This document shows, piece by piece, positions 1 to 64,000 of a DNA stretch of 64,000 bases. The stretch comes from Candidatus Micrarchaeia archaeon (lineage in GTDB: Archaea; Micrarchaeota; Micrarchaeia; Anstonellales; Anstonellaceae): the NCBI GenBank assembly GCA_041663445.1, contig JBAYMR010000001.1:47393-111392 (forward strand), written 5' to 3'. Made by a program: the position numbers and the translations under genes. Every line of letters begins with the position of its first letter. The stretch's first letter is position 1. The notes under the pieces are model-generated. The model ran no database searches. It was not told where the DNA came from and saw nothing but the letters and a program-made list of their open reading frames with translations.

Positions 1-451
1 GGAGTATCGGGACGGGATGAACCTGAACATCATCGAATGCGCGACAGCGGGGGACTCTGCGCACTGCTACCGCTCCTCGCCGGTTGTCTTCTCAAAATAT
101 GCAGGCTATTGCTTCTGGCCGCGCTCAAGCGAGCACTCGTTCGGCTGCGCAGCGCTGCTTTCATCGGAATTCAATGTGCGCTGCTTCAACTCGGGAAAAC
201 TGGCGCGCTGCTTCGAGGTTGATTTCTCGCGCGATTGCTCGGGCTGCTACTACTGCCACAACATCGAGAATTGCACCGACTGCATGTTCTGCTTCAACGC
301 GAAGAACCTCCGCTACGCGGTTGGCAATGTGGAAGTGGGGCGCGAGAGGTTCATGAAGGCAAAGGAGGCGCTGCTGAAGCAGGCCGGGCAGGAATTGGAA
401 ACGAAAAAGAGCCTGCGCTGGAGCATTTACAATATCGGCGGAAGAGAATAG
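1..451 (+). CDS. C-terminal fragment (start is upstream of the window) of a Cys-rich protein; paralog of the C-terminal module of 36308..37891
   Basis: ORF 17..451 ends ...CSGCYYCHNIENCTDCMFCFNAKNLRYAVGN, which aligns with ...[31 protein letters not shown] at the C-terminus of the 527-aa protein at 36308..37891. Reading frame is open to position 1. I do not recognise the family. Confidence 0.5.
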   Translation, partial: EYRDGMNLNIIECATAGDSAHCYRSSPVVFSKYAGYCFWPRSSEHSFGCAALLSSEFNVRCFNSGKLARCFEVDFSRDCSGCYYCHNIENCTDCMFCFNAKNLRYAVGNVEVGRERFMKAKEALLKQAGQELETKKSLRWSIYNIGGRE

Positions 452-3211
452 CTACTTTTTCCTGGTTTTGCTTTTTGCCGCTGCCTTTTTGGCAGGCGCC
501 CCTTTGCTTGCAGGCGCTTTTGCCCTGGAAGCCTTGGGCATGGCGGCGGCTGGCGATGGCGCCTCTTCTTTCTCAGGCTCAGGCACGTCATCTTCGGGCA
601 TGGAAACGGCGGGCGTGCGCTCGCGTGCGCGCGCGGCGGCCTTTTCGCGTATGCGCGCAAGCTTTTCGGCAAGCGACGCGTCCTCGTCCGCCTCTTTTTG
701 CAGCGGGGAGCGCCCTTCGGGCGCGCTTTCCTCCTGCCCTTCATCGGCAGGCGCATCTGCCTTCGCTTTTGCGCGCCTGCCCCTGCGCGCGGCGGGCTTT
801 TCTTCTTCAGGCTCTTCAGGCTCCTGCACCGGCTCGTATTCAGGCATGTAAATGGGCTTGTGCTTGTGCGGCTTTGCCTTCTTTGGCGCGGGCGCCTCCT
901 CTTCATCGCCAGGAGATTCATCGCCTGCTGGCGTCGCTTCCCCATCAGTAGGCGCTTCCTCGTCTTCGGATGGAACGCCTTCCTCGTTTGAGGGGGCTTC
1001 TTCCCCGCTTTCTTCCGAAGGCGCTTCGGCATCTTCATTGCGAGGCGCGGGCTCTTCGTTCTCCGGCTCTTCCTTGTATGCGGGGTCTTCGTCAAGCGCA
1101 AGCTCCTTTTCCTTCTCAGCGATGTCGTTCTCGCTCTCCTCTTCCTCGTGCGGCTCCTCGCCGTCTTGGAGCTTGATGGGCGAATCGTCCTCGAGCTTCA
1201 TGCCCATGAGCTCGTCGCGGGGCTCGCCCTGCTTTTTTTCTTCGCCCTCATCGCCGCGCCCTTCCCTTTCCTCGTCATCACGTTCTTCCCTGTAAATCCT
1301 GGGCGGCTGCGGCGCAGGGGCGCCATAATGCACGTTGTAGCTTGCAGATGACTGCGATGCGCCGGTGGATTGCGAGTAGGCATTTCCCTGGCGGGGAGCC
1401 TGGCGCTCAGGCTCGTTGCCCGCAGGCGGGCGCACATTGCCCGACCCGTATTGCGCCGGGGGCTTGCCGCCCGAATCGCCGGTGTCATGCGAGGCGTCCA
1501 TCTGGGACAGCTCCATGGAGGGCTTGTAGCCCCAGCGGGCGACGTCAACCACGTGGAGCTTCATGGGAAGGATGTATTTCTTGCCGTCGAAAAGGCGGAC
1601 GATGCACTCGCGCTGGTGCAGGCGGACGAACATTTCCTTCTTGCTCTCCTCAAGCTCGGTCTGCGTGCGCGCCTTCTTGAACGATTCCTCTATCTTGATT
1701 TCCATTATCGAGGAAATCATGGTGGCGTCCTGCCTGTTGAGCTTGAATGAGACGATGTTCCTTATGTTAGACACGATGCTGTCGTGCACCTCCTTCGTCA
1801 TCTGCCCGAGGTACTGCATGGAAAGGTAGGCATAGAGGTTGAACTTGCGCGTCTCGGAGAGGATGTCCTTCACCACCTTGGTCTCCACGCGCTGGAACTC
1901 GTCCATCACGAGGATGGTGGGCGTGTCGAGCTTCTCGGTGATTGCGAGGATGTACATCTGGTTTATCACGGCGCCGGCCAGGAAGTTTATCATGCGCTTG
2001 CCGAAGAAGTTGGGGTTGAAGGAAATCACGGTGACGTTGTTCTTGCGGATGAGGTTGAGGAGGTCCTCCTTCTTCTTGTCCCCGCCAAGGTAAAGCTCGT
2101 ATTCGCCCACGAAGTTGAGGACGGGCAATATGGCGTCGTTGAAGTGGTGGATGTAGATGTCATTGAACTCCTCGTCGAAGAAGCGCTTTATCTCGTCGTT
2201 CTCGACGGAGGAGACGAATTCCGCGCGCTTGGAAGAGTCCGTGAGCAGGAGGGAGACGTTCTTCAGGTTCATGGCGTCAATTGAGGAAAGCAGGTGCACG
2301 GCGTAGAACAGCACGCGCTCGGAGTATTGGTTGTCCCCGCCTATCGCGGAGGAGAGGAGCTGCGAGATGAGCTGCGTCATCAGGGGCGTCTTGTTCCCGC
2401 CTACGTCCAGGGGCTCGATGTAGTTGTGCACGAGGTCCACGATGTAGTCGTCCGGGAACATGCGCACGAACTCCCCGTGCGGGTCAATCATCACTATGCG
2501 GACGTTGCTGCCGTATTTCGCCTGGATGGATTTTATGAGCGCGAAAAGCCCCTTGCTTTTCCCAGTGCCGGACGCGCCTATCACCAGCGTGTGCTGGAAG
2601 ATGTCGAAGTTGTCCACGCCCACGCTTATGCCAGTTTCCTCGAACACCGGGTACCGGGAGGTTACCGACATGCGCTTGGGGATGGGGTCAAGTATCTCTA
2701 TGTACACCGCGGGGTTCTTTTCCAGGTCAACCTCGAAAAAGCGCTCGGGCGAGGTGGAGATGACCACGCTTTTCCTGCCCCGCTCGTCAACCGCGGTGCC
2801 GAAACCCAGCGTTTTCCCAAGCACCCTCCACATCTTCAGGTCAACCTCCAGGATGCGCTCCTTCAGCGCAAGGGAGAGGAAGTCCTGCCCGCCCCCGAGG
2901 AAATAGAATTTCGGGAACGGGAAGAGGCTGCCCTTTTCCTTCTCGAGCAGGATTGGCTCGGACACCTTGTAGGGGAAAACGAGCATGGACATGTCCGCAA
3001 GCCCCTTCCTCTCGCGCGCGAAGAACTGCACGGTGTTTATCTTGCGCTTGGTGATGACGTTTATGAAATTGGGGGAGAAGAAGTCGCGGAAGTCAATGAA
3101 CCCCAGGAACGGCATAGTGGACTTGAGAATCTGGTTGAAGAGGTTCCTCACGTCCGACTCCTTTATCTTTTCAGAGTAAAGGAGAAGTTCGCGCGCTTTC
3201 ACGTTTGCCAT
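452..3211 (-). CDS. HerA/FtsK/VirB4-superfamily P-loop ATPase (919 aa) with a ~350-aa low-complexity acidic then Lys/Ala-rich C-terminal tail
   Basis: Walker A VIGASGTGKS, Walker B ILVMDEFQRV, downstream ETRKFNLYAYLSMQ (FtsK/HerA-like sensor or arginine region). The C-terminal ~350 aa are E/D/P-rich then K/A-rich; the underlying DNA is a GA-rich repeat. Confidence 0.7.
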   Translation of the reverse strand: MANVKARELLLYSEKIKESDVRNLFNQILKSTMPFLGFIDFRDFFSPNFINVITKRKINTVQFFARERKGLADMSMLVFPYKVSEPILLEKEKGSLFPFPKFYFLGGGQDFLSLALKERILEVDLKMWRVLGKTLGFGTAVDERGRKSVVISTSPERFFEVDLEKNPAVYIEILDPIPKRMSVTSRYPVFEETGISVGVDNFDIFQHTLVIGASGTGKSKGLFALIKSIQAKYGSNVRIVMIDPHGEFVRMFPDDYIVDLVHNYIEPLDVGGNKTPLMTQLISQLLSSAIGGDNQYSERVLFYAVHLLSSIDAMNLKNVSLLLTDSSKRAEFVSSVENDEIKRFFDEEFNDIYIHHFNDAILPVLNFVGEYELYLGGDKKKEDLLNLIRKNNVTVISFNPNFFGKRMINFLAGAVINQMYILAITEKLDTPTILVMDEFQRVETKVVKDILSETRKFNLYAYLSMQYLGQMTKEVHDSIVSNIRNIVSFKLNRQDATMISSIMEIKIEESFKKARTQTELEESKKEMFVRLHQRECIVRLFDGKKYILPMKLHVVDVARWGYKPSMELSQMDASHDTGDSGGKPPAQYGSGNVRPPAGNEPERQAPRQGNAYSQSTGASQSSASYNVHYGAPAPQPPRIYREERDDEEREGRGDEGEEKKQGEPRDELMGMKLEDDSPIKLQDGEEPHEEEESENDIAEKEKELALDEDPAYKEEPENEEPAPRNEDAEAPSEESGEEAPSNEEGVPSEDEEAPTDGEATPAGDESPGDEEEAPAPKKAKPHKHKPIYMPEYEPVQEPEEPEEEKPAARRGRRAKAKADAPADEGQEESAPEGRSPLQKEADEDASLAEKLARIREKAAARARERTPAVSMPEDDVPEPEKEEAPSPAAAMPKASRAKAPASKGAPAKKAAAKSKTRKK

Positions 3212-3273
3212 TCAATGCCCCGTGACAGCACCTTTGCCACGCATTATTAATAAACGTTATAGAGATGCGAGGC

Positions 3274-4083
3274 TCACTTCCGCTTGAAGAGCCAGTACCA
3301 GAGCGCGGCAACGAACACGAGCCGCAGCGCAACGCTCACAAACCCGCGCTGCAGGCCGAACACCTCGATTTGGGGGATGGATATCAGCATGGGGTGGATG
3401 CCGAAGCCGAAAATCCCGAACGTGACCGCGTCCCAAAGCGCGTGCCCGACAGCGCCGGGGGCGATTGCGCCGGACTTGAGCCTTATCAGCCCCCAGACCA
3501 TCCCGTCCAGGAGCACGCCCGCAAGAAACACCGGCATCATGTTGGCGGACACCATGTAGTCAGGGTCTATGAAAAAGAGGGGGATGTGCCACATGCAGTA
3601 GGCAAACGACGTGAAAATCACGACTTCCTTTGCACCGATTTTTTTCCCCTCCATGAAGCCAAAAAGCCAGCCGCGGAAGAAAAGCCCGGTGGTGAAAAAG
3701 TTCAGCACTATGAAGATGACGAACATGCCTGCGAACGAATATGCCTGGTCAACGGACAGTATGGGGTTCAGGTCCTCGCCGGTCAGCACCATCACGGCCA
3801 CCACCCCGGCAAGTATGCAGAGCGGATATGCGACTGCGATTGCGTAGTCCTGCAGGCTGCCGAGGCAGAAGCCCATTTTTTCCTTTCCGAGCCTGGAAAC
3901 GAACAGCCAGAGCGCGGCGGCCAGGAAGAACAGCCCGCCGGTATACCACGACGGGTCGCTGAAGGCGAATGCAAGAAGGCTGCAGACCGCCAATGAGGCC
4001 AATGCCCAGAAAGCCGGGAAGGCGTATTTTGACAGCGGGGATATTGATTGCTTGCCGGATGCCTGCTTGTTGCGCTTAGCCAT
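3274..4083 (-). CDS. CPBP-family (CAAX protease/Abi-like) intramembrane metalloprotease
   Basis: Polytopic membrane protein with the motifs FTSFAYCMWH and GHALWDAVTF, which match the FxxxH and HxxxN/D signatures of CPBP proteases. Confidence 0.7.
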   Translation of the reverse strand: MAKRNKQASGKQSISPLSKYAFPAFWALASLAVCSLLAFAFSDPSWYTGGLFFLAAALWLFVSRLGKEKMGFCLGSLQDYAIAVAYPLCILAGVVAVMVLTGEDLNPILSVDQAYSFAGMFVIFIVLNFFTTGLFFRGWLFGFMEGKKIGAKEVVIFTSFAYCMWHIPLFFIDPDYMVSANMMPVFLAGVLLDGMVWGLIRLKSGAIAPGAVGHALWDAVTFGIFGFGIHPMLISIPQIEVFGLQRGFVSVALRLVFVAALWYWLFKRK

Positions 4084-4093
4084 ATGCCCACCC

Positions 4094-4540
4094 TTATGAA
4101 TACCTGCCCAATACGTTTTTCGTCCCGCGCTGCACGCCCGCCACCCCGAAGGGGGAGGTGTAGGTTATGTTCAGTGAAAAGTCATAGTATGCCCCTGCCG
4201 TGCCCGCCTGGGCCCCGCTGAACCGCAAGGTCTTCGTCTCGCCCGGCCCGAAAGTGGTGGCAGTGGTGTAGGCGCCGCTTGAGATGCTCAGGCGCGTCAT
4301 CGTGTATGTGCCTATGGCGTCCTTGTTCTGGACCACCAGCGTCACCGTGCCGTTTGCAAGCACGGTGCGCTCAAGGATGCCGAAAGGCCGCGCCTGCCCG
4401 CGCCAGTATTCGTCGGACTGCGAGATTTTCGCGTCCGATGTCACGCTGGGCACAAAGCCCACGAGGGATACGCCTATCAGCGCCACAAGGAGCACGACGG
4501 CCATTATGACGAGATATTCAGTGGCCCCTTGCGCGCGCAT
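4094..4540 (-). CDS. Pilin-like protein with an archaeal class-III (type IV prepilin-like) signal peptide
   Basis: MRAQG/ATEYLVIMAVVLLVALIGVSLVGFVP: short basic leader, invariant Glu at +3/+4, then a hydrophobic helix and a Thr/Gly-rich beta-rich domain. Paralog at 32873..33358. The annotated ORF extends to 4594, but the likely start is the internal Met at 4540; a TATA-like box sits at 4595-4602. Confidence 0.7.
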   Translation of the reverse strand: MRAQGATEYLVIMAVVLLVALIGVSLVGFVPSVTSDAKISQSDEYWRGQARPFGILERTVLANGTVTLVVQNKDAIGTYTMTRLSISSGAYTTATTFGPGETKTLRFSGAQAGTAGAYYDFSLNITYTSPFGVAGVQRGTKNVLGRYS

Positions 4541-4594
4541 TACAAAACCCGATGCCAACAAAAACACCTTCTGGTTCGGACGATTGGCACGCAA

Positions 4595-4602
4595 CTTTTA
4601 TA
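4595..4602 (-). promoter_or_regulatory. TATA-like box upstream of the pilin gene
   Basis: cttttatattcg, about 55 bp upstream of the proposed pilin start codon. Confidence 0.3.
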
Positions 4603-4666
4603 TTCGTTGCACTGGGCAGGGGGGATTGGAAAGAAGAAACAGGGCGGGATTGCAGGATTTTGCCCG

Positions 4667-4820
4667 AACCCCAACATGCAGGTTTTTAGTGGGATCGTAG
4701 GGATTTGCGTCGTTGCCGCTTCGCGACAACTTTGCATCCAAAAGCTTTGCTTTTGTCTGACCCCTAACATGCAGGTTTTCAGTGGGATCGTAGGGATTTG
4801 AACCCTAACATGCAGGTTTT
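4667..4820. repeat. 41-bp direct repeat x2 plus a truncated third copy (CRISPR-like mini-array?)
   Basis: aaccccaacatgcaggtttttagtgggatcgtagggatttg (4667-4707) and acccctaacatgcaggttttcagtgggatcgtagggatttg (4760-4800) are separated by a unique 52-bp segment. A third copy, aaccctaacatgcaggtttt (4801-4820), directly abuts copy 2 and then diverges. No cas genes in the window. Confidence 0.5.
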
Positions 4821-4852
4821 TTCTTTCCCCGAAGGGAGATCTGGAGCCTGCC

Positions 4853-4895
4853 GCGCTACCAAGTTACGCCACGACCCCCTATTTAACTACTTTTT
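4853..4895. repeat. Dispersed repeat family, copy A
   Basis: gcgctaccaagttacgccacgaccccctatttaactac shares aagttacgccacgaccccct with 15384-15403 and resembles gcgctaccgggttatgacgtg in copies C and D. Confidence 0.45.
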
Positions 4896-5216
4896 ACCAC
4901 ATAATTTCCGCCCTGACCCGCCGCTCTCTTCCGGCGGTGCCGCAATGGCTTATTATAGCGCTCGGTTTTTTAAATCAGCTTCAGCGTTTTGGAATGCTGA
5001 ATTTTTCAGCCCCAGGCTTGAGCCGGACAACCAGGGCATCATTCTCTTCCCCGGCCTCAAGGTCATTCCAGTTCTCGTTTATAGCGATTCTCAGGCAGTC
5101 CAGCCTCACATCAAAGCCCATCGAATCACCTCCGGTAGGTGTTTATCGTGGTTCACTCCAAATTCTATGCCGAAACAGACTGCCCAATCCGCACTTAACA
5201 CTCAGGAAATGGAAGT

Positions 5217-5441
5217 TCAATCCAGCTTCGGGAACGTTTGCTTGCTCTTGAACACTTCGTAGGTCGGCTTCAGCGCCGCAAGCACGAATACCAGCGCATA
5301 CCATGACCAGTCAAGCGAAAGAAGCGGCGGCCAAAGCTTTGCCAGCAAAAGCGCAAGGAAGAAAACGCTGATCTTCACCAGCCCCACGTCAAGCGCGCTC
5401 ATTTTCTTTGCCTTCGCATCCGCCCATTTCCAAAAGCCCAT
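5217..5441 (-). CDS. Small hypothetical membrane protein (~74 aa)
   Basis: ORF 5217..5558 trimmed to the internal Met (MGFWKWADAKAKK...) to avoid overlap with the Lrp gene. Two predicted TM helices. Confidence 0.35.
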   Translation of the reverse strand: MGFWKWADAKAKKMSALDVGLVKISVFFLALLLAKLWPPLLSLDWSWYALVFVLAALKPTYEVFKSKQTFPKLD

Positions 5442-5506
5442 GCGCTCACCTTGATTGAGTTTTTGCCAAGAAGCTTTTACCTCTTGCGGTCGAGCCCGTT
5501 GCCGCG

Positions 5507-6478
5507 CTATCCCTGCGGGAAATAGCAGAACCTGTATTCCTTCACTATTCGCACCCATGCCTGCGCGCTCATTATCCTGTGGAAGCGCCTCACCACGGAC
5601 TGCGTGATTTCGCGCACCTCGCGCTCGCCGCTCGCGCGCACGTCGTACATCAGCTCGTACTCCGACACTATGCGCATGACGCGGCGCACCTGCGGCATGG
5701 AAAGCAGGAAGGAGGAAACTGCGCGCACGTTCTCATCCGTGGGTGCTGACAGGTTGAGGAGCACGCGGTAGTGGCGGAAGCCCTCCATCTCGCTCCCCAG
5801 GTTTATGGTATAGCCCCTGATTATCTTGCGCTCCTGAAGCGACTTGAGGTGGTAGCGCGCAGTTTCGGGCGGCATGCCAGTTCGCTTCCCAAGGTCAGAA
5901 TAGGAGATGCGCGTGTTGCTGGCAACCGCGGAAAGGATTTCCCTGTCCTTCTGGCTTATCCTTTCCTGGCTGCGCTGCACGCCAAGCGTCACGGGATGCT
6001 TGGGCGAATCGGAGCTGCTGGAAAATGCGCGCGGCACCACGGTGGTCGTGCTCAGATGTACTGCCCAGTGCATGGATTGCACAATGCCCCGTAGGATGCG
6101 GTGCAGCCTCAGGCTTTTCCTGGCAAGGTCCGCGGTCCCTTCGCTTGCAATGCTCAGGGAAAGGTCCCACTCTCCCTCGCACTTCAAAAGCGAGAGGACG
6201 CCAAGCGAGAGAAGCTCGGATGCCACCTGCTTCTCCTTTCTGGTCGACACCGGCTTGAGCTTGAAGTTGAAGATATGGACGCCGTAGCCGACGCGTTCGC
6301 AGTCGATGAGCGCGGCAAACGAGCCGATGCTTCCGTGTGCAAGCAGCGAGGCTATGCGGCTCGAGGCGTTCTGCTTTGACACGCGGGCACTTGCCGCAAT
6401 CCTGGAAATCGGCTGGCGGCTGTCGCAGAGCAGCTGCGCAAGGATTTTGCGGTCTGTGGCGCTAAGTTCCCCTCCCAT
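5507..6478 (-). CDS. Lrp/AsnC-family transcriptional regulator, tandem-duplicated (two HTH-AsnC units)
   Basis: Two repeats of HTH plus RAM-like regions: ATDRKILAQLLCDSRQPISRIAASARVSKQNASSRIASL... and QKDREILSAVASNTRISYSDLGKRTGMPPETARYHLKSLQERKII... Confidence 0.7.
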   Translation of the reverse strand: MGGELSATDRKILAQLLCDSRQPISRIAASARVSKQNASSRIASLLAHGSIGSFAALIDCERVGYGVHIFNFKLKPVSTRKEKQVASELLSLGVLSLLKCEGEWDLSLSIASEGTADLARKSLRLHRILRGIVQSMHWAVHLSTTTVVPRAFSSSSDSPKHPVTLGVQRSQERISQKDREILSAVASNTRISYSDLGKRTGMPPETARYHLKSLQERKIIRGYTINLGSEMEGFRHYRVLLNLSAPTDENVRAVSSFLLSMPQVRRVMRIVSEYELMYDVRASGEREVREITQSVVRRFHRIMSAQAWVRIVKEYRFCYFPQG

Positions 6479-6905
6479 GCTTGACTTCCAGCAATATAAT
6501 TAAAAAAAGTTGCCATCTGTCAAGCATTTCACCCCGGAACTGCTTTTAGGGGCAGGCGAGAGTATCTACTTGGTGGGCGCAATGGGCATAGAGTGCGCGG
6601 CAAAGAGCGACAGGCGCGGACTAGGCACGCCTGCCCGGGCCTTTTTGCAAATAGTCGCCGCAAGGAAGCGAGGATGCAGCATAAGCACAGACTTCTTCGC
6701 GTGTGGGCATGCATAGGGAAAAGACCGACTGAAGACGACTGCAATGCTGTCCAGCCCCTCGCGCGTGCCCATGCGCCTGCCACCTCCAACTAACAATGAG
6801 GAAATCAAATGGGCGTACGAAACATTGCAACCAAGAATGCGGATCAAACTGGGAAGAAGTTGACATGTACCGCATAATCTGGTATTATTTCTAAATGGTG
6901 ATTTA

Positions 6906-7988
6906 TTGGAAAATGAAATTGTTGCACAGGCGGCAGGATTTGACGCGGGCAGCCTGCTGCCTTTCCTGCTGGCGCTTGCTGTTGCGCTTGTCGCGGCAAA
7001 AGTTGCAAACGCCCTGGTGAAAAAGGCGGCGAAAATGCTCGTTGGCAGGACAAAGACAAAACTGGATGATTTCCTGCTTGAAGCGCTTGACCTGCCGCTT
7101 ACGATATTCTTCACAGGTGTTGGCATATATGCTGCCGCTTTTCTTGCTGGGCTGGACACGCATCCCCTTTTCGGGTTTGCCGCAAAGGAGTTTGTGATAT
7201 TGGCGGGCGCTTATGCCGTGTATCAAGCGTTTTCAGCGCTGCTGCGCTGGTATGTGGAAGAGGCTGCAGCTGCAAGGAACCTGCCCTTGGCGGACCTCCA
7301 GTCCACGCTGCGCAGGGTGGGCGCGCTTTTCATCTTCTCGATTGCAGTCATAATGGCTCTGGACACTGCAGGCATCGAAGTGAACCCGCTTATCGCCTCG
7401 CTTGGCATCGCAGGCCTTGCCGTGGCGCTTGCCTTCCAGGACACGCTTGGCAACTTTTTTGCAGGCATCACTATTTCCGCAGACAGGCCGGTGCGCGAAG
7501 GGGACTACGTGCAGGTGGAGGGCGGCTATGAGGGATATGTACACAAGATAGGCTGGAGAAGCACGCAGATTCGCGCGCTTGCCAACAACATCGTGGTGGT
7601 GCCAAACTCCAAGCTTGCAGCAAGCATCATCACCAACTACTATGCTCCCGACAAGTCGCTCGCAGTCATTGTGCCAGTGTCAGTTGCATACAGTTCTGAC
7701 CTGAAAAAGGTGGAGCGCATCACCTGCCAGGTGGCATCTGATGCCCAGAAAAGGGTAAAGGGAGCATCGAAGGACTTCGAGCCTTTCATACGCTATGGGG
7801 CATTTGGCGATTCCGGCATATCCTTCAGCGCCATCCTCCGCGCGAATGAGTATGTTGACAGGTACCTGCTCACGCACGAGTTCATCAAGGCGCTGCACGC
7901 GCGCTATGCAAAGGAAGGCATCGAAATACCGTATCCCAAGCGGCACGTGTATGTGGAAAATCTGGGCAAGCGGAGGGGAATGAAGTGA
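6906..7988 (+). CDS. Small-conductance mechanosensitive channel (MscS family)
   Basis: N-terminal TM helices, the conserved MscS pore/beta-domain region GIAGLAVALAFQDTLGNFFAGI..., and a C-terminal cytoplasmic domain. The ORF caller used a TTG start. Confidence 0.85.
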   Translation: MENEIVAQAAGFDAGSLLPFLLALAVALVAAKVANALVKKAAKMLVGRTKTKLDDFLLEALDLPLTIFFTGVGIYAAAFLAGLDTHPLFGFAAKEFVILAGAYAVYQAFSALLRWYVEEAAAARNLPLADLQSTLRRVGALFIFSIAVIMALDTAGIEVNPLIASLGIAGLAVALAFQDTLGNFFAGITISADRPVREGDYVQVEGGYEGYVHKIGWRSTQIRALANNIVVVPNSKLAASIITNYYAPDKSLAVIVPVSVAYSSDLKKVERITCQVASDAQKRVKGASKDFEPFIRYGAFGDSGISFSAILRANEYVDRYLLTHEFIKALHARYAKEGIEIPYPKRHVYVENLGKRRGMK

Positions 7989-9469
7989 CAACTGACACAA
8001 AGGACATGCTCCGGATACTCCTGAAGGACAAGCATCTGGTAATGGCATCGCACACTGAGCCCTACACCCACGTCCACGAGGACGGGGTGGTGAAGCTTCG
8101 CACAGGCACCGGCGGGGTGGTCACTGCGCTTGACCCGCTCATGGCTTTCAACAAGGGCACGTGGGTTTCGGTTGGCACCGGAAAGGCTGACAAGAAGGCA
8201 GTTGACCGCGAGAACAAGGTGCGCGTGCCTGACGAAAATGGCTATTCCCTGCGCAGGATTTGGCTCACCAATCAGGAAAGGGACGGCTATCTTGACGGCG
8301 TGTCCAACGGGGCGCTCTGGCCGCTTTGCCACATGGCATACGTAAGGCCAAGGTTCGTGGACGCGGAATGGGAAGAATTCAAGAAGGTGAACCGCAAGTT
8401 TGCAAACGCAATATCCAAGGAATGCAGGCACAACACATTGGTGTGGATACATGACTTCCAGCTCTGCATGGTGCCCAAATACCTCAGGAAAATGCAGCCT
8501 GACATCACCATTGCCTTTTTCTGGCACATACCCTGGCCCAACCCGCAGGCGTTCTCGATATGCCCCTGGTCGAATGAAATCCTTGAGTCCCTGCTGTGCA
8601 ACGACCTGATGGGCTTCCACACCCAGCAATATTCATTCAACTTCCTGGACAGCGTGGACACTTCGCTTGAGGCTAGGGTGGACCGCCCCTCGCTTGCGGT
8701 ATACCACCGGAAAACGCCCACGTTTGTGCGGTCAAACCCCATAAGCATAGACTCGGAAAGCGTGAAGCGGCTTGCAGCACTGCCTCCTTCGGAATACGTC
8801 AAAAACCTCCTGGCGGAAAACGCCCTTGACAGCATGGAATTCGCAATAGGTGTGGACAGGCTGGATTACATAAAGGGGCTGCCCGAGAAAATCAAGGCGA
8901 TGGACGCATTCTTTACTCTCCACCCGGAATACATCGGCAAATTCTCGCTTCTGCAGATAGCCTCCCCGACAAGGGTTCACCAGCCCGCGTACCAGAAAGC
9001 GGCTTCCGATGTCACGAGGCTGACAAACGAGGTGAACGAAAAATACCAGGGCATGGCAAAGCACAATCCAAATTGGAAGCCCGTTGTACTGGTGTTGGAG
9101 CAGATAGACCGCGCCGATGTCTATTCCCTCTATTCCCTGGCAAGGCTGTGTATGGTGACCTCACTCCACGACGGGCTAAACCTCGTGAGCAAGGAGTTCG
9201 TGGCATCCCGCGCCAAGCGCGACGGGGCGCTCATACTCAGCAAGTTCACAGGCGCCGCAAACGAGCTTGCGGGCGCGCACCTGGTGAACCCCTACTCTGT
9301 GGAGGAGATTGTCAAGGCGATGCATTTTGCCCTCACGCAAAGCCCGCGGGAGCAGGCAAGGGACATGGCACTCCTTTCCCGCCAGGTTGCGGAAAGCGAC
9401 GTCTATGCCTGGTCATTCAACTTCCTCAAGGAGCTTCAGGCCGCGCACATGATGCGCAGGGTGGCATAG
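7985..9469 (+). CDS. otsA: Alpha,alpha-trehalose-phosphate synthase (GT20)
   Basis: Full-length GT20 similarity: ...GALWPLCHMAYVRPRF..., HDFQLCMVPKYLR, LVSKEFVASR. Followed by otsB after a 1-nt gap. Confidence 0.9.
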   Translation: MTTDTKDMLRILLKDKHLVMASHTEPYTHVHEDGVVKLRTGTGGVVTALDPLMAFNKGTWVSVGTGKADKKAVDRENKVRVPDENGYSLRRIWLTNQERDGYLDGVSNGALWPLCHMAYVRPRFVDAEWEEFKKVNRKFANAISKECRHNTLVWIHDFQLCMVPKYLRKMQPDITIAFFWHIPWPNPQAFSICPWSNEILESLLCNDLMGFHTQQYSFNFLDSVDTSLEARVDRPSLAVYHRKTPTFVRSNPISIDSESVKRLAALPPSEYVKNLLAENALDSMEFAIGVDRLDYIKGLPEKIKAMDAFFTLHPEYIGKFSLLQIASPTRVHQPAYQKAASDVTRLTNEVNEKYQGMAKHNPNWKPVVLVLEQIDRADVYSLYSLARLCMVTSLHDGLNLVSKEFVASRAKRDGALILSKFTGAANELAGAHLVNPYSVEEIVKAMHFALTQSPREQARDMALLSRQVAESDVYAWSFNFLKELQAAHMMRRVA

Positions 9470-10186
9470 ATGGAAATCAGGACAGTGGTGCTTGACTTCG
9501 ACGGGACGCTTGCGCCCATCAGGCGCGACCCATCAGCCGTGCGGCTGCCCGCCTCGATGCGCAGGCAGCTCGCTGTAATGGTTGCCGCCGGGCTTGAGGT
9601 GATGGTGCTTTCAGGCAGGCCATACTCTTTCCTTAAAGCACAGGAATTCCCGAAGGGCGTGCGCCTGTGCGGGAATTTCGGCAACCCGTCCGGCAGGCGG
9701 CAGGCAGGATTTGGAAAGGGATTCCTGCTTGCGCTTGGCAGGCTCGCAAAAATACGCGGCGTGGAAGTGGAGCGCAAGGCAGGCTATGCCGTGCATTACA
9801 GGAAGGCAAGGCAACAAGACATTGAAAAAGTGAAGAAGCTTGTCTACATTGCGGCTGATGAAGCAGGGGACGGCGCGTCCATGCTTTATGGGAGGAAGGC
9901 AGTGGAAATACTCCCCGCCGGGGTCATGCCCAAAGAGGAATTCCTGTCAAAGCTGGCGGGCGAAAGAAACCACGGCGTGCTTTTCATAGGCGACGACCCG
10001 TCCGACCTCGCGGCAATGCACGCGCTTCGCAAAAAGGGCAACTTTTCCTGCGCGCTTGTAAAGTCGGGGGAAGTGGACTCGGGAGTTGGCAGCTGGCCTG
10101 CAAAGCTTCTGAACAGGCGCGCGCTTGAGCGCTTCCTCAGCCGGCTTGCGCGCGCACAAGGTCGACGTAATTCACATCCAGGCTAA
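9470..10186 (+). CDS. otsB: Trehalose-6-phosphate phosphatase (HAD superfamily)
   Basis: HAD motif I LDFDGTL, motif IV GDDPSD, and an operon arrangement with otsA. Confidence 0.8.
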   Translation: MEIRTVVLDFDGTLAPIRRDPSAVRLPASMRRQLAVMVAAGLEVMVLSGRPYSFLKAQEFPKGVRLCGNFGNPSGRRQAGFGKGFLLALGRLAKIRGVEVERKAGYAVHYRKARQQDIEKVKKLVYIAADEAGDGASMLYGRKAVEILPAGVMPKEEFLSKLAGERNHGVLFIGDDPSDLAAMHALRKKGNFSCALVKSGEVDSGVGSWPAKLLNRRALERFLSRLARAQGRRNSHPG

Positions 10187-11141
10187 GTGATACCCGATTG
10201 CCGAGGTTCTTCTCAAGCGCTGCGCGCATCTCCTCCGCCTTTTCCTGCGTGATTGGCTTTGGCGAGTCAAGGGAGGCTGCTATGGCAAGGGAGCCGTCCT
10301 TCGCATGCTCGAACGAAACGTCCGTGAGCCTCGCGCCGAGTATGCCGTCAAGCTGCGAGGCAAGCACCTTTTCCGAGGTGGAGCTGATGCTGGAGGACTC
10401 GATGCTCTGCCACATTATCCAGGCAAGCGGCACCAGGATGAGCAGCAGAAGCACTGCGGAGGTCTGAAGCTTTTTCTTTGTCTCTTCCTCCGCAAACGAC
10501 CAGCGCGGGCTGAATTCCATAAGCCAGAAAACTGCGGACGCGGCAAAGTTTATGGCAACGATGTTCGCAAGGAACGTGAGCCCGCCGCCAAGTGCGATCA
10601 CTGGCTGCTTGAGCGCAAAGCCGATGCCCACCACGCAAAGGGGAGGCATCACCGCGACCGCGATTGCCACGCCGGGCAGCGCGGCGCCTATGCTTTTCTT
10701 GGTGAGCGCGTACGCCGCCGCCGTGCCGCTTGCAAGCGCCACGAACAGGTCAAGCGGGGTGGGGGCGGTGCGCAGCAATATCTCGCTGGTCACTGTGGCG
10801 TTTGGCACAAGAAGCGTGAGGAGCGCCACCAGGACTATCACAATCGCAACCCCCTTTGCCTCTGCCTCGATGGCGCCCGAGAAAAGCTTGATGTCGCCCT
10901 TCACCGCGCCAAGCGAGATGCCAATTATGGGCATGAGCAGCGGGGAGACCAGCATGGCGCCGATTATGACAGCAACGTTGTTGGTGAGAAGCCCGATGGT
11001 GGCGATGATTGCCGAAATGACGAGCATTGTGAAATACTCGTTTGACGGATGCGAGCCGCCGCCTATTTCCAGGCTTATCGCATCCTTTTCCTTCGGGCTT
11101 ATGCCGCCAAGGTAGTTCTTGAGCCATTGGATTATGTCCAT
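10137..11141 (-). CDS. DUF389-like integral membrane protein
   Basis: Multi-TM protein with VIIGAMLVSPLLMPIIGISLG, a pattern typical of the DUF389/TIGR00341 family. Its 3' end overlaps the otsB 3' end by ~50 bp (convergent). Confidence 0.55.
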   Translation of the reverse strand: MDIIQWLKNYLGGISPKEKDAISLEIGGGSHPSNEYFTMLVISAIIATIGLLTNNVAVIIGAMLVSPLLMPIIGISLGAVKGDIKLFSGAIEAEAKGVAIVIVLVALLTLLVPNATVTSEILLRTAPTPLDLFVALASGTAAAYALTKKSIGAALPGVAIAVAVMPPLCVVGIGFALKQPVIALGGGLTFLANIVAINFAASAVFWLMEFSPRWSFAEEETKKKLQTSAVLLLLILVPLAWIMWQSIESSSISSTSEKVLASQLDGILGARLTDVSFEHAKDGSLAIAASLDSPKPITQEKAEEMRAALEKNLGNRVSLSLDVNYVDLVRAQAG

Positions 11142-11229
11142 ATGCGCGATTTTTGCGCCAAACTTATTATTCTTACTGTGGTGCGTGCCGACGCAAACGC
11201 ATTAAAGCATTGGCGCGTTACAGAACCGC

Positions 11230-12186
11230 ATGGTGCTTGCCGAGCTTTTCACCCTGATAATCTCCATAGTCGTGCTTTCGCGCGCGGCGTCAGTCGTGGT
11301 GGACAACGCATCAAGGCTCGCGCGCTTCTTCAACGTGAGCACGCTTGCCATCGGGCTGCTGTTGATGTCGGTTGCCACTTCGCTGCCCGAGCTTTCAGTG
11401 TCCGTGATGTCATCGGTCGCTGGCGAGGGCGCGATTGCCGCCGGAAACGTGTTCGGCTCAAACATTGCAAACGTCCTGCTCATACTCGGCCTCGCCGCGG
11501 CGCTTTACGGCTTCAAGGTGAGGAGGGACATACTGCCGGACATTGCGATAGTGCTCCTTGCCACCACAGTGATTTCAGTATATATAATATACAAATCAAG
11601 CGTGGATGGGGGCGCGCTTTCCTTCTACGAGGGGGTTTTGCTGCTCCTGGTGTTTGCCTGGTATGCAAACAGGATACTGTCAAAAAAGAGGATTGACGAA
11701 GCCCCCGCGGCGTCAAAAATGAGCCTGCGCGACGGGCTCCACGCGTTCCTGTTCTTCGGCGCAGGCGTGGTGGTTGTGATAATAAGCTCCAGCTTTGTGG
11801 TGGACTCTGCTGTGTCGCTTGCGAAAATCGCAGGGCTTGCGGAAAGCTTCATAGGTGCCACCATAATAGCGATAGGCACCTCGCTCCCGGAGCTGTCAGT
11901 CGACCTTGCCGCAATAAGGAAAAAGCAGTACGGGCTTGCGCTCGGGGATGCAATCGGCAGCAACATGGCGAACCTCACGCTCGTGCTCGGCACTGCCGCG
12001 ATAATAAGCCCCATAGTGGTGCAGCTCAAGGTATTCTCTGTCGCGCTCCTATTTGCAATAATAGCGAACATGGCATTCTTCTACATCGCCGTGGTGAAGA
12101 AGGAATTCGGCAGGAAGGAAGGCATCGCCATGCTTGCGCTTTACGCGATATACATCATTGCGATATTCTACCTGCAGTTCGCATGA
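11230..12186 (+). CDS. Na+/Ca2+ exchanger (CaCA family, YrbG/NCX_Mj-like)
   Basis: Two alpha-repeat motifs: GSNIANVLLILG / GTSLPEL and GSNMANLTLVLG / ATSLPEL. Confidence 0.8.
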   Translation: MVLAELFTLIISIVVLSRAASVVVDNASRLARFFNVSTLAIGLLLMSVATSLPELSVSVMSSVAGEGAIAAGNVFGSNIANVLLILGLAAALYGFKVRRDILPDIAIVLLATTVISVYIIYKSSVDGGALSFYEGVLLLLVFAWYANRILSKKRIDEAPAASKMSLRDGLHAFLFFGAGVVVVIISSSFVVDSAVSLAKIAGLAESFIGATIIAIGTSLPELSVDLAAIRKKQYGLALGDAIGSNMANLTLVLGTAAIISPIVVQLKVFSVALLFAIIANMAFFYIAVVKKEFGRKEGIAMLALYAIYIIAIFYLQFA

Positions 12187-12247
12187 GCCGCGCGGCGGGG
12201 TGCGTTGGGAAACCTGCCGGTGCACATTCTCCATTTGAGTTTCCTAT

Positions 12248-13552
12248 CTAGTAGAGCCCCGATATCTGCGAGAAGATGACAATCAGCAGAAGCGCAATCG
12301 GGACGAGCACGCGCGAGGCGAATGCAAAATAGCCATCGTAGCGGGGCGGGAGCCCGATTGCACCCGAGATGCCCTTATGGGGCAGGAGATAGGCGCAGGA
12401 GATTGCCACCGCAAGCGCTGAGAACGGCGCGAGGAAAGACCCGAAAAAGAAATCGAACAGGTCCAGGAAAGGCTTTCCGAACATCGAAAGCGTTAGCGGG
12501 GAATATGAGAGTGCAGAAAGCATTCCCACAAGGAAGATTCCCGCGCCGGCAATCGCGCCCCATTTCTTCCCGAAAGTGACGAACGACACGTTTACGTGCT
12601 CGACCATGGAGATTACCGATGTAAAAGCCGCCGCGAAGAGAAGCCCGAAGAAAAGTGCGCCGACGATTGCACCTAGAATACCTTGCGACAGGAAGAAGAG
12701 CGGGAGCGTCTCGAACGAAAGCGCAAGCCCGGTGCCAGGGGAGGAAAGCGTGGAGGCGAGCATTGCCACTGCGACGAATGCAAGCGCGGATGCTGCGGTG
12801 TCGGCGCCTGCGACCTGGATTGAGGATGAGAATATGTCCTTTCCGCGCTTCAGGTGCATCCCGTATGTGAACATTATGCCGTACCCCACTGACAGGGAGA
12901 AGAGCACCTGCGAGAGCGCATAATACCATGTGCGCGGCTCGAATATCTTCTCAGCCCCTGAAAAAGCGTTTTGCCGGAACGAATCAACCGCGCCGTCGAG
13001 CGTGCACGCGTAAGCCGCAAGGATGACAAGGGAAATGAAAAGCAGGGGGACGAGCTTCCCGGTGATTGGCTCGATGCCCTTGCTGATTCCGCGGAAAACC
13101 GTGAAATACGCTGCAGCGAAAATCAGGATGAAGTACGCGATGGGTGAAAAGTCGCTTTGCATGTGCTGGAACGAGGGCGCTGAGCCGAGAAGGAAATTCC
13201 CGGCAAACCAAAGCGTCCACGCGCACAGGACCATGTAATAGCCGGTTATCACAAGGCTCACGATGACCGGGAAAAAGCCGAGTGCCTCTCGGATTGGCCT
13301 TTTCAGGAACGGGATGTTCTTGGTTTGCCAAACCGACTTTGCAAAGCTTTTTTTCTCCCTGAACCCCTGTCCCGTTTCCATGAGGAAAAGCGGTATGCCT
13401 ATTATCGCAAGGCAGGCAAGATAGGGTATGAAAAACCAGATGCCGCCGTTCTCCGAAGCTATGTAGGGGAAGCGCCAGATGTTGCCAAGCCCGACTGCCG
13501 CCCCGATTGAGGCAAGGACAAATGCAGTCTTCGAAGACCATTGCTCAGCCAT
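12248..13552 (-). CDS. Neurotransmitter:sodium symporter (NSS/SNF) family transporter
   Basis: GLGNIWRFPY signature near the N-terminus and 11-12 TM helices. Start trimmed to MAEQWSSK. Confidence 0.85.
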   Translation of the reverse strand: MAEQWSSKTAFVLASIGAAVGLGNIWRFPYIASENGGIWFFIPYLACLAIIGIPLFLMETGQGFREKKSFAKSVWQTKNIPFLKRPIREALGFFPVIVSLVITGYYMVLCAWTLWFAGNFLLGSAPSFQHMQSDFSPIAYFILIFAAAYFTVFRGISKGIEPITGKLVPLLFISLVILAAYACTLDGAVDSFRQNAFSGAEKIFEPRTWYYALSQVLFSLSVGYGIMFTYGMHLKRGKDIFSSSIQVAGADTAASALAFVAVAMLASTLSSPGTGLALSFETLPLFFLSQGILGAIVGALFFGLLFAAAFTSVISMVEHVNVSFVTFGKKWGAIAGAGIFLVGMLSALSYSPLTLSMFGKPFLDLFDFFFGSFLAPFSALAVAISCAYLLPHKGISGAIGLPPRYDGYFAFASRVLVPIALLLIVIFSQISGLY

Positions 13553-13565
13553 GCATCTATGATTC

Positions 13566-15032
13566 TTGGGAAAATCAAATAAACACGCCTGCAGGGGGGA
13601 AATGCCTGCCGCCGACACTCTTTTTAATGCTCAGCCGCTTTATCTGCCCATGCAGAATCCTGTTCCCAAGCTGGTTTCCCGCACAAAGGTGTGGTCGGGC
13701 TACCTTTTCATACTCCTGGGGCTGCTCATGGTGCTGATGGTTATCCGCGCCGCCTTTTTCGGGAATATACCTGAAGACAAGAGGATATGGGTGGAAATCA
13801 CCCTGCTTCTCCTGGTGGCGCTCGTGGCCGAAAGGCTGGTGCAGCAATGGAAGCAGCCGTTCGTGATGGTGCTGCTCCTTTTGGGCGTCCTGATTTCGCC
13901 ATACACGCTGAATGCAGTATGGCCCGCTGTGATGGGGGCAGCCACGCCCATCCTGCAAGGTGTTGGCATACAGCCGCCAGCATCAACGCCCGAGCTTTTG
14001 GGTGAAAGCCAAATCGTCAAGGTCTTCGCAAATATCGGTGTCATAATACTCCTTTTCAGGATAGGCATGCACTCCGAAATAGAAAAGGTCTTCAACATGA
14101 AGAATTTCCTGGTGGCATTGGGGGGCGTAATTCTTCCCTTTGTGGCAGGATTCATGTTTGCGCAGTGGAGCGGGGGCGGGTTCGCATTCTCGCTTTTCGT
14201 GGGTGCCGCGCTGACCGCCACTTCGGTCGGCATCACGGTCGCCGTGCTTGAGGAAATGAAGGCAATAGACAAGCCGTTTGCGCAGGTGATACTCGGCGCC
14301 GCGGTCATAGACGATGTCTTGGCTTTGGTCGCGCTCGGGCTGGTAAGCAGCATGCCATCCGACCTTGCGGCAATCTCAATCGCCCCGATTGTGCAGGTGA
14401 TGGGCATTGCGCTGGTATTCGTGGTGTCCGGGCTGATGCTTGGCAAGATTTTCGTGGAGCGCTTCTTCAGTTATGAGGAGGAAGAAATTTCCAAGCGGAC
14501 GCTTTCTGGCATGCTGGCGCTGCTTTTCTTCTATTCCTTTGCCTCCGAGGCGCTGGGGCTTTCTGCCATAGTGGGCGCGTTCATCGCAGGGCTCGTGATA
14601 AGCTATTCGCCCATGGCGCACAAGCTGAACAAGGCGCTGTTCGCAATGGACGTCATTTTTGTCCCGATATTCTTCATCTCGCTCGGGATGCTGGTGAACG
14701 TTTGGGATATCCCTGGCGCGCTGGTGCCTGTTATTGCGCTCACCGCAATCGCCATAATCACCAAAATGATAGGCTGCGGCCTGCCCGCCGTGCTCATGGG
14801 GATGAAACCGAAGGAAGCCCTGCTGGTCGGCTGGGGGATGGTCCCGCGCGGCGAAATCGCGCTCGTTATCGCACTGATTGGCATAACCACGCTCGACCCG
14901 ACGGGCAAGCCTGTGCTCGACGCCGCGGAATACACCATCATCGCCTCGATGGCGTTCCTTTCCACGGTGATTGTGCCCGTGGGGCTGAAGGCGCTGGTTG
15001 CCAGGGCAGAATCCTCATCAAGCCAGGGCTAA
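13566..15032 (+). CDS. Monovalent cation:proton antiporter (CPA1/CPA2, Na+/H+ exchanger-like)
   Basis: About 12 TM helices with a conserved CPA core (GVIILLFRIGMHSE..., ALVIALIG...). The true start may be the internal Met at ~13650. Confidence 0.75.
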   Translation: MGKSNKHACRGEMPAADTLFNAQPLYLPMQNPVPKLVSRTKVWSGYLFILLGLLMVLMVIRAAFFGNIPEDKRIWVEITLLLLVALVAERLVQQWKQPFVMVLLLLGVLISPYTLNAVWPAVMGAATPILQGVGIQPPASTPELLGESQIVKVFANIGVIILLFRIGMHSEIEKVFNMKNFLVALGGVILPFVAGFMFAQWSGGGFAFSLFVGAALTATSVGITVAVLEEMKAIDKPFAQVILGAAVIDDVLALVALGLVSSMPSDLAAISIAPIVQVMGIALVFVVSGLMLGKIFVERFFSYEEEEISKRTLSGMLALLFFYSFASEALGLSAIVGAFIAGLVISYSPMAHKLNKALFAMDVIFVPIFFISLGMLVNVWDIPGALVPVIALTAIAIITKMIGCGLPAVLMGMKPKEALLVGWGMVPRGEIALVIALIGITTLDPTGKPVLDAAEYTIIASMAFLSTVIVPVGLKALVARAESSSSQG

Positions 15033-15352
15033 TGCGCGTGCTTGATTATGGGCGCGCCGCGCCAATATCCGCGCTCTTGCCGCGCATGAAAATTTCCTTG
15101 GTGTTTCGTGGCAGCGCGTATGGAGCCAAGTATAAATGGGCCAATTTAGGCGCCTGAATCGCGCTCGGCGCATAATCTTGCCCAATTGTACACGAGGCAA
15201 TAAGGTCAGTACGGCACAAAAGGAGGACATGGCACTTGGCATTCGCCTAGATCTGAGTGCATATGAAGCCAAAGGCAACCTGACCGTCCAGCTCAAGGAG
15301 AGCTTGACGCCATGTGGCAAAAAAGCGAAAAGCCAGTCAAAAAATCAAAAGT

Positions 15353-15415
15353 TTATCTCGATGACCCCAGGACAAAATGTAATAAGTTACGCCACGACCC
15401 CCTACTTTTGGCACT
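15353..15415. repeat. Dispersed repeat family, copy B
   Basis: tctcgatgaccccaggacaaaatgtaataagttacgccacgaccccctacttttggcac; ~85% identical over 50 bp to 16791-16840. Confidence 0.45.
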
Positions 15416-15509
15416 AAGTCACGTCGAAGGGGCTTTCACCCCCGATTCCATGACTTGGTAGCGTTAGTTTATGTATAAAGTTAAAAAAGAGATGCAGGTC
15501 TTCTGGCAA

Positions 15510-16616
15510 CTAAAGCGGCTTTGGTTCGATTACCTTCCCGCCGGATGCCACCACCATGCGGCGCCCATCTTCAAAGATAGCATAGACGTCAGCCCGTATC
15601 GGCGAGATGGGCGCGTAAACTACATCCTGGTGCGTGCTTGCATCCACAACTCCGCTCCACGACCCTTTCGTTCCGAAATGGATGTTTTTCCCGTACGCTA
15701 TGTGTACGCCTGCTTTTTCCTCTTCTAGTATGTTCCCAAGCCTGGCGCTCGGATTCAAGCCAAATCCGAGTTCGGCGACGTTTGCGGCATTCGGGTCCTT
15801 TTCTATCAGAGCCAGGAGCTTCCTCGCAAAAGCAGAGTCGCCCGGCACCCCCACTATCCGGTTTTTCTCTACGAGCAGGAGAACTGTCTTCCCGTCCTCT
15901 GCAGAATAGACGGGCCATACGCCCTCGGTTTGCGAATTTCCAATCGCCGCAAGGGCGCCAGGGTGCACGCCTTCATAGGGCGTGCAGTAAAATTCAGCGC
16001 CTGGCAGGTTTGTAAACCCGTCGCCCGGATTCCTGCTGAATCCGGGGCTCATGTGCCAGTTCGCGTGCCTTGTGTCGACATACAATGAGAAGACCAGTCC
16101 CGGGGGGACATTGAAAGTTATTTCAAACCCAACAGCATCCTTCACCATGTTCATGGCTTTGGAGCCAAGCTCATTCATGGCGTCATGGTCCACAGACATG
16201 GCGCCCTCATTGCTTGAAACCACTGTCGGCATGCTAAGCCCGCGAACCGACCCTGTTTGTTTTGCTATTTCTTTAAGGTCAGCGGTCTGCGAATAGGTTG
16301 TCATTGCGACGACAATGTCCGCAGATTTTATTATGCCAACCACATTGGAGACTGGTTCGCCTCCAAATAGTCCGTCGGAAGGAAAATTGGCATTGTGTTT
16401 GCCGGGTTCCGCATATTTTAGAAGGGGGAGCACCTGAAAGCCAATCCTTTTTGACAGGACGGAAGCGGCTTTCACCCATCTAAGCAAAAGGTCGCGCCTG
16501 TCCTGCCTTTCAGGGTCAAGAGGGCCGTTCGGCTCATCGGTTACAAAGAGCAGCTTTTCGCCTTTCTTCGGCTGGAGGGCGCTGATGATCAATTTTTGGA
16601 TTCTTTCCTGAGACAT
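15510..16616 (-). CDS. M29-family aminopeptidase (AmpS/PepS/aminopeptidase T-like)
   Basis: N-terminal region ...SALQPKKGEKLLFVTDEP... and C-terminal KAGVHIAYGKN, which matches the HIAxG motif of M29 peptidases. The ORF extends to 16838; start trimmed to MSQERIQ. Confidence 0.65.
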   Translation of the reverse strand: MSQERIQKLIISALQPKKGEKLLFVTDEPNGPLDPERQDRRDLLLRWVKAASVLSKRIGFQVLPLLKYAEPGKHNANFPSDGLFGGEPVSNVVGIIKSADIVVAMTTYSQTADLKEIAKQTGSVRGLSMPTVVSSNEGAMSVDHDAMNELGSKAMNMVKDAVGFEITFNVPPGLVFSLYVDTRHANWHMSPGFSRNPGDGFTNLPGAEFYCTPYEGVHPGALAAIGNSQTEGVWPVYSAEDGKTVLLLVEKNRIVGVPGDSAFARKLLALIEKDPNAANVAELGFGLNPSARLGNILEEEKAGVHIAYGKNIHFGTKGSWSGVVDASTHQDVVYAPISPIRADVYAIFEDGRRMVVASGGKVIEPKPL

Positions 16617-16790
16617 GTTCCCCGACAGTTTTTGTCCTGAGAAGTCTTTTGTTGAACCGCTACATCCTTTTTGACTGAAATAAATGTTTTTTCTGAAAAT
16701 CATGTACCCACCCAGTCCATTTTCTGCATAGAAGTGCTTAAAAAGAATGGGTTGTGGAAAGTGCTCTTTCCAGTCAAAAACAGTTTTCTT

Positions 16791-16881
16791 TCTCGATGGC
16801 CCCAAGACAAAACGTAATAGGATACGCCATGCCCCCATCGTGCGCTACCGGGTTATGACGTGCAACACTTTAAATAGGTTT
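16791..16881. repeat. Dispersed repeat family, copy C (contains the TATA box TTTAAATA at 16869-16876)
   Basis: tctcgatggccccaagacaaaacgtaataggatacgccatgcccccatcgtgcgctaccgggttatgacgtgcaacactttaaataggttt. The 3' ~60 bp is nearly identical to 18372-18430. It lies immediately upstream of the AbiEi-like gene. Confidence 0.5.
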
Positions 16882-17014
16882 CAAAAAACTTTGGGCTTGC
16901 TCGCCCGCCATTTCTTTCTCAAACCAATCCAAAATGACTATCATTTTGTCTTAAACCAAGACGAAATGATATCTCCAGATACCCTTAAAAACACTAGTTA
17001 CCTAATAGGTAACT

Positions 17015-17617
17015 ATGTATTCCGAAATTCCCTATGCCTGCATGCGCGCGTACGCGCTGCTCTTTTCTCGCTTCGGGGCAAGCCGCCCCTTCGCCCAATC
17101 GGAGCTGGATTTCGTTTTCTCCACCCCAATGAAGAAGAAGGTGTTTTCCATCCTGCTGAATGCAGGCTGGATAAGAAAGCGCGACAGGCTGAATTACCTG
17201 TGCAACGAGCCTGGCGAGGTATTCCGGCACCTGCTGGACTTCAAGGTGCCGCAAATGCTGGGGAAGGCGCAAAAGCCCTATGCGTTTTCCGGCCTCTCGG
17301 CAATCGAGGTGTGGAGCGACTACTCCTACACGCAGCGAAGCGTTGAGCGCTCGCCGTATTTCATCAGGGTGCTGCGCAGGGATCTGCCTTACTGGAAGGG
17401 ATTCTTTGCCGCAAAAAGGGTGCCAGTCTACGTTGGAAAGGGAACTTCTATTGGGGAGTTTGCTATCTTACAGCCAGCGGCAAAGCTGGAATCGGTTGAA
17501 AAGGACGGGCTGTCTGTCGAGCCGCTCCAGGATGCGATGGCCGAGGCAAGGGCGAATGAGATGCATTATTATGCGTATGAGTATATGAAAAAGAAATACG
17601 GGCGAATCAATGGATAA
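17015..17617 (+). CDS. Putative AbiEi-like antitoxin/transcriptional regulator (type IV TA), 200 aa
   Basis: Inferred from context only: a ~200-aa protein with an 8-nt overlap to the downstream AbiEii-like nucleotidyltransferase. I cannot confirm a wHTH from sequence alone. Confidence 0.4.
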   Translation: MYSEIPYACMRAYALLFSRFGASRPFAQSELDFVFSTPMKKKVFSILLNAGWIRKRDRLNYLCNEPGEVFRHLLDFKVPQMLGKAQKPYAFSGLSAIEVWSDYSYTQRSVERSPYFIRVLRRDLPYWKGFFAAKRVPVYVGKGTSIGEFAILQPAAKLESVEKDGLSVEPLQDAMAEARANEMHYYAYEYMKKKYGRING

Positions 17618-18299
17618 GTTTGCTGTACGCGAAAAGGAAGTGTTCGGCGCGCTCGAAGCGCTTGTGCACTCAAAGTGCAAGTTTGCCGTGATAGGCGGCT
17701 ATGCAGTGAATGCCTATGCCTTGCCCAGGTTTTCAGTGGACTGCGACCTTGTGGCAAGCAAGGATGGCGCGCGCAAGGTTGCTCACAAGCTGCTTGCATG
17801 CGGTTTCCATCGCGTACCTCTCCCAAAGCACGCGCCATACGTGAACTTCGTGCGCCTTGAAAAAGAAGTTCTGCCAAGTATTGTTGCGGCATTCGACATC
17901 CTTTATGATGAGGTGCACGACAGGCAGTCAGGCACAACTTTTACCGCGGAGTGGATATTTCTCCATTCATCCATAGTTTCTCTTCCGGCAAAGACATTTG
18001 CGGGTCAACTGAAGGTGCGCGTAGTAGACGCAGATACGCTTTTTGTGATGAAGTTCTGCTGCGCAAGGGCAACTGACATCCGGGACATTTTCATGTTCTG
18101 TGACAAGGTGAAAGACTGGGAATGGGCCAGGGCTGAAATTGCGGCGAGAATGGATTTGGCAGCGCAGCACAGGAAGATAATGCAAAAGGTGTCTGGCACG
18201 GAATTCAGGAAGGATTTGGGCGGCGTTTATGGCTATGTGGAGCCTGCGGCATTCGGAAAAAGGCTGAAAATCTTGGAAAGCGCGCTCAAAATTTCCTAG
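17610..18299 (+). CDS. AbiEii/DUF1814-like nucleotidyltransferase (putative TA toxin)
   Basis: NTase-fold signature FAVIGGYAVNAYALPRFSVDCDLV (GG...PRFS.D.D), characteristic of AbiEii/AbiGii-family nucleotidyltransferases. Confidence 0.6.
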   Translation: MDKFAVREKEVFGALEALVHSKCKFAVIGGYAVNAYALPRFSVDCDLVASKDGARKVAHKLLACGFHRVPLPKHAPYVNFVRLEKEVLPSIVAAFDILYDEVHDRQSGTTFTAEWIFLHSSIVSLPAKTFAGQLKVRVVDADTLFVMKFCCARATDIRDIFMFCDKVKDWEWARAEIAARMDLAAQHRKIMQKVSGTEFRKDLGGVYGYVEPAAFGKRLKILESALKIS

Positions 18300-18339
18300 G
18301 AAATGTGCTCTGCCGCAAGGTTAATTAACGCCGTACACA

Positions 18340-18430
18340 AAATAAGATTACATGGCATCGTCGACGAAGTTCACGCCATGCCCTCATCGTGCGCTACCGG
18401 GTTATGACGTGCAACACTTTAAATAGGTTT
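18340..18430. repeat. Dispersed repeat family, copy D (contains TTTAAATA at 18418-18425)
   Basis: ...cacgccatgccctcatcgtgcgctaccgggttatgacgtgcaacactttaaataggtttt; 2 mismatches over ~60 bp relative to copy C. Sits just downstream of the AbiEii-like gene, so copies C and D bracket the TA pair. Confidence 0.5.
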
Positions 18431-18484
18431 TAGGGAACTGGCGCAAGCCATTGGGAAATGCGCGGACTGCGCAGGCCAAGCGCT

Positions 18485-19195
18485 TTACCTGACCGGCAGG
18501 TATTTCCTGTAGTTCAGAAGCCTGTTGAGCGGCATTTTCGGGAAATCCGTTACAAGCCCCAGGTTTGCGTAGTAAAGCGCGGCCCTGAAAGTCCCGCTGC
18601 TCTCCAGCCTGCGCGCGGAAGTGGTGACCGTGGGCTCGGGAAGGAAAATCACCCGCCCGGCCTTGTGGAGCCTTTTTGCGAATGCACCGTCCTCAAGCGG
18701 GGCGTTCGGGAACCCGCCCGTCCGGAAGAATGTTTCGCGCCGCACTGCGTTGTTGAAGCCGAGTATCTCGCCCCTGCCGAATGCGCCCTTGATGAGCAGG
18801 TACTTGTTTGAAAGCTCCTGCACTGCGCCTAGCGTGCGGCTGCTTTTGTCGAACCGGAACGCGCACGACAGGCCCGAGATGCTTTTTTCGCGCATGACCG
18901 CGTGGACAGCCTCCATGTAGTTGCTCGGGATGCAGGTGTCGGCGTCCACGAATATGAAAAGGCTTCCCTTCGCCGCCTTTGCGCCCGCGTTCCTGCCGAA
19001 GGAGATGCCCTTCTTTTTGGACGTGACGAAGCGGTCCGCGCGCCTGAGGGCTATCTTGCGCGTCCCGTCCGTGCTTTGCCCGTCAGCCACAATAAGCTCA
19101 TAGTCAAGGGAAGTCTGCTGGCGCCTGATGGAGCGGAGGCACGAGGCAAGCAGCTTTTCCTCGTTCAATGCCGGAACTATTACCGAAACGTCCAT
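18485..19195 (-). CDS. Family-2 glycosyltransferase (DPM1-like)
   Basis: MDVSVIVPALNEE...LIVADGQSTDGT...FVDADT: GT2 N-terminal signature with DxD. Confidence 0.8.
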   Translation of the reverse strand: MDVSVIVPALNEEKLLASCLRSIRRQQTSLDYELIVADGQSTDGTRKIALRRADRFVTSKKKGISFGRNAGAKAAKGSLFIFVDADTCIPSNYMEAVHAVMREKSISGLSCAFRFDKSSRTLGAVQELSNKYLLIKGAFGRGEILGFNNAVRRETFFRTGGFPNAPLEDGAFAKRLHKAGRVIFLPEPTVTTSARRLESSGTFRAALYYANLGLVTDFPKMPLNRLLNYRKYLPVR

Positions 19196-19424
19196 GACGA
19201 ACCTCTGCGATGGCTTTCCCTTGTGCGATTTCTGCGCCAGGCAAGATTAAATAGGCATGTCAGCTTAAGGCAAATGCGCGGATGAGGATAAGTGGATTCT
19301 CTGAGCAGGGGCGGTGCTATCACACCGCCTTTGCCATGACGCCTAACACAATTACTGACGCGCAAAAAAAAACAGTAAAGCCCGGATTCTGTTGGCGCGC
19401 CGCGCAGCTCCTCTCGCGCAAAAA

Positions 19425-19808
19425 TCAGGAAGGCTCGTAAAGCTCTATAGGCAGCCCGTCGGGGTCGCGCAGGAAGCAGAACCAGGCGCAAGACGTGCCC
19501 TTGGAAGGCGCGTCTATGTCAAGCCCCTTGGCTGCAAGCTCGCGCTGCTTTTTTCTGACATCGGCAACCTCGATGGAAATGTGCTTGAGACCGAGCACTG
19601 ACAAGTTGGACAAGTCGTCTTTCCTGCCCACTGCATTTTGAAACTGGAAGATTTCCAATTGGAAACCCTCCAACTGCAGGACAACTGCGCTGCCCTTCCA
19701 ACCGGGCTTGGTGAACCGATTCACCTCAGTGAAGCCAAAATTTTCCTTGTAAAAACTGGCGGATGCTTCCAAATCCCGGACAGTCATTGCGATGTGGTGC
19801 ACACGCAT
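19425..19808 (-). CDS. VOC/glyoxalase-family protein
   Basis: HIAMTVRDLEASASFY...HISIEVADV...: paired beta-alpha-beta-beta-beta modules of the glyoxalase/bleomycin-resistance fold. Confidence 0.7.
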   Translation of the reverse strand: MRVHHIAMTVRDLEASASFYKENFGFTEVNRFTKPGWKGSAVVLQLEGFQLEIFQFQNAVGRKDDLSNLSVLGLKHISIEVADVRKKQRELAAKGLDIDAPSKGTSCAWFCFLRDPDGLPIELYEPS

Positions 19809-19911
19809 TGAAATCTTCCCCGCTTTTATTTCCGCCGAGCTATCCCGCGCGGTTTTTTCCGCAATCAGTTCTTATTTTTCCTTCCGGCCATTTCGCGCGC
19901 TTTTTCGGAAG

Positions 19912-21924
19912 TCATTTCTTCTTCGCGACCATTTCTTTTGCTTTTTGCGCAATGTGCTCTGCGGACAGGCCGAAGCGCCTGATGAGGTCCCAGGGCGCGC
20001 CGGTTTCCCCGAACCTGTCCTCAACGCCCATCATGTCGAACACCACAGGCTGCGCGCAATTGGTGAGTATGGCAGCGGCCACGATGTTCCCAAGCCCGCC
20101 CTTCTGGTGCTCCTCCACCGTCAGCACGCAGCCGCATCCGCGCGCGGCTGCGAGGATGGCTTGCTTGTCAAGCGGCTTGAGCGTGGAGAGGTTCACCACG
20201 CGCGCGGCGATGTGGAATTCCTCTTTCAATATCCAGGCCGCGCGCATTGCCTCCGCCACTTCGGGGCCGCAGGAGATTATCGCGATGTCCTCGTGCGCCT
20301 CTTTTGCGTCGGTGGAAAGCTGGTGGGTGAAGGCGTCGGCGAACTTAGGCTGCTCGCCGTTGTAGCGTATGATTGTCGCAATGCCGAACCTGTATGGGGT
20401 GGAGGGCGAGGTGATGATGGGCGTGGGCTCGCGCGCAAAGCGGAGGTAGCACGGGCCGTTTATCTGGTCAATCATCGCGGCGGTTGCCTTTTTCGTCTCT
20501 GCCATGTCGCAGGGGATGAGAAGGCTCATGTTGGGAAGCCCGGCTATCTGGAAAATCTCCTCAAGCGCCTGGTGCGTGGCGCCGTCAGGCCCGACGGATA
20601 TCCCGCCGTGCGCGCCCACAATCTTGACGTTCCAGTTGCCGTAGCACACTGTCGTCCTCACCTGGTCAAGCGCGCGGCCCGCGGCGAAAACGCCATAGGT
20701 GCCGAAGAACGGTATCTTGCCCTCCTTCGCCATGCCCGCGGCAACGCATGTGCCGGACTGCTCGGCGATTCCCATTGAGAAAAAGCGGCCCTTGCGCTCG
20801 GGCCTGTTCTTGTAGAACATGTTTATCGAGATGGAACCGGAGATGTCCGCGCCGAGCGCGACCACGTTCGGGTTTTCATTCTGCTCAAGCTCGTCGCCAA
20901 ACCCGTCCTTGGTGGATTTCATTTCCACTTTCATTTTCTCCTGCGCGTTCCACCAGTAGTTGCGCGAAAACCTGGGCATTGCCGCTTCGATGGCGGCGCC
21001 CACTTCCTTTTGGTGGGCCGCTGCAAGCGCAATCATTTCGTCCTTGGGAAGGCGCTGCATGCCAAGCTCGGAAAGGGCCGCTTCCAGCTCGTCCTTTTTC
21101 GGCGCGCGCCCGTGCCAGCCAGCCTGGTTTTCCATGAATGAGACGCCCTTGCCCTTCACGGTATTTGCGATTATCACCGTGGGCTTGCCTTTTGTCCGCG
21201 CGGCTTCCTCGAACGCGGCGATGAGTGCCTCGATGCTGTGCCCGTCGGCAACGATGACATGCCAGCCGAACGCGCGGTATTTCTCGTCAATGGGGTCAAT
21301 GCCCATCACGTCGCGCACCGCCCCGTCAATCTGCAGGGAGTTCTTGTCCACTATGCCCACGAGGTTGTCGAGCTTGTAGTGCGCAGCCTCCATCGCCGCC
21401 TCCCAAATCTGCCCCTCCTGCTGCTCCCCGTCGCCCATCAGGCAATAAACGCGGTAGCCTTTGCCGTCCAGGCGGGCGGCGAGGGCGTCGCCGACAGCAA
21501 TGCTTAAGCCTTGCCCGAGCGAGCCGCAGGATGCCTCGATGCCCGCGCATTTTTTCCTGTCAGGGTGCCCGCAGAACGGCGAGTCCATCTTGCGGAGCAG
21601 CGCGGTCTGCTTGACGTCGAAATAGCCCGTGTAGCCGAGGGGGATGTACCATGCCGGCGCCTTGTGGCCTGCGGAGAAAAAGAGCCTGTCGCGCGCATCC
21701 CAGGCAGGGTCGGACGGCTTGTGGCGCATGGTGCGGAGGTAAAGGGTGGAAACGACGTCCATGCAGGACAATGTGCCGCCCGTGTGCCCGCTTCCCGCGC
21801 AGTGGAGCGCGATGAGGGAGTAGCCGCGCATTTCAGCAGCGGCCCTTGCAATCTCCGGTGCGGAATAGTTTTTTTCGTTGCCGTTCGCGTCGAATATCCC
21901 CATATTACCAACCTTGACCTGCAT
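19912..21924 (-). CDS. tkt: Transketolase (single-chain N+C)
   Basis: GHTGGTLSCMDVVSTLY, the TPP-binding GDG...E...N region, and C-terminal Pyr/TK-C domains. ORF trimmed to the internal Met so it does not overlap the aminotransferase gene. Confidence 0.9.
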   Translation of the reverse strand: MQVKVGNMGIFDANGNEKNYSAPEIARAAAEMRGYSLIALHCAGSGHTGGTLSCMDVVSTLYLRTMRHKPSDPAWDARDRLFFSAGHKAPAWYIPLGYTGYFDVKQTALLRKMDSPFCGHPDRKKCAGIEASCGSLGQGLSIAVGDALAARLDGKGYRVYCLMGDGEQQEGQIWEAAMEAAHYKLDNLVGIVDKNSLQIDGAVRDVMGIDPIDEKYRAFGWHVIVADGHSIEALIAAFEEAARTKGKPTVIIANTVKGKGVSFMENQAGWHGRAPKKDELEAALSELGMQRLPKDEMIALAAAHQKEVGAAIEAAMPRFSRNYWWNAQEKMKVEMKSTKDGFGDELEQNENPNVVALGADISGSISINMFYKNRPERKGRFFSMGIAEQSGTCVAAGMAKEGKIPFFGTYGVFAAGRALDQVRTTVCYGNWNVKIVGAHGGISVGPDGATHQALEEIFQIAGLPNMSLLIPCDMAETKKATAAMIDQINGPCYLRFAREPTPIITSPSTPYRFGIATIIRYNGEQPKFADAFTHQLSTDAKEAHEDIAIISCGPEVAEAMRAAWILKEEFHIAARVVNLSTLKPLDKQAILAAARGCGCVLTVEEHQKGGLGNIVAAAILTNCAQPVVFDMMGVEDRFGETGAPWDLIRRFGLSAEHIAQKAKEMVAKKK

Positions 21925-21949
21925 TTGTATTGTGATTTTCGTGCAGCCT

Positions 21950-23176
21950 TCACCACGTGAGCGTGCCGTCTTTTTGGTCCTTGGTGCCAAGCACCGCCTT
22001 CATGCGCCGGATGCCCTCGACGATATTGTCCTTTGAGGTCGCATAGGAGAGGCGGATGTGCTGCTCCGGGTCGCCCGGGTTCCGCCTGCCGAAGTGTATA
22101 TCCGCAAGCACCGCCACGCCGTTTTTCAGTAGGAGCCTGCGCAGCTCCTCGGAATCCTTGAGCTTGAGCTTTTTCACCGCTGCGGTGACATTGGGGAACG
22201 CGTAGAACGCGCCGCCCGGCACGAGGCATCGCACGCCGTCCACTTCGTTGAGGAGCCTGACGATGAGGTCTCGGCGCTCCTTGAAGGAGGCAGCCATCCT
22301 TTCGCTTTCGTCCTGCGGGCCGTCAAGCGCCGCGGCAAGAGCGTATTGGGACATGTGGTTTGCGCAGCTCTCCGTGTTGGTAACCCAGCGCGCGATGTGC
22401 GGGGCGAGCACGGGGTTTGCGATGTAGCCCATGCGCCAGCCTGTCATTGCGTAGGATTTCGATGCCCCGTCGGAGACGATGGTGCGCTCGTACATTTCAG
22501 GCAACGAGGCGATGCTCCTGAATTCCTTGTCGTACGAGAGCGTGCAGTAGACCTCGTCGCTGTAGACCCAGAAGTCGTGCTTCTTCGCAAGCGCCGCGAC
22601 TTCCTTCAGGTCGTCCTCCTCCAGTATGCCGCCAGTCGGGTTTTGCGGCGTGTTGATGATGAGGAGCTTTGTCCTGTTGGAGATGCGCGCCTTCAGCTCC
22701 TCGATGTCGAAGCTGAATTTCCTTTTCTCGGACAGGGGCAGCGGCACCGGCACCGCGCCGTTCGCGATTATCTGGGACTGGTATATCGGGAAGCCGGGGT
22801 TGGGGTAGATTACCTCGTCCCCCACGCCGTGGTCGGTGGTGCAGGCAATCGTGTATGCGATGAACGGCTTTGCGCCGTTCGCTATCACCACGTGCTCGGG
22901 CTTCACGTCTATCCTGCGCGTGCGGGACAGGTAGCGCGCCACGGCCTCGCGTGCCATCATGGTGCCCGCGGAATCGGTGTAGCCGGTTTTCCCGTCGTTT
23001 ATCGCCTTTATCGCGGCGTCCTTGATGTGCCGCGGCGTGTCGAAGTCGGGCTGGCCGATGCAGAAGCTTATCACGTCCTTGCCTTCCCTCTTCAGGCGGT
23101 TCACTTCCGCAAGCACTTCAAAAGCAGTCTCGGTTCCCAAGTCCGTTGTCCGTTTAGAGATGTCCAAATAGCTCAC
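21950..23176 (-). CDS. PLP-dependent aminotransferase class I/II (AspAT-like)
   Basis: ...NPTGGILEEDDLKEV...YSDEVY...SKSYAMTGWRMGY (PLP-lysine region SKS/A). Confidence 0.85.
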   Translation of the reverse strand: MSYLDISKRTTDLGTETAFEVLAEVNRLKREGKDVISFCIGQPDFDTPRHIKDAAIKAINDGKTGYTDSAGTMMAREAVARYLSRTRRIDVKPEHVVIANGAKPFIAYTIACTTDHGVGDEVIYPNPGFPIYQSQIIANGAVPVPLPLSEKRKFSFDIEELKARISNRTKLLIINTPQNPTGGILEEDDLKEVAALAKKHDFWVYSDEVYCTLSYDKEFRSIASLPEMYERTIVSDGASKSYAMTGWRMGYIANPVLAPHIARWVTNTESCANHMSQYALAAALDGPQDESERMAASFKERRDLIVRLLNEVDGVRCLVPGGAFYAFPNVTAAVKKLKLKDSEELRRLLLKNGVAVLADIHFGRRNPGDPEQHIRLSYATSKDNIVEGIRRMKAVLGTKDQKDGTLTW

Positions 23177-23297
23177 CTTGAATCAAGCAGCGCTAAACCG
23201 CACCGCCCACACATGTTGGGATTTGCGGCAATATAATTTATATGTGATGGTTGCCCGGGCAGCAATGAATAAAAACAGCCATGCGCGAAATGGAGGC

Positions 23298-24512
23298 ATG
23301 CTTCAAAAGATAATGGCGCAGGCAAAGGGGACCTGGGACGACCCGTTCAGCCGGTTCCTCGTCCTCCTCATCGTGGTTGCCGCGGGCTATGCGCTTGCCT
23401 TTTCCGCGACAGTGGAGCCTGTTGCGCCGCAGCAGTTTTCCGGCAACGCCACGCTAGACGTTCATTTCTTCTACCACCCGTCATGCCCGCACTGCAAGGA
23501 GCAGATGCCCTATAACCAGCAGATTGCGGAGGAATACCCGGGTGCGAGATGGATTTACCACGACACGTCCGACCCTGTGCAGAACGAGCTTATGGAAAGC
23601 ACGCTTGCGGCACTCGGCAGGAAGCAGGAGGGCGTGCCGACCACGATAATAAACAAGACGGTGATTGTGGGCTTTGACAAGTCAAGCACGCCGCAGAAAA
23701 TCCGGGATGCGATTATCGCAGGCAATGGCGCGGGAAACACTGAAGGGAAGAACGGGACGGCGCAGGGAAAGGCAATCACGTTGCCGCTTGTCGGCACCAT
23801 AAACCCGTACGAATATTCCCTGCCGGCGCTCGCGGTTACCCTCGGGCTTATAGACGGGTTCAACCCGTGCGCGATGTGGGTGCTTGTTTACCTCATCTCC
23901 CTCACGCTCACCCTCAACGACAGGAGGCGCTTCCTCCTGGTGGTGGGCACTTTCCTTCTTGCCTCGGGCGCGCTTTATTTCCTCATAATGGCGGCGTGGC
24001 TCAACGCGTTCCTGTTCGTGGGCTATACGCGCCCGGTGATGATTGGCGTGGGCGCAATCGCGCTTTACTGGGGGGCGGTTTCGCTCCGCGAGTTTTGGAA
24101 AAACAGGGGCGAGATTGCCTGCCAGGTGGGGGACGCCAGGGAAAAGAGGAAGCTGGCGGGGGAAATGCAGGGGCTGCTGTCATCGCCCCTGACGATTGCC
24201 ACGTTTGCGGGCATCGTGGTGCTGGCGGTCACGGTGAATTCCATCGAGTTTGTCTGCTCGGCGGCCATCCCGGCTGTTTTCACGCAGGTGCTTTCGCTGT
24301 CGGGCGTATCGGCGCTGGAGCATTACTTCTACATATTCGTCTATGTGCTGATGTACATGGCGGACGACATCATTGTCTTCGCGCTTGCCTACTTTGCGGT
24401 GGGCGGCACGCTCGGCAGCAAGGTGGCGTCGTACGGGCATGTGATTGGCGCAGCCATACTGATTGCGCTCGGCGTGATGCTTTTGTTTGCGCCAAAGCTG
24501 CTCATGGTCTGA
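23298..24512 (+). CDS. Thioredoxin-like (CPHC) domain fused to a CcdA/DsbD-family membrane thiol-disulfide transporter
   Basis: HPSCPHCKEQ thioredoxin active site in the N-terminal exported domain. The C-terminal 6-8 TM region carries LGLIDGFNPCAMW (DsbD/CcdA conserved Cys). ORF begins at 23178; start placed at MLQKIM. Confidence 0.65.
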   Translation: MLQKIMAQAKGTWDDPFSRFLVLLIVVAAGYALAFSATVEPVAPQQFSGNATLDVHFFYHPSCPHCKEQMPYNQQIAEEYPGARWIYHDTSDPVQNELMESTLAALGRKQEGVPTTIINKTVIVGFDKSSTPQKIRDAIIAGNGAGNTEGKNGTAQGKAITLPLVGTINPYEYSLPALAVTLGLIDGFNPCAMWVLVYLISLTLTLNDRRRFLLVVGTFLLASGALYFLIMAAWLNAFLFVGYTRPVMIGVGAIALYWGAVSLREFWKNRGEIACQVGDAREKRKLAGEMQGLLSSPLTIATFAGIVVLAVTVNSIEFVCSAAIPAVFTQVLSLSGVSALEHYFYIFVYVLMYMADDIIVFALAYFAVGGTLGSKVASYGHVIGAAILIALGVMLLFAPKLLMV

Positions 24513-24684
24513 CCCCCGCCGGGTTCTCCGCCAGCTTGCCTGCCATCGCCATGGCCGCCCGCAGCAGGGCTGCCCATTCCCCACCCCGGGGCGCAGGCTT
24601 TTGCAGGCAGCCGCCACGCGGGCGGCAGGGGACGCCTTTTTAATATTTTAGCGACTGATAGGGAACAAGAATAAGGGTGGTTAT

Positions 24685-25722
24685 TTGTCGGGCAAACCGT
24701 TTGCAGTTCCTCTTTTGGCGATAATCGGCATTTTTGCGCTCATCCTGCTTTCAGGCTGCCTGGCGCAGGGCTGCTCTTCGGACAAGAGCTGCAAGGCGTG
24801 GCAATTCTGCGACACCGCGAAAAAGGCATGCGCGCTGCGCGACGGGTACTGCAACGCTGACAGCGAATGCAACGACGCGCTCAAGGCATGCCCGGCGGCA
24901 ACGCACCAGTGCGCGTTCCTTGAGAACAGGTGCAGGAACGACGGCGACTGCGGAAGCTGGCAGGTTTGCGATTCAACAGGCAACAACACCTGCAGGCCGC
25001 GCGCAGGCTATTGCGACGACGACTCGGTTTGCGACACCGCCACCGAGGTCTGCAGCCAAAGCAGGCACGTCTGCGTGCCCAAGCCCGGCGGCTGCTCGAA
25101 CCAGTTCGACTGCGAATCGTGGCAGATGTGCAACATGACGTCCAAGAGGTGCATACCGCTCACCGGAAGGTGCGCCTCGGACGTGGACTGCTCGCTATGG
25201 CAGGTGTGCAACACCACAAGCATGGTATGCGCGGTGAAGCCAGGCTTCTGCAACAACGACCTGGACTGCGAAAGCTTCATGATTTGCGACAGGGCGCTCA
25301 AGCGCTGCGTGGTGTCGTCCGATTCATGCCTGACCGACACGGACTGCCGCGACTGGGAGCTTTGCAACACAGGGACGAACAAGTGCGAGGCGCAGCGCGG
25401 GCTATGCTCGTCGCTGGCGGACTGCGAGAGCTGGCAAATCTGCAATGCGGCAAGCAGGCGCTGCGCGAGCAGGCCGGGCTACTGCACCAGCAACTCCGAA
25501 TGCAACTCGGCATACCAGCAGTGCGATGTGCCCACCCACAAGTGCATGGTGATGGCGGGCTACTGCACCAAATCGGCGGAATGCGCGTACAACGAGCGCT
25601 GCGAGCTTGACCCGCTTTCCACAAGCGCATACAGGTGCGTAAAGGCGGTGTGCGGGACCAACGACGACTGCCCGGGCGGCTTCTGCGACCTGGTGGACCA
25701 CCAGTGCAAGAGCTCGCCCTGA
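24685..25722 (+). CDS. Secreted or lipid-anchored Cys-rich protein with ~12 tandem ~27-aa repeats of four Cys each
   Basis: Signal peptide ending LLSGC (lipobox-like), then repeats of the form DCESWQ.C(N.T)...C.P.pGyC, each C-x5-C-x6-C-x6-C. 48 Cys in 345 aa. Confidence 0.7.
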   Translation: MSGKPFAVPLLAIIGIFALILLSGCLAQGCSSDKSCKAWQFCDTAKKACALRDGYCNADSECNDALKACPAATHQCAFLENRCRNDGDCGSWQVCDSTGNNTCRPRAGYCDDDSVCDTATEVCSQSRHVCVPKPGGCSNQFDCESWQMCNMTSKRCIPLTGRCASDVDCSLWQVCNTTSMVCAVKPGFCNNDLDCESFMICDRALKRCVVSSDSCLTDTDCRDWELCNTGTNKCEAQRGLCSSLADCESWQICNAASRRCASRPGYCTSNSECNSAYQQCDVPTHKCMVMAGYCTKSAECAYNERCELDPLSTSAYRCVKAVCGTNDDCPGGFCDLVDHQCKSSP

Positions 25723-25788
25723 CCCGGGCGCGGCACCGCAAGCATTTTATTCTTGAGCAGTTTTGTTAGCTGCAACAACCTCTAGGAG

Positions 25789-26892
25789 ATGAACCATATG
25801 GCAACCATAAAGAATGACGAGTTCGGGCCGGAAATGATAGTCCATGTCTATGACCCGAAGACGGGAATGGAAGGGATTGTGGTTATTGACAACACGGCGA
25901 TAGGCCCAGCAAAGGGAGGCGTGAGGCTGGTGCCGGACATCACTGTCGAGGAAGTGTACGGGCTTGCGCGCGCGATGACATGGAAGAACGCGCTTGCGGG
26001 AATCCCGTTCGGAGGGGCGAAGTCCGGCATCAAGGCGCCGGGCAACGCGCCGAACAAGGCGGAGCTTGTGCGCGCGTTCTCCGAGAAAATCGCCCAGCTG
26101 GTGCCCTCGAAATACGTGCCCGGGCCGGACATGAACATAGGCGAGAACGAGATGGCAATCATATCAAAGACGATAGGCACGCCAAAAGCGTCCACGGGCA
26201 AGCCGGCCAGCATGGGAGGGCTGCCGCACGAGCTTGGCTCCACGGGCTACGGGGTTTTCCTTGCCACCGAGGTGGCGCTTGAGCATGCGAAGATACCGCT
26301 CGCAGGCGCCACTGTCGCCATCGAGGGGTTCGGCAACGTGGGGACGTTCACCGCGAAGTTCCTCACCGGGAAGGGCGCAAAGGTGATTGCGGTGTCCGAC
26401 TCGAAAGGCACGGTTTACCTTGAGGGCGGGCTCAAGTACGACACGCTCATGCAGGTGAAGAAGGAGAAGGGCACGGTCACAGCATATCCGGGCGCAAAGG
26501 TGCTTCCGGCTGCCGACCTGTTCGGCATCAAGTGCGACGTGCTCATACCCGGCGCGCGCCCAAACGTGATACGCGCGGACAACATGGGCGCCATAAAGGC
26601 AAAGGTGATTGTCGAGGCTGCAAACATCCCGATGACGCCGGAAATCGAGCTTGCGCTTGTGAAGAGGGGCGTGATAATCGTGCCTGACTTCGTGGCAAAC
26701 GCGGGCGGCGTGATTTCATCATACGTGGAGTTCATCGGCGGGACCGAGCAGCAGATGTTCGCAATGGTCAAGGAAAAGATAACCGCGAACACGCGGCTCG
26801 TGTTCGAGCGCGCAAAGGGCGGGGACCTCCGCTCGGCGGCCCTTGCGATTGCAAAGGAGCGCGTCCTTGACGCAATGAACAGGAAAAAATAA
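25789..26892 (+). CDS. Glu/Leu/Phe/Val dehydrogenase family (367 aa, leucine/valine dehydrogenase-like size)
   Basis: GPAKGGVRL...KNALAGIPFGGAKSGI... catalytic-domain motifs and the GFGNVG NAD(P)-binding glycine loop. Confidence 0.85.
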   Translation: MNHMATIKNDEFGPEMIVHVYDPKTGMEGIVVIDNTAIGPAKGGVRLVPDITVEEVYGLARAMTWKNALAGIPFGGAKSGIKAPGNAPNKAELVRAFSEKIAQLVPSKYVPGPDMNIGENEMAIISKTIGTPKASTGKPASMGGLPHELGSTGYGVFLATEVALEHAKIPLAGATVAIEGFGNVGTFTAKFLTGKGAKVIAVSDSKGTVYLEGGLKYDTLMQVKKEKGTVTAYPGAKVLPAADLFGIKCDVLIPGARPNVIRADNMGAIKAKVIVEAANIPMTPEIELALVKRGVIIVPDFVANAGGVISSYVEFIGGTEQQMFAMVKEKITANTRLVFERAKGGDLRSAALAIAKERVLDAMNRKK

Positions 26893-26904
26893 TGGGGTTA
26901 TGAC

Positions 26905-27783
26905 ATGCTTTGCTTCGTAGCGCTCGCGGTTTTCCTGCTGCTTTCCGTATTCTCAGCGAAGTACAGGCCGCTTGCGCGCCGCGCGCTTGATTGCGTGGCA
27001 AAAAAGGCCACGCTCCGCCCTTGCGACACCGGCCTTGACGAGGAGATAAAGGCGGCGAGCATCGCAGGCATCATGAAGATATCGCCAAAGGGCGCGTCTT
27101 TCCTCAACAGGCACTTCGAGGCGTTCTCGTTCCTGTTCACGCTGCTGTTCTTCGCCTCGCTGTTCTTCGCGCTGCAGGGGCTGTACAATTTCGCGGTATA
27201 CGGGAACTGCAACGGGTTTGAGGGCGGCTTCTGCATCTACTCGGGACTGCAGAACGAGGCGTTCCTCAAGGCGCCGACCTCGCTCCAGGGGATATCCGCA
27301 GGCAACCCCGGCGCAAACATAACCGTGATTGAGTTCGGCTGCTACACCTGCCCCTACACCAAGGCGGCGGAGGATGGCGTGAAGGGGATAATTTCCAGCT
27401 ACGGGAACAGGGTGCATTATGTTTACAAGGCATTCCCGCTCCCCGCCCACCCGTTTTCAAAGGAGGCTGCGCTTGCGGCGCTCTGCGCAAACGACGAGGG
27501 GAAATACTGGGAATACAGGGCTGCGCTCTTCGGCAGGCAGCAGGACGTGATGCAGAACGGCACCGCGGCGCTGTACGGCATTGCAAGCGGGCTCAACCTT
27601 ACATCTTTTGATGCGTGCTACGCGTCGGGCAAGCACAACGACTTGCTGCAGAAGAGCACGGACGAATGCACAGCGTCGGGCATCTACGGCACGCCCACAT
27701 TCTTCGTGAACGGGAAGGCGTTTGCAGGCCCCGGCGCGATAAACGACACCGAGAAGGAAGTGAAGAGGCTGCTTGGCGAGTAG
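26905..27783 (+). CDS. DsbA-like thioredoxin-fold thiol:disulfide oxidoreductase with an N-terminal membrane region
   Basis: CYTCPY (CxxC) active site in a DsbA-like domain; N-terminal hydrophobic segments. Confidence 0.6.
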   Translation: MLCFVALAVFLLLSVFSAKYRPLARRALDCVAKKATLRPCDTGLDEEIKAASIAGIMKISPKGASFLNRHFEAFSFLFTLLFFASLFFALQGLYNFAVYGNCNGFEGGFCIYSGLQNEAFLKAPTSLQGISAGNPGANITVIEFGCYTCPYTKAAEDGVKGIISSYGNRVHYVYKAFPLPAHPFSKEAALAALCANDEGKYWEYRAALFGRQQDVMQNGTAALYGIASGLNLTSFDACYASGKHNDLLQKSTDECTASGIYGTPTFFVNGKAFAGPGAINDTEKEVKRLLGE

Positions 27784-28978
27784 GATGGATGTTGACAAGC
27801 TACGCGCGGATTTCCCTGTTCTCCAATCCTCCAAGGCAATCTATTTTGACTCGGCCTGCACGACGCTCAAGCCGCGCATTGTGATTGATGCTGAAAGCGG
27901 CTACTACTCGGAGCTTTCCGCGTGCGCGGGCAGGTCGCACCATTCGCTTGCCAAAAGGACGGAGGAGAAATTCGAGGCGTCGCGGGAGAGGATTGCGCGC
28001 TTTGTCGGCGCAGGGAAAGGGCAGCTTGTTTTCACCAAGAACACGACGGAAGCGCTCAACCTTGTCATCCGCTCGCTGGATTATTCCTCGCGCAAAAAAA
28101 TCGTCGCCACGCCGCTGGAGCACCACTCGCTCCTGCTGCCGATAATGGAGCAGCAGAGAAGGGGCGTTGCGAAGATGGAAATGCTTGGCGTGCGGCAGGA
28201 CGGCACGATTGACGAATCGTCCCTTTCGCTCATTGACAGGGGCACTGCGCTCGTTGCAGTCCACCACACCACGAACACCACGGGCATGCGCGCGCCATTG
28301 GAGAAAATCGTGAAGGCGGCGCATGACGCCGGCGCGCTTGTGCTTGTGGACGGCGCGCAGGGCGTGCCGCACTCGCGCGTGGACTTTTCAAGGCTTGGCG
28401 CGGACTTCCTTGCCTTTTCGGGGCACAAGATGTGCGGCCCGACGGGCATTGGCTGCCTCGTCGGGAAGAAGGAGGCGTTTGAGGGGCTGGACACGTTCAT
28501 TGTGGGCGGGGAGACGGTGGAAACCGTGAGCCTGCAGGGCGTGAAATGGAAGGCGGCGCCCAAGCGGTTCGAGGGCGGCATACAGAATTATGCTGGCGCC
28601 ATCGGGCTTGCCGCGGCTTGCGATTACCTCGCGAAAATCGGCATGCAAAACATCGAGGAACATGAAAAGAGGATGGCGCGCGCGCTCATCGAGGCGATAA
28701 ACGCCATTCCAGGCTCGGCAATCTACGGCAGCCCAGACCCGTCAAAGCGCTGCGCCCTGGTTTCCTTCAACCTGAAAGGCGTTTCCGCGCACCAGGCCGC
28801 GCTCATGGCGGACTCGCTTGGCAAAATTGCGATGCGCTCGGGCGTTTTCTGCGCGGAGCCGGCTGCCAATGCGCTTGGCTTTGGAAAGGGAGCTGCGCGC
28901 GCATCGCTCTACCTGTACAATACCGGGGAGGAAGTGCGCATCTTCGCCGAGACGATGGGGAAGATTGCAAAGCTCTGA
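27773..28978 (+). CDS. Cysteine desulfurase (class-V aminotransferase, SufS/NifS-like)
   Basis: ...LVLVDGAQGVPH...FSGHKMCGPTGIGCL...: PLP-lysine SGHK and the catalytic Cys loop. Confidence 0.85.
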   Translation: MASRMDVDKLRADFPVLQSSKAIYFDSACTTLKPRIVIDAESGYYSELSACAGRSHHSLAKRTEEKFEASRERIARFVGAGKGQLVFTKNTTEALNLVIRSLDYSSRKKIVATPLEHHSLLLPIMEQQRRGVAKMEMLGVRQDGTIDESSLSLIDRGTALVAVHHTTNTTGMRAPLEKIVKAAHDAGALVLVDGAQGVPHSRVDFSRLGADFLAFSGHKMCGPTGIGCLVGKKEAFEGLDTFIVGGETVETVSLQGVKWKAAPKRFEGGIQNYAGAIGLAAACDYLAKIGMQNIEEHEKRMARALIEAINAIPGSAIYGSPDPSKRCALVSFNLKGVSAHQAALMADSLGKIAMRSGVFCAEPAANALGFGKGAARASLYLYNTGEEVRIFAETMGKIAKL

Positions 28979-29027
28979 TTTTACAGCTCGGCACAAACAG
29001 GAATGCGGTGGATGACTGGCTCGCGTT

Positions 29028-30002
29028 TTACCAGTCCAGCACGTAACCGAACACGAGCGGAGCGACTATTGTCGCGTCCGACTCTATCACGAAGCGCGGC
29101 GTGGTGGAGTCAAGCTTGCCCCAGGTGATTTTCTCGTTGGGCACCGCGCCGGAGTAGCTGCCGTAGCTCGTGGTGGAATCGGATATCTGGCAGAAGTACG
29201 ACCAGAAGGGCGTCTTCTCCATCTTGAGGTCCTGGATTAGGAGCGGCACCACGCAAATCGGGAAGTCGCCCGCAATCCCGCCGCCTATCTGGAAAAAGCC
29301 AATCTTGTGCGCGGCGGACTCCTGCTTGTAGTATTCGATGAGCGAGCGCATGTACTCAAGCCCGCTCTTCATGGTGCGGATGTTCTTCAGCCCGCCTTTT
29401 ATCGTCTGGGAAACGAACATGTTGCCTAGCGTGGAGTCTTCCCAGCCGGGCACGAACATCGGGAGGTTCTTCTCCGCGGCTGCAAGCAGCCAGGAGTCCT
29501 TGGGGTCTATTTCATAGTGCTTCTTGAGCACGCCGGACAGGAGAAGCTCGTACATGTACTGGTGCGGGAAAATCGGGTCGTTGTCGCGCTCGTGCTTCTG
29601 CCAGAGCTTGAGCACCTCGGCTTCTATCCGCCTCATTGCCACGTCCTCGGGAATGCAGGTGTCGGTGACGCGGTTCATGCCGGAATTGTAAAGGTCCTCC
29701 TCTTCCTTGGGGGAGAGCTGGCGGTAGTGGGGCACGCGCTTGTAGTGCTTGTTTGCCACGAGGTTGAAGACGTCCTCCTCAAGGTTGGCGCCAGTGCACG
29801 TGATTGCGTGCACTTTGCCCTGGCGTATCATTTCCGCGAGGGATTTCCCAAGCTCCGCGGTGCTCATTGCGCCGGCCATGGTAAGGAACATGTGCCCGTC
29901 GGCATCCAGCAGGTCGCACCAGGCCTGGGAGGCGTCCACGACCACCGCCGCGTTGAAGTGCTTGTAGTGCTTCTTCACGAAATTCCTGATGTACCCTGCC
30001 AT
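29028..30002 (-). CDS. dys: Deoxyhypusine synthase
   Basis: Several blocks match DHS: HAITCTGANLEED, PMFVPGWEDSTLGNMF, IGGGIAGDF, SYGSYSGAVPNEKITWGKL. Start trimmed to MAGYIRN. Confidence 0.85.
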   Translation of the reverse strand: MAGYIRNFVKKHYKHFNAAVVVDASQAWCDLLDADGHMFLTMAGAMSTAELGKSLAEMIRQGKVHAITCTGANLEEDVFNLVANKHYKRVPHYRQLSPKEEEDLYNSGMNRVTDTCIPEDVAMRRIEAEVLKLWQKHERDNDPIFPHQYMYELLLSGVLKKHYEIDPKDSWLLAAAEKNLPMFVPGWEDSTLGNMFVSQTIKGGLKNIRTMKSGLEYMRSLIEYYKQESAAHKIGFFQIGGGIAGDFPICVVPLLIQDLKMEKTPFWSYFCQISDSTTSYGSYSGAVPNEKITWGKLDSTTPRFVIESDATIVAPLVFGYVLDW

Positions 30003-30127
30003 GTTCCCACCCCGATGGACCGCACCAAAAAAGAACGCGCGACAATGAAAAAATGTTTTTTGCACTCTGAAAGACGGCGTGAAAATATATAAGTGTTTGG
30101 GCTTTACGGGGTGAAAATGAGGGTATT

Positions 30128-30982
30128 TTACATGAACTCCTCGACATACTTCGTGATGTCGGTGGATGAGATGTCGTGCTTCACGAGCGGCGCGTCCTTT
30201 ATGAACGGTATTTCGTCGGTGTAAATCGGCTTTTCGGATTTGTAGAACACGCCGATTGGCCAGCGCTCGGTTTCCTGCGCGCGCTTCATTGCCGCGTCCA
30301 GGCTGGACGGGTCGTGCCCTTCGGCTTCGAGCTTGTAGATTTTCTTCTGGTACAGGTCGTATGGAAGGTCTTTCCGCCAGCTCACGCAGGGCTGGAACAC
30401 GTCTATGTGGGCGATGCCCCTGTGGGCGATGCCTTGGGAAATCAGGCCGGTAAGATGGGGAATGTCCCCTGCAAAGCCGCGCGCGACAAACGTTGCCCCG
30501 GCGGAAAGGGACATCAGGATGGGGTTGATTTCGCGCTCTATCGCGCCGTTGGGCGTGGACTTCGTCTTTGTGCCCTGCTTCGTGGTCGGCGAGGTTTGCC
30601 CCGTGGTCAGCCCGTATATCTCGTTGTCCTGGACGATGTATGTGAAGTCCATGTTGCGCCGCATCGCGTGCACGAAGTGCCCCATGCCGATGCCGTACCC
30701 GTCGCCGTCCCCGCCCACCGCAATCACCGTGAGCGAATTGTTTGCGAGGTGGATGCCCTGCGCAGGGGGGAGGGAACGGCCGTGGAGCCCTTCAAAGCCG
30801 TATGCCTTTATGAAATGCGGGAGCTTGGAGCCGCAGCCCACACCGGAAACGACCACGGCCTCGTGCTGAGGGATGTTGAGCTTTGCAAGTGCGCCTTTCA
30901 GCGCTATCAGTATGCCGAAGTCGCCGCAGCCAGGGCACCAGGTGGGCATGTGGCCGGAGTTGAGTTCTGCAACGGTAACCAT
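30128..30982 (-). CDS. 2-oxoacid:ferredoxin oxidoreductase beta subunit (TPP-binding)
   Basis: C-terminal TPP-binding GDG...N region and an N-terminal Cys cluster (CPGCGDF). Confidence 0.85.
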   Translation of the reverse strand: MVTVAELNSGHMPTWCPGCGDFGILIALKGALAKLNIPQHEAVVVSGVGCGSKLPHFIKAYGFEGLHGRSLPPAQGIHLANNSLTVIAVGGDGDGYGIGMGHFVHAMRRNMDFTYIVQDNEIYGLTTGQTSPTTKQGTKTKSTPNGAIEREINPILMSLSAGATFVARGFAGDIPHLTGLISQGIAHRGIAHIDVFQPCVSWRKDLPYDLYQKKIYKLEAEGHDPSSLDAAMKRAQETERWPIGVFYKSEKPIYTDEIPFIKDAPLVKHDISSTDITKYVEEFM

Positions 30983-31010
30983 GGTATCACTCGCTTTCCA
31001 TCATTCACTT

Positions 31011-32765
31011 TCACTTTCGCCCGACGAGCCCAGCCACGTGCCCGGCAATCTCCTCGGGCGTGAACGGGCGCGCGTCGTAGCGCAGGTACGCTTTCTCTAT
31101 GTAATAGCCGGTCTTCTGCAATATGAGGGTGCGCATCTGCGCCTCGGAATTGCCCTCGATGATGACCGTGTTTTTCGATGCCTTGAGGGTCCGAAGCACG
31201 GCGGACGCCGGGAACGGCGAGGCGTACCTGATGTGCATGAGCCGCGCAGCCACGCCCTTCTGCTCAAGGAGCCTGAGCGCCTCGAGCGCCGGCCCTTTCG
31301 TGGAGCCCCAGCATACGATTGTGATGTCTGACAGCGCCACGGACGCCCCGTAGAACGAGGGCGCGATGAAAACCTCGGGGATTAGGGAGAGCTTTCTCGC
31401 GCGCTTGTCCACCTGCTTCACGCGCTCGGCGCCATCCTCAGTTGAAAAGCCAGTCTCGTCGTGCTCGTAGCTGGAGCAGACGTGCATCCCGTTCTTCTGC
31501 CCCGGCAGGCAGCGGTTCGAAATCCCGTTGGCAGTGTATTCGTAGCGCTTGAAGGCGGTTGCCGCCTCCATCTGCGCGTCGGCCATGAGCTTGCCGCGCT
31601 CGACCTTGAGCGGGAGCTTGCGGAAGTCCTCCACGGTCTGCGAGCTTTCGGAAAGGTACTTGTCAAGGAGCACGATGACCGGCACCTGGAGGAGCTCGGC
31701 GATGTTGAATGCGTTGAACGCCTCGACGTAGCATTCGGTGGCGTCGCCAGGCGCGACCACCACGCGCGGGAACTCGCCTTGCGAGGTGTGGAGCGAGAAG
31801 AGCAGGTCTGCCTGCTCGGTATATGTCGGGAGCCCGGTGGACGGGCCTGCGCGCTGGGAATTGAATATCACGCACGGGGTTTCCATCATGCCCATCATGC
31901 CGATTGCCTCGGACATGAGCGAAAAGCCGCCGCCGGACGTAGCTGTCATGGAGCGCGCGCCCGCAAACGCGGCGCCGGCAATCATGTTCGCCGCCGAAAT
32001 TTCGTCCTCGGTCTGTTTCACGATTATCCCGTAGTCGCGCTCGTGCCCAGCCATGAGGTGCAGTATCGCTGTGGACGGGCTCATGGGGTATTCCGCCACG
32101 AACTTGCAGCCCGCAGCAATCGCGCCAGCCACGGACGCCTCGTTGCCGTTTATGAAAAGCGTTTTCTCGCGCTTCACGAATTCCACCCTTGCCGGAAAGC
32201 TGCCGTTCGTGACGGACTTTGAAAAATCATAGCCTGCACGGGCCGCCGCGATGTTGGCGTCCACCACGCCCTGCCCTTTCCGCATCCATAGCTTGTGCAT
32301 CATGCCCTCGATTATCGAGAAATCCATGCAGAGGATTCCCATCGCGGCGCCGAGGGCGACTGTGTTGAACATTATCTCCCCGCCGGCTGCGGCCGCCATC
32401 TGGGAAAGGGGCGCGCCGACGTAGGCGATGTCCTGCCTTTTTGCGATTTCCTTTGCATCGCTTACCTTGCTTGAATCGTAAATGAGCGCGCCGCCCTCGG
32501 ACAGTTCTGATGCGCGCACCTCCACCGTCTTCTTGTCAAGCGCAATCAGTATGTCGGGCTTTCCCAGGAGGGAAAATATCGGCGTGGGGCTGGCGCTTAC
32601 CGCGTATGTGTTGTGCCCGCCCTTGATGAGAGACGGGTAGTCGTTTGTGCCGAATACCTCAAGCCCGCTCCGCTGCAGGCATTTTGCGAAAAGCGTGCCA
32701 ACCGAAGCAACGCCCGCCCCGGCAGGGCCACCTATGAGAAAGTTCACCCTATTCACATCAGCCAT
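31011..32765 (-). CDS. 2-oxoacid:ferredoxin oxidoreductase alpha subunit (fused gamma-alpha type)
   Basis: N-terminal gamma-like domain (FLIGGPAGAGVASVGTL...) followed by the alpha-subunit Pyr domain. Adjacent to the beta subunit. Confidence 0.85.
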   Translation of the reverse strand: MADVNRVNFLIGGPAGAGVASVGTLFAKCLQRSGLEVFGTNDYPSLIKGGHNTYAVSASPTPIFSLLGKPDILIALDKKTVEVRASELSEGGALIYDSSKVSDAKEIAKRQDIAYVGAPLSQMAAAAGGEIMFNTVALGAAMGILCMDFSIIEGMMHKLWMRKGQGVVDANIAAARAGYDFSKSVTNGSFPARVEFVKREKTLFINGNEASVAGAIAAGCKFVAEYPMSPSTAILHLMAGHERDYGIIVKQTEDEISAANMIAGAAFAGARSMTATSGGGFSLMSEAIGMMGMMETPCVIFNSQRAGPSTGLPTYTEQADLLFSLHTSQGEFPRVVVAPGDATECYVEAFNAFNIAELLQVPVIVLLDKYLSESSQTVEDFRKLPLKVERGKLMADAQMEAATAFKRYEYTANGISNRCLPGQKNGMHVCSSYEHDETGFSTEDGAERVKQVDKRARKLSLIPEVFIAPSFYGASVALSDITIVCWGSTKGPALEALRLLEQKGVAARLMHIRYASPFPASAVLRTLKASKNTVIIEGNSEAQMRTLILQKTGYYIEKAYLRYDARPFTPEEIAGHVAGLVGRK

Positions 32766-32872
32766 GGAATCACTGTTGGTCGCGCAGGAAAAGCGGAATT
32801 GAAATTAATAAAGGTTCTTGACGGTGATTGACGTAGTCGGAAAGAAGGAAAAGGAACGGGCGGCGCGGAAAA

Positions 32873-33358
32873 TCAGATGAACTTGCCCATCACGGTCTGC
32901 GAGCCATACTGCTTTACGCCGGCGATGCCGCTTGGCGTAGTGTACGTGATGTTCACGCCCCAGTCATAAACAGCCCCGGGGGTGTTGACGCCGCACCCGC
33001 CAAAGGACATCTTCTTTGCTTCGCCAGGGGCAAATGTCATAGAAGTGGTGTTTGCCGTGCATGGCCCGACATTGAGGGAGGTGATGGTGTATTGCCCGTC
33101 CGCCTTCATGGTCTGGATGGTAAAAGTCCCCGTCCCGTTCACGGTTACGTTCCCGGTTATGCTCCCGGCAGCCACGACGTTCTCCATTATGGCAAACGGT
33201 GAGGCGCTTTTCCAATAGGTGCTTGACTGCGTTATCTGCGCGTCGGCAGCCATCCCCGGGAAAAACCCGAGAAGCGCAACGGAAACGAGCGCGACAATCA
33301 ATACTACCGCCAGCAGAACCAGATATTCGGTTGCCCCTTGCCCTCGAAATAAACCCAT
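32873..33358 (-). CDS. Pilin-like protein with class-III signal peptide (paralog of 4094..4540)
   Basis: MGLFRGQG/ATEYLVLLAVVLIVALVSVALLGFFP. N-terminus nearly identical to the first pilin; Thr/Gly/Asn-rich beta domain. Confidence 0.7.
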   Translation of the reverse strand: MGLFRGQGATEYLVLLAVVLIVALVSVALLGFFPGMAADAQITQSSTYWKSASPFAIMENVVAAGSITGNVTVNGTGTFTIQTMKADGQYTITSLNVGPCTANTTSMTFAPGEAKKMSFGGCGVNTPGAVYDWGVNITYTTPSGIAGVKQYGSQTVMGKFI

Positions 33359-33557
33359 AAGATGACCCTATGGAACCGGAATTCGGGTTGAAAATATATA
33401 AACGCTTGCCAACTATGATTGAAAATAAGGCATAGGCCAGGCTCTCAATACAAAAAAGAAAAAAATCAGTTGCTCTTCGCGCGCTTCCTGCTCTGGCGCT
33501 TTCCGCTTGCCGAATGCTTTCCTCTCTTCATATTTTCACCTCGAAATCTCCAGATAG

Positions 33558-33631
33558 CGCCCTCGCAGGGATTTGAACCCTGATCTCAAGCTCCGCAAGC
33601 TCGCATTCTATCCAAGTTATACTACGAGGGC
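33558..33631 (-). tRNA. tRNA-Arg (anticodon GCG)
   Basis: Minus strand reads GCCCUCG...CGAGGGC-G with T-arm CAGGG-UUCAAAU-CCCUG and anticodon arm CGAGC-UUGCGGA-GCUUG. The D region is slightly irregular. Confidence 0.7.
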
Positions 33632-33695
33632 ACGGGATGATAAGAGACTAAACCCTTATTAAGTTTAGGCACCCACAGATTTCCCACGTGGGAAC

Positions 33696-34100
33696 ATGTC
33701 TTCAAGCTCGGTTGCGCGCATAGACGAAAAGGGCAGGCTCATCGTGCCCGCCGCCTACAGGGAGGTTTTGAACCTCAATGAGAACAGCAACGTGCTCCTT
33801 ACGCTTGACACTTCGAAAAATTGCCTTGTCCTGCTCCCATTCGCCTCGGCAGGCGACGAGCTTTACAGGGTGGGCGTGGCGCTCTCGGACGCGCCTGGCT
33901 CGCTTTCGCGCCTGCTTATCCTGCTTGCAAAGTCCGGCGTTGATTTGGTGCAGTCGGAGTCCATCGCCTCGGACAGGGGCAGGAGCGCGCAATGGCATGC
34001 CACGGTGGACCTGTCCAAGTGCAAGGCAAAGCCAGCGGCGATAAGGGAGCTTCTTCTTAGGGAAAAGGTGGCGACGAAAGTGGAAATCGCGCAGGTCTGA
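33696..34100 (+). CDS. AbrB/MazE (SpoVT-AbrB) DNA-binding domain + ACT domain protein
   Basis: N-terminal IDEKGRLIVPAAYREVLNL (swapped-hairpin AbrB-like). C-terminal YRVGVALSDAPGSLSRLLILLAKSGVDLV (ACT-like). Confidence 0.6.
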   Translation: MSSSSVARIDEKGRLIVPAAYREVLNLNENSNVLLTLDTSKNCLVLLPFASAGDELYRVGVALSDAPGSLSRLLILLAKSGVDLVQSESIASDRGRSAQWHATVDLSKCKAKPAAIRELLLREKVATKVEIAQV

Positions 34101-34163
34101 GCTGCCAGCGTTGCAGGAAGATTTAAAACATGGTACTTGCTTAGCGATACGGGAGGCTGTTTT

Positions 34164-34415
34164 ATGGGGTTTATGAATTTGTTCGAAAAGAAGGAGCCGA
34201 TGACTGAATCGAAAATAATGGCGTTGATTCCCGAAGCCACTAGCCTGAGAAAAGTCAATAGGATAATCGAGTGTGTGAAGGGGTTCCCATACTCAACTAG
34301 CACAGGCATCTTCAGTGCCCTTGAAAATCAGGTCAAAAGCGGGTCTTTCCCAAATAGAAAGCAGGAGACCGCAACCAACAGCATAAGAGCGGCAAGGATG
34401 AAATTGGTGAGATAA
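34164..34415 (+). CDS. Hypothetical small protein (83 aa)
   Basis: ORF with a GGGAGG motif 8 nt upstream of the ATG; lower GC than surrounding sequence. Confidence 0.3.
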   Translation: MGFMNLFEKKEPMTESKIMALIPEATSLRKVNRIIECVKGFPYSTSTGIFSALENQVKSGSFPNRKQETATNSIRAARMKLVR

Positions 34416-34516
34416 CTTTTTCTGTTTCTTCGCTTTTTTGCCCGTTTAGCGCCTAGCCTAGCGCACGTTTTATAAACCCTTTGCCCACTAACATGGGAAA
34501 ATGGGAAAAAGGTGGG

Positions 34517-34849
34517 AATATGAGAAATGTTAAAACCATGACGAACCTGGCAAAAGTGGAAGCCATTGTGAAGGGGATGGAAAAGAACGGAGGGCGGGAC
34601 AGGATATTCTCCGCGGAGAAGGGGCTGGCTCTCCTCCGGCAAGTGCCGCTTGGGAACGGCTCGCGGGAAAAGGCCATCGAGGCGGCAGACGGCCTGGCGC
34701 GGGAATTGAGAAAGGATTATGGCTGCCCGGAAAAGCGCATCCGGGCGGCGGTTACGGTGACTAAAATCACATCGTTTGCAAGGGAAATAACGCCGTTCGG
34801 CGGCTGCAAGGCAGGGCAGATGATGGTGGAAACGCTCTGCCTTGCCTGA
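34517..34849 (+). CDS. Hypothetical small protein (110 aa)
   Basis: ORF 34481..34849 trimmed to MRNVKTM; AGGTGGGAAT precedes the ATG. Confidence 0.35.
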   Translation, partial: NMRNVKTMTNLAKVEAIVKGMEKNGGRDRIFSAEKGLALLRQVPLGNGSREKAIEAADGLARELRKDYGCPEKRIRAAVTVTKITSFAREITPFGGCKAGQMMVETLCLA

Positions 34850-34937
34850 CATGAATTTGCGTCTTTTCATTTTTGTCGCACCTGGAGCGCAAGCTTTAAA
34901 CGCACCGCCTGCCCACGTTATGTGGGAATAAGGTGGG

Positions 34938-35069
34938 ATGATGAAGAAGGCGAAGAAAGAGGAGGAACGGAAGCGCAATGTCTCAATCGGCGGCGCGTTC
35001 GAGCTGGTTGACAGCATAAACGAATACGCCCGCCGGAAGAACTCCGTGCTTGGCGCGCTTGCCGATTGA
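34938..35069 (+). CDS. Hypothetical 43-aa basic peptide (MMKKAKKEEERKRNVSIGGAFELVDSINEYARRKNSVLGALAD)
   Basis: Not in the ORF track (below length cut-off); the same AAGGTGGGA-ATG upstream motif as the 34517 gene. Confidence 0.25.
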   Translation: MMKKAKKEEERKRNVSIGGAFELVDSINEYARRKNSVLGALAD

Positions 35070-35156
35070 GGCGCATTGGAGGATTATTCCCATTTGAATA
35101 AAACAGGCAGCGCAGTTTATAACGGGGCTTTTGGAAATTCTTCTTGGTGAGGCTCC

Positions 35157-36311
35157 ATGGCAACAAAAATATTCTCTTCAGAGTCGGTGACGGAAGGGCA
35201 TCCGGACAAGATTTGCGATGCTGTGTCTGATGCCATACTCGACGCGATTTTGGGCAAGGACCCCAAAGGCAGGGTGGCTGTGGAAACGCTGGTCACGACA
35301 GGCACGGTGATAGTTGCGGGGGAAGTGACCACCAGGACGTATGTGGACGTCCAGAAAACCGTGCGCGAGACGCTGCGGGACATCGGCTACACCAACCCCG
35401 AGTACGGGCTTGATTCCAAGGACTGCGGGGTGCTCACCGCAATACATGAGCAGTCGCCGGACATCTCGGTAGGGGTGGACGGGAACAAGGAGCACGAGCA
35501 GGGCGCAGGGGACCAGGGGATGATGTTCGGGTATGCCTGCGACGAGACGCCGCAGCTCATGCCCCTGCCCATCATGCTTGCGCATGCAATCACGCGGCGC
35601 CTGTCGGAAGTGAGGAAGAAAAAAATCCTCCCATGGGTCCGCCCCGACGGCAAGAGCCAGGTGTCGGTGGAATACGTTGACGGGAAGCCGAAGCGCGTTG
35701 TTACCGTCGTAGTTGCTGCGCAGCACGACCCGGGCGTCCCCAGGGAAAGGATAGAGAAGGAAATAATCGAGCAGGTGGTGAAGCCAGCGTGCGGCAAGTG
35801 GTTCACTCCTGAGACGAAGTATTTCGTGAACGGCACGGGCATCTTCGTGGTGGGCGGCCCCGAGGGGGACACGGGCGTCACGGGCAGGAAAATCATCGTG
35901 GACACCTATGGAGGCATGGGAAGGCACGGCGGAGGCTGCTTCTCGGGAAAGGACCCGTCGAAGGTGGACAGGTCGGGCGCGTACATGGCGCGCTACATCG
36001 CGAAAAACGTGGTGGCGTCAGGGCTTGCCAGCCGCTGCGAGGTGCAGATTTCATACTGCATCGGCATTGCAAAGCCCACGTCGGTTTACGTGGACACGTT
36101 CGGCACCGGCAAGGTGCCGGATGAGAGGATAGAGGCGCTTGTTGAGAAGAACTTCGGCCTCAAGCCTGCGGAGATAATCTCGCACCTGCAGCTTTTGCGC
36201 CCCATATACAGGAAAACGTCGGCTTACGGGCATTTCGGGCGCGAGGAGCCGGAGTTCACCTGGGAGAAAACGGACAAGGCCGCGGAGCTTAGGAAGCAGG
36301 CGGGAATCTAG
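35157..36311 (+). CDS. metK: S-adenosylmethionine synthetase, bacterial/eukaryotic MetK type
   Basis: GHPDK, GAGDQG and the full-length MetK fold motifs. This is not the archaeal MAT type. Confidence 0.9.
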
Positions 36312-37891
36312 GGCTTGGCGGCAAGCGAGAATATGGAGCGGCTGCAGCGCTTCTTCGCGCTTATTTCAGCATTCACGTAGCCAAGCACCATCTTCTTTAC
36401 GCGCGCGTATTCCTCGCGCGGAAGCTGCCTGTTGAGCACGGCATGGCGCATGCCCTTCACATTGGAGCAGAGGATGCACTCCTCGCAGCCTTCTAGGTTG
36501 TGGCAGAAATAGCAGTCGCTGCAGCGGCTGGAGCTGTCAATCTCGAAGCAGCGCTTGCACTCGGTCATGTCGTAGCAGTTGATGCAGAATTCCGAGTCGA
36601 GCATGCGCATGTAGCCGCCGAAGATGTACTTGGACTGGATGATGCCGGTGGAGCACGCGGACTTTTGCGACGTGGTGGAATCCCAGCTCGAATAGACCTC
36701 GCTGGACGAGATGCACTGGGAAACGTTCACGTAATCCCGGCACGGCCCGTCCACGAAGTCAAGCGAGAGCGCGAAATTGGATGCGATTATTTTTTCCAAT
36801 TCCACGAGGGGCAAGTGCAGCTGCTGCTCATTGGCGAGCGGCTTGTTCTGCGAAAGGGCCTCCTCGAACGAGCAGAGGCAGGACGCGGGAAGGCCTTTCA
36901 CCAGCGGAAGCTCGGGCTTTGATGCAGGCGAGCCGAATTTCCCCTTCACCACCTTCACAGGAAGCGCCCTTTCCTGGAGGTAGGGCACGTACGGGGCGAT
37001 GGGCTTCCTTTCCTGCCCAAGCACTATTTTCGTGGCGTCGGAAAATGCCTTTTCCACTCCCGATGGCGCAGGAAGGGTCGGGATGAATTCCACGCCGCCG
37101 TCCTCGCCGCCTTTCTTCGCTGCGAGGCGGGCAATGTCGGAAATCGAGCGCGCGCGGCCTCCCTTGTCAAGCTCGTCCGCGATTTCCAATGTGAGCTTTT
37201 TCTTGAGGGCGAGGTACTTGCCCTTGGGAAGCTCGAGGTTGCCGATTACGTTCTTCCTGCCGCGCAGGTTGTAGGCAAACATGCAGTCCAGGCAATTGGT
37301 GCAGTTGAATGAATAGTACATGTCGGAGGAGTGCGTGATGTAGAAGGACTCGAAAAGCCTGTTCACGTTTATGCCCTCGTGGCATCGGATGGAGTAGTTT
37401 ATCTTGGGGAACGCGGGGATGCCGAAGACGCACTCGGACTCGCGCACGTGGGAGATGTATGCCGCCTTTTTCACGTTCCTGACGTTGTGGGAGTAGTAGA
37501 CGTCAATGCAGTTTATCGCGTTGTCCACGAGCCTTGTGTTCATGTTCTTCTCGAACACCTTGTTGCCGCAGTACGCCACGTTCTCCCCCGCCGCGCGGAA
37601 AAGCGAGTCAATGTCCTTTATGTCGTTGATGGAAAATGCTGCGGGCGGGAGGGAAGGCACCTCGTCGGAAGAGACGAAGCGCGCGCCGGAAGGGTAGAGG
37701 TGGTGCCCGAGATAGACGTCCTTCCCCGAGACGCCGGACTTTGCGATGGTGTAGGGGAGCATCGCCTCCTTCAGGTAGGGCTCGAACTTCTGGAGCCCGC
37801 CCACGTCCCTGCCGAAAAGCAGCTTGCACAGCCCCCTCCATGCCGCGTCTATTGGCGCGATGTTGAAATTTTCCAATGTGCCACCGAGCAT
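36308..37891 (-). CDS. Uncharacterized Cys-rich protein with two internally duplicated C-x2-C...C-x2-C-x-F modules (527 aa)
   Basis: ...[23 protein letters not shown]... and ...[52 protein letters not shown]...; the C-terminal module is paralogous to 1..451. Confidence 0.55.
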
Positions 37892-37986
37892 CTATTGCCG
37901 GCAAACGTTTTAGGCGATTTCGGTGGCGGAAAGGCACTCTTTTAACCCTATCGCCTCTTAACCCCGTACCGAAGGATACAAGGTGA

Positions 37987-38145
37987 ATGATTATGCTGAA
38001 AAACTGCGTTACATGCGGAAAGCAGACCAAGGAATACTCGGAGTTCCCGTGCGCAAGCTGCGGCGAGAAGATTGTGCGCTGCAAGCACTGCAGGCAGATT
38101 TCGCTCCCCTACACGTGCAAATCATGCGGGAAGAACGGGCCGTAA
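37987..38145 (+). CDS. Small double Zn-ribbon protein (4x CxxC; COG2888-like), in the conserved pair with aEF-1beta
   Basis: MIMLKNCVTCGKQTKEYSEFPCASCGEKIVRCKHCRQISLPYTCKSCGKNGP. Not in the ORF track in this frame; found by hand translation immediately upstream of EF-1beta. Confidence 0.6.
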   Translation: MIMLKNCVTCGKQTKEYSEFPCASCGEKIVRCKHCRQISLPYTCKSCGKNGP

Positions 38146-38175
38146 GCGCGCTTTTTGCCCCCTAGAGGTGTTTTG

Positions 38176-38427
38176 ATGGGACAGGTTGCAGTAGTAATGA
38201 AGATAATGCCGGACGACATGGCCCAGTTCGACAAGCTGAGGAAGGATGTCACGGAGACGCTCAAGCCATACAAGATGGAGGAGCAGCCGGTTGCGTTCGG
38301 GATTGTCGCGCTTTCGCTCACATTTGTCGTCGAGGACGGCGTGGGCGGCTCGGACCTGCTTGAGGCGAAGGCTGCCAAGATTGCCAACGTCTCGGGCGTG
38401 GAAATCGTTTCCGTGGACAGGCTGTAG
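38176..38427 (+). CDS. Translation elongation factor 1-beta (aEF-1beta)
   Basis: MGQVAVVMKIMPDDMAQFDKLRKDV...AFGIVALSLTFVVEDGVGGSDLLEAK: typical aEF1B length and sequence. Confidence 0.85.
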   Translation: MGQVAVVMKIMPDDMAQFDKLRKDVTETLKPYKMEEQPVAFGIVALSLTFVVEDGVGGSDLLEAKAAKIANVSGVEIVSVDRL

Positions 38428-38517
38428 ATTTTTGTTTTGTACTTTTTGGATTTTTATCTTTTTCCTCGCTCTTTTTTCTTTTGCAGGTGTCATCCTTTAT
38501 ATAACATTTGTTACTTA

Positions 38518-39093
38518 ATGGATAACATGCTTGAAAGGCTGATAAAATCAAGGACCGCCGTGAATGTGATTGGCGTGGCGCTTTTCCATGACGGGCTGCA
38601 TCTGCGGGAGATTGCAAGAAGGGCGGGCACCGCGCCGTCCCAGGCAAAGCGCGAGCTTGATGCGCTCGTGGCGCTCGGCGTGTTGGGGAAGGAAAAGAAA
38701 GGGAACATTTGCATCTATCACCAGAGGAAGGAATGCCCTATTTTTGGAGATTTGAGGAACCTGTACCTCAAAACGGACGGGGCTGTTGGGGAGGTTTGCG
38801 CCAGGCTTTTGAAAGTGGACGGCATCAGCCGCGCGTTCATTTACGGAAGCATGGCAGGCGGGGCATTTGGCGAGCGCTCGGACGTCGACGTCATGGTGGT
38901 TGGCACGGCAGATGATGGCGTGCTCTCGCAGGCGATGTTTGAGGCGCAGAAAAGGACAGGCAGGGAGATAAATTATATATTATGGGGCGAAAAGGATTAT
39001 GCGCAAAAGGCTAAGGAGAGGGGCGCGTTTTTCAAGTCCGTTGCAGCGGGAAAGAAAATCTGGCTTGTTGGTGAGAAGGTTGGATTTGGCTGA
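38518..39093 (+). CDS. Winged-HTH + minimal nucleotidyltransferase (MNT/Pol-beta superfamily) protein
   Basis: NTase motif GSMAGGAFGERSDVDVMVV (GS...SD.D). N-terminal ~90 aa is HTH-like. Start trimmed to MDNMLERL. Confidence 0.65.
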   Translation: MDNMLERLIKSRTAVNVIGVALFHDGLHLREIARRAGTAPSQAKRELDALVALGVLGKEKKGNICIYHQRKECPIFGDLRNLYLKTDGAVGEVCARLLKVDGISRAFIYGSMAGGAFGERSDVDVMVVGTADDGVLSQAMFEAQKRTGREINYILWGEKDYAQKAKERGAFFKSVAAGKKIWLVGEKVGFG

Positions 39094-39149
39094 AATGCTC
39101 AAGCGAAGGGCGTGCGCACCCTAGTAGTTGAGTCGGCAATCAGGAAAGC

Positions 39150-39458
39150 ATGTGGCGCGCAGTAGCTTTTTATTTGCGATGTGCCTATAGTTACATCAAC
39201 TTCCCAGCCGCGCAGGTGCAAAGCATGATAATTTACTTCTACGACCTGAAAACCAAGCTAAAGGACTACAACAGGATAAAGCGCATGTTCTACTACGACC
39301 TGAAGAAAAGCCGCCTTTCCACCTATCCCACGAAAACAAAGTCCGTGATAATCGTGGACGACAGCGGCGAGGCGATGGCTGACCGCTTCTTCATGCGCCA
39401 CCGCAAGCACATCGAGTGCTACAAAGCGCGCTGCACGAGCATTGAGGAGATATTTTAA
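39150..39458 (+). CDS. Hypothetical protein (102 aa; possible 77-aa form from the internal Met)
   Basis: ORF directly downstream of the MNT gene and upstream of rad50. Contains RFFMRHRKH (Rx4H-like). Confidence 0.3.
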   Translation: MWRAVAFYLRCAYSYINFPAAQVQSMIIYFYDLKTKLKDYNRIKRMFYYDLKKSRLSTYPTKTKSVIIVDDSGEAMADRFFMRHRKHIECYKARCTSIEEIF

Positions 39459-39491
39459 CATTTCAGATATAGAATTGACCGGGAGACGCGC

Positions 39492-41789
39492 ATGATTACA
39501 GAACTGTCGCTTGAGAACTGGAAATCCCATTCTTCCTCGTCATTCAGCTTCGGCAAGGGGACCAACGTGCTCCTGGGCAGGATGGGCGCGGGGAAGTCGT
39601 CCGTGCTTGACGCGCTTTGCTTTGCGCTTTACGGGACTTTCCCGAAAATGAGCAGGCGCGACCAGTCCACGGAGTCGGTGGTGAACATCGCCTCGGGCGC
39701 GGAATATGCCTCGGTGTCGCTTGCGTTCGAGCGGCAGGGGAAGAGATACGGGATAACTCGCAGGGTGGGGAAGAAAACCGCGGAGGCCGAAATCCGCGCC
39801 GACGGGAAGCTTGTGCAGAAGGGCGCGAAGCAGGTGACGGATTATGTCACGGACGCGCTTGGCGTGGACTATGAGCTTTTCACGCGCGCAATCTATTCCG
39901 AGCAGAACAGGATGGACCATCTGCTTTCGCTCACGCCGAGGAACCGGAAGACCGAGATAGACTGGCTGCTGGGGCTGGGGGACTTTGACACCGCGCGCGA
40001 GGCTGCGCAGTCCGCATCCGGGAAGCTGTCCGAGCAGGCCGCCCTCCTGCGCGCGGATGCCGACCCGAAAAAGGCCGAGGAGAAGTCGAAAAAGGCGCAG
40101 GAGCAGCGCGAGGCCGAGAAAAAGCTTTCGGAATCGTGCACGGCGCTTGGCAAGAGGAAAATCGGGCTTGTGGAAAAATGCAGGCATGCGGGGGCGGCGC
40201 TGTCTGCGCTTGAAAAGGCGAGAAGCGAGTGGAGGAAGAGGAAGACCGAGTGCGACCTGCTGTCCGGAAGCATGCAGAGGATGGCGCGCGAGGCCGAGGG
40301 CAGGCAGAGATTGCCCGAGGAGAGCATTGCAATGCTCGCGTCGGAAAGGAAGTCGCTTGAGGAAAAATTGTCCTCGGGCAAATCTTCGGCAAAAAAGCTC
40401 GCGGAGAGGCTGTCGGCTGCAAAAAGCGGTTTGGCAGTCGTCCAAAAGTCAATAGAGCTGTCATCCGCGCAGGAAAGGAAAAGGGCGGAAATGGAGAGGC
40501 GGCTGTCCTTGCTTCTGGGAGGGAAGACGGAGCGCCAGATTGAAGCCGAGCTTGCGGCGCACAAGACGGATGCGGAGAAGCTGTCGTCCGAGCGCGCGCG
40601 GCTCGCGGCTGAGGCGGATGAGCTTGGGAAGGCTGCCCACGCGCTGCACACGGCTGGCGCAAAATGCCCGGTCTGCGATTCCGCGCTTGAGCACGGGAAG
40701 GCGGAGGAGATGTCGCAGGCAAAGAAGGCAGGCGCATCCGAGAGGGAAGCCAGGGCAAAAGCCTGCGCGCTTGACATTTCAAAAAAGAAAGGCGTGATTT
40801 CCAGTCTTGAGGCCGCAATTGCCGACATCCGGCTGTGCACTGCGCAATTGGAGCGCATGAAAGCCGAGGCAGCCGACATCCCCGCGCTTGAAGCGAGGAA
40901 AAAGTCCGCGCAGGAGCAGGCCGCCCTGCTTGAAGCCTCGGCAAATGCCGAAGAGGAAGGGATAGCGCGCACTGAAAAGCTGCTTGAGGGCGCAAGGGAA
41001 ACGCATGAGGAGGCGGTGCGCACGGGGAAGCTCTTTTCCGAGCTTGAGGCCGTGAAGAAAAAGCATGCGGAAGCGTCCGCTGCGCAATCCTCGCTCATGT
41101 TTGACGAGGAGAAATACGAGGCAGCGCGGAAAGCCGCGGAGGAGCTGTCCGTCTCGCTTGCGCGCGTGGAGTCTGATTTTTCAGGGGAGGAGAGGAGGCT
41201 GGAGCTTGTGTCGAGCCTCCGCGAGGTGCTGGAAGCCGAGCTTGCCGAAATGAAAGGCAAGGCGGCGCTTGCGGGGAAATTTGCGGATGCCGCGCAGGAG
41301 ATGATGATTTACAGGAACAGCCTCTCCGCGGCGCAATCCGAGCTCCGCTTCACGCTTGTCGGGGAGATAAACGAGGCATTGGCAGAGGTCTGGCCTGCGA
41401 TTTACCCATATGCGGATTACGACGCCGTGAAGCTCGAGGCCGACGAGAAGGACTACCGGCTCCTGATGCATAAGGATGGCTGGCGCGAGGTGGACAGCGT
41501 GGCGTCAGGAGGCGAGCGCGCGTGCCTTTGCCTGTCGCTCCGCATCGCGTTTGCCACCGTGCTCACGCCCGACATAGGCTGGCTCATACTTGACGAGCCC
41601 ACGCACAACCTTGACGCCGAGGCGGTCGGCCTGCTGGCCGAGGCGATAAACCAGAAGATACCCTCCATCGTGGAGCAGACGTTCGTGATAACGCACGACC
41701 CTGCGCTTGGCGAGGCTGCGGAGGGCTCGGTTTTCAGGCTGGAGCGCGACAAGAGCAAAGGAGAGGACACGAAAGTGGAGAAAATCTGA
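39492..41789 (+). CDS. rad50: Rad50 (SMC-like DSB-repair ATPase with zinc hook)
   Basis: N-terminal Walker A LLGRMGAGKSS, long coiled coils with a central CPVCDSAL zinc hook, and a C-terminal signature/D-loop region (...SGGERACLCLSLRIAFA...LILDEPTHNLD). Confidence 0.85.
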   Translation: MITELSLENWKSHSSSSFSFGKGTNVLLGRMGAGKSSVLDALCFALYGTFPKMSRRDQSTESVVNIASGAEYASVSLAFERQGKRYGITRRVGKKTAEAEIRADGKLVQKGAKQVTDYVTDALGVDYELFTRAIYSEQNRMDHLLSLTPRNRKTEIDWLLGLGDFDTAREAAQSASGKLSEQAALLRADADPKKAEEKSKKAQEQREAEKKLSESCTALGKRKIGLVEKCRHAGAALSALEKARSEWRKRKTECDLLSGSMQRMAREAEGRQRLPEESIAMLASERKSLEEKLSSGKSSAKKLAERLSAAKSGLAVVQKSIELSSAQERKRAEMERRLSLLLGGKTERQIEAELAAHKTDAEKLSSERARLAAEADELGKAAHALHTAGAKCPVCDSALEHGKAEEMSQAKKAGASEREARAKACALDISKKKGVISSLEAAIADIRLCTAQLERMKAEAADIPALEARKKSAQEQAALLEASANAEEEGIARTEKLLEGARETHEEAVRTGKLFSELEAVKKKHAEASAAQSSLMFDEEKYEAARKAAEELSVSLARVESDFSGEERRLELVSSLREVLEAELAEMKGKAALAGKFADAAQEMMIYRNSLSAAQSELRFTLVGEINEALAEVWPAIYPYADYDAVKLEADEKDYRLLMHKDGWREVDSVASGGERACLCLSLRIAFATVLTPDIGWLILDEPTHNLDAEAVGLLAEAINQKIPSIVEQTFVITHDPALGEAAEGSVFRLERDKSKGEDTKVEKI

Positions 41790-41826
41790 TTTTCAGCAGG
41801 CGCTGACAGAATGGGGAGAATAATAG

Positions 41827-42480
41827 CTAGAAGAAAGGTATTATTTTCATCGCCGACTGCACGAGCGCGTCCTTCGGAGCGGCGCGATTCCCCTTTTTCC
41901 GCAGGTGCTGCGCTATTTCGTGCCTGCAGACTGGCGAGTGCGAAAGGTAGGCTGATGCAAGGCGCGGCAAGTCGGCCTCCGACGACATGCCGGACGAGAC
42001 AAGCGCGCGGAGCGTGGAGACTGCCTCGTAGAACGTGGTCTCGCCTTCGTGGAGGGCGAATACCTGCGAGGGGTTGAGGAGCTTTGCCTCCCTTCCCGAG
42101 AATTCCACTGCCCCGGGGGAAAGCCCGCCGCAGCCAAACCCCTGCGTGTGGAGGGCGGCAAGCCTTTTCACGACTGCAGCGGAAAACGCCTTGCGCTCGT
42201 CGCGCGCGATTGCCTTCCCTTTCCTGCCGCAGGAGCGGCACACCACGAATATTTCGCCCTGCTGTGCGCATACGTAGCCCACCGGCTCCGCAGTGTGCTC
42301 GGAAAGCCCCTCTGAGCAAACGAGCGCCATCTGCGCGTGGGGCTCGGACTGCGCGCGGGAGAAGCTGAACTGCTCGCTCCGCTCGGCAAAGGAAGCCCCT
42401 TCCGCGGCATTGTGCCGGTCCAGAGGGTAGCTCAGGTGCTCAAACCCCTGCGCGAGCACCGCAAACCTGTTACTGCCCAT
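41827..42480 (-). CDS. Hypothetical protein (217 aa)
   Basis: ORF with no recognisable motifs; overlaps the next ORF by 11 nt. Confidence 0.35.
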   Translation of the reverse strand: MGSNRFAVLAQGFEHLSYPLDRHNAAEGASFAERSEQFSFSRAQSEPHAQMALVCSEGLSEHTAEPVGYVCAQQGEIFVVCRSCGRKGKAIARDERKAFSAAVVKRLAALHTQGFGCGGLSPGAVEFSGREAKLLNPSQVFALHEGETTFYEAVSTLRALVSSGMSSEADLPRLASAYLSHSPVCRHEIAQHLRKKGNRAAPKDALVQSAMKIIPFF

Positions 42481-42664
42481 AAGCGTACCTCTGGAATGTT
42501 TTCTTGCCGACCACTAGCGCCGAAACGTTCACCGCGCGAACGCGGGCAAGCGGCAGGCGCGAATTCATGGGAAGGTAGTTGAAGTCCTCCTTCCTTGTCT
42601 TGACCCTGAAGAATTCCTGAACGCCGTTCCTGACATTTTTCGCAACTTCCTTGAATCTTAGCAT
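42470..42664 (-). CDS. Hypothetical small basic protein (64 aa)
   Basis: ORF with an 11-nt overlap to 41827..42480; possibly translationally coupled. Confidence 0.25.
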   Translation of the reverse strand: MLRFKEVAKNVRNGVQEFFRVKTRKEDFNYLPMNSRLPLARVRAVNVSALVVGKKTFQRYAYGQ

Positions 42665-42980
42665 TTTTCCTCACCGTTTTTTTTTGCCATAATCCCGTTT
42701 CTAATCGATATTCGTCATTGCAAGCCAGGCTCAGCCCGAAAAACTTCTGCCCGGCTCTCTTTTTTCCAGAGGCCCCTGCAATTTGCCAAGGTCACAAAGG
42801 CCAGTCTTCAAGATGGAAGAATATACTTTCCAAAAATAGGGCTAGGCATATGGCAATCCGTAACATTGCATTTGTTGCAGTTTGACACCATGTCAAGCCT
42901 CCCGCTTATTTCCATTAGGGAACAATTTAAAAAAGAATGGGGAGGTGCACATTTTTGTGCAGATGCGATGGCGAAAAACG

Positions 42981-43925
42981 TCAAGAAACCGCATTTTTGT
43001 CCTTGATTTCCGCAAGCTTTGCCTTCAGGAGCATGGCCGATTCTTTCGGTATTTCCGAGACCATCACCACTTCGGTGCCAAGCTCAAAGCCCGCCCAGAT
43101 GGACAGGCGCGAGGCCACCTCGATGTGGAACGGGAAGGCTCCGCCCGCGTGCGGGCAGGAATGGAAGACGAGATTGTATGGGCCAAAGCACGTCGCAGCG
43201 TCAAGCGCGGCGAGCACGGACTTGAGGATGGACGCGAGCGAGCGCAGCTGTTCGCCGGAAAGCTCGTGAAGGGAATTTGCGTCAGCCACGGGGGAAATCC
43301 ACGTCTCGAAATGGTAGCGCGGCGCTGACGGGCAGAATGCAATGAAGTGCGCATTCTGCGCAAACACGTTCTTGAGCGGCTTTCTCTTCATCGCGGCGAC
43401 CTTGCCCGCCTTCTTCGCAAGCTTCCTGACATAGTCGGGCACGAACGGCATGCCCACCAGCTGGGTGTGCGAATGCTCAAGCGAGGCCCCGGCAGCCTCG
43501 CCCTCGTTCTTGAACACGATGGTGTAGGCGAGCTTCGGGTCGCGCCTGGCATCCGCCATCCTGCGCTTCACCATGGAAAGGTAATCGAAAAGGTTTTCCT
43601 CGCCAAGCTCCGAGAGCGCCTTTTGGTGCTCCGGCGTCTCCACGATGATTTCATGCCTGCCATAAGCCTTCTTGCTGCCGGCGCAGAATGCCGGGAACTT
43701 GTTGGGGAAGCAGCGCACTTCCCACTTGCCGCCCTTTTCAATCCTGTCAATCTCGGTGGGCGTGAGGCTTTCGTTCCCGGGGCAGAAGAAACACTTGCCC
43801 GGGACGGCAGCCTTTACAGGGCGCTCCCTCGGCGGATAATCGTACGGCCTTGCCCCGCGCACCGCGGTTATCACCACGCGCCTGCCTATGATGTCCTTGC
43901 GGACCTCGTTGACTGGTTTTGCCAT
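42981..43925 (-). CDS. GalT-like HIT-superfamily nucleotidyltransferase (galactose-1-phosphate uridylyltransferase family)
   Basis: N-terminal CFFCPGNE zinc motif and the HSHTQL (HxHxQ) active-site motif. Start trimmed to MAKPVNEV. Confidence 0.7.
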   Translation of the reverse strand: MAKPVNEVRKDIIGRRVVITAVRGARPYDYPPRERPVKAAVPGKCFFCPGNESLTPTEIDRIEKGGKWEVRCFPNKFPAFCAGSKKAYGRHEIIVETPEHQKALSELGEENLFDYLSMVKRRMADARRDPKLAYTIVFKNEGEAAGASLEHSHTQLVGMPFVPDYVRKLAKKAGKVAAMKRKPLKNVFAQNAHFIAFCPSAPRYHFETWISPVADANSLHELSGEQLRSLASILKSVLAALDAATCFGPYNLVFHSCPHAGGAFPFHIEVASRLSIWAGFELGTEVVMVSEIPKESAMLLKAKLAEIKDKNAVS

Positions 43926-44034
43926 GAGAACACCCCGGCTTGCATCCTGGCCAAGCATAACCGCGCCCGCCATTTGCGCCCGCTTCGCCGCCCGCAGCCG
44001 TCTGCGCCTTCCTTTTCCGCGCCAGCCATCCGGC

Positions 44035-45552
44035 CTACAGGAACGCTTCCACGTCCTCTTTCTTCTTCACGCTGTCCTCCTCGAACTTGCGCGCGATGAG
44101 CTCAAGGTCTTTGCCCTTGGCTGAGAAAACGACCCTGCGCTTCCGTATCTTGACAAACACCGGCGAGCCTACAGCCTCGCCCACGAAAAGCGCCTCGCCC
44201 ACGCGCAGCGTGGTGATGGAATCCAGCATCGCCTTGTCAATCCCCTCGCACGACTCGCCCACGTGGTCAATGTCGAACGGGTTGGTAATCCTCAGGATGA
44301 TGTTTGTATTGCACTGCGCGAGCGCGGTGGTGGCAAGCTGAACGGGCCTCTGGGAAATGAGGCACAGGCACGCGCCGAATTTCCTTCCCTCGCGCGCAAT
44401 CGTGATTATCGGCCCCTTGGCAAGCGCATGGCGCTTTTCCGCCTTCTCCGGCGCATAGTTGTGCGCCTCCTCCACCACGAGGACGAATGGCGGGATTTTC
44501 TCCTTTTTCCGCAATTTGAAAAGCCGCCTGCACAGGTACGAGACGATGAGCTGCTTTTTCTTGGAGTGGTCTATTTCGGAAAGGTCGAACACGGTGAGCT
44601 TCCCGGGCGACACGACATCCTCCAGCTTTGGGGAGTCGGTTGCGCCGAACAGGCGGAGCGAGCGGAGCTCGGAAAGCCAGGCAAGGAGAGGGCGCTTCAC
44701 GTTGTCCTTTTTCTTGTCGGCCATCTCGGTTTCCACGCGCGAAATCAAATCCTCAAGCGTGTATGCCTCGTGCTTTTCCTTGCTTTCCTTCCTCAGCGCC
44801 TCCATTATGGGGGCAAGCTCGCGCATCTGCGTGGAGGAAATCTCCGGCGCCCACTCTGCAAGCATGGAAGGCGTGATTTTCCTGAAAGCAATCCTGAATT
44901 TCTTCGCGCCGACGACATTCGTGCTCTTGGAATATTGCGTCTGGCGGAAGCCCACGTATTCCCCGTGGCTGTCAAGCACCACGACGGCCATCCTGCCGTC
45001 CTCCGGCTTGCGGTCAAGCAATTCCTCGATGAGCACCGATGTGAAATAAGACTTTCCGCTGCCGGACATCGCCAGTATTGCAAGGTGCTTCTGGAGCAGC
45101 CTGCCCATGGAGATTTTCGCTGGCAGGGAATGGTGCTGGAGGTTTCCAAGCATCAGCCCGTTGTCGTCAAGCAGCAGGAATTTCTTGAGAAGCGCGTCCT
45201 CGGCAAGCACCACCTTGCTTCCGGGCGCGACAGGGTACGTGGAGCGCGAGATGTTTTCCCCCTCGAACACGCCGTGCACGCGCGCGTTTGCCACTGCGTA
45301 TTCCCACTCGCCGGTAGGGAATGACTGGGAAAGCGGAAGGTTGCGCTCGTATTCCGCGACGGATTCCGCGCGCTCGAAATAGCGGTTCGCGCGCGTGATT
45401 TCGGTCACGGACGCCAGCACGAATCCGGACGGGGATTGCACCTTGACAAACTGCCCCTTGCGCACTTTTTGGGACAGTATCACGAATGAGAATGCGATTG
45501 TTGTCGGGCCCTCCAGGGTGGAGACCACTGTTCCGGCTTCGTCATCTGCCAT
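44035..45552 (-). CDS. herA: HerA-type helicase/ATPase (DUF87)
   Basis: N-terminal barrel domain, Walker A AILAMSGSGKS, Walker B, then EARKFG-like (AREGRKFGACLCLISQRP). Confidence 0.8.
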   Translation of the reverse strand: MADDEAGTVVSTLEGPTTIAFSFVILSQKVRKGQFVKVQSPSGFVLASVTEITRANRYFERAESVAEYERNLPLSQSFPTGEWEYAVANARVHGVFEGENISRSTYPVAPGSKVVLAEDALLKKFLLLDDNGLMLGNLQHHSLPAKISMGRLLQKHLAILAMSGSGKSYFTSVLIEELLDRKPEDGRMAVVVLDSHGEYVGFRQTQYSKSTNVVGAKKFRIAFRKITPSMLAEWAPEISSTQMRELAPIMEALRKESKEKHEAYTLEDLISRVETEMADKKKDNVKRPLLAWLSELRSLRLFGATDSPKLEDVVSPGKLTVFDLSEIDHSKKKQLIVSYLCRRLFKLRKKEKIPPFVLVVEEAHNYAPEKAEKRHALAKGPIITIAREGRKFGACLCLISQRPVQLATTALAQCNTNIILRITNPFDIDHVGESCEGIDKAMLDSITTLRVGEALFVGEAVGSPVFVKIRKRRVVFSAKGKDLELIARKFEEDSVKKKEDVEAFL

Positions 45553-45609
45553 GCCATTTTTTCCGCATTATACCTTTTAAACAGGAGCCGAGAATTCATT
45601 GCGAGATAT

Positions 45610-46095
45610 ATGCCTCAGGCAAACGAGCTTCCATTTTCCGCGCGCTACTCGCTTCCGGCGCAGGTCAGCCAGAACCTGGGAGACGTCTCATGGGAATCCG
45701 TGGTGCAGCTTTCCACCGACTTCCAGGTGCGCACCGAGGAAAAGAGGACGAAGGTGCGCAAGCTTGTCAAGGAGCTCCAGATGTCCCGCCTCATACTGAT
45801 GGAAAGGATAAGCAGGGGCACGAAAGAGGGGAGGATTGACCCGAAGCTCCTGGTTGACGTTGTCAGGCTGCTGCAGCGCTGCGAGGAGGCGATGGAGGAG
45901 CACGACATTGACCTGAAGGAGTTTTCCACCTACCTTTACATAGTTGCCGAGAAGCTGAAGAAGGAGAAGATGACACGGCATGAAGGCGCGGGCATGGGCG
46001 GCGCCGTGCCCATGAAGGAGGATTTCGCGCGCCTGAAGAGCGGGAAGGGGCGGCTGCCTTTTGGAAAGATGATGGGAAATGCAAGGAAAAAGTAA
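45610..46095 (+). CDS. Hypothetical protein (161 aa)
   Basis: ORF only. Confidence 0.35.
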   Translation: MPQANELPFSARYSLPAQVSQNLGDVSWESVVQLSTDFQVRTEEKRTKVRKLVKELQMSRLILMERISRGTKEGRIDPKLLVDVVRLLQRCEEAMEEHDIDLKEFSTYLYIVAEKLKKEKMTRHEGAGMGGAVPMKEDFARLKSGKGRLPFGKMMGNARKK

Positions 46096-46115
46096 AATCC
46101 GCAACGGTAATTATT

Positions 46116-46820
46116 ATGGAATGGAAATTCGACAACGACTCGTTGGAATTCTCAGGGAGGAAAATCAAGCCGTCCGTGCGCAAGCTCCTGGAAATGACGC
46201 CGGTGCTTGCAACGCCGAAAAAAGACACGGGCCTTGAGGCGGATTCGCCGACATACTACATGTACCGCGATGTCGCGCACTTCGGGAAAATCCGCTACGA
46301 CGTCACGAGGATACTTTCGCTTGACCTTGCGGGGGAGAGGAACAAGACGCTGGGGCACGTCCATCCGCGCTCGCCCAAGGGCACGCCGTGGCCGGAAGTT
46401 TATGAAGTTCTCTCCGGCGAGGCGCATTTCCTATTGCAGAAAGTGACGCAGCTTGGCGTGCAGGATGCCGTGCTGCTTTCGGCGAAAAAGGGCGAGTGCC
46501 TCCTCATCCCGCCGGGATACGGGCATGTCACGATAAACGCTGGCAAGCGCGAATTGGTGCTGGGCAACCTGGTCTCGTCCGACTTTGACGCGGACTACTC
46601 CCAATTCCTCCGCCTGCGCGGCGGCTGCTATTATGAAATGAGCGACGGCAAGCTTGTGAAGAACAGGAACTACGGCGGCGACTTTGAACTCCGCCAGCTC
46701 CGCGCGCCCGAGTTCTCATCCGCCTTCGGCGCCTACGCGCCGTTCAGGAAGGGGCTGCTTGAGGCCGTGAAGAACGTTGCGGACATTGAATTCCTGAAGA
46801 AGCCCGAGATGTTCTACTGA
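46116..46820 (+). CDS. pgiA: Cupin-type glucose-6-phosphate isomerase (archaeal cPGI)
   Basis: TLGHVHP....PEVYEVLSGEAHF...PPGYGHVTIN cupin motifs, characteristic of Pyrococcus-type PGI. Confidence 0.75.
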   Translation: MEWKFDNDSLEFSGRKIKPSVRKLLEMTPVLATPKKDTGLEADSPTYYMYRDVAHFGKIRYDVTRILSLDLAGERNKTLGHVHPRSPKGTPWPEVYEVLSGEAHFLLQKVTQLGVQDAVLLSAKKGECLLIPPGYGHVTINAGKRELVLGNLVSSDFDADYSQFLRLRGGCYYEMSDGKLVKNRNYGGDFELRQLRAPEFSSAFGAYAPFRKGLLEAVKNVADIEFLKKPEMFY

Positions 46821-46892
46821 GCCTTGCCATGCGCTGCTTGCCCGAAGCCGCCTTGCTCGTATTGTTTTTCCCCTTGCAAACTTGCCGCGCGC

Positions 46893-49523
46893 CTACACGA
46901 CCTTGCCGCGGGCAAACGCCTCGTTCCCGCCGCCCTTCCCACCGTGCGACTTGAGAAGCTCAACCGCGTTCATGCCGCTTCCCTTGGGCGCGGCTGCGGC
47001 AATGAAGCCGTCCGCTACCGAAACCACCGCCGCGAGATTCTGCGCGGAAAGCTTTGCGCAGATTTCCTCTGCAAGCTTTTGCGTGTAGGGGGCGTTGAGC
47101 AGCTCGACCACGTTCTTGCCGGCTGCCTTTGCCTTCGCAGCCTCTGTTTCGCTGATTTGCTGCGCAAGGAGCGCCTGCAGCTTCTCCACTTCCTTGCCGC
47201 GCTCCTTCCATTCGTTGAAGAACCGCATTATGGCTGGCTTGAGCTGGTCCTCGGGCACTGCCAAGGCTTCGGCAGCCTCGCGCAGCAGCCTTTCGCGCTC
47301 CTGGATGTGCTTGACGGCCTCAGGGCCGCATTTGATGACCACTCGTTCCACCCCGTCCTGCACCCCCTCGCGCCTGACAATCTTCACAAGCTCAAGCTCG
47401 CCGGTGCTTTTGATATAATTGTGAGTGCCGCCGCACGCCTCGTGGTCTATATCGCCGATTGAAACCACGCGCAGCACCTTGCCGGGCACTGCCCCGCCCT
47501 GATACAGCCTGAAGCCGTATTTCTGCTCGGCTTCAGTCCTGCCGAGTATTTCCGTAACCACTGGCAGGCCCTCAAGCACGTACCTGTTTGCAAGCTGCTC
47601 GATTCTCTCAAGCTCGTCCCACGTTATCTTTTTGTAGTGCGTCAGGTCGATTTGCGCCTTGTGCTCGTCCTTGTATGAGCCTGCCTGCCAGATGTGCGGG
47701 CCGAGCACTTGCCGCGCGCAGGCGTTGAGCAGGTGTATCGCGGTGTGGTGCCTTGTAACCTGCCTGCGCCTTTCCCCGTCCACCTTGCCATGCACGCCCA
47801 TGCCTGCGGAGAATTCGGCGGGCCTTTCCACCTCGTGCAGGACCACGCCCTTTTCCTTCTGGGTGTTTTTCACCTTGATTCCGTTGAGCGTGCCGACGTC
47901 GTAAATCTGCCCGCCGCCCTCCGGGTAGAACGCGGTGGAATCGAGGATGACGTACTTGCCCTTCACGGCAAGCACTTTCGCGTCGAATTCCTCGACTGAA
48001 TCATAGAACAGCGTTTTCGTCCTCTCGTGCCCGGCAACGTCAATTTTCTTTTCAACCGGCTCGCCGGTTTCCCCGCTTTTCTCCATGAGGGTGTAGAAGT
48101 TCTCGGGCACGTTCACCTTGGCGCCCTTCTCCTTGCCAAGCTCGGAGACTAGTTCGGGCGGGATGCCGTCGGACTCGTAGAGCTTCTTGAGCTCCTCAAC
48201 GCCGATTGGCTTGCCGCGCGACAGGAGCGACGCCACCTTGCCCCTGCCCTTTTCCTTGCTGGCGGCGTATTTCTTCCTCTCCTCGCCTATCACCGCGATT
48301 GCCGTCGGCACGCCTTCCTTGAGCTTGGGCGCAAAATCGCGCAGGTGGCGCGCGTGCGCCTCAAGCACGCCAGCGTAATCAAGCGAAAGCGAGAACTCGC
48401 CGTCGAAGCCGAACACGCGGCGCAGTATCATGCGCAGGTTGTAGCCGCCGCCGGAGTTCGACGGCAGCATGCCGTCCGTCGAAGTGAACAGGATTGTCTT
48501 GAGGTGGTCGGCGCATGCGTAGGCCGCGTGGAGGGGCGCGAATGTGGATTGCATCTCATCTGCGGACATGCCGAGCTTTTTCGCAACAGACGCCTTTTCC
48601 GCGCCGATGTCGGCAACGTCGTCAATGTCCAGCGAGCCTGAAAGCTTGGAGTATTCGAGGAACAGCTTCTGGTCCACGCGTATCCCCGCTTTTTCCTGTA
48701 TCATGGAAACCGCATCGCCGAAGACAATGTCATAGCTGACGGGCGAGGCGTGAGTTATCCACGACAGCCTCTCAAGCCCAGCGCCCATATCAATCACTTT
48801 GGTGGAAAGCTCGCGGCTGCCGCCGTCCGGCGTGTTCTCGTACTGCATGAACACGCAGTTGCCAAGCTCGAGCCCGTCCGCAAAATACTCTATGCACGGG
48901 CCGAAGTTGCCCCCGCCCATCCAGACGTCCTCGAGGAAAACGATGTTCTTCTCGTCAATGCCGAGGTGCGACAAGTAGCCGATGTCGTGGCGTATCGCCT
49001 CGTCCTTCCAGTAGAAGTTGCCTGTTTTCTTCGTGTTGAAGGCGTGCTGGCCCACCATGACGAAGTTCGTGTAGTGCCTGCCCGTGACGCCAACGTTAGA
49101 GATGTCCGGGAAGCGTATGCACTGCTGCGGCACCACGAGCGGGTTGGCCGGCGGGTCAAGCTCGCCCGAGACCACGTAGGGCTGGAAGTCGTTTATCGAA
49201 GCTATTGAGAAGTACAGGTCGTCGCGCCAGCGCGCCACGGTCGGGAACGATTCGATGGACGCATGCCCGTTCTTCGTGAAATATTCCTCTATCCTTTTCC
49301 ACGTCTCCACGTACCCGAGCGGGTTTTTCGCCATCTTCTTGCCGATGAACTTGTAGCCCATGCAGGACGCGTCCGAGCATATTTCGCGCGCCTCGACAGA
49401 CCAGAAGTGCCGCTTGCATTTCGCGCACTGCTGGCGGGTGTACCCGCGCTCGACAAGCGCGCCCACCTTGTAGTGCTTTTCCCAGTCGCGCCCGAATTGC
49501 GCGCGCAGCTCCTTCTTGTCCAT
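46893..49523 (-). CDS. alaS: Alanyl-tRNA synthetase, archaeal type
   Basis: Full-length 876-aa AlaRS with an archaeal N-terminus (…RGYTRQQCAKCKRHFWS…), editing domain (HTAIHLL…) and C-terminal DHHA1-like region. Confidence 0.95.
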   Translation of the reverse strand: MDKKELRAQFGRDWEKHYKVGALVERGYTRQQCAKCKRHFWSVEAREICSDASCMGYKFIGKKMAKNPLGYVETWKRIEEYFTKNGHASIESFPTVARWRDDLYFSIASINDFQPYVVSGELDPPANPLVVPQQCIRFPDISNVGVTGRHYTNFVMVGQHAFNTKKTGNFYWKDEAIRHDIGYLSHLGIDEKNIVFLEDVWMGGGNFGPCIEYFADGLELGNCVFMQYENTPDGGSRELSTKVIDMGAGLERLSWITHASPVSYDIVFGDAVSMIQEKAGIRVDQKLFLEYSKLSGSLDIDDVADIGAEKASVAKKLGMSADEMQSTFAPLHAAYACADHLKTILFTSTDGMLPSNSGGGYNLRMILRRVFGFDGEFSLSLDYAGVLEAHARHLRDFAPKLKEGVPTAIAVIGEERKKYAASKEKGRGKVASLLSRGKPIGVEELKKLYESDGIPPELVSELGKEKGAKVNVPENFYTLMEKSGETGEPVEKKIDVAGHERTKTLFYDSVEEFDAKVLAVKGKYVILDSTAFYPEGGGQIYDVGTLNGIKVKNTQKEKGVVLHEVERPAEFSAGMGVHGKVDGERRRQVTRHHTAIHLLNACARQVLGPHIWQAGSYKDEHKAQIDLTHYKKITWDELERIEQLANRYVLEGLPVVTEILGRTEAEQKYGFRLYQGGAVPGKVLRVVSIGDIDHEACGGTHNYIKSTGELELVKIVRREGVQDGVERVVIKCGPEAVKHIQERERLLREAAEALAVPEDQLKPAIMRFFNEWKERGKEVEKLQALLAQQISETEAAKAKAAGKNVVELLNAPYTQKLAEEICAKLSAQNLAAVVSVADGFIAAAAPKGSGMNAVELLKSHGGKGGGNEAFARGKVV

Positions 49524-49545
49524 AGTCCACCTCTGACGAAGAAGC

Positions 49546-49562
49546 TTTATATTTCTATATTC
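49546..49562 (+). promoter_or_regulatory. TATA-box region upstream of tRNA-Val
   Basis: ctttatatttctatatt, 20-35 bp upstream of the tRNA 5' end. Confidence 0.4.
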
Positions 49563-49581
49563 ATAGAAAAATGTCCGGCAT

Positions 49582-49654
49582 GGGCTCGTGGTGGAATGGT
49601 TAACACGCTGCTCTCACACAGCAGAGATTCGCGGTTCGATCCCGCGCGAGCCCA
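49582..49654 (+). tRNA. tRNA-Val (anticodon CAC)
   Basis: Canonical cloverleaf folded by hand: acceptor GGGCUCG/CGAGCCC, D-stem GUG/CAC, anticodon arm CUGCU-CUCACAC-AGCAG, T-arm CGCGG-UUCGAUC-CCGCG, discriminator A; no encoded CCA. Confidence 0.85.
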
Positions 49655-49662
49655 TTAGACAA

Positions 49663-49695
49663 ACCTCACAGGGGGCTGCCGCCCCCTCGCGGTTT
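49663..49695 (+). terminator. GC hairpin plus T-run downstream of tRNA-Val
   Basis: cagggggctgccgccccctcg followed by cggttttt. Confidence 0.35.
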
Positions 49696-49730
49696 TTCCT
49701 TGATTTCCCCTTCACCCCCTTAAGATAAAG

Positions 49731-49866
49731 AAGATTCGCGGTTCGAGCATCGAATGAGAAGCATTCGGTGCGAAGTCGTCATCAGCACGACTACGATCGC
49801 CAACTTCCGCAGAAGTTGGGGAGACAGAAGGGCCGCAACCCTTCTGGATCCCGCGCGAGCCCATTG
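49731..49866 (+). other. Partial copy of tRNA-Val (positions 44-73) split by a 102-nt structured insertion in the T-loop (after nt 58)
   Basis: agattcgcggttcga [102 nt] atcccgcgcgagcccatt matches tRNA-Val 3' region exactly. The insert folds into four hairpins: GCAUCGAAUG/CAUUCGGUGC, GUCGU/ACGAC, CCAACUUC/GAAGUUGG, AGAAGGG/CCCUUCU. Confidence 0.55.
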
Positions 49867-49927
49867 AAAATAGGCATAGTGCAAACAGTGCCGCCCTAGG
49901 CGGCATGGAAAAAGCCGATGTTTATTC

Positions 49928-50365
49928 CTACTTGACGCCCTTGACGGCAGGCACGCCTTTGCTGAAGGCGAAGTCCACCGACATGTGCCCGTTGTCAAGT
50001 TGAAGGCTGAAAGACCCGTTCTCGTTCTTGCTCAGCGGGGCAACGTAAGTGCCGACGATCTCCCGTGTGAGGCTGAGGCTGAGCGCGTCAATCTGGCGGT
50101 GAACCTCTAAGCGGACTTTGGCAAGCGCCGCGCGCTCGGAAGGCTTGGGAGAATATGCAGCCAGGGACGTGTCCAGCGACTTGAGAATTTCGAGATATTT
50201 CACTACGTCGCTCCTCTTGCTCCCTTCGCTCCAGTTGTCAACACGCTTGCCGACCAGAAGCCCGGTGTTCGCCTGCAGCGTGAGGGAGATTTTCTGGTTC
50301 AGCAGAGGGTTCTCAGTTTTCTTCTTCACGGCGTGCTCTTTCATCATTTGGAAAACGAACATCAT
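49928..50365 (-). CDS. Hypothetical protein (146 aa from MMFVFQMMKEH)
   Basis: ORF 49928..50569 trimmed so it does not run through the tRNA-like gene at 50537. Confidence 0.35.
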   Translation of the reverse strand: MMFVFQMMKEHAVKKKTENPLLNQKISLTLQANTGLLVGKRVDNWSEGSKRSDVVKYLEILKSLDTSLAAYSPKPSERAALAKVRLEVHRQIDALSLSLTREIVGTYVAPLSKNENGSFSLQLDNGHMSVDFAFSKGVPAVKGVK

Positions 50366-50536
50366 ACCACCTGCACCACTTATGCACACTTCAATATTTA
50401 AAGCGAGCGCCGGAGCCTGCAAAATGCGCATCCGCTGCCAAAAATGGCCTGAGGGCGCTTTTTTATTGCTTTCCCTGCTTATCTCCCTTGCGCTCCCATC
50501 CAGGGGAATCAGTCCCCTGCCTGGAAGCGCTAACGC

Positions 50537-50704
50537 GCTCCCATAGTCTAGTGGCTGACTTCGGTGCAATTGTGCACCGGCGCGAGCCGGACAACCCGGT
50601 CAAGGACGGAGCCCTCTCATGGCCCTTTTCGACGTATCGAAAAGCGTTCACGGAAATTTTTCCTGAGAAAGGCTCTAACTCGGGTTCAAATCCCGATGGG
50701 AGCG
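50537..50704 (+). tRNA. tRNA-Glu(CUC)-like gene with two putative intervening sequences (pseudogene not excluded)
   Basis: 5' GCUCCCA-UA-GUCUAGUGGCUGAC (acceptor + D arm) and 3' UCGGG-UUCAAAU-CCCGA-UGGGAGC-G (T arm + acceptor) pair perfectly. An internal anticodon arm GAGCC-CUCUCA at 50609-19 pairs with GGCUC at 50671-75. Intervening sequences: 50561-50608, and 50620-50669 at the canonical 37/38 site. CUCA can pair with the intron 3' UGAG, leaving an AAA bulge (BHB-like). Confidence 0.4.
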
Positions 50705-50835
50705 TTTTATTTTTTCTTCAGAAAAAATGAAACAGGTTGTGAGGCATCACGACTGCGAATTTTCTTTTTTTACTTTTAACACCTCAACGACGTAATACAC
50801 TTTGAACAATTCTTTATATACAGCAGCCGCGATAG

Positions 50836-52617
50836 TTGAGCATGCCTACTCCAGGTATGGTTCAGATTGACCCTGTGCAGAGACAGACGTCTGCCACAGC
50901 AGATGTGTTTGATGCACGGCAGACAGCGCTTCAGGCGAAGCAGGATGTCAACCTTCTTATTGAGAAGTTGAAAAGCGAACTTCAATCATCCAAGCACGAA
51001 AGTCTTCAGATATTAAGCTCATTTCCAATCCCGATAAAAAAAGGACACGAATGGGAAATGAGGGAGACCTATCGTAAGGCAGCCTGCGATGCCAATGACC
51101 TTCTGAGAAAGGAGGGAGCGCCCATTGCCATCTGGCTAGAGGATGTTGGTGACAAGTTCCATATTGTGACTGGAAGATATGAGGAGCGAACGCCCAAAGT
51201 AATGCAAATTGAGGAAAAGATGCCGCAGGTCGTGCAGAGCGAAGAAGGTGGAAAGGCAGTTCCAGCAGTCACGCCCATATTCGACTTGACCGAAACTGAT
51301 AGAAATGAACTTTGTGTCACAAATGAGGTGCTGGCAGGCATGAAGCCCAATCAGTTGACAGATGGGCAATGGAAAGTGCTGAACAAGATTATGGATAAAA
51401 CAGCGGAGCACATATATGGGAAGAATTTCGACAAGCTTTCACAAGGCAGGAAAATCAATGTGCTGCGACACATATTCTCTCCCCACACCGATGAGGGAAA
51501 GGAACTTGGGTTTACATATTCTGGGAGCGCCGAGTTGAAAATAGCTGCGGAAACATTATCTTCTCTGAAGGGAGACTGTGATGACTTCTCGTTCTTGTAC
51601 ATAGCTTGCGCAAACCGCCTGGATGGCGAAGGCAGGCTGCATGTAAAAGACATAAAGCTGGCAGTTGTTGACTATTACGACCCAAAGAACAATGAAATCG
51701 GGGCGCATGCAAATGTCTTTCCCGTCGTCCTCAACAAGGTTGGCGGAAAGAGGGCAAAGATATTCCTTGTCGATTTGACTTTCAACACATCTACAACGCC
51801 GTTAGGACATAAGGAAAATGAGATTGATGCGAAAAACGACAAGTTCAGAGACAAATTCCTTGGACACATGAACGAGAGCAGGGAAGAAAAGAAAATCGAG
51901 GTAATGGAATTGCGCCTCTATGACGGTTTCACGGGGCTGCTTGCCTACTATTACACAAACAATGGGGCGACTCTTGCAAAGGAAGCTAAAGATATTGGCA
52001 AAAACTCCGAGAAGCAGATCGATGCACTCATGAAACTCGATGAATACGACAAGGTAGTGGCGATTTACCAGGACATAGACAATAAATTTGAGGATGCAAA
52101 GAAAGCCCTCAATGGAGCAATCGAGATTGGAAAAGAGAGCGGCTGCAACTATGGGGATGCGCTTGTTAGGATGGGCATCCTTTACTATGGACAGGGCAGC
52201 AATCTGATAAACTGGAGCACGCCACTATCCGCAAGCGGGAAATCGGAGGATGGCACAAAGAAAACAGCGAAAGGCATTGAACTCCACAGCGATTGCTACG
52301 CATATTTCAAAGAAGCGCTCGAACTACCAGACGTCAGTTCATTCGTGTTGAACGAGGGGGCAAAAGTGCTACGCGAGAGCCTGAACTCGGAAGGATATCT
52401 AATCGCAGAACAGATGGTTGTCAAGGCAATCAAGGCAGCACCATTCAAGCCAGAACTCTACGAAACGCTGCTGTCAATCATGAACAAGGAGGGCAAAACC
52501 TCAGAGGCTTTGAAGCTTTTGCAGGAGTATATAAAGGCCCCTGGGCTGCCTCCAGAAGTCAAGAAAATGATTGATGGTTTGATAACCGAGGCAGCGGGAG
52601 TACCCACTGAGCACTAG
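50836..52617 (+). CDS. Transglutaminase-like cysteine-protease-fold domain + C-terminal TPR-like helical repeats (593 aa), in a low-GC island
   Basis: Cys-His-Asp arrangement typical of the transglutaminase-like core: GDCDDFSFLYIACANRL ... GAHANVFPVV ... IFLVDLT. C-terminal amphipathic helical repeats. Local GC ~45% versus ~60% on the contig. Confidence 0.5.
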   Translation: MSMPTPGMVQIDPVQRQTSATADVFDARQTALQAKQDVNLLIEKLKSELQSSKHESLQILSSFPIPIKKGHEWEMRETYRKAACDANDLLRKEGAPIAIWLEDVGDKFHIVTGRYEERTPKVMQIEEKMPQVVQSEEGGKAVPAVTPIFDLTETDRNELCVTNEVLAGMKPNQLTDGQWKVLNKIMDKTAEHIYGKNFDKLSQGRKINVLRHIFSPHTDEGKELGFTYSGSAELKIAAETLSSLKGDCDDFSFLYIACANRLDGEGRLHVKDIKLAVVDYYDPKNNEIGAHANVFPVVLNKVGGKRAKIFLVDLTFNTSTTPLGHKENEIDAKNDKFRDKFLGHMNESREEKKIEVMELRLYDGFTGLLAYYYTNNGATLAKEAKDIGKNSEKQIDALMKLDEYDKVVAIYQDIDNKFEDAKKALNGAIEIGKESGCNYGDALVRMGILYYGQGSNLINWSTPLSASGKSEDGTKKTAKGIELHSDCYAYFKEALELPDVSSFVLNEGAKVLRESLNSEGYLIAEQMVVKAIKAAPFKPELYETLLSIMNKEGKTSEALKLLQEYIKAPGLPPEVKKMIDGLITEAAGVPTEH

Positions 52618-52623
52618 AGGGCG

Positions 52624-53238
52624 CTATCTTGGGACTGGTTCAGTTACTTTCTGGTTTCTCAGATGCTTGAGTTCCTGCCATTCTTCAAGCAATGCCTTCA
52701 CTTCCGCTGGTGTGTGGATTTTGAAGGCGTTCGATGGGGTTGCGCCCTTGTCGCTGAGAAAAGCAACACGCAATTCGTTCTTTGCATTCTCCCAGCGGCG
52801 CTCAAGTTCCACCCTATCTTCCTTGGAATATGAATTGAGGACTCTACCAGACAGACCGAAAGGCGGAGTGTAGTTTTCTGCATCCAGCCAAGCAGCACGG
52901 AAAGCGCCTAGCTCTGGTTTTTTCTCTGAAAATGTCTTGTCACTTAGCGAATTGGAATACGGCATGTAATGTTCAAGCGTCCTTACATCTGGAATTACCA
53001 GTTTAGGGATAGTGTCCATCGTCTTTGTCGTGTCTTTCTTCGCCTGTTCTATTGACTTGAAAGCCCCGGTTTGCATCAACAGCACGGTGTCACCCCCTTT
53101 TTTTGTTCCTTTGTTCTGCGAATATACCTTGGTAAATATGCCCGAAGTAAGTAAAAAAGCACCTGTAAGGAAGATAGCAGCGCCCACTCTGGAGACATGA
53201 CCTGTTTTTTGCCTGAAATGAGCCGTCTTGACGTGCAT
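52624..53238 (-). CDS. Hypothetical secreted/membrane-anchored protein (204 aa), low-GC island
   Basis: N-terminal hydrophobic segment VGAAIFLTGAFLLTSGIF; convergent with the transglutaminase-like gene. Confidence 0.4.
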   Translation of the reverse strand: MHVKTAHFRQKTGHVSRVGAAIFLTGAFLLTSGIFTKVYSQNKGTKKGGDTVLLMQTGAFKSIEQAKKDTTKTMDTIPKLVIPDVRTLEHYMPYSNSLSDKTFSEKKPELGAFRAAWLDAENYTPPFGLSGRVLNSYSKEDRVELERRWENAKNELRVAFLSDKGATPSNAFKIHTPAEVKALLEEWQELKHLRNQKVTEPVPR

Positions 53239-53392
53239 GCATCTATTCTGTCTTCTGGGCTATATAAAGGTAATTTCTCAGAAGAAAATCAGCACATCAC
53301 CCACTGAGAGTTTTTATTTTTTTACCCGATTTCTCACTAAATAAAACTATATTTAAAAAGGCTTCGCAACAGGAAACGATTCAGGTGAAAAG

Positions 53393-53785
53393 ATGGCGAC
53401 GCTTGAAACAAAACCGCTAGAAAAAACCCTGCCGATGGCATTCAAGGTTTCAGGGAACAGGTACCTGGTGATGGCGAAATCCAACGATGACGGGAGGCTG
53501 AGGGTTTCAGCTTTCATAGGGAAGATACTGGACAAGGAACCGCCGCTGAAGGAAGGCGAACGGATATACTGGATTGCCGCCGGGCAGATGGACGACGGAA
53601 GGAAAGACAGCCCGAGAAAAGGGCACATATTCTACAAGGGAGTTGACGACAAAGAGGCTGCCGGCGTATGGAACGCAATTGATTCCGACAGGGCACGAGT
53701 AGACTGGGCATTCATCTCCAGAGTGCTTAAGCCAGGGACTCCGATAACTCCGTTTGTGGAGCTGAGCAAGGCCGGAAAGAACTAA
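53393..53785 (+). CDS. Hypothetical protein (130 aa)
   Basis: ORF only; normal contig GC. Confidence 0.4.
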   Translation: MATLETKPLEKTLPMAFKVSGNRYLVMAKSNDDGRLRVSAFIGKILDKEPPLKEGERIYWIAAGQMDDGRKDSPRKGHIFYKGVDDKEAAGVWNAIDSDRARVDWAFISRVLKPGTPITPFVELSKAGKN

Positions 53786-53821
53786 GGCGTGCGTCGCAGA
53801 TGCCAGAATGAAGGTGCTTAA

Positions 53822-54547
53822 ATGGTCAATGCCCCAAGTATAGTAAGGAAAGGGATGGTGAACGACAAGGAATCGGCAGGGGACGCGGCGCTTGATTCGT
53901 TCCACAAGGTGATGAAAAAGATGCCCCGGCTGCGCGAGGGCAAGGCAGGGGATGGCAGCGCATGGCTGGCAGGGGCCTGCAAGGATAGGGGCGCGGGCTT
54001 TGGCATGGTCGTGGCGGAGGGGCCGCAAATCATCTCGGCAATCAGGCTTGGTGGCGGGAATGCAACCGCATTTTCCAAGCGCGGGATTTCGAAAATCGGG
54101 GAAATCCATGAATGCCGCACCTACTGCGTGGCTACGGTGGAAGGCGTGGAATTCGCCTCGAAGGGGGCGTTCTGGATGTGGTCGGCGTCAAAAGACTACC
54201 ACGACATATGCGGGCACCTCAACGGGCTGCAGGCATATGACGCAACCGGCGGGGTTGACATCGCGATTATTGGCGGCGCGGCTGAACTCCTGAAGGGAAG
54301 CGTGCAGACAAAGCATGGCAATTACAGCTTCAGCTTCTTCGCAAGGAATTTTGCCGAGGGCAAAAAGGCAATCAGGTGCGACTATTCTATGCTGCTTGAG
54401 GGGGAGAACGTCTGGAACGCCGCTCAGGCGCAGCAGGACGGCACGCTGGAAAAAATATTCAACAAGATGCGGGCGGCTGCGAAGAAAATGTTCCCGAGCG
54501 AAATGTGGGGGCAGGTAAAGCTGGAAAACGTGATTGGCGCGCCCTAG
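53822..54547 (+). CDS. Hypothetical protein (241 aa)
   Basis: ORF only; several Cys/His (HECRTYC, HDICGH). Confidence 0.4.
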   Translation: MVNAPSIVRKGMVNDKESAGDAALDSFHKVMKKMPRLREGKAGDGSAWLAGACKDRGAGFGMVVAEGPQIISAIRLGGGNATAFSKRGISKIGEIHECRTYCVATVEGVEFASKGAFWMWSASKDYHDICGHLNGLQAYDATGGVDIAIIGGAAELLKGSVQTKHGNYSFSFFARNFAEGKKAIRCDYSMLLEGENVWNAAQAQQDGTLEKIFNKMRAAAKKMFPSEMWGQVKLENVIGAP

Positions 54548-55644
54548 CGCACGTATTCTTCCGCCGCTTTCACGATGTTCTGGAAGAAGCGCAGGCTGTT
54601 TTTCTCGTAGGAGATTCCCGCAGTGAAGCGCGGGAACTGCGTCCTGTACATGCTGCATTCGGGGTGGGGCATGAGCCCCAGAATCTTGCCCGTCCTGTCG
54701 CAGATGCCCGCGATGTCATAAGGTGAGCCGTTCGGGTTGGCAGGGTAGCCTGGGGAGTCGGACATCTTTTCATCGGTGTAGCGCAGCGCCACCATGCCCT
54801 GCCTCTTGAGCGAGGCAAGAAGCTCGGAGTCGCGCGGAACGAACTGCCCCTCGCCGTGCCTGACAGGGCACTGGATGAATGATACGCCCTCGAAGTATTT
54901 GCACACCGACTTTTGCGGCTTGAGGTAGACCCAGCGGTCCTCGAACCTGCCGCTCTTGTTGAACGTGAGCGTGGACTCCTGGGAAGACGAGCCGGACAGG
55001 TTCGGCAGCGCGCCAAGCTTCACCAGTGTCTGGAACCCGTTGCACACGCCGAGCATTGGCTTGCCGGATGACACGAACTCGTCGAACTGCGCCCGGAACG
55101 TGCTCTTGAGCTTGTTGGAAAGCACGCGCCCGCCAGCGATGTCATCGCCGAACGACCAGCCGCCGGGTATTGCGAATATCTCGTAGTGGGACAGCTTTTC
55201 CCTGCCCGATGAAATGTCCGAGAAGTGCACTATCTTCGCATCGGCCCCTGCAAGGCAGAATGCGTGCGCAAGCTCAGCCTCGGCATTCAGGCCAAAGCCG
55301 GCGAGCACGATGCAGCGCGGCCTGCGCTTTTCCGCTGCGGACGGCAAAGCATGCACGGCTGCAGTGCGCCTTTGTTTCGCAGGGGCACTGGCCGGCTTTT
55401 TCGCAGCGCCCGCCCCGGATGGCTTTTTCGCATTTGCCGCCCTTGCCTTTGCTTTTGCCGCCATCATCTTCACCGTCTTTTTCTGCGCGCGCCGTTTGGC
55501 CGCCATATTTTTCGCCGAGGGCTTGGCTTTTTTATTCGCCGCCCCGCCCGCCATCTTCTTCACTGCCACTTTGGTTTTTTTCTTCGCTGGGGGCTTGGCT
55601 TTTTTCCTTGCAGTTCCCCTGCCCGCTGTTTTCCCTGATGCCAT
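54544..55644 (-). CDS. purQ: Phosphoribosylformylglycinamidine synthase subunit PurQ (glutaminase) with an apparent ~100-aa Lys/Ala-rich N-terminal extension
   Basis: Class-I GATase: CIVLAGFG..., GVCNGFQ catalytic Cys, HPE... C-terminal region. The N-terminal KKAKPPAKKKTK... extension may instead reflect a mis-called start. Confidence 0.8.
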   Translation of the reverse strand: MASGKTAGRGTARKKAKPPAKKKTKVAVKKMAGGAANKKAKPSAKNMAAKRRAQKKTVKMMAAKAKARAANAKKPSGAGAAKKPASAPAKQRRTAAVHALPSAAEKRRPRCIVLAGFGLNAEAELAHAFCLAGADAKIVHFSDISSGREKLSHYEIFAIPGGWSFGDDIAGGRVLSNKLKSTFRAQFDEFVSSGKPMLGVCNGFQTLVKLGALPNLSGSSSQESTLTFNKSGRFEDRWVYLKPQKSVCKYFEGVSFIQCPVRHGEGQFVPRDSELLASLKRQGMVALRYTDEKMSDSPGYPANPNGSPYDIAGICDRTGKILGLMPHPECSMYRTQFPRFTAGISYEKNSLRFFQNIVKAAEEYVR

Positions 55645-55648
55645 ATGA

Positions 55649-58600
55649 TTACCAGTCCATTGTCACTTTCCATGCCGATGCGAGCGCGCCTACCGAGGCC
55701 TCCACTTCCTGCCTGCCGTTGACGGACACCTTAAGCTCGCCGCCCTTCACCTCGCCCACGCGCTCGCACGCCGCGCCGCGCATGAGCGCGGCAAACGCGC
55801 GCTCGTCCTTCCTTTTCACGGACACCACGAACCTGCCTGCGCTTTCCGAGAACAGGAGCTGCACCGGGGTGAGCTTGGCTTTCGGGAACGAGACGTCCGC
55901 GCCGACATTGCCGCCGATGCAGCATTCGGCAAGCGCCACCGCCAGCCCGCCCTCGGAGCAGTCGTGGCACGAGGACACCAGGCCGCGCTTTATCGCGGAC
56001 TCAAGCTTCCTGTAAAGCGCGAAATTCCTCCTGAAGTCCACGCACGGCACGATTGTGCCGGTTGAATTGCGCATGGCGTAATATTCCGAGGCGCCCAGCT
56101 CCGCGCGCGTGGTTCCCAGGACGTAAATGGCATCGCCTTGCGACTTGAAGTCGGTTGTCTGCGAGAGTGAAACGTCGTCCGTCCTGCCCACTGCGGAAAT
56201 GAGGAGGGTTGGCGGGACGGATATCCTCCACCTGCCGTGCTTGTAGTCGTTTTTCATGCTGTCCTTGCCGGAGATGAGCGGCGCGCCGTATGCAAGGCAG
56301 GCGTCGTAGAGCCCGCGGCATGAGGCAACGAGCTGGGCGAGCCTGTGCCGCCCGTCGGGATTGTCAGGGGACGCTATCGGGTCGCACCAGCAGAAATTGT
56401 CAAGGAGCGTGAGCCTGTCAAGCGAGCCTCCGGCGGAAACATAGTTCCTCACCGCCTCGTCAACGGCGTTCGCGGCCATCTGGTATGCGTCAATGTCGGA
56501 ATAGCGCGCGCATATCCCGTTCGACACCACCAGGCCTTCCTTCCTGCCAAGCAATGGCGCGACCACTCCGGCATCGGAAGGCCCGTCGGCTTTCACGCCG
56601 CACAACGGCTTTATCACCGAGCTGCCCTGCACCTCGTGGTCGTACTGCCTGATTATGTATTCCTTGGAGCAGATGTTCGGGCGGGAAAGCAGCGAGATGA
56701 GCACCGCGCCGAGGTTCTGGTTTTCAGGGAGGGCAGGCTCGGACAGCTTCAGCGTGCGGAGCTCGGCCTCAAGCTGCAGCTGCGGCACGCCCTTGTGCAG
56801 GAACTGCATGGAAAGGAATGCGACAACCCTTGCGCCGTACATCACGCGCAGGAAGCCGGAGGCGTTGAACTCCCCGAGGTCGGAAACCTCCACGTCGCGC
56901 AGGCGCGCAAGCGAGACAAACTCCCCTGCCTTGCCGGGCGGAACCGCAATGGTCATCCGCTCCTGCGACTCGGAAACGAAAATCTCCCACGGGTCAAGCC
57001 CGGGGTATTTGAGCGGCGCGCGGTCAAGGTGCACGCTGCACCCCCCGCTCATCTCGGCCATCTCGCCGACAGAGGACGATAGCCCGCCCGCGCCATCGTC
57101 GGTTATCGCGTTGTAGAGGCCCAGGTCGCGCGCCTCGAGCACGAAGTCCACCACTTTTTTCTGCGTGTAGGGGTCGCCGAGCTGGACGGCGGAAACAGGC
57201 GAGCCTTCGTTCATCTCCTGGCTTGAGAACGTGGCGCCGTGTATGCCGTCCTTGCCAATCCTGCCGCCCACCATGAATATCCTGTCACCGGGCAGCACGC
57301 GCTTCTCGTGCGTTTTCCTCCCGTCAGGAAGCAGTGAGGGCATCATCCCGCCCGTGCCGCAGTAGACCAGCGGCTTCCCGAGGTACCGCCCGTCAAAGTA
57401 AAGCGAGCCGTTCACTGTCGGGATGCCGGAGGCGTTGCCGCCAGCAGCCACGCCCGCCCTCACGCCTTCAAGCACGCGGCGCGGGTGGAACAGGCGCGGC
57501 GGGATTTCCCCCTGATAGTGCGGGTCTGCGAAGCAGAAGACATCGGTGTTGAAAATCGGGCGCGCGCCCATGCCGCAGCCGAGGATGTCGCGGTTCACGC
57601 CAAGTATGCCCGTGAGCGCGCCGCCGTACGGGTCGAGCGCGGACGGGGAGTTGTGCGTCTCCACCTTCATCGCCACGCTCCAGCCGGGGACGAATTCGAA
57701 CACGCCTGCGTTGTCCGAGAAGACCGAGAGCAGCCATTTCCTTTTCCTGGCAAGCCTGGTCGTGGCGCCCTTTATGTACGTCTTGAAGATGGAATCCACG
57801 ACTTTCTTTTTCCTGCCCTCGGTCAGCGTGATTTTCGCGTTGAATATCTTGTGCTTGCAGTGCTCGGACCACGTCTGCCCGAGCGCCTCAAGCTCCACGT
57901 CGGTTGGCACGGGCATGAGGCCCGCCTTCCTGCGCTCCTCGGCGACAGCAGGGTCCATGTAATATGCCTTGATTCTCTTCATTTCCTCGAGCGAGAGCGC
58001 AAGCAGCCGCTCGCGCGAAATCTCTACGAGGCGCTTGTCGGGTACGTTGAGGTCAATGTCCGCCACCTTGCCCCCGCCCATCGCGCCCACGCGCGGGACG
58101 TCCGCGGAAAACCCGGCAGCCCCGAATTCCTGCGCCGTCTTCACCTCGAAGCGCTGGATAAGCTCGTTTGCCAAAAGTTCGCGCGCGGCCTTTTCGCCTT
58201 CCTGCTTCGCCATCTTGCCCGCTATCAGGTAGTGCCTGCTGGAATACACCGCGCCGGAAAGCTTTTTCCCGAGCAGCTCCTCCATCGCCTCGCGCGCCGT
58301 GCCGCCCACGTTGTCCTTCACGCCCGGGCGGAACGAGACTGCGATGGCGACGGAAAACTTCGGGGGGAGGAAAAGCGGCCTGTCAACTGAGAAGGATTGG
58401 TTTATTGGGTCGCAGAGAAGCTCCGCGCCCACGCGCGCAAGCTCTGCTTCGGGCAAGTCGTCATCAATCGTGTAAACGTCCAGCACGCGCACGGATTTTG
58501 CGTCGGCAATGCCCAGGTCGGACTTTATCCTGCGGAGTACAGCATCGCCTGCAGGGTCTATAAATTCTGGCAGGTAGCCGGTTTCTATCCTGTGCGCCAT
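55649..58600 (-). CDS. purL: Phosphoribosylformylglycinamidine synthase PurS-PurL fusion (983 aa)
   Basis: N-terminal ~85 aa is PurS-like, followed by PurL AIR-synthase-related domains (…GLMPVPTDVELEALGQTWSEHCKHK…). Operon with purQ. Confidence 0.9.
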   Translation of the reverse strand: MAHRIETGYLPEFIDPAGDAVLRRIKSDLGIADAKSVRVLDVYTIDDDLPEAELARVGAELLCDPINQSFSVDRPLFLPPKFSVAIAVSFRPGVKDNVGGTAREAMEELLGKKLSGAVYSSRHYLIAGKMAKQEGEKAARELLANELIQRFEVKTAQEFGAAGFSADVPRVGAMGGGKVADIDLNVPDKRLVEISRERLLALSLEEMKRIKAYYMDPAVAEERRKAGLMPVPTDVELEALGQTWSEHCKHKIFNAKITLTEGRKKKVVDSIFKTYIKGATTRLARKRKWLLSVFSDNAGVFEFVPGWSVAMKVETHNSPSALDPYGGALTGILGVNRDILGCGMGARPIFNTDVFCFADPHYQGEIPPRLFHPRRVLEGVRAGVAAGGNASGIPTVNGSLYFDGRYLGKPLVYCGTGGMMPSLLPDGRKTHEKRVLPGDRIFMVGGRIGKDGIHGATFSSQEMNEGSPVSAVQLGDPYTQKKVVDFVLEARDLGLYNAITDDGAGGLSSSVGEMAEMSGGCSVHLDRAPLKYPGLDPWEIFVSESQERMTIAVPPGKAGEFVSLARLRDVEVSDLGEFNASGFLRVMYGARVVAFLSMQFLHKGVPQLQLEAELRTLKLSEPALPENQNLGAVLISLLSRPNICSKEYIIRQYDHEVQGSSVIKPLCGVKADGPSDAGVVAPLLGRKEGLVVSNGICARYSDIDAYQMAANAVDEAVRNYVSAGGSLDRLTLLDNFCWCDPIASPDNPDGRHRLAQLVASCRGLYDACLAYGAPLISGKDSMKNDYKHGRWRISVPPTLLISAVGRTDDVSLSQTTDFKSQGDAIYVLGTTRAELGASEYYAMRNSTGTIVPCVDFRRNFALYRKLESAIKRGLVSSCHDCSEGGLAVALAECCIGGNVGADVSFPKAKLTPVQLLFSESAGRFVVSVKRKDERAFAALMRGAACERVGEVKGGELKVSVNGRQEVEASVGALASAWKVTMDW

Positions 58601-58753
58601 TGAAACTCCAGCCGGGAATTTTCAGACAGCCGCGCGCGCAGCCCGTTCTCCCACGGCAGTGCATGCGGAAGCAACATTTATAAGAGGGGAGCGGATTTTG
58701 CACACTAAAGAACAGGGAAAAACACTAAAAAGAAGGTGAAAACCAAGCAACCG

Positions 58754-60256
58754 CTATTCATCTACAAAAAGCAACGCCCGATTGTCATGCTGGCTACAAA
58801 GGAAAGTCGTATGAACATTATATATCGCATACCCATCTTCTTCCATTCGTTTGCCTGCAATCGTGTCCCAGTCAAATTCCCCGAACGCAGCAATGTATTT
58901 TCCAGATGCTTCTAGAAGACCAAGATTGTGACCGAATTTTGTGTCGATAAAAATTTCACCAGATTGAAGCCAGTCGTGGTTAGACTTATTAGTAAATCCT
59001 ATCGCTTTCACATGAGAAAGGGATTTCAACGAGTAGACTAGTTCACCACCCCAACTCTTGCCTAAAACATCGCTATCAATCAACAAAATGAAGTGCCTGT
59101 GCACCCTGTTGATTTTGGATATCCGCTCCCAGCCTTCTTTATCGAATATGTGCACGATTACGGGTGCATCGTCATCACCAGAACCCTGCACAAATGCTGA
59201 ATAAGCCAGCACTTTTCCGTTTATCATGGACGTGTCGATTGAGAGATGGAAAGAGTCCTTGACAGAGACCTGGTTGATGAAAAATACTGGCTTTTCATTT
59301 TCAGCACGCAATGCCCATTCAAGATCCTCCGCTGTTCCAGTAATTTGCATGTATTTTTCGAGGGAGCAATAAAGTTTGTCCATAGTCAAACTAGTGTGGT
59401 AAAAATCTACCTTGTGATTCCAAATTGGTAGCGCCGTGACAATCGTATTGTTTTCAAGAAGTAGCCTTGCGCCTAGAAAGAAGCTTTTGGGGGAGAGATC
59501 GCGTTCATTGGCAGTGTCATAAATAAAGCGCTGTGCGGAATTGCAGCCGTAGATTAATTCACGTATGGTCGTCAACCTATCAAATACCTCGACAGCCAGG
59601 CCAGCATCCATATCTTTCAAGTCAGCCAAGCCTTGAAAAGCAGTCACGGTGGGAACTGTATCGCCCCATAGACTATAAGTTTGAGCAAGGCCAGAAAGCC
59701 TTGGAGCATAGGCGCTGCCCAGCGTCGTAAATACTTTCTCGGCTACAAGCGGTTCCACCATTATTGCAATTCCATCGGGAAATCCAGTGTTGGCACGGAA
59801 ACGCACAGCGTCCGAAGAATAATGGCTCTTGATGACTTCTTTGACAAAATACTCAACAGAATCAAGGCGATTCATAAAGAAAAATGATTTGTATGCGCCA
59901 GTTCCTTTTGCATCACCATGCGCTGATGAACGTACTGCCAGCGCAGGCTCGTCCCCAAACGCACGACATATCAACTCAAAAACTGCAAGTTCGCCGCGGC
60001 TGAATTTCCCTTTGTCGATTAAGGCGCACATTTCAACATAAGTCGCCCCTTTTGCCCAAGCATCAGATGCGCCGCAGCGTTGCAGGAATTCATTGACAAA
60101 AGGTATGGATAATATTTGCCTTACCATAAGCTGGAAGTCGGCGCGGAGCAGATGTTCGTGACCATTGAATAAATTATAGGCTTTGCCACCCATATGCGCA
60201 GAGGTTTTCTCCCCTCCATGCACCACGAACAGCTCTTTTTTGGTTTGTATATTCAT
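58754..60256 (-). CDS. Stand-alone PEP/pyruvate-binding (PPDK_N, ATP-grasp-like) domain protein (500 aa), low-GC island
   Basis: HGGEKTSAHMGGKAYNL and LAVRSSAHGDAKGTGAY match the GGK(G/A)ANL and VAVRSSAxxED...(S)FAG motifs of PEP synthase/PPDK N-domains. No phospho-His (GG.TSHAAI) domain is present. Local GC ~45%. Confidence 0.55.
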   Translation of the reverse strand: MNIQTKKELFVVHGGEKTSAHMGGKAYNLFNGHEHLLRADFQLMVRQILSIPFVNEFLQRCGASDAWAKGATYVEMCALIDKGKFSRGELAVFELICRAFGDEPALAVRSSAHGDAKGTGAYKSFFFMNRLDSVEYFVKEVIKSHYSSDAVRFRANTGFPDGIAIMVEPLVAEKVFTTLGSAYAPRLSGLAQTYSLWGDTVPTVTAFQGLADLKDMDAGLAVEVFDRLTTIRELIYGCNSAQRFIYDTANERDLSPKSFFLGARLLLENNTIVTALPIWNHKVDFYHTSLTMDKLYCSLEKYMQITGTAEDLEWALRAENEKPVFFINQVSVKDSFHLSIDTSMINGKVLAYSAFVQGSGDDDAPVIVHIFDKEGWERISKINRVHRHFILLIDSDVLGKSWGGELVYSLKSLSHVKAIGFTNKSNHDWLQSGEIFIDTKFGHNLGLLEASGKYIAAFGEFDWDTIAGKRMEEDGYAIYNVHTTFLCSQHDNRALLFVDE

Positions 60257-60327
60257 GTTTTAATTATGTGTCAAAAGATATAAAAATGTATGGATAATCT
60301 CCCATTAACAGAATAGACACGCACATG

Positions 60328-61461
60328 TTAGAACAAATACCCGCTCGCATCCTCCGCAAGCCCCACTCCGCCGCCAAGGTCGGACAGCGTATATTCGCGC
60401 CCGCCTTCGCGCAACGCGAACGATTTCACGCGCACGAGGTATTCGTCGTAGCGGAAGGTGGTCTTCTGGCGCATCACGAACGGCTGGAGCGCGTAGGTCT
60501 CCATTGCGCAGAAGAAGTTCTTGCCTGAAAGCACCCAGATTTTCCTTTCCCCTTCAAGGTACGTCTGGATGGACAGGCTGTGGAGCTTCACCCGCCTGCC
60601 GTGTATCTCGAAATAATAGTTCGAGGCAAAGCGAAGGCCCGAGCTGTTGCCAAACGGCTTGCCCGTGAAAACGTCAAGAGCCGCGCCGTTGCCGAACTGC
60701 AGCCGCACCCAGTTCCACGGGGCAAGCGGCATGGTCGCCACCACTTTCTGCAAATACGCCTTGCCGGACAGTTTCTTGCCCTCAAGCACGCCGTCAAACT
60801 CGAAATAGTAGTTTATCATCGCCGCGCCGAAGCGCGGGGCAACGGGATTTGCGAGTATGTGCACCATTTCATGGTGCTTGCCCTCCGACGGGTGGTAGGC
60901 GCGCGCGGTGAAAATCTTCTTCCCGCCCTTCACAAGCTCCACGTCGAAATGGGGATATTTTCCCGATATCGTGATTTTGCTTCCCCCGTCCCTCGCCTCA
61001 AGCAGGTTTTTCTCCCTGCCCTTTTCCAGCCGCACGCGCGCGGATGAATCGAATATCACCTGCTTGCCATTGGAGGACTGCAGCCAGCAGACTGCGGCGC
61101 ACACCACGCCCTGCTGCGCGTTCCCCTCGGGCACGGCGACGCCGTTCACGAGCACCGGGTCAACCGAGCGCCCCATGGTGAGTATCACCTGCTCCTCGCG
61201 CGGCGGGGCGCAGAAATGCAGGAACCAGTATTCCTTGCCCATGGAAGGCAAGTCCTCTATCTCGAAGAAAAGCTCGTCGGGGGTAGGGTATTTTTTCGAC
61301 TCGAACAGGCGCGAGAACTCGGACAGCTTGGAGTTGAGCTGGCCCGTTTTCTTCTTCCATTCCGGGCCAAGCCTGAAATTGCGCAGCTTGGAAAGTGTGC
61401 GGTTGGGCATGGCAATCAAAGCAGCTTCAGCGGCAACTTTAATTAACGTTTGGCACCCCAC
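60328..61461 (-). CDS. Hypothetical protein (377 aa)
   Basis: ORF only; directly upstream of and co-directional with the PPDK_N-domain gene. Confidence 0.4.
   Translation of the reverse strand: MGCQTLIKVAAEAALIAMPNRTLSKLRNFRLGPEWKKKTGQLNSKLSEFSRLFESKKYPTPDELFFEIEDLPSMGKEYWFLHFCAPPREEQVILTMGRSVDPVLVNGVAVPEGNAQQGVVCAAVCWLQSSNGKQVIFDSSARVRLEKGREKNLLEARDGGSKITISGKYPHFDVELVKGGKKIFTARAYHPSEGKHHEMVHILANPVAPRFGAAMINYYFEFDGVLEGKKLSGKAYLQKVVATMPLAPWNWVRLQFGNGAALDVFTGKPFGNSSGLRFASNYYFEIHGRRVKLHSLSIQTYLEGERKIWVLSGKNFFCAMETYALQPFVMRQKTTFRYDEYLVRVKSFALREGGREYTLSDLGGGVGLAEDASGYLF
61436..61447 (+). promoter_or_regulatory. TATA-like box upstream of tRNA-Pro
   Basis: ctttaattaacg, about 30 bp upstream of the tRNA 5' end. 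Confidence 0.3.
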
Positions 61462-61472
61462 TAACAGATGAC

Positions 61473-61545
61473 GGGGGAATGGGCTAACCTGGTATGCTAC
61501 TAGGTTTGGGACCTAGTGATTCGAGTTCAAATCTCGATTCCCCCA
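61473..61545 (+). tRNA. tRNA-Pro (anticodon UGG)
   Basis: Acceptor GGGGGAA/UUCCCCC, anticodon arm CUAGG-UUUGGGA-CCUAG, T arm UCGAG-UUCAAAU-CUCGA, discriminator A. Confidence 0.85.
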
Positions 61546-61576
61546 TTTTGCAATCATATCTCGTTTTGGTGCAAAC

Positions 61577-62560
61577 ATGAAATACGGAAACTCGGAATTG
61601 CGCGGGAAATTCGTGCTTGGCCCCATGGCGGCATACACCGACATTGCGTTCAGGCTTCTTTGCAGGCGCGCGGGCGCGGCGATGTGCTTCACCGAGTTTG
61701 CAAATGCAGAAGCCATCAGCCGGGACGGGAAGAATACCGGCGCGCTTCTCCGGACGTGCAATGAGGAGATGCCCGTCGGCATACAGATATTCGGCGCAAC
61801 GCCCGAGGCGATGGGAAAGGCTGCGGCAACAATAAGCGCGCGCGTGCAGGGCGGGGAGCTGTTTGCCTCGTGCATAGACATCAACTTCGGCTGCCCGGCA
61901 GGGAGCGTAATCCGCGCGGGCGCGGGAAGCGCGCTTTTGAAAAGCCCGGAGAGGATGCGCGCGATTGCCGAGGCGTGCGTGGAGCGCTCGGAAATCCCTG
62001 TGACCGCAAAGATACGGGCGGGGTGGAAAAGCGACAGCGCAGTGGAGCTTGCAAAAATGCTGGAAAGCGCCGGAGTGTCGGGCATCACGGTGCACTGGAG
62101 GACTGCGACAGAGGGGAGGAAAAGGCAGGGCGGCTGGGAAGCGCTGCGCGAGGTCAAGGGGGCGGTGGGCATCCCGGTGATTGGCAATGGCGGCGCGTCC
62201 ACCCCTGAAAAGGCAGTGCGGTTCCTTGACGAGACGGGCTGCGATGCGGTGATGATTGCGTCGGCGGCACTGGGCAACCCGCACATTTTTTCGCAGGCGA
62301 ACGATTTGCTGGAAAAGGGGAGATACAAAGAAACGCTTTGGGGCGAAAAGCGCGCATCGTTCCTGGAATACTGCTCGCTCGCCCAGAAATACGAGGTTGC
62401 AACGCCCAAGAGGATGCGCGCGCAGGCAATCGAATGGGTCACGGGCTTCAACGGCGTGAAAGAGGCAAGGAAAAGGCTCAACGCGGCAAAAACAGGCCAG
62501 GAGATTGAAGGGATAGTGTCGGGGTTCGAGCCCTCAACAGTTCAGGCTAACCAGACATGA
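61577..62560 (+). CDS. tRNA-dihydrouridine synthase (Dus family, FMN-dependent TIM barrel)
   Basis: …LGPMAAYTDIAFRLLCRRAGA…IDINFGCPAGSV… with the catalytic Cys and a K/R-rich C-terminal helical domain. Confidence 0.85.
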   Translation: MKYGNSELRGKFVLGPMAAYTDIAFRLLCRRAGAAMCFTEFANAEAISRDGKNTGALLRTCNEEMPVGIQIFGATPEAMGKAAATISARVQGGELFASCIDINFGCPAGSVIRAGAGSALLKSPERMRAIAEACVERSEIPVTAKIRAGWKSDSAVELAKMLESAGVSGITVHWRTATEGRKRQGGWEALREVKGAVGIPVIGNGGASTPEKAVRFLDETGCDAVMIASAALGNPHIFSQANDLLEKGRYKETLWGEKRASFLEYCSLAQKYEVATPKRMRAQAIEWVTGFNGVKEARKRLNAAKTGQEIEGIVSGFEPSTVQANQT

Positions 62561-62576
62561 TGGGACAGGCGCCCGC

Positions 62577-63128
62577 TCACTCAAGGTCGTCGGACATGAA
62601 GGAAAAGTCCGCATGCTCGAACTTCTCGTGCAGCTTTTTCCTCTCCACTGCGTCGGCAGGCTCGTCTATCACCTTGCCAATGCCAGTGAACATGCCATAC
62701 CATCCGGCAGGGACCAGCAATATCGTGATGACATGGTAGAAGATGCTTTCATAGGTCAGGTAGAAATAGAAGTACGTGTCGAGAAGCAGTATGAGGAACC
62801 CCACGAGCATGTAAAAATATCCCCTGGTTTTTGTCTTTTTTATTGCGTCCGATTCGCGCCTAACCATGAATGCGAACTGCTCGCGCAGCCTCTTTTTTAT
62901 GAGCGCCTCGGCCTTCAGGTCGCGCTCGGCTGAAGGGATGGTGAAGTGCACCTCGAACCCGCCGTGCTTGCTTTCCATGTAGCGGCGGCTCATCTCCTTC
63001 AGGAAGTCCTCGGACATCTCGCGCTGGGAATAGGGGCGCGGGTCGAAGTCCGAGAATATGTCGTCGTAGGTGTCCAGCGTGATTGCGATGTCGCGGAGGG
63101 CGCCTGCGTTTTCAATCGGCTTTTCCAT
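62577..63128 (-). CDS. Hypothetical protein with C-terminal TM helices (183 aa)
   Basis: ORF only; two predicted TM segments near the C-terminus. Confidence 0.4.
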   Translation of the reverse strand: MEKPIENAGALRDIAITLDTYDDIFSDFDPRPYSQREMSEDFLKEMSRRYMESKHGGFEVHFTIPSAERDLKAEALIKKRLREQFAFMVRRESDAIKKTKTRGYFYMLVGFLILLLDTYFYFYLTYESIFYHVITILLVPAGWYGMFTGIGKVIDEPADAVERKKLHEKFEHADFSFMSDDLE

Positions 63129-63260
63129 GGCGCATTCAGGGGATGCAAAGGATAAAAATGTGCCGCATGCGGCGCCAAGGCGGGGCTCTGCAGAAAAATT
63201 GCGCGGGAGGCGAGAGAAAAAAGCCGGGGCGGGAAAAAAATGGCGCTGGCCGTGCTCGGC

Positions 63261-63695
63261 TCAGCTTGGGCGCTTCCTCACGAGCAGGAGAGTCGCGCCC
63301 ATCCTTTTCTCGAAAAAGCCGAGCGAGAGATAGAGGCCGGAGGCCGTGTTGAGCGCGCGCACCTTGAGGTACGTCATGCGCGCGCCGTGCCTGTCGGCGT
63401 AGGAAAGGGCCTCGCGCATCAGGGCGGTGCCGAACCCGTGCTCGCGGTAGTGCGCAAGCACGCCGAGGCCGGAGATGTAGCACCTGTCCTCGCGCATGCG
63501 CAGGTGGCAAAAGCCTATGGGCATGCCGCTGCGCTCGGCTATGAAAAACACGTCGTCGGGCAGGTTCCTGAAAATGGCATTGGGGAAAAGCACCGAGGTC
63601 ATTTCCTCGATTGCGTCCATGTCCGCCTTCCTCGCGCGCCTGATGGAAAAGATTGTTGAGCTGCCAGCCGCGCCCGTTCCATTTTCCAAAGCCAA
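63261..63695 (-). CDS. GNAT-family N-acetyltransferase
   Basis: …ISGLGVLAHYREHGFGTALMREAL…: the (Q/R)xxGxG/A acetyl-CoA binding motif. Confidence 0.75.
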   Translation of the reverse strand: MALENGTGAAGSSTIFSIRRARKADMDAIEEMTSVLFPNAIFRNLPDDVFFIAERSGMPIGFCHLRMREDRCYISGLGVLAHYREHGFGTALMREALSYADRHGARMTYLKVRALNTASGLYLSLGFFEKRMGATLLLVRKRPS

Positions 63696-63704
63696 GGAAC
63701 CACT

Positions 63705-64000
63705 TCAAAGGGTGATGAACTCCACGTCTATGCTTTCCCCTATGGTTATTTCCGCGCCGCGCATCTTTTCAGCAGGCCCGAGCTTCACCACAAGCGTCTC
63801 GCCGAGTATTTCCCTGCCCTCGTGCTCGTGCACGTGCCCGCAGATGAGGAGTATGGGGCGTTTTTCTTCCACCATCTTCCGCACCGCCTTGCTGCCCACG
63901 TGCATGCCGTTCCCCACCTCGTCAAAAAGCCCGTAGGGCGGCGGATGGGAAAGCACTATTGAAAACTCGTCCACGCCCGCGCGCGCAAGGGCGGATGCTA
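63705..64000 (-). CDS. Calcineurin-like metallophosphoesterase (YfcE/MJ0936-like), partial; N-terminus lies beyond the window end
   Basis: C-terminal LLICGHVHE (GHxH) motif; the ORF is open to the window edge. Confidence 0.55.
   Translation of the reverse strand, partial: ASALARAGVDEFSIVLSHPPPYGLFDEVGNGMHVGSKAVRKMVEEKRPILLICGHVHEHEGREILGETLVVKLGPAEKMRGAEITIGESIDVEFITL

Follow-up and report, generated by a model that had tools for sequence, protein, structure and literature searches.

Does a 168-nt locus that begins and ends like a tRNA gene encode a working tRNA, and if so, where are its introns, and why is there no promoter just in front of it? The locus lies at 50537-50704 (+) of the window, by which we mean the whole 64-kb stretch of DNA that was analysed (~57% GC), and it starts with GCUCCCAUAGUCUAG and ends with GGGUUCAAAUCCCGAUGGGAGCG. 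A first-pass annotation had proposed a tRNA-Glu(CUC) gene with two introns or, alternatively, a disrupted pseudogene. The perfect 7-bp acceptor stem, the canonical T arm, and the anticodon arm that it described are all present where it placed them: GCUCCCA (50537-43) pairs with UGGGAGC (50697-50703), followed by G50704 as the discriminator; the T arm is UCGGG-UUCAAAU-CCCGA; and the anticodon arm is made up of GAGCC (50609-13), CUCUCA (50614-19), a 50-nt insert, A (50670), and GGCUC (50671-75). We argue that the locus is very probably a functional tRNA-Glu(CUC) gene, contained in a single locus, of an archaeon of the Micrarchaeota (DPANN), with two bulge-helix-bulge (BHB) introns and with a leader that is handled as in the pathway proposed below.

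Standard searches miss this gene. ARAGORN called 4 other tRNAs in the window and not the one at 50537-50704, and Rfam scans of the whole 64-kb window did not report it at the gathering threshold or at the E-value threshold. We obtained an Rfam match only by scanning a 451-nt region (50400-50850) alone. In this local scan, the tRNA model (RF00005) matched 50537-50704 (+) with 38.8 bits, as compared to a gathering score of 29 (E = 8.7e-07). The alignment runs end to end, with model positions 1-71 all matched and with two large insertions, one in the D region and one in the anticodon loop. Also, the predicted RNA fold of the locus has an energy of -71.9 kcal/mol (z = -4.9 relative to shuffled sequences).

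To find related genes, we searched with the 22-nt 3' end of the tRNA, using one genome per species. This gave many tRNA-Glu genes, chiefly from MAGs of Micrarchaeota and of Nitrosopumilaceae (ammonia-oxidising Thaumarchaeota). In four of the loci (L005, L032, L084, and L086), synteny with the window extends over AlaRS, tRNA-Val, tRNA-Glu, and purQ/purL. The protein-coding DNA of these syntenic loci is 66-74% identical to the window, and the tRNA region is 86-87% identical. The most informative is L005, a Micrarchaeota MAG, which has an uninterrupted 75-nt tRNA-Glu(CUC). If we delete 50552-50594 and 50620-50669 from the window's gene, then the 75-nt spliced sequence that remains is identical to L005 at 75/75 positions, so the mature length is 75 nt rather than the ~70 nt that was first estimated. 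ARAGORN recognizes the spliced sequence as tRNA-Glu(ctc) with a standard cloverleaf (acceptor stem of 7 bp, D stem of 4 bp, anticodon stem of 5 bp, and T stem of 5 bp) and an 11-nt D loop, AGCCCGGUCAA. The expected conserved bases (U8, A14, G18 G19, U33, and the T-loop UUCAAAU) can be read directly from the sequence. Together with the Rfam score, the identity to L005 bears out the original call of a tRNA-Glu(CUC) with two introns. The match to the tRNA model, the fold, and the identity to an intronless orthologue put the tRNA call far beyond chance.

The exons are as follows, all on the + strand. Exon 1 (50537..50551, corresponding to L005 positions 1-15) contains the acceptor 5' strand, U8 A9, the D-stem 5' strand GUCU, and A14 G15. 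Exon 2 (50595..50619, L005 16-40) begins with the remainder of the D loop, CCCGGUCAA, the D-stem 3' strand GGAC, and G26, and continues with the anticodon-stem 5' strand GAGCC and C32 U33 C34 U35 C36 A37, which includes the anticodon CUC. Exon 3 (50670..50704, L005 41-75) contains A38, the anticodon-stem 3' strand GGCUC, the variable loop UAAC, the T arm, the acceptor 3' strand, and the discriminator G; the CCA is not encoded. Just downstream, the sequence has a T-rich tract, TTTTATTTTTTC (50705..50716, +), which is likely to be an archaeal terminator.

To locate the splice sites from structure, we considered all pairs of positions and looked for a 4-bp helix H and 3-nt bulges on opposite strands, with the cut after the second nucleotide of each bulge. 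This cut rule follows a published description of the BHB motif, in which the first two anticodon bases lie within H (PMC4090602). (We use local numbering for some positions, with n = window position - 50536.) The predicted junctions, 50551/50595 and 50619/50670, reproduce the L005 sequence exactly.

The first of these junctions corresponds to intron 1 (50552..50594, +), which is 43 nt long and interrupts the D loop at 15/16. The minimum free energy (MFE) fold, the BHB scans, and the pair counts indicate a relaxed BHB of the HBh' type. H is formed by GUCU (50546-49; local 10-13) and GGAC (50589-92; local 53-56), with 4/4 pairs; the bulges are AGU (50550-52; local 14-16) and AAC (50593-95; local 57-59); h' is GGCU (50553-56) with AGCC (50585-88), 4 bp; and the outer helix h is missing. 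The rule predicts cuts at G15|U16 and A58|C59 (local numbering). Another junction, AGUGG|UCAA, was suggested by the Rfam alignment, and we rejected it: it has no BHB support and is unlike every orthologue.

The structure of intron 1 is also supported by covariation. Across 15 distinct aligned sequences, 98.8% of the cells of the proposed structure are paired, and 6 pairs have changes on both sides. For example, G-C is replaced by A-U at 27:42 and 28:41, and 26:43 can be C-G, G-C, or U-A. The covariation score is 0.311, as compared to 0.161 for shuffled alignments (0/500 reach the observed value) and at most 0.084 if the partners are slid. The covarying part is an 8-bp hairpin within the intron; H and the base of h' are invariant, which is conservation without covariation proof. 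In this alignment, columns 1-15 and 59-71 were fixed by the search pattern and columns 53-58 were free.

Within intron 1, the top score of the strict BHB scan belongs to a different motif, with H 3/4, h 4, and h' 6. If this motif were used, a nested 23-nt intron (cuts at 50561|62 and 50584|85) would be removed first and the gene would have three introns. But among the 15 distinct orthologues, the central helix of this motif is just 68% paired: no sequence can form pair 22:44, and 3 sequences break 23:43. The competing continuous hairpin is 98% paired, and 23:43 breaks exactly where 26:43 covaries. We therefore reject the nested motif and consider a third, nested intron to be extremely unlikely.

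The first-pass annotation had placed the first intron elsewhere. It read GUC/GAC, inside the first 24 nt, as a D arm, which implied an intron of ~48 nt at 26/27 (50561-50608) besides the one at 37/38 and a tRNA of ~70 nt. ARAGORN does accept this 70-nt product as a tRNA-Glu(ctc), with a 3-bp D stem. Nevertheless, its junctions show no BHB-like motif, the product would lack G18, G19, and A21 in their normal context, and it is unlike any natural orthologue, while splicing at 15/16 gives L005 exactly. Both L005 and the HBh' cuts show that the intron is 43 nt at 15/16. The actual D stem pairs GUCU (50546-49) with GGAC (50604-07). We give the 26/27 model virtually no credence.

Intron 2 (50620..50669, +) is 50 nt long and lies at the canonical 37/38 site, with a BHB. 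Here the earlier placement, with junction 50619/50670, was exact, according to both the BHB rule and L005. Helix h is the 5-bp anticodon stem; H is CUCU (50614-17, C32-U35) with UGAG (50664-67), which gives C-G, U-A, C-G, and a U.U mismatch; the bulges are CAU (50618-20) and AAA (50668-70); and h' has just 2 bp, GG (50621-22) with CC (50662-63). The CUCA:UGAG register that the first-pass annotation gave for the central helix is not conserved in the relatives; the helix is in the canonical C32-U35 register instead. The motifs of introns 1 and 2 both count as relaxed.

The same geometry is common to 24 distinct orthologous anticodon introns, which range from 18 to 155 nt. In 24/24, C32 and U33 pair with the two intron bases directly before the 3' bulge, and H is at least 3/4 paired in 24/24 as well. 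The 3' bulge is AAA in 15/24 and ACA, CAA, ATA, or TGA in the rest. Helix h' covaries (AACCC:GGGUU, GACCC:GGGUC, and GGCC:GGCU). When we ran RNAalifold on 8 anticodon introns, the proposed structure paired U33-U35 with a conserved ACGGAAAA motif. This pairing may be an alternative conformer of the intron; it does not lie next to the 3' site, which rules it out as the splice motif. We also considered whether intron 2 might contain a C/D-box guide RNA, and rejected this: there is a CUGA at the 3' end only, which is not conserved, and there is no C box.

The introns vary greatly among the orthologues. The D-loop intron occurs alone in L032, L084, and L140, and it is absent from L063 and L081, which are identical to the spliced window gene at 74/75 positions. 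L086 and many loci from metagenomes have both introns (the anticodon intron of L086 is 125 nt). A scan of metagenomes for any insert of 25-55 nt at 15/16 gave 29 further loci, with exon conservation that was in part imposed by the search pattern. The anticodon introns of these 29 loci are 0, 18, 33-34, 49-50, 71-81, or 122-155 nt long, and in 12/29 the T loop is interrupted by a third intron. Overall, about 30 orthologous loci have 0 to 3 introns each. One anticodon-stem pair, 27:43, also varies among the orthologues (G-C, G.U, or A-U). These comparisons establish how the gene is built, where its exons join, and that its motifs are conserved and covary.

Could the locus be a disrupted pseudogene all the same, that is, a former tRNA-Glu with two inactivating insertions that is neither expressed nor spliced? 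Standard tRNA finders do miss it, and ~70 nt separate its TATA box from the annotated 5' end downstream. But the junctions predicted from structure are the same as the junctions from the intronless orthologues, and therefore the pseudogene reading is excluded to our satisfaction; we regard it as very unlikely. The exons are invariant (75/75 positions identical to the intronless orthologue) amid neighboring protein-coding genes that are ~70% identical. The insertions lie precisely within BHB motifs, which are kept by compensatory changes. The locus is at the syntenic position of tRNA-Glu(CUC), and it has both a promoter and a T-tract. As far as sequence can tell, this is a functional-looking tRNA-Glu(CUC) gene with introns at 15/16 and 37/38.

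The promoter itself was more of a puzzle. The first-pass annotation was correct that a TATA box is absent at -25. This is because a 45-nt leader module (50490..50536, +), which is derived from the tRNA gene itself, sits between the promoter and the gene. The TATA box, TTTTTATT (50460..50467, +), is 24 nt upstream of a first copy of the tRNA's 5' end (the G at 50492). The module begins with this copy, GCGCTCCCAT (50490-99, +), which repeats the acceptor 5' strand; next is an inner hairpin, CAGGGGA/UCCCCUG (50501-19, +), whose stem covaries; then a mimic of the acceptor 3' strand, TGGAAGCGC (50522-30, +); and finally the linker TAAC plus GC. (In the module's layout as RNA, the mimic is UGGAAGCGC, with the linker UAAC next.) The module is bounded by a 10-nt direct repeat, GCGCUCCCAU, at 50490-99 and again at 50535-44, so that the real gene is 45 nt after copy 1. 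By itself, the module forms a hairpin of -24.9 kcal/mol in the window, and of -20 to -28 kcal/mol across modules. We searched for the module's sequence elsewhere in the 64-kb window and found none.

Orthologues have 0, 1, or 2 copies of the module, and the position of the TATA box follows the module. In orthologues without it, the same box precedes the tRNA itself by 24-28 nt (in most cases 24); in an alignment of the upstream regions, L133-135, L137, L139, and L144 have a conserved TTTTTAT(A/T) box, with a spacing of 24 nt to the 5' end of the tRNA. In the window and 17 other loci, a TTTTTAT(A/T) box is 24 nt before the first copy of GCGCTCCCAT. L120 and L128 have two tandem modules and a visible promoter, and there the distance from the box to the tRNA is 110-114 nt. 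A second module is present in L129 as well, on a contig that begins too late to include the promoter.

What does the leader module do? Our best reading is that it is a structured 5' leader that would be removed by an RNase P cut at 50536|50537. The MFE fold of the full-length sequence pairs the upstream copy of the 5' strand, instead of the real one, with the 3' end of the tRNA. Because the MFE prefers the wrong 5' strand, correct folding would depend on kinetics. In our reading, the mimic would keep the decoy 5' strand sequestered, so that it does not compete for the tRNA's real 3' end. The copy 1 of L136 now reads GUUUCCC, a diverged sequence that is still perfectly paired with its own mimic.

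Alternatively, copy 1 could be the true exon 1, with the module as a third intervening sequence that is removed by excision and ligation instead of by RNase P. The spacing from the TATA box to copy 1 is the same as the spacing to the tRNA 5' end in the orthologues that lack the module, copy 1 is nearly invariant (14/16 of the promoter-proximal modules examined), and the full-length MFE fold, as mentioned above, pairs copy 1 with the real 3' end. A GCGC:GCGC palindrome could give a 4-bp H with UCC bulges at position 4/5. But this palindrome was the sole candidate when we looked for a usable BHB for excision of the module, and it has no flanking helices h or h'. Furthermore, the diverged copy 1 of L136 co-varies with the mimic, and copy 1 of L125 has C3, which would mispair. 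Because both routes yield the same mature sequence, RNase P cleavage is the simpler one, and we think that excision is unlikely. It would be compatible with our main explanation of introns 1 and 2 in any case. We also considered a split or permuted tRNA gene, with halves that are encoded apart or in reversed order and joined through a leader-trailer BHB, and rejected it: the three exons are colinear in a 168-nt unit, and the upstream copy has no BHB partner.

We saw other partial duplications near tRNA genes in these genomes. In L032, the region upstream of tRNA-Pro has the same plan, with a 15-nt repeat, two inner hairpins, and a CCCCC mimic. The tRNA-Val genes in L032 and L139 are preceded by 5' fragments. 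In the window, tRNA-Trp is followed by tandem copies of its own 3' half. Because of these cases of tRNA-Pro, tRNA-Val, and tRNA-Trp, self-derived partial duplications near tRNA genes seem to be recurrent in this clade. It is conceivable, though we are rather doubtful, that the leader module is one instance of a recurrent and previously undescribed type of tRNA-gene disruption in this clade of Micrarchaeota, in which self-derived partial duplications are retained as self-sequestering hairpins. On this idea, such duplications would be inserted inside the transcription unit, and new introns may arise from them, or they may need a dedicated processing step. The occurrence of 0, 1, or 2 modules among the orthologues also speaks for it. 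A search for an att-like repeat of the tRNA's 3' end, covering the 3.8-kb segment downstream that is specific to the window, found none.

Which enzymes might process this transcript? Synteny with named MAGs places the window in the Micrarchaeota; the labels of these MAGs read Candidatus Micrarchaeota, Micrarchaeia, or Anstonellaceae. (We considered the Thermoproteales, the main lineage from which multi-intron tRNAs are known, and rejected it; the closest syntenic genomes are Micrarchaeota-labelled MAGs.) The window encodes genes that are typical of archaea: AlaRS, HerA, Rad50, deoxyhypusine synthase, a cupin-type glucose-6-phosphate isomerase, and PurL/PurQ. In Pfam scans of the 57 ORFs of the 64-kb window, we found no genes for EndA, RtcB, or RNase P proteins, and therefore we take the type of each enzyme from the phylum, which is an assumption. 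One study reports that 56% of the tRNA genes of ARMAN-2 are disrupted, including by non-canonical and multiple introns, that the epsilon2 EndA of ARMAN-2 cuts strict and relaxed BHB motifs in vitro, and that such an endonuclease is present in ARMAN-1 and ARMAN-2 (Fujishima et al. 2011, PMC3239211). Multi-intron tRNAs are also listed for ARMAN-1 and ARMAN-2 (PMC4033280). As for RNase P, every archaeal genome examined, in a set that included DPANN, had at least one gene for a protein of the RNase P RNP (PMC6380272). The mechanism that we propose is the established one for this phylum, given the introns and EndA of ARMAN-2, and we infer that it applies to the window's genome.

The proposed pathway would run as follows. 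Transcription would start ~24 nt downstream of the TATA box (50460-67), at or near copy 1 (~50490-92). The first 45 nt would fold co-transcriptionally, with copy 1 and the mimic as the outer stem and the inner hairpin within it, which would sequester the decoy 5' strand. The real tRNA body would fold next. EndA, which we expect to be of the broad-specificity epsilon2 type for this phylum, would cut the two BHB motifs. At the D-loop HBh' motif, the D-stem strand GUCU would pair with the intron-borne mimic GGACAA, and the 43-nt intron would be removed from between G15 and C16. At the canonical position, the 50-nt intron would be removed from between A37 and A38. An RtcB-type ligase would join the three exons, RNase P would take off the leader at 50536/50537, and the CCA would be added. 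The transcription start, the order of the steps, the enzymes, and the fate of the leader are what we infer here from the locus and from the phylum.

The orthologues have some practical implications. The tRNA-Glu(CUC) with introns is the only one found at the syntenic locus, and because ARAGORN and Rfam miss it with default settings, genomes from this clade will seem to be missing a Glu isoacceptor in any search that is not both local and intron-aware. The orthologue series, with 0-3 introns, an anticodon intron of 18-155 nt, an optional leader, and identical exons, is an unusually clean natural data set for the gain, loss, and expansion of BHB introns. It also provides ready substrates with which to probe how specific the Micrarchaeota endonuclease is. 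We think that the leader module and the 0-to-3-intron series are the parts that merit follow-up.

How much of this resembles systems that are already known? Multi-intron tRNAs and a broad-specificity endonuclease are already established in the Micrarchaeota, from ARMAN-2. The closest comparison is with ARMAN-2 itself (Candidatus Micrarchaeum acidiphilum; PMC3239211; Hirata et al. 2012, PMC3488258), which belongs to the same phylum. In the parts of those two papers that bear on introns, its tRNAs have canonical and non-canonical introns, some of them multiple, with relaxed hBH/HBh' motifs, for which a broad-specificity EndA is the expected enzyme. The examples given there differ from ours: they are tRNA-Cys, tRNA-Pro, and tRNA-Ile, with introns of 13-25 nt at 59/60, 53/54, and 37/38, whereas the window has a tRNA-Glu(CUC) with a 43-nt intron at 15/16 in the D loop and a 50-nt anticodon intron. 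The same parts of the ARMAN-2 descriptions (PMC3239211, PMC3488258) make no mention of a leader module, the only element of this locus that may be new.

The Thermoproteales are also similar (Sugahara et al. 2008; reviewed in PMC4090602 and PMC4033280). Their tRNA genes can have up to 3 BHB introns each, with HBh'/hBH motifs at non-canonical sites and an intron segment that mimics the partner strand of a tRNA stem. They differ in being hyperthermophilic Crenarchaeota with an (alpha-beta)2 EndA. The window's intron 1 can also be compared with the tRNA-Glu genes of L070 and L091 (Woesearchaeota and Nanoarchaeota MAGs), which have an insertion at the same 15/16 point and the same HBh' plan: the D-stem 5' strand pairs with an intron-borne mimic, followed by AA and then the cut. 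These introns are just 20-21 nt and their sequences are unrelated.

For the leader and the other self-derived duplications, the nearest precedent is the model of Sugahara et al. 2012 (PMC3293823), in which the integration of mobile elements leaves tRNA fragments behind. In that system too, closely related genomes differ in the number of introns at one tRNA locus, and a 5' tRNA fragment lies upstream of an intact gene. There, the fragment is 1.8 kb away, across an element that encodes a recombinase. The window's leader copy, by contrast, is 45 nt away, non-coding, paired to its own mimic, and within the transcription unit.

The tRNA-Glu(CUC) gene of the window is preceded by a self-derived leader module of 45 nt (50490-50536), which lies between the promoter and the tRNA. 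It combines the 5' end of the tRNA, present as a 10-nt direct repeat, with an internal hairpin that covaries and a sequence that mimics the 3' strand of the acceptor stem. Orthologous tRNA-Glu genes carry zero, one, or two copies of this module. Besides the window, we found it at the syntenic loci L032 and L086 and at the tRNA-Glu loci L120-L130, L136, L138, L142, L145, and L147. We also noticed that further tRNA genes in related Micrarchaeota have their own 5' end duplicated upstream. For tRNA-Pro (L032 ~75-140, - strand), the repeat is 15 nt long and is accompanied by two hairpins and a CCCCC mimic; upstream of tRNA-Val (L032 ~7052-7175 and L139 ~176-260), the copied fragment is 1-17 or 1-25. 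In L032, the tRNA-Val 5' fragment has a separate TATA box of its own.

The introns of the tRNA-Glu(CUC) orthologues vary as well. Some orthologues (L120, L122, L129, L132, L134, L135, L136, L138, L139, L144, L146, and L148) have a third intron, which is about 42-131 nt long and lies in the T-loop after GGGUUCAAA(U); the window gene does not. Eight loci (L086, L120, L121, L126, L134, L139, L143, and L145) have anticodon introns of 122-155 nt, which share their ends and a AAAAGCGUUCACGGAAAA core with the 50-nt intron of the window. These longer introns contain additional GC-rich hairpins that look like expansion segments; most of these hairpins have loops of the UUCG type, such as GCAUUUUGC-UUCG-GCAAAAUGC.

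Default tRNA detection across the window (1-64000) is insensitive. Rfam detected the two-intron tRNA-Glu gene only if about 450 nt were scanned alone. Because such a local scan was needed, other strongly interrupted tRNA genes in the window may have been missed. The window also contains tRNA-like pieces. The 3' half of tRNA-Trp (4782-4878) has partial copies arranged in tandem downstream of the gene (4658-4800, - strand), with a unit of ~50 nt, 90% identity, and a spacing of 93 nt. The second copy is split by ~57 nt between the 5' strand of the T-stem and CAAATCC. These copies could represent scars of att sites or tandem duplicates that are decaying. An isolated intergenic hairpin that resembles a T-arm (GAGG-UUCAAAA-CCUC, 33760-33779, - strand), ~130 nt upstream of tRNA-Arg, may be due to chance or may be a tRNA fragment.

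Immediately downstream of tRNA-Glu is a 3.8-kb segment (50705-54543) with three ORFs of 593, 204, and 241 amino acids that have no Pfam families; the first has a weak TPR match. This segment is missing from the tRNA-Glu/purQ interval in L086 and L032, and a search for an att-like tRNA repeat associated with it found none. It is followed by a PurQ-like glutamine amidotransferase (54544-55644, - strand; GATase_5 domain at residues 108-359), which has a Lys/Ala-rich N-terminal extension of ~100 residues.

Finally, D-loop introns of tRNA-Glu are also present in other DPANN lineages. In L012 (~4385-4525), an intron of ~65 nt lies a few bases 3' of the 15/16 site. Woesearchaeota and Nanoarchaeota MAGs (L070 ~1620-1715 and L091 ~5930-6025) have 15/16 introns of 20-21 nt whose HBh' motif (a relaxed bulge-helix-bulge without the outer helix h) has the helix GUGU:GCAC, followed by AA. 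Compared with the first intron of the window gene, these introns have the identical insertion site, 15/16, and the identical HBh' plan.

Follow-up and report, generated by a model that had tools for sequence, protein, structure and literature searches.

LapG is a bacterial, periplasmic, calcium-dependent cysteine proteinase of the transglutaminase fold that bears a signal peptide and is under the control of a dedicated membrane receptor, LapD. Vasohibin, a eukaryotic tubulin carboxypeptidase, carries a transglutaminase-like core after a helical lobe and likewise depends on a small partner, SVBP, which is a soluble helix. VirB1-type hydrolases (PrgK, CwlT and TraG, of the CHAP/NlpC-P60 kind) are papain-like cysteine enzymes found in secretion clusters beside VirB6 and VirB4; they reach the outside by export or through a membrane anchor, and their substrate is peptidoglycan, which archaea are not known to possess. 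Papain-like (CHAP/NlpC-P60) hydrolases and bitopic VirB8-like proteins are used by monoderm conjugation systems (PMC12102498), and integrative-conjugative and cryptic integrated element classes have been described in Thaumarchaeota (Krupovic et al. 2019, PMC6563490).

We analysed a 64-kb stretch of DNA from a Candidatus Micrarchaeia (DPANN) MAG, hereafter the window, in which a tRNA-Glu gene is followed by genes for a 593-aa cysteine enzyme and a 204-aa membrane protein. The host of this copy is a tiny symbiotic archaeon. The enzyme has Cys, His and Asp in the same order as the PF01841 Transglut_core superfamily (clan Peptidase_CA); unlike Transglut_core, it has a unique N-terminal domain, a helical lobe ahead of the core and a paired membrane partner, and it is sub-threshold in Pfam. 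LapG is among its top structural matches (4u65_E, E = 5e-4) and the LapG/LapD pair follows a similar logic; however, the enzyme is predicted to be cytoplasmic and has no signal peptide, and its partner is not LapD-like, as HAMP, GGDEF and EAL are not among the Pfam matches of the 204-aa protein. Vasohibins gave the highest TM-scores of the search (0.42-0.46, with ~178 aligned columns at ~4 Å in several entries) and share the order of helical lobe and core, yet their sequence identity to the enzyme is 8-11%, they have no TPR, and SVBP is not a membrane protein; the resemblance is one of fold, not of family membership. Unlike VirB1-type hydrolases, the enzyme lacks an export signal and also occurs within elements whose visible part has no secretion genes. 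The donor contexts described below match the Thaumarchaeota classes (PMC6563490) in their tRNA-adjacent tyrosine integrase, replication modules (primase-helicase, MCM-N/OB) and VirB4, VirB6 and pilin genes, whereas the window holds a 2.5-kb fragment with neither integrase nor att sites. Among the marks of a tRNA-integrated island, atypical composition and absence from relatives were found here; an integrase and a repeat of the tRNA 3' end were not. A literature search found no account of such integrated elements, or of the cassette, in Micrarchaeota.

Extent and origin of the imported cassette

The initial annotation of 50750-54547 had drawn a low-GC island (50.75-53.4 kb) with two genes, followed by two further genes of normal GC; we recovered all four ORFs at the positions claimed. 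The features of the region are as follows.

50537-50704, plus strand: tRNA-Glu(CUC) gene with two introns, recognised by in-silico splicing; forms the left-hand limit of the variable site
50760-50773, plus strand: left-hand member of a 14-nt direct repeat, TTTTCTTTTTTTAC, situated ~30 bp beyond the imported block
50802-53280, no strand assigned: imported two-gene cassette, 91.3% nucleotide identity to L031, L032 and L034
50842-52617, plus strand: gene for the enzyme, a 591/593-aa predicted cytoplasmic protein (N-terminal domain, then transglutaminase-fold core, then TPR)
52624-53238, minus strand: gene for the 204-aa predicted single-pass membrane partner (ORF and hydrophobic-helix prediction)
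53131-53187, minus strand: predicted transmembrane helix of the partner, residues 18-36
53261-53268, minus strand: TATA box of the partner gene, near-identical to the TATA-box promoter of the enzyme gene
53312-53325, plus strand: right-hand member of the 14-nt direct repeat, TTTTATTTTTTTAC, from a repeat search of the window
53393-53785, plus strand: 130-aa orphan ORF, outside the cassette and absent from relatives at the site
53822-54547, plus strand: 241-aa orphan ORF, outside the cassette, with a 4-bp overlap with the PurQ stop codon

The claimed drop in GC 3' of the tRNA-Glu gene was reproduced on recomputation (0.42-0.50 over 50.6-53.4 kb): composition is not uniform, with GC of 0.415-0.497 across 50600-53599 in 400-bp windows and 0.55-0.65 in the flanks on both sides. 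GC3 is 0.54 in the 593-aa gene and 0.49 in the 204-aa gene versus 0.75-0.83 in typical genes of the window, and reaches 0.63 and 0.73 in the 130-aa and 241-aa ORFs, respectively. Neither downstream ORF has a match in Pfam, PHROG, NCBIfam or PADLOC; the 130-aa ORF forms a singleton cluster and is absent from all loci examined, and the 241-aa ORF finds itself as its only match in 5.8 billion clusters. The region is a composite. Its 50.8-53.3 kb portion stands as an import, to which the cassette is confined, but the two downstream ORFs, more host-like in composition, appear to be lineage-specific orphans unrelated to it.

ARAGORN and Rfam scans called no tRNA at 50.5-50.7 kb, where the unspliced sequence still shows tRNA ends, and excision of a D-loop insert (~45 nt) and of a 51-nt insert at position 37/38 yielded a tRNA-Glu(CUC) accepted by ARAGORN. 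The acceptor, anticodon and T stems are retained in the minimum-energy fold of the gene (z = -4.9), its exons are invariant across nine relatives with paired changes in intron 1, and intron 2 is missing from L004 in an exact match to the prediction of the splice model. The gene first described as tRNA-Glu-like is a genuine tRNA-Glu(CUC) with two introns, in agreement with that identification. PurL/PurQ and AlaRS share a contig in five relatives, 0/5 of which carry any of the four genes there. In L004, L006, L009 and L015, which have PurL/PurQ, tRNA-Glu, tRNA-Val and AlaRS on one contig, none of the four genes is present, and spacing and intervening content differ, as does the strand of tRNA-Val in L006. 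The gap between PurQ and tRNA-Glu measures 60 bp in L015, 775 bp in L004, ~890 bp in L006 and ~3.5 kb in L009, where it is filled by other genes; it appears to be a naturally variable site.

By blastn, 50802-53280 aligned over 2483 bp at 91.3% identity to L031, L032 and L034, which come from other metagenomes and carry the pair inside a low-GC element that begins at a tRNA-Asp and an integrase and further encodes MCM-N/OB, wHTH and primase-like genes. This element is low in GC relative to its own host, as the cassette is in the window. The aligned block contains exactly the enzyme and partner genes plus both TATA boxes, and homology to L031 and homology to L018 both end ~10 bp past the TATA box of each gene. 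Because no relative has the genes at this position and a 2.48-kb stretch matches, at 91% DNA identity, part of an integrated element elsewhere, the horizontal acquisition originally suspected is borne out: comparison of the DNA demonstrates transfer of the cassette into this genome, and the cassette appears to have been copied from integrated plasmid-like and conjugation-like elements of related archaea. The same two observations contradict the reading in which the genes are native and owe their low GC to amino-acid or expression bias rather than to transfer; although a region with no integrase and no clear att sites would suit it, GC3 of 0.49-0.54 against ~0.8 in typical genes and the integrase-bearing, low-GC nature of the matching element leave it with hardly any credibility.

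An integrase gene had been reported as absent, and indeed five integrases of related elements (L022 and L024 among them) have no homologue in the window, nor did Pfam scans of the island ORFs find one. The tRNA-derived partial repeats noted nearby do exist, 49625-49656 recurring as 49732-49746 plus 49847-49865, but they derive from tRNA-Val, not tRNA-Glu, lie ~1 kb from the island rather than flanking it and are no att site of it; no tRNA-Glu-derived repeat or second copy of the tRNA-Glu 3' end was found in the 64-kb window. The 14-nt repeat that flanks the cassette has two copies in total in the window versus 0.01 expected and may represent a target-site or att-like duplication, for which it is weak evidence because it is T-rich and of low complexity. 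Further element-derived fragments lie at 15.5-16.8 kb.

Comparison of the window copy with that of L031 gave dN/dS values of 0.16 (enzyme) and 0.23 (partner), which show both genes to be under purifying selection. These ratios weigh against the proposal of a functionless leftover, remaining from an integrated element that decayed and idle in the genome, as do the full length of both genes, their intact promoters and catalytic residues, and breakpoints that fall neatly outside both promoters instead of at random. A window with no integrase, replication or secretion genes, the other element fragments it holds and a composition still undrifted toward the host are what such a leftover has in its favor, and we consider it very improbable.

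The enzyme and its membrane partner

The enzyme ORF opens at TTG 50836, and the probable start codon, ATG 50842, follows a TATA box (50813-50820) by 22 bp; the NCBI annotation gives 591 aa. Its parts are listed here.

50842-51180, plus strand: N-terminal conserved domain, ~residues 1-115, made up of a long helix and a small alpha/beta unit
51283-51945, plus strand: transglutaminase/papain-fold catalytic domain, modelled at ~residues 150-370 (predicted structure, Foldseek, conservation)
51577-51579, 51706-51708 and 51772-51774, plus strand: predicted catalytic codons of Cys248, His291 and Asp313, respectively (codons checked)
51928-52605, plus strand: C-terminal TPR-like alpha-solenoid, ~residues 365-590 (profile, PDB-sequence and structure matches)

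The N-terminal domain, which has no sequence match in the PDB, is highly conserved within the family and also leads the more distant Cys-His-Asp/TPR proteins P0023, P0033 and P0034. The motifs GDCDDF, GAHANV and FLVDLT, which had been read as those of a transglutaminase-like papain-fold core, are all present with Cys248, His291 and Asp313; all 17 family members share Cys248 and His291, and at least 90% of them keep Asp313, one apparently having Glu there. In the predicted structure of the catalytic domain (pLDDT 90.7), the Cys begins helix 99-115, the His lies in strand 138-150 and the Asp ends strand 158-164 (domain numbering), which places His and Asp on successive strands of an antiparallel sheet and Cys at the N-terminus of a helix. 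The best PDB matches by Foldseek were 3isr, LapG, vasohibins, PeiP/PeiW and TglA (E 8e-5 to 2e-2), led by 3isr, a putative cysteine protease of Cytophaga hutchinsonii (E = 7.7e-5), with modest TM-scores of 0.3-0.46. Conservation, model and these matches to transglutaminase-like cysteine proteases together establish the fold class and the conserved triad, and the model supports assignment of the enzyme to the transglutaminase-like/papain-fold cysteine peptidase superfamily fold.

Profile searches were less generous than structure to this part of the initial annotation. The window enzyme has no match to PF01841 Transglut_core (gathering threshold 23 bits) at E <= 1 and lies under every Pfam transglutaminase threshold, and BTLCP is not among the Pfam matches of the enzyme or its relatives; the fold is supported structurally. 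Weak PF01841 matches occur in 8/17 family members (best E = 0.015), and the family profile reaches P0086, a protein above the Pfam PF01841 cut-off; a profile comparison against a true Transglut_core member gave no significant result. The proposed C-terminal TPR-like repeats were recovered by both the full-length model and sequence searches: residues 365-590 are modelled as all-helical (pLDDT ~85-93) and the full-length model matches TPR structures by Foldseek, while Pfam, NCBIfam and PDB sequences each gave weak matches to TPR/PPR, the Pfam repeats being sub-threshold in the window protein and stronger in relatives. No signal peptide or hydrophobic segment was found at the enzyme N-terminus. 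The family has few members (roughly 16-20 representatives in a set of 1.84 billion), and its domain order is constant, not polymorphic.

The convergent 204-aa protein has the N-terminal anchor ascribed to it, a predicted hydrophobic helix at residues 18-36. Because this helix ranks among the best-conserved segments of the protein, it reads as a functional membrane anchor, in a protein that the initial annotation had called secreted. The partner has no Pfam or PDB relative, VirB8 and PrgL included.

Genomic contexts of the pair

Loci fetched via either gene contain one copy of each family, in convergent orientation, wherever the contig is long enough, and at the level of gene content this demonstrates strict pairing. 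We found the pair in 11 distinct contexts, throughout on metagenomic contigs, some of them short; integrase, primase-helicase or type IV secretion-like genes (TrbC, T4SS pilin, TrbL_3 and PrgI-VirB4 for the last) lie within 10 kb in 8/11. Beyond what had been seen from the window itself, the pair is a recurrent cassette of Micrarchaeia integrated elements.

Co-location with VirB4, VirB6 and pilin genes is seen in 5/11 contexts and raises the possibility, in our view an unlikely one, that the pair works as an accessory to an archaeal type IV secretion/conjugation-like apparatus of which the window copy is a stranded remnant. The enzyme would then be an envelope-remodelling hydrolase (VirB1, PrgK, CwlT-like) or a component maturase and the partner a VirB8-like bitopic scaffold. 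Both kinds of protein, papain-like hydrolases and bitopic VirB8-like ones, do occur in monoderm conjugation systems (PMC12102498). On one side of the pair in L022/L023 and L025 is a VirB6-like gene, identified by Pfam TrbL_3 in L022 and by homology to the L022 gene in L025; on the other is a VirB4-type ATPase gene, which is a PrgI-VirB4 fusion in L025 and, in L022, an unannotated gene sharing sequence with that fusion. In the L024, L026 and P0166 contigs it adjoins MTase, TrbC-like and T4SS-pilin genes. L022 further has a 47-nt repeat (91% identical), with one copy where the secretion operon has its promoter and the other in the divergent region that precedes the enzyme gene. Nevertheless, the contexts without such co-location include the window, L018, L019, L021, L029 and L031; the closest copies to the window, L031-L034 and L018, have replication genes and no secretion genes in 12-20 kb of view, and L021, whose context looks chromosomal, has no type IV secretion genes, as in the window. 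Lacking a signal peptide and any membrane segment, the enzyme cannot take the usual route to the envelope, and the partner gives no VirB8, PrgL or other Pfam/PDB signal.

Other neighbors of the pair (ParE, AIPR and restriction-modification genes at some loci) recall the effector/immunity module suggested initially, here widened to a conflict module of toxin/effector plus immunity, superinfection exclusion or abortive defence carried as mobile-element cargo. The cassette moves between unrelated elements with its own promoters, the enzyme diverges faster than the partner (31-47% versus 51-68% identity to the window copies), and the weak Foldseek neighbors of the catalytic domain include the bacterial effector cysteine enzymes Cif, SseI, SpvD and the PMT C3 domain. 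Yet PADLOC defence models match none of the four proteins, polymorphic-toxin features were not seen in an enzyme of constant domain order and conserved triad with no secretion signal or known trafficking domain, the membrane partner is unlike typical small cytoplasmic immunity proteins, and both genes show ordinary purifying selection. The effector/immunity claim is not sustained, and a conflict role of any of these kinds strikes us as distinctly unlikely.

A working model and its meaning

The explanation that we favor, and hold to be somewhat probable, is a self-contained mobile-element cassette of enzyme plus membrane partner that landed alone in the tRNA-Glu/purQ gap. The two genes (50.8-53.3 kb) would circulate among integrated mobile elements of Micrarchaeia, and this copy would have inserted directly downstream of tRNA-Glu with no remainder of any element. 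The enzyme is predicted to be active through Cys248-His291-Asp313, its TPR solenoid probably holds a protein or peptide ligand, and the 204-aa membrane protein, judged by its co-occurrence, would be its obligate partner. We infer a role for the enzyme at the membrane, where it would cleave or modify a protein, with the partner as tether, regulator or substrate; LapG held by LapD, or vasohibin with the small partner SVBP, would be the nearest analogies for such a pair. More speculatively, the pair may serve its carrier elements, for instance through envelope or cell-contact roles linked to their type IV secretion-like apparatus, or alternatively may exclude competing elements. As the window has no type IV secretion genes or integrase and L021 looks chromosomal, a mobile-element role cannot work identically here; the cassette may, speculatively, persist in this genome because the function that it has for elements is still conferred.

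A more specific proposal, which we regard as quite improbable, is that the cassette combines a dedicated substrate or processing enzyme with a membrane docking protein for the type IV secretion-like apparatus borne by Micrarchaeia integrated elements. Its further suggestion, that the TPR-guided enzyme is recruited to the membrane and acts on, or is delivered through, a DPANN-DPANN or symbiont-host channel, is equally doubtful. If true, this reading would give a first molecular handle on material exchange by ultrasmall archaea.

Composition and tRNA genes of the low-GC site

GC content falls to 0.415-0.497 over positions 50600-53599 of the window against 0.55-0.65 on both flanks (400-bp windows), which bears out the drop at 50.75-53.4 kb described in the initial annotation, and the four ORFs described there lie at the coordinates claimed for them. 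GC3 is 0.54 for the gene of the 593-aa protein and 0.49 for that of the 204-aa protein, against 0.75-0.83 for typical window genes; the two downstream ORFs, at 0.63 (130 aa) and 0.73 (241 aa), are nearer to host composition. The 593-aa protein is identical to hypothetical protein WCY41_00525 of a Candidatus Micrarchaeia MAG, and the alanyl-tRNA synthetase (AlaRS) beside the site has its nearest relatives, at 72-89% identity, in Micrarchaeota/Micrarchaeia MAGs.

Features of the site, in window coordinates
50537-50704: tRNA-Glu(CUC) gene with two introns (~45 nt in the D-loop; 51 nt at 37/38), from splicing in silico, fold and relatives
50760-50773 and 53312-53325: 14-nt T-rich direct repeat, the sole two copies in the 64-kb window
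50842-52617, plus strand: 591/593-aa enzyme
52624-53238, minus strand: 204-aa membrane partner
53393-53785, plus strand: 130-aa ORF
53822-54547, plus strand: 241-aa ORF

Neither ARAGORN nor Rfam reported a tRNA at 50.5-50.7 kb in the unspliced sequence, where a tRNA 5' end, GCTCCCATAGTCTAGTGG, and a tRNA 3' end, GGGTTCAAATCCCGATGGGAGCG, were found ~170 nt apart. After in silico removal of a ~45-nt D-loop insert and a 51-nt insert following position 37, ARAGORN called tRNA-Glu(CUC); the fold of the unspliced RNA keeps the acceptor, anticodon and T stems (z = -4.9), and the exons are unchanged in nine relatives. We therefore conclude that the label "tRNA-Glu-like" was correct. The D-loop insert is kept in the nine relatives, its hairpin showing paired changes, and the second insert ranges among them from 0 nt (in L004, a related purine-gene locus) to well over 100 nt. 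The tRNA-Trp gene of the window is likewise intron-bearing (97 nt). As a practical lesson, a two-intron tRNA gene slipped past both standard tRNA finders.

A search for an att site derived from tRNA-Glu found none. The tRNA-derived repeats that had been placed nearby do exist, in that the 3' 33 nt of tRNA-Val (49581-49655) are duplicated at 49732-49865, 75 bp downstream of the gene, but they do not flank the island, and the duplication was rejected as an island border on account of its location. A 100-nt insert with a very stable fold (-62.4 kcal/mol, z = -6.0) interrupts the duplicate at the T-loop position, and the duplicate is missing in every relative compared; possible readings are the remnant of an old att site, half of a pseudo-tRNA and a small structured RNA.

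Elsewhere in the window, a gene for a 500-aa protein containing a PPDK_N (ATP-grasp-like) domain (58754-60256, minus strand; GC 0.45, GC3 0.45) sits immediately after purL, between it and tRNA-Pro, and is likely another acquired gene. A second patch of atypical composition holds genes at 15510-16838 (minus strand), 17015-17617 (plus strand) and 17610-18299 (plus strand). The first encodes a 442-aa protein with a weak M29-peptidase-like signal, 83% identical to a gene adjoining the integrase of the secretion-bearing element L022, and the gene pair that comes after it has an AbiEii-like second member. PurQ (54544-55644, minus strand) carries a ~100-residue Lys/Ala-rich N-terminal extension, which is unusual for PurQ and is found likewise in the related locus L009 (4684-6051).

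Transfer of a 2.5-kb two-gene cassette

Four related loci (L004, L006, L009 and L015) carry PurL and/or PurQ, tRNA-Glu, tRNA-Val and AlaRS on a single contig, with differing spacing and intervening content and, in L006, a different strand for tRNA-Val. Between the end of purQ and tRNA-Glu lie 60 bp in L015, 775 bp in L004, ~890 bp in L006, ~3.5 kb in L009 and, in the window itself, 3.8 kb; the L009 gap encodes an Lrp-like regulator and an unrelated 535-aa protein, and homologues of the four window proteins were found at none of the four loci. The site 3' of tRNA-Glu is thus variable by nature, and the four genes found there are all specific to the source lineage.

A second version of both proteins of the pair was present in the 90%-identity clusters, on metagenomic contigs L031-L034, which match window positions 50802-53280 at 91.3% nucleotide identity over 2483 bp; beyond this block they match the window only briefly, at unrelated genes near 33.2 kb and 4.4 kb. 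The L031 copy of the pair is embedded in DNA of low GC (0.39-0.52, where the host DNA on its flanks has 0.55-0.58); this stretch starts with a tRNA-Asp and a tyrosine integrase and also encodes an MCM-N/OB protein, a winged-helix regulator, zinc-ribbon proteins, a primase-like protein and a 748-aa protein with a second weak transglutaminase-like signal. In L018, another pair-bearing locus, the local gene order is the same, and a PriCT_1/AAA_25 primase-helicase is present in addition. The similarity of the window to L031 and L018 ends ~10 bp past a conserved TTTATATA box on both sides, and this box stands 22 bp upstream of the start codon of both genes; what the three contexts have in common is exactly two genes and their promoters. 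The horizontal acquisition proposed in the initial annotation accordingly holds for 50.8-53.3 kb, and a reading of these genes as native with odd composition is excluded by their absence from the site in relatives and by the identity to a segment of the low-GC element in L031. We conclude that the 2.5-kb cassette was transferred.

The copies of the 14-nt T-rich repeat lie ~30 bp outside either end of the 91%-identity block and may mark the insertion, as its scar; we place little weight on them because the sequence is of low complexity. If this flanking repeat is real, the 130-aa and 241-aa ORFs were at the site before the cassette arrived. Neither ORF is present in any related locus compared; the 241-aa ORF has itself as its sole database match, the 130-aa ORF forms a singleton cluster, and neither proved to be related, as a divergent version, to the genes located after the pair in L018. 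The supposed single "tRNA-adjacent island" is two layers of differing origin, a second practical lesson. Comparison of the window copies with those of L031 gives dN/dS values of 0.16 (enzyme) and 0.23 (partner), indicating that both genes are under purifying selection; these low values, together with intact genes and promoters, argue against the cassette being a dead remnant.

The enzyme and its membrane partner

Seventeen members of the enzyme family have a common layout of a strongly conserved ~115-residue N-terminal segment, a variable linker, a triad core and helical repeats. Trp179, Phe198, Ala237, Gly246, Cys248, Asp250, Pro283, His291, Asn293 and Asn346 are invariant and Asp313 nearly so, and all three motifs quoted earlier for this protein (GDCDDF, GAHANV and FLVDLT) were found. 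Three more distant relatives (P0023, P0033 and P0034) join the same N-terminal domain to other Cys-His-Asp cores and TPRs. The full-length model was moderate (pLDDT 73) and its Foldseek matches were all TPR proteins; because these swamped the search, the core was re-modelled alone from the 17 sequences (pLDDT 90.7, pTM 0.88). The resulting model places the Cys at a helix start and the His and Asp on successive strands. The PDB structures that match it best all belong to the transglutaminase/papain-like fold group, led by the putative cysteine protease 3isr (E = 7.7e-5) and followed by LapG (5.2e-4) and by vasohibins 1 and 2 (from 4e-3). Weaker matches comprise PeiP/PeiW, TglA, the Pasteurella toxin thiol-protease-like domain, Cif, SseI, SpvD and arylamine N-acetyltransferase, and the BFVD viral library gave weak matches alone, PeiP of phage psiM2 among them. 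The model thus upholds the predicted transglutaminase-like papain-fold core, with its conserved triad, joined to a TPR domain.

In the sequence-profile comparison, none of the Pfam transglutaminase models matched the window enzyme. PF01841 was touched weakly by 8 of the 17 relatives, and the family profile reaches P0086, a protein that passes Pfam's cut-off for PF01841; an hhalign comparison with a true Transglut_core protein aligned the Gly-x-Cys helix alone and was not significant. For the enzyme, searches of Pfam, PHROGs, NCBIfam and PADLOC returned weak TPR/PPR signals alone, queries of PDB sequences with either the protein or its family profile returned TPR/PPR designs alone, and a PDB sequence search with the N-terminal 150 residues returned nothing. 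The structural matches and the weak or below-threshold PF01841 scores therefore place the enzyme in a divergent branch of the superfamily, not in PF01841 as curated. The enzyme has no hydrophobic segment at its N-terminus and so should be cytoplasmic.

The N-terminal 55 residues of the 204-aa partner are among its most conserved and comprise a basic tail (M..K..HFRQ..GH..R), a 19-residue hydrophobic helix and then KKGGDTVLLMQT, after which come a Thr/Lys-rich linker and a ~110-residue domain with invariant Trp117, Pro126, Phe127, Trp149, Gly165, Glu179 and Trp187. Charges are alike on both sides of the helix and give no topology call. Profile searches of Pfam and the PDB found no match for this protein, and neither it nor the 130-aa and 241-aa proteins matched Pfam, PHROGs, NCBIfam or PADLOC.

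Contexts and proposed function of the pair

Among 5.8 billion clusters the 593-aa protein has 4 homologue clusters and the 204-aa protein 18 (E <= 0.001), and an exhaustive profile search gave about 16-20 representatives of the enzyme family among 1.84 billion entries. Every locus fetched via either protein carried one copy of each gene, convergently arranged with stop codons a few bases apart, where the contig was long enough; the two genes are strictly paired. Counting the window, the pair occurs in 11 distinct contexts, five of which have type IV secretion-like genes nearby. A tblastn search of plasmid and phage collections with the enzyme gave no match.

Contexts of the pair, by metagenomic locus
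L022/L023: tRNA-Pro, integrase, AIPR, N6/N4 methyltransferase, TrbC, T4SS pilin, TrbL_3, ankyrin protein, the pair, and a gene matching the L025 PrgI-VirB4 by sequence
L024: tRNA-Leu, integrase, methyltransferase, TrbC-like, pilin, VirB6-like, the pair
L025: methyltransferase, TrbC, VirB6-like, the pair, PrgI (VirB3)-VirB4/TraC fusion ATPase
L026-L028 and the P0166 contigs: methyltransferase/TrbC-like/pilin operon adjoining the pair; integrase beyond the operon in L026 and L027
P0170 context (L029 and a longer sister contig): integrase
L018 and L031-L034: replication genes
L019/L020: ParE, true Transglut_core protein, MBL-fold genes
L021 and the window: appear chromosomal

Integrated elements of several kinds in Micrarchaeia repeatedly carry the pair, as a passenger or as a component, and those with secretion genes are not its only carriers. 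L022 has a 47-nt repeat (91%), one copy of which falls in the secretion operon's promoter region and the other in the divergent region 5' of the enzyme gene (5984-6030 and 12453-12499); its copies contain the palindrome GTGCAATTGCGCAC, of which an extra copy lies at 3338-3351, and the repeat is likely an operator. The same 14-mer, differing at the N position alone, makes up the tRNA-Glu D-loop intron hairpin at window positions 50564-50577 and in relatives; as a link to the three promoter-region copies of L022, this intron palindrome, GTGCAATTGNGCAC, was set aside as probably a coincidence. Pair-bearing elements often encode a second, large protein of 708-748 aa with a transglutaminase-like signal (L018 5148-7349, minus strand; L031 12952-15198, plus strand; L019 1043-3169, plus strand). 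The signal is strong in L019; in L018 and L031 it is weak and accompanies a Cys-rich repeat. A second copy of the enzyme N-terminal domain in L020 (2949-3071), 71% identical to residues 3-43, begins ~400 bp past the partner gene and is cut off by the end of the contig, which suggests that this genome holds cassettes in tandem. An HMM search ruled out the TPR proteins encoded nearby in L021, L024 and L029 as enzyme paralogues.

We propose that the enzyme is catalytically active, as a thiol peptidase, isopeptidase or amidase, that its TPR domain would hold a protein or peptide ligand, and that the membrane partner may tether the enzyme, regulate it or be cut by it; the conserved, putatively cytoplasmic tail of the partner would be a natural candidate for the TPR ligand. 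The benefit to carrier elements might, speculatively, lie in envelope or contact functions tied to the secretion-like apparatus, or in exclusion of rivals. The idea that the pair is a structural or accessory part of the secretion apparatus itself is weakened by element types with no secretion genes in view and by the lack of an export signal in the enzyme, and the solo copies in the window and L021 argue that the pair can also work alone. For a toxin-immunity or defence role, and so for the effector/immunity module of the initial annotation, no positive evidence was found, PADLOC giving no match for the four proteins. The observations of that annotation (low GC and ORFs) stand, and its interpretation is supported in part.

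Dependence on other cells is a feature of DPANN archaea, Micrarchaeia included, whose mobile elements and contact machinery are little known. A literature search found no description of the cassette or of the set of conjugation-like integrated elements in Micrarchaeia to which these contexts point, and nothing on transglutaminase-like proteins in archaeal conjugative elements or on type IV secretion in Micrarchaeota. Low-GC islets adjacent to tRNA genes and transglutaminase-like/TPR proteins are both ordinary categories; new are an enzyme family that falls below every curated model, with about 20 representatives worldwide, an obligate membrane partner without relatives, and a promoter-to-promoter cassette common to integrase-bearing, replicative and type IV secretion-like Micrarchaeia elements. 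Micrarchaeia thus hold an unannotated, strictly paired cassette of an enzyme and a membrane protein that moves as a unit among such elements and can persist alone in a chromosome, and the transglutaminase-fold cysteine peptidases gain a divergent branch with a new N-terminal domain.

Follow-up and report, generated by a model that had tools for sequence, protein, structure and literature searches.

A single accessory gene for a predicted ATP-dependent phosphotransferase in a variable slot next to purL of a Candidatus Micrarchaeia archaeon

INTRODUCTION

Whether two genes lying next to a tRNA gene were acquired together as one unit is the question raised by a co-directional gene pair, here termed A and B, in the small genome of a Candidatus Micrarchaeia archaeon, a member of the DPANN archaea. 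A preliminary description of the window (the whole stretch of 64,000 nucleotides that was analysed) placed a low-GC island at 58754-61461 and saw in it an acquired modification or defence module beside tRNA-Pro, with a stand-alone PPDK_N protein of 500 aa encoded next to a partner of 377 aa. The elements from which this was built are real, namely the two ORFs, the quoted motifs GGKAYNL and VRSSAHGDAKGTGAY, both present in A, the tRNA-Pro gene and the GC content of about 45% of the 500-aa gene. The comparison with related genomes reported below corrects the reading placed on them, with the supposed two-gene island reducing to a single accessory gene in a variable slot of a DPANN backbone. The explanation judged reasonably probable for the locus as a whole is that A is an accessory gene whose product would act through an ATP-grasp domain and a histidine at position 443 (His443), next to a native and unrelated gene B.

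GENE ORDER AND COMPOSITION OF THE REGION

The order Dus, tRNA-Pro, B, purL, purQ is a conserved backbone in Micrarchaeia, in which B separates the tRNA from A (Table 1). Genes A and B are 71 bp apart, with an AT-rich spacer (GC 0.296) containing a TATA-like box, a sign that A may be transcribed from an archaeal promoter of its own, with little or no leader and a predicted start site about 25-30 nt downstream of the box. The ORF of B can be extended to a GTG, giving the 377 aa of the preliminary description; the 101 homologues found by protein search in Micrarchaeota and other archaea all start at ATG 61410, and a TATA-like TTAATTAAA lies inside the longer GTG frame, making the 360-aa start the likelier one, such that B probably begins at this ATG.

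Table 1. Features of the region around genes A and B, with positions counted from the first nucleotide of the window
Feature	Position	Strand	Description
purL	55649..58600	-	FGAM synthase with fused PurS; Pfam AIRS, AIRS_C, FGAR-AT_linker, PurS
Conserved purL upstream region	58601..58745	-	Alignment of window, L001, L009, L013, L022
TATA-like TTATAAAT	58676-58683		With T-tracts and leader inside the purL upstream region
Gene A	58754..60256	-	500-aa ORF
TATA-like box TTTTTATAT	60278..60286	-	About 28 nt upstream of the A ATG; sequence read directly
Gene B	60328..61410	-	360 aa, ATG at 61410; ORF extended to GTG at 61461, 377 aa
TATA-like TTAATTAAA	61438..61446	-	About 36 nt upstream of the B ATG; sequence read directly
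tRNA-Pro(UGG)	61473..61545	+	Anticodon tgg; ARAGORN; Rfam tRNA 60.8 bits
Dus	61577..62560	+	tRNA dihydrouridine synthase; Pfam Dus E 4e-63; synteny

By exact count A has the lowest GC of the 54 genes in the window (0.450, z -2.9) and a GC3 of 0.448 (z -2.7, same 54 genes), while its codon-usage distance of 1.71 is the second largest after the 1.72 of the ORF at 30176-31063. The corresponding values for B are a GC of 0.584, a GC3 of 0.780 and a codon distance of 0.62. The deviant segment, at about 58745-60325, consists of the single gene A plus the 71-bp spacer, such that the low-GC island holds for A but does not extend to B. A looks foreign in composition and horizontally acquired, whereas B is native in composition.

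A VARIABLE SLOT BETWEEN GENE B AND purL

The order Dus, tRNA-Pro, B, PurL is kept in relatives, in which PurL is 69-87% identical to that of the window, with the interval between B and purL differing from one relative to the next. In five of them (L009, L013, L017, L019 and L022) the slot is empty and B directly abuts purL, including L009, the nearest relative of the window. In L001/L002, which represent one lineage, the slot holds an A gene with a product 69% identical to that of the window, in L010 and L011 a different, longer A-family subfamily directly follows B, and in L012 and L014 unrelated genes are present. Slot content is discordant with both the B tree and the PurL tree, with three outgroups empty. 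The GC3 of the slot gene was below that of the flanks in every relative, and weak codon-usage selection, instead of recent transfer, could in part underlie the low GC of A.

The conserved region upstream of purL begins about 10 nt past the A stop codon, and its start defines where the A cassette ends on the right-hand side. At the empty slot of L009 the same region comes directly after the B stop codon and in L013 it follows the B stop codon and a short non-conserved spacer, such that the borders of the A cassette are clean in comparison with empty-slot relatives. An RNA element was considered for the purL upstream region and rejected; the region had no Rfam match, with Rfam finding only the tRNA, and its predicted fold was no better than that of shuffled sequences (z 0.67). 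The short interval separating B from purL is a variable slot that in the window is filled by the single accessory gene A, which has its own AT-rich promoter-like region. The region is one accessory gene beside a core gene, with no two-gene island.

The proximity of the pair to tRNA-Pro had been read as a sign of acquisition. The adjacency is real and it is shared with the relatives, the tRNA-Pro occupying the same position in L002, L011, L012, L014 and L017, in L019 by BLAST, and with an intron in L001, L009 and L013. Among the relatives, L001 carries an integrase and L011 a tRNA-end repeat of 19 nt. In the window the tRNA end is not duplicated, and neither repeats bounding the A cassette nor an integrase ORF was identified, B itself having no Pfam match. 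The arrangement is not that of a tRNA-integrated genomic island, with composition deviant in A only and B lying between the tRNA and A. The position of tRNA-Pro is conserved synteny and not an integration mark in this window.

THE PROTEIN ENCODED BY GENE A

Residues 1 to about 335 of A form a divergent but complete PPDK_N ATP-grasp domain, confirming the assignment made earlier. The match to Pfam PPDK_N (PF01326) scores 33.8 bits against a gathering threshold of 27 (E 2.9e-8) and covers residues 92-175 only, with PPDK_N matches in 68 of 71 relatives, some spanning profile positions 3-318 of 328. An hhalign comparison with E. coli PpsA was collinear from query 22-433 to target 21-427 (Prob 96%), and a profile search of the PDB matched PEP synthases and rifampin phosphotransferase only. 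The ATP-grasp residues are almost invariant in the family, with K25 in 144/144 sequences, R109 in 155/156 and both E313 and Q329 in 157/157, while the central segment at about residues 190-300 is poorly conserved. No PEP/pyruvate TIM barrel (PF02896) was found by Pfam, as the preliminary description had stated, and the protein ends at residue 500. An AF2 model of A built from a four-sequence alignment was poor (pLDDT 45), and in a Foldseek search against the PDB it gave nothing at E<=0.001.

The remaining 165 or so residues (about 336-500) make up a domain particular to the family. It carries His443, which is present in 152/152 relatives and is conserved to the same degree as the catalytic residues of the ATP-grasp domain. 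In a collinear alignment His443 falls on the catalytic His of PEP synthase, with non-significant statistics. The Pfam PEP-utilizers domain (PF00391) was matched in none of 71 A relatives, and hhalign comparisons of the C-terminal profile with the PpsA swivel region (P=0.054), PtsI (0.38) and a purpose-built swivel profile of 16 sequences (0.23) were likewise non-significant, as was an hmmsearch with the swivel profile (best E 0.047); the C-terminal profile matched nothing relevant in the PDB. The order of secondary-structure elements is presumably collinear with the canonical swivel-domain topology, and the C-terminal region may be a cryptic phosphohistidine domain. The statement that A lacks a phosphohistidine swivel domain agrees with the absence of a Pfam PEP-utilizers match, but it is not affirmable in view of the invariant His443.

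Several known systems resemble A in part. PEP synthase and PPDK share with it the ATP-grasp signature, the GGK Lys, the RSSA Arg and the E...Q Mg2+ pair within 'EWA...Q', but they have a TIM barrel and a PEP-utilizers swivel domain, neither of which was detected in A, and a longer ED...SFAGQ loop where the A family has its own motif GD[SAC][RK]GTG[IA]Y. Rifampin phosphotransferase (RPH; PDB 5FBS, 5HV1), a phosphotransferase for a small molecule, with a gene that is likewise accessory, and among the best PDB sequence matches of A, similarly combines PPDK_N with a C-terminal His domain in the absence of a TIM barrel. The C-terminal His of RPH is catalytic, while its counterpart in A, His443, is predicted only, and the profile match to 5FBS/5HV1 spans the ATP-grasp domain alone (query 73-348). 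RPH has about 865 aa in three domains, a large rifampin-binding domain being flanked by the ATP-grasp domain and a recognisable PEP-utilizers swivel domain; neither the rifampin-binding domain nor the swivel domain was detected in the 500 aa of A. Phenylphosphate synthase and AcvAB are split enzymes of the dikinase type in which a PPDK_N module phosphorylates an acceptor outside PEP/pyruvate metabolism. In these systems the His domain belongs to a second subunit whose gene lies alongside, whereas no separate His-domain partner was present in the window or recurrent beside A-family members.

On sequence grounds A is most likely a self-contained ATP-dependent phosphotransferase. The ATP-grasp domain would bind Mg-ATP through Lys25, Arg109, Glu313 and Gln329, a phosphoryl or pyrophosphoryl group would pass to His443, by analogy with PEP synthase, PPDK and rifampin phosphotransferase, and His443 would then donate phosphate to an acceptor, possibly a small molecule. 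As A has no third domain, the acceptor would bind to the ATP-grasp core, for example at residues 190-300 or thereabouts, or to the C-terminal domain. This uncharacterised family of about 500 aa, the C-terminal half of which is without a Pfam model, may show the minimal size of a dikinase-type phosphotransferase.

DISTRIBUTION AND CONTEXT OF THE A FAMILY

The A family is rare, with about 400 cluster representatives among 1.84 billion, and is full-length in about 142 clusters at E<=1e-30. A metagenome scan used as query a 16-sequence subset of the 71-sequence A alignment. Its members, of about 500 aa, are fast-diverging, patchy and mostly from Micrarchaeota, with paralogue pairs occurring and one relative adjoining an integrase; the longer members carry no extra Pfam domains. 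Gene neighbourhoods are heterogeneous, with no neighbour recurring across independent loci. They include a PfkB kinase, an amidohydrolase, NTPase_1, a cytidylyltransferase/DUF359 protein, a PNP_UDP_1 nucleoside phosphorylase and a creatininase-family protein, as well as ribosomal proteins, NAC, EF-P, MutS-like, TraG, M23 peptidase and HTH proteins. No PADLOC-DB v2 family matched A, B or the other slot genes at E<=0.1, a scan of viral contigs contained no relative and plasmid and phage searches were without match. Literature searches for PPDK_N, DUF2099 and hydroxyarchaeol enzymes turned up no work on the A or B family. The patchy, fast evolution of the A family in host-dependent Micrarchaeota suggests a niche function, such as detoxification, salvage or host interaction.

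GENE B

The B family is unannotated and archaeal, occurring in several DPANN lineages and in Methanosarcinales, with 79 loci in the genome scan including Methanosarcina and Methanolobus. No Pfam or NCBIfam family, CrtC and AttH included, matched B at E<=1 and no PDB sequence profile matched at E<=10. The AF2 model (pLDDT 85, pTM 0.83) has two tandem lipocalin-like β-barrels superposable on solved AttH/CrtC-like members. Against Fsa2/Phm7/CghA, kievitone hydratase and 25-phosphosteroid lyase, Foldseek gave full-length matches at prob 1.0 with E from 5e-8 to 1e-4 and a TM of about 0.45-0.50, the alignments spanning 360-400 columns and the TM range as a whole being about 0.40-0.50. The AttH/CrtC-like enzymes that share this two-barrel fold (relatives of carotenoid 1,2-hydratase, kievitone hydratase, fungal decalin Diels-Alderases and 25-phosphosteroid lyase) act on the hydrophobic chains of isoprenoids and polyketides, although sequence identity to B is 9-14% only. 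At other loci B has a paralogue and a geranylgeranyl-reductase-family gene in its cluster. B is unrelated to A and probably has an isoprenoid lipid as its substrate, and with its fold and its recurrent geranylgeranyl-reductase-family neighbour it is a candidate archaeal lipid-modifying enzyme.

LINKAGE OF GENES A AND B AND ALTERNATIVE EXPLANATIONS

A conserved module of A and B would be expected to show co-occurrence beyond inherited synteny, and no such module was found. The B gene was present in 0/22 A-family loci elsewhere. Only three of the 79 B loci had an A-family gene, which in two of them, both from one clade, adjoined B and in the third lay 8 kb off; most B genes had no A within 10 kb, and in the LacPavin MAG A and B are on separate contigs. 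The presence of two A-family subfamilies in the same slot beside B in one clade might point to a functional link of local extent, which a broader survey would overlook. Joint acquisition of A and B, as a modification or defence module inserted beside tRNA-Pro, would account for the adjacency, shared direction and 71-bp spacing of A and B and their retention in L001/L002, for the A-family gene directly after B in L010 and L011 and for the use of tRNA-Pro as an integration target in relatives, as seen from the L001 integrase and the L011 19-nt repeat. Such a module is nonetheless very improbable, as B is native and broadly conserved without a PPDK_N gene (101 homologues, 79 loci), an outcome that the preliminary description had named among those refuting it, five relatives, L009 among them, have nothing in the slot, none of the 22 A-family loci contains B, one MAG has the two on separate contigs, A has its own promoter-like element and the syntenic tRNA-Pro lies beyond B. 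The defence role in particular has no support, with no PADLOC match, no viral, phage or plasmid relative and no conserved partner, and the reading of A and B as an acquired module is largely refuted. A tie of another kind would be a clade-specific ATP-dependent dehydration, in which A phosphorylates a tertiary isoprenoid alcohol and B eliminates the phosphate. In Sterolibacterium a kinase and a separate lyase carry out ATP-dependent dehydration (PMC8449060), and the resemblance of the B fold to 25-phosphosteroid lyase, kievitone hydratase and CrtC-like enzymes, the two A subfamilies directly downstream of B in one clade and the geranylgeranyl-reductase-family gene with which B clusters elsewhere would fit such a scheme. 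However, the Sterolibacterium 25-hydroxysteroid kinase belongs to the APH-type phosphotransferase family and not to PPDK_N (PMC8449060), such that A and B were rejected as a direct analogue of that system and the analogy is a loose one; moreover A is missing from the 10 kb around most B genes and B from all the A-family loci, the slot also takes unrelated genes, and A is foreign while B is native. The dehydration scheme is accordingly given little chance. A broader version is just as improbable. In it A-family proteins are a new class of minimal self-contained dikinases, with a cryptic and highly divergent phosphohistidine domain beside the ATP-grasp domain, mobile in DPANN archaea as fast-evolving accessory genes and in this clade paired with B in an ATP-dependent system that phosphorylates tertiary alcohols of archaeal isoprenoid lipids and then eliminates the phosphate; if true, A and B would be the archaeal counterpart of the Sterolibacterium 25-hydroxysteroid kinase and 25-phosphosteroid lyase.

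The preferred reading, an accessory phosphotransferase gene next to an unrelated native gene, leaves room for more specific roles for A. One is that A works alone in resistance or detoxification, inactivating an external toxin or antibiotic by phosphorylation in the manner of rifampin phosphotransferase, from which the accessory and horizontally exchanged status of A would follow. RPH is among its closest solved relatives, the cassette consists of this one gene, occupies a variable slot and has a promoter-like region of its own, and the family is patchy and fast-diverging with paralogue pairs and one relative beside an integrase; yet A lacks the large substrate-binding domain of RPH (500 against about 865 aa), there are no plasmid, phage or virus copies, and no clue to a substrate emerged. 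This role is unlikely and is a special case of the preferred reading, not a true alternative to it. A role for A in the nucleoside or nucleotide metabolism of salvage-dependent DPANN archaea, where it could be a dikinase that phosphorylates such compounds, is suggested by neighbours such as PfkB kinase, amidohydrolase, NTPase_1, cytidylyltransferase/DUF359, PNP_UDP_1 and the creatininase-family protein and by purL/purQ in the window. It is a shade more doubtful still, because none of these neighbours recurs across independent loci among the many unrelated ones, the adjacency to purL is a by-product of slot position and the apparent neighbour enrichment is probably within chance. Least credible of all is that A is what is left of a PEP synthase or PPDK gene, in decay or without catalytic activity; the weak, partial Pfam match, the missing TIM barrel and the low GC could be read that way, but the ORF is intact, the full-length architecture recurs in about 142 clusters, the ATP-grasp residues and His443 are essentially invariant and the L001 copy, at 69% identity, is intact as well.

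Organization and composition of the locus

The window derives from a MAG of a Candidatus Micrarchaeia member, a DPANN archaeon. Gene A, a PPDK_N-domain gene whose product is identical to the NCBI protein 'PEP/pyruvate-binding domain-containing protein [Candidatus Micrarchaeia archaeon]', lies on the minus strand with transcription in the order B, A, purL, purQ. The preliminary description, whose motifs and coordinates were correct, had joined A to its neighbor B as a possible acquired low-GC two-gene modification or defence module. Among the 54 genes called in the window (mean GC 0.570, sd 0.041; mean GC3 0.712, sd 0.098), A is the extreme outlier in GC (0.450) and GC3 (0.448) and ranks second for codon-usage distance (1.71); the foreign origin proposed for it stands. 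In composition B resembles the rest of the genome (GC 0.584, GC3 0.780, codon-usage distance 0.62), and therefore the low-GC island comprises A and the 71-bp B-A spacer (GC 0.296) but not B. Further low-GC ORFs of 593 aa (GC 0.472), 204 aa (GC 0.471) and 442 aa (GC 0.514), without Pfam match, occur elsewhere in the window, the first two presumably being the first low-GC island of that description.

Translation of B most likely starts from the ATG at 61410 (a product of 360 aa), since all homologues begin there and a TATA-like TTAATTAAA lies ~36 nt upstream, within the longer GTG-initiated frame. A has a TATA-like TTTTTATAT ~28 nt ahead of its ATG and T-tracts after its stop codon. The Pfam PurS match in PurL identifies it as a PurS-PurL fusion. 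PurQ has a Lys/Ala-rich, low-complexity N-terminal extension of ~105 aa, unusual for PurQ.

Features of the window and of loci from other genomes (L handles)
Sequence	Feature	Coordinates	Strand	Remark
Window	B	60328-61461	-	ORF, 377 aa counted from GTG
Window	A	58754-60256	-	ORF, 500 aa
Window	purL with fused PurS	55649-58600	-	Pfam PurS at residues 84-154, N-terminal PurS-like segment
Window	purQ (GATase_5)	54544-55644	-	
Window	tRNA-Pro(UGG)	61473-61545	+	
Window	Dus	61577-62560	+	
Window	ORF	30176-31063		Codon-usage distance 1.72
Window	Low-GC ORFs	50836-53238		
Window	Low-GC ORFs	15510-16838		
Window	tRNA-Trp	4782-4878	-	97 nt
L012	Slot ORF	11097-12329	-	410 aa
L014	Slot ORF	11171-13036	+	621 aa
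L001	tRNA-Pro with intron	6013-6159		
L009	tRNA-Pro with intron	118-267		
L013	tRNA-Pro with intron	9221-9370		
L011	Copy of tRNA-Pro 5' end	9920-9938		19 nt
L004	A-family paralogue pair	6981-11111		Tandem
L095	A-family paralogue pair	7565-10954		Convergent

A variable slot between B and purL

The backbone Dus - tRNA-Pro - B - purL - purQ, which is common to the relatives, has a variable slot, and there A forms an accessory cassette of a single gene. The slot is empty in five related loci (L009, L013, L017, L019, L022; B-purL spacer ~90-220 bp), holds a 69% identical A in L001/L002, and holds different, longer A-family proteins in L010 and L011 (756 and 691 aa), which share 39% identity and are not close to A. 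L012 and L014 carry unrelated ORFs there, that of L012 on the opposite strand; these low-GC3 ORFs gave no match to Pfam, PADLOC or the A family. In every relative the GC3 of slot genes is below that of the flanks. DNA alignment showed a conserved purL upstream region starting ~10 nt past the A stop codon in the window and directly after the B stop in L009, with a short non-conserved spacer intervening in L013, and the presence or absence of A is therefore a clean single-gene indel. When B and the PurL N-terminus were each used for neighbor-joining (NJ) trees, the empty-slot loci L017, L019 and L022 fell outside the inner clade. In the B and concatenated trees the window clusters with the empty-slot L009; L001, which has A, clusters with L011, where a long A-like protein fills the slot, and with the empty L013. 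What the slot contains thus fails to track the core phylogeny.

The B family and its relation to A

B belongs to an archaeal, unannotated family with an AttH/CrtC-like fold. Its confident AF2 model (pLDDT 85, pTM 0.83) matches full-length two-barrel enzymes (E 5e-8 to 1e-4): the fungal decalin Diels-Alderases, kievitone hydratase and 25-phosphosteroid lyase. At sequence level B has no match. B sits next to a distant B paralogue and a geranylgeranyl-reductase-family flavoprotein in 11 other Micrarchaeota loci, where the three genes follow at least three orders, and a twelfth (L018) has the reductase and lacks the paralogue (L015, L016, L018, L020, L025, L026, L028-L031, L033, L035). In Methanosarcina and related loci (L068-L087, Methanosarcinales) the conserved upstream neighbor is DUF2099. 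These neighbors point to isoprenoid-lipid chemistry, and B is a candidate for a lipid-modifying enzyme in archaea.

The pairing of A with B did not survive comparison with other genomes. The protein database holds 101 B homologues, and the 79 loci kept from a genome scan span Micrarchaeota, Altiarchaeia, Aenigmatarchaeota, Nanohalarchaeota, Undinarchaeota and cultured Methanosarcina, Methanolobus and Methanomethylovorans; an A-family HMM matched only three of them (L010, L011 and L035, the last at 8 kb from B). Conversely, a B-family HMM found no B in 22 A-family loci, and in MAG GCA_026396415.1 contig 35 carries a 42%-identical A homologue with a tandem paralogue next to a PfkB kinase, and B is on contig 44. 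B is thus broadly conserved without a PPDK_N gene, an outcome which the preliminary description had itself named as counting against the pair, and A occurs without B. An ATP-dependent dehydratase, in which A would act as the kinase and B as a phospho-lyase-like partner, is weakened as a reading because the kinase of Sterolibacterium is from a different family than A and the two genes do not co-occur more widely. The defence role is not upheld either: PADLOC gave no match, a viral-contig scan found no relative, and phage and plasmid searches were empty. The earlier observation is confirmed in part, and its interpretation partly supported.

Domains and family of A

The assignment of A to PPDK_N was upheld by a partial Pfam match above threshold, by matches in 68 of 71 relatives, some over nearly the whole model, and by hhalign to E. 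coli PpsA (Prob 96% over residues 22-433). A word-indexed search gave four matches to A; of 1.84 billion cluster representatives, an exhaustive profile search retrieved 404, of which 142 reached E<=1e-30, most of these being full length. Against the PDB the family profile matched only PEP synthases and rifampin phosphotransferase. Lys25 (GGK), Arg109 (RSSA) and Glu313 and Gln329 (EWA...Q) show little or no variation in ~150 family sequences; in PPDK and PEP synthase these residues are the nucleotide and Mg2+ ligands.

His443, in the C-terminal domain, is conserved as strongly (152/152). No Pfam model covers the C-terminal 165 aa. In pattern and in predicted secondary structure they run collinear to the swivel phosphohistidine domain, and hhalign against PtsI and a 16-sequence swivel profile pairs the histidine with the catalytic His. 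Each statistical test against the swivel domain was non-significant and the AF2 model of A was too poor to decide. A cryptic phosphohistidine domain is therefore taken as the likeliest but unproven reading, with about an even chance of being right.

Neighbors of the A family are heterogeneous, with perhaps a slight lean to nucleoside/nucleotide enzymes; a search of the literature yielded nothing on the family. Adjacent paralogue pairs occur at two loci, that of L004 following a PfkB kinase and adjoining an amidohydrolase.

The tRNA-Pro flank

Integration of A linked to tRNA-Pro is not upheld. This tRNA is syntenic in relatives; no second copy of its end was found within the window, nor repeats bounding the cassette. 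In L011 a copy of the tRNA-Pro 5' end lies ~780 bp away and in L001 a tyrosine integrase lies beside the tRNA; B therefore borders, on its tRNA side, a second variable site that is prone to integration. In three relatives an intron of ~75 nt interrupts the syntenic tRNA-Pro(UGG) at position 38/39. The tRNA-Pro of the window is intron-less; the length of the window's tRNA-Trp suggests an archaeal tRNA intron.
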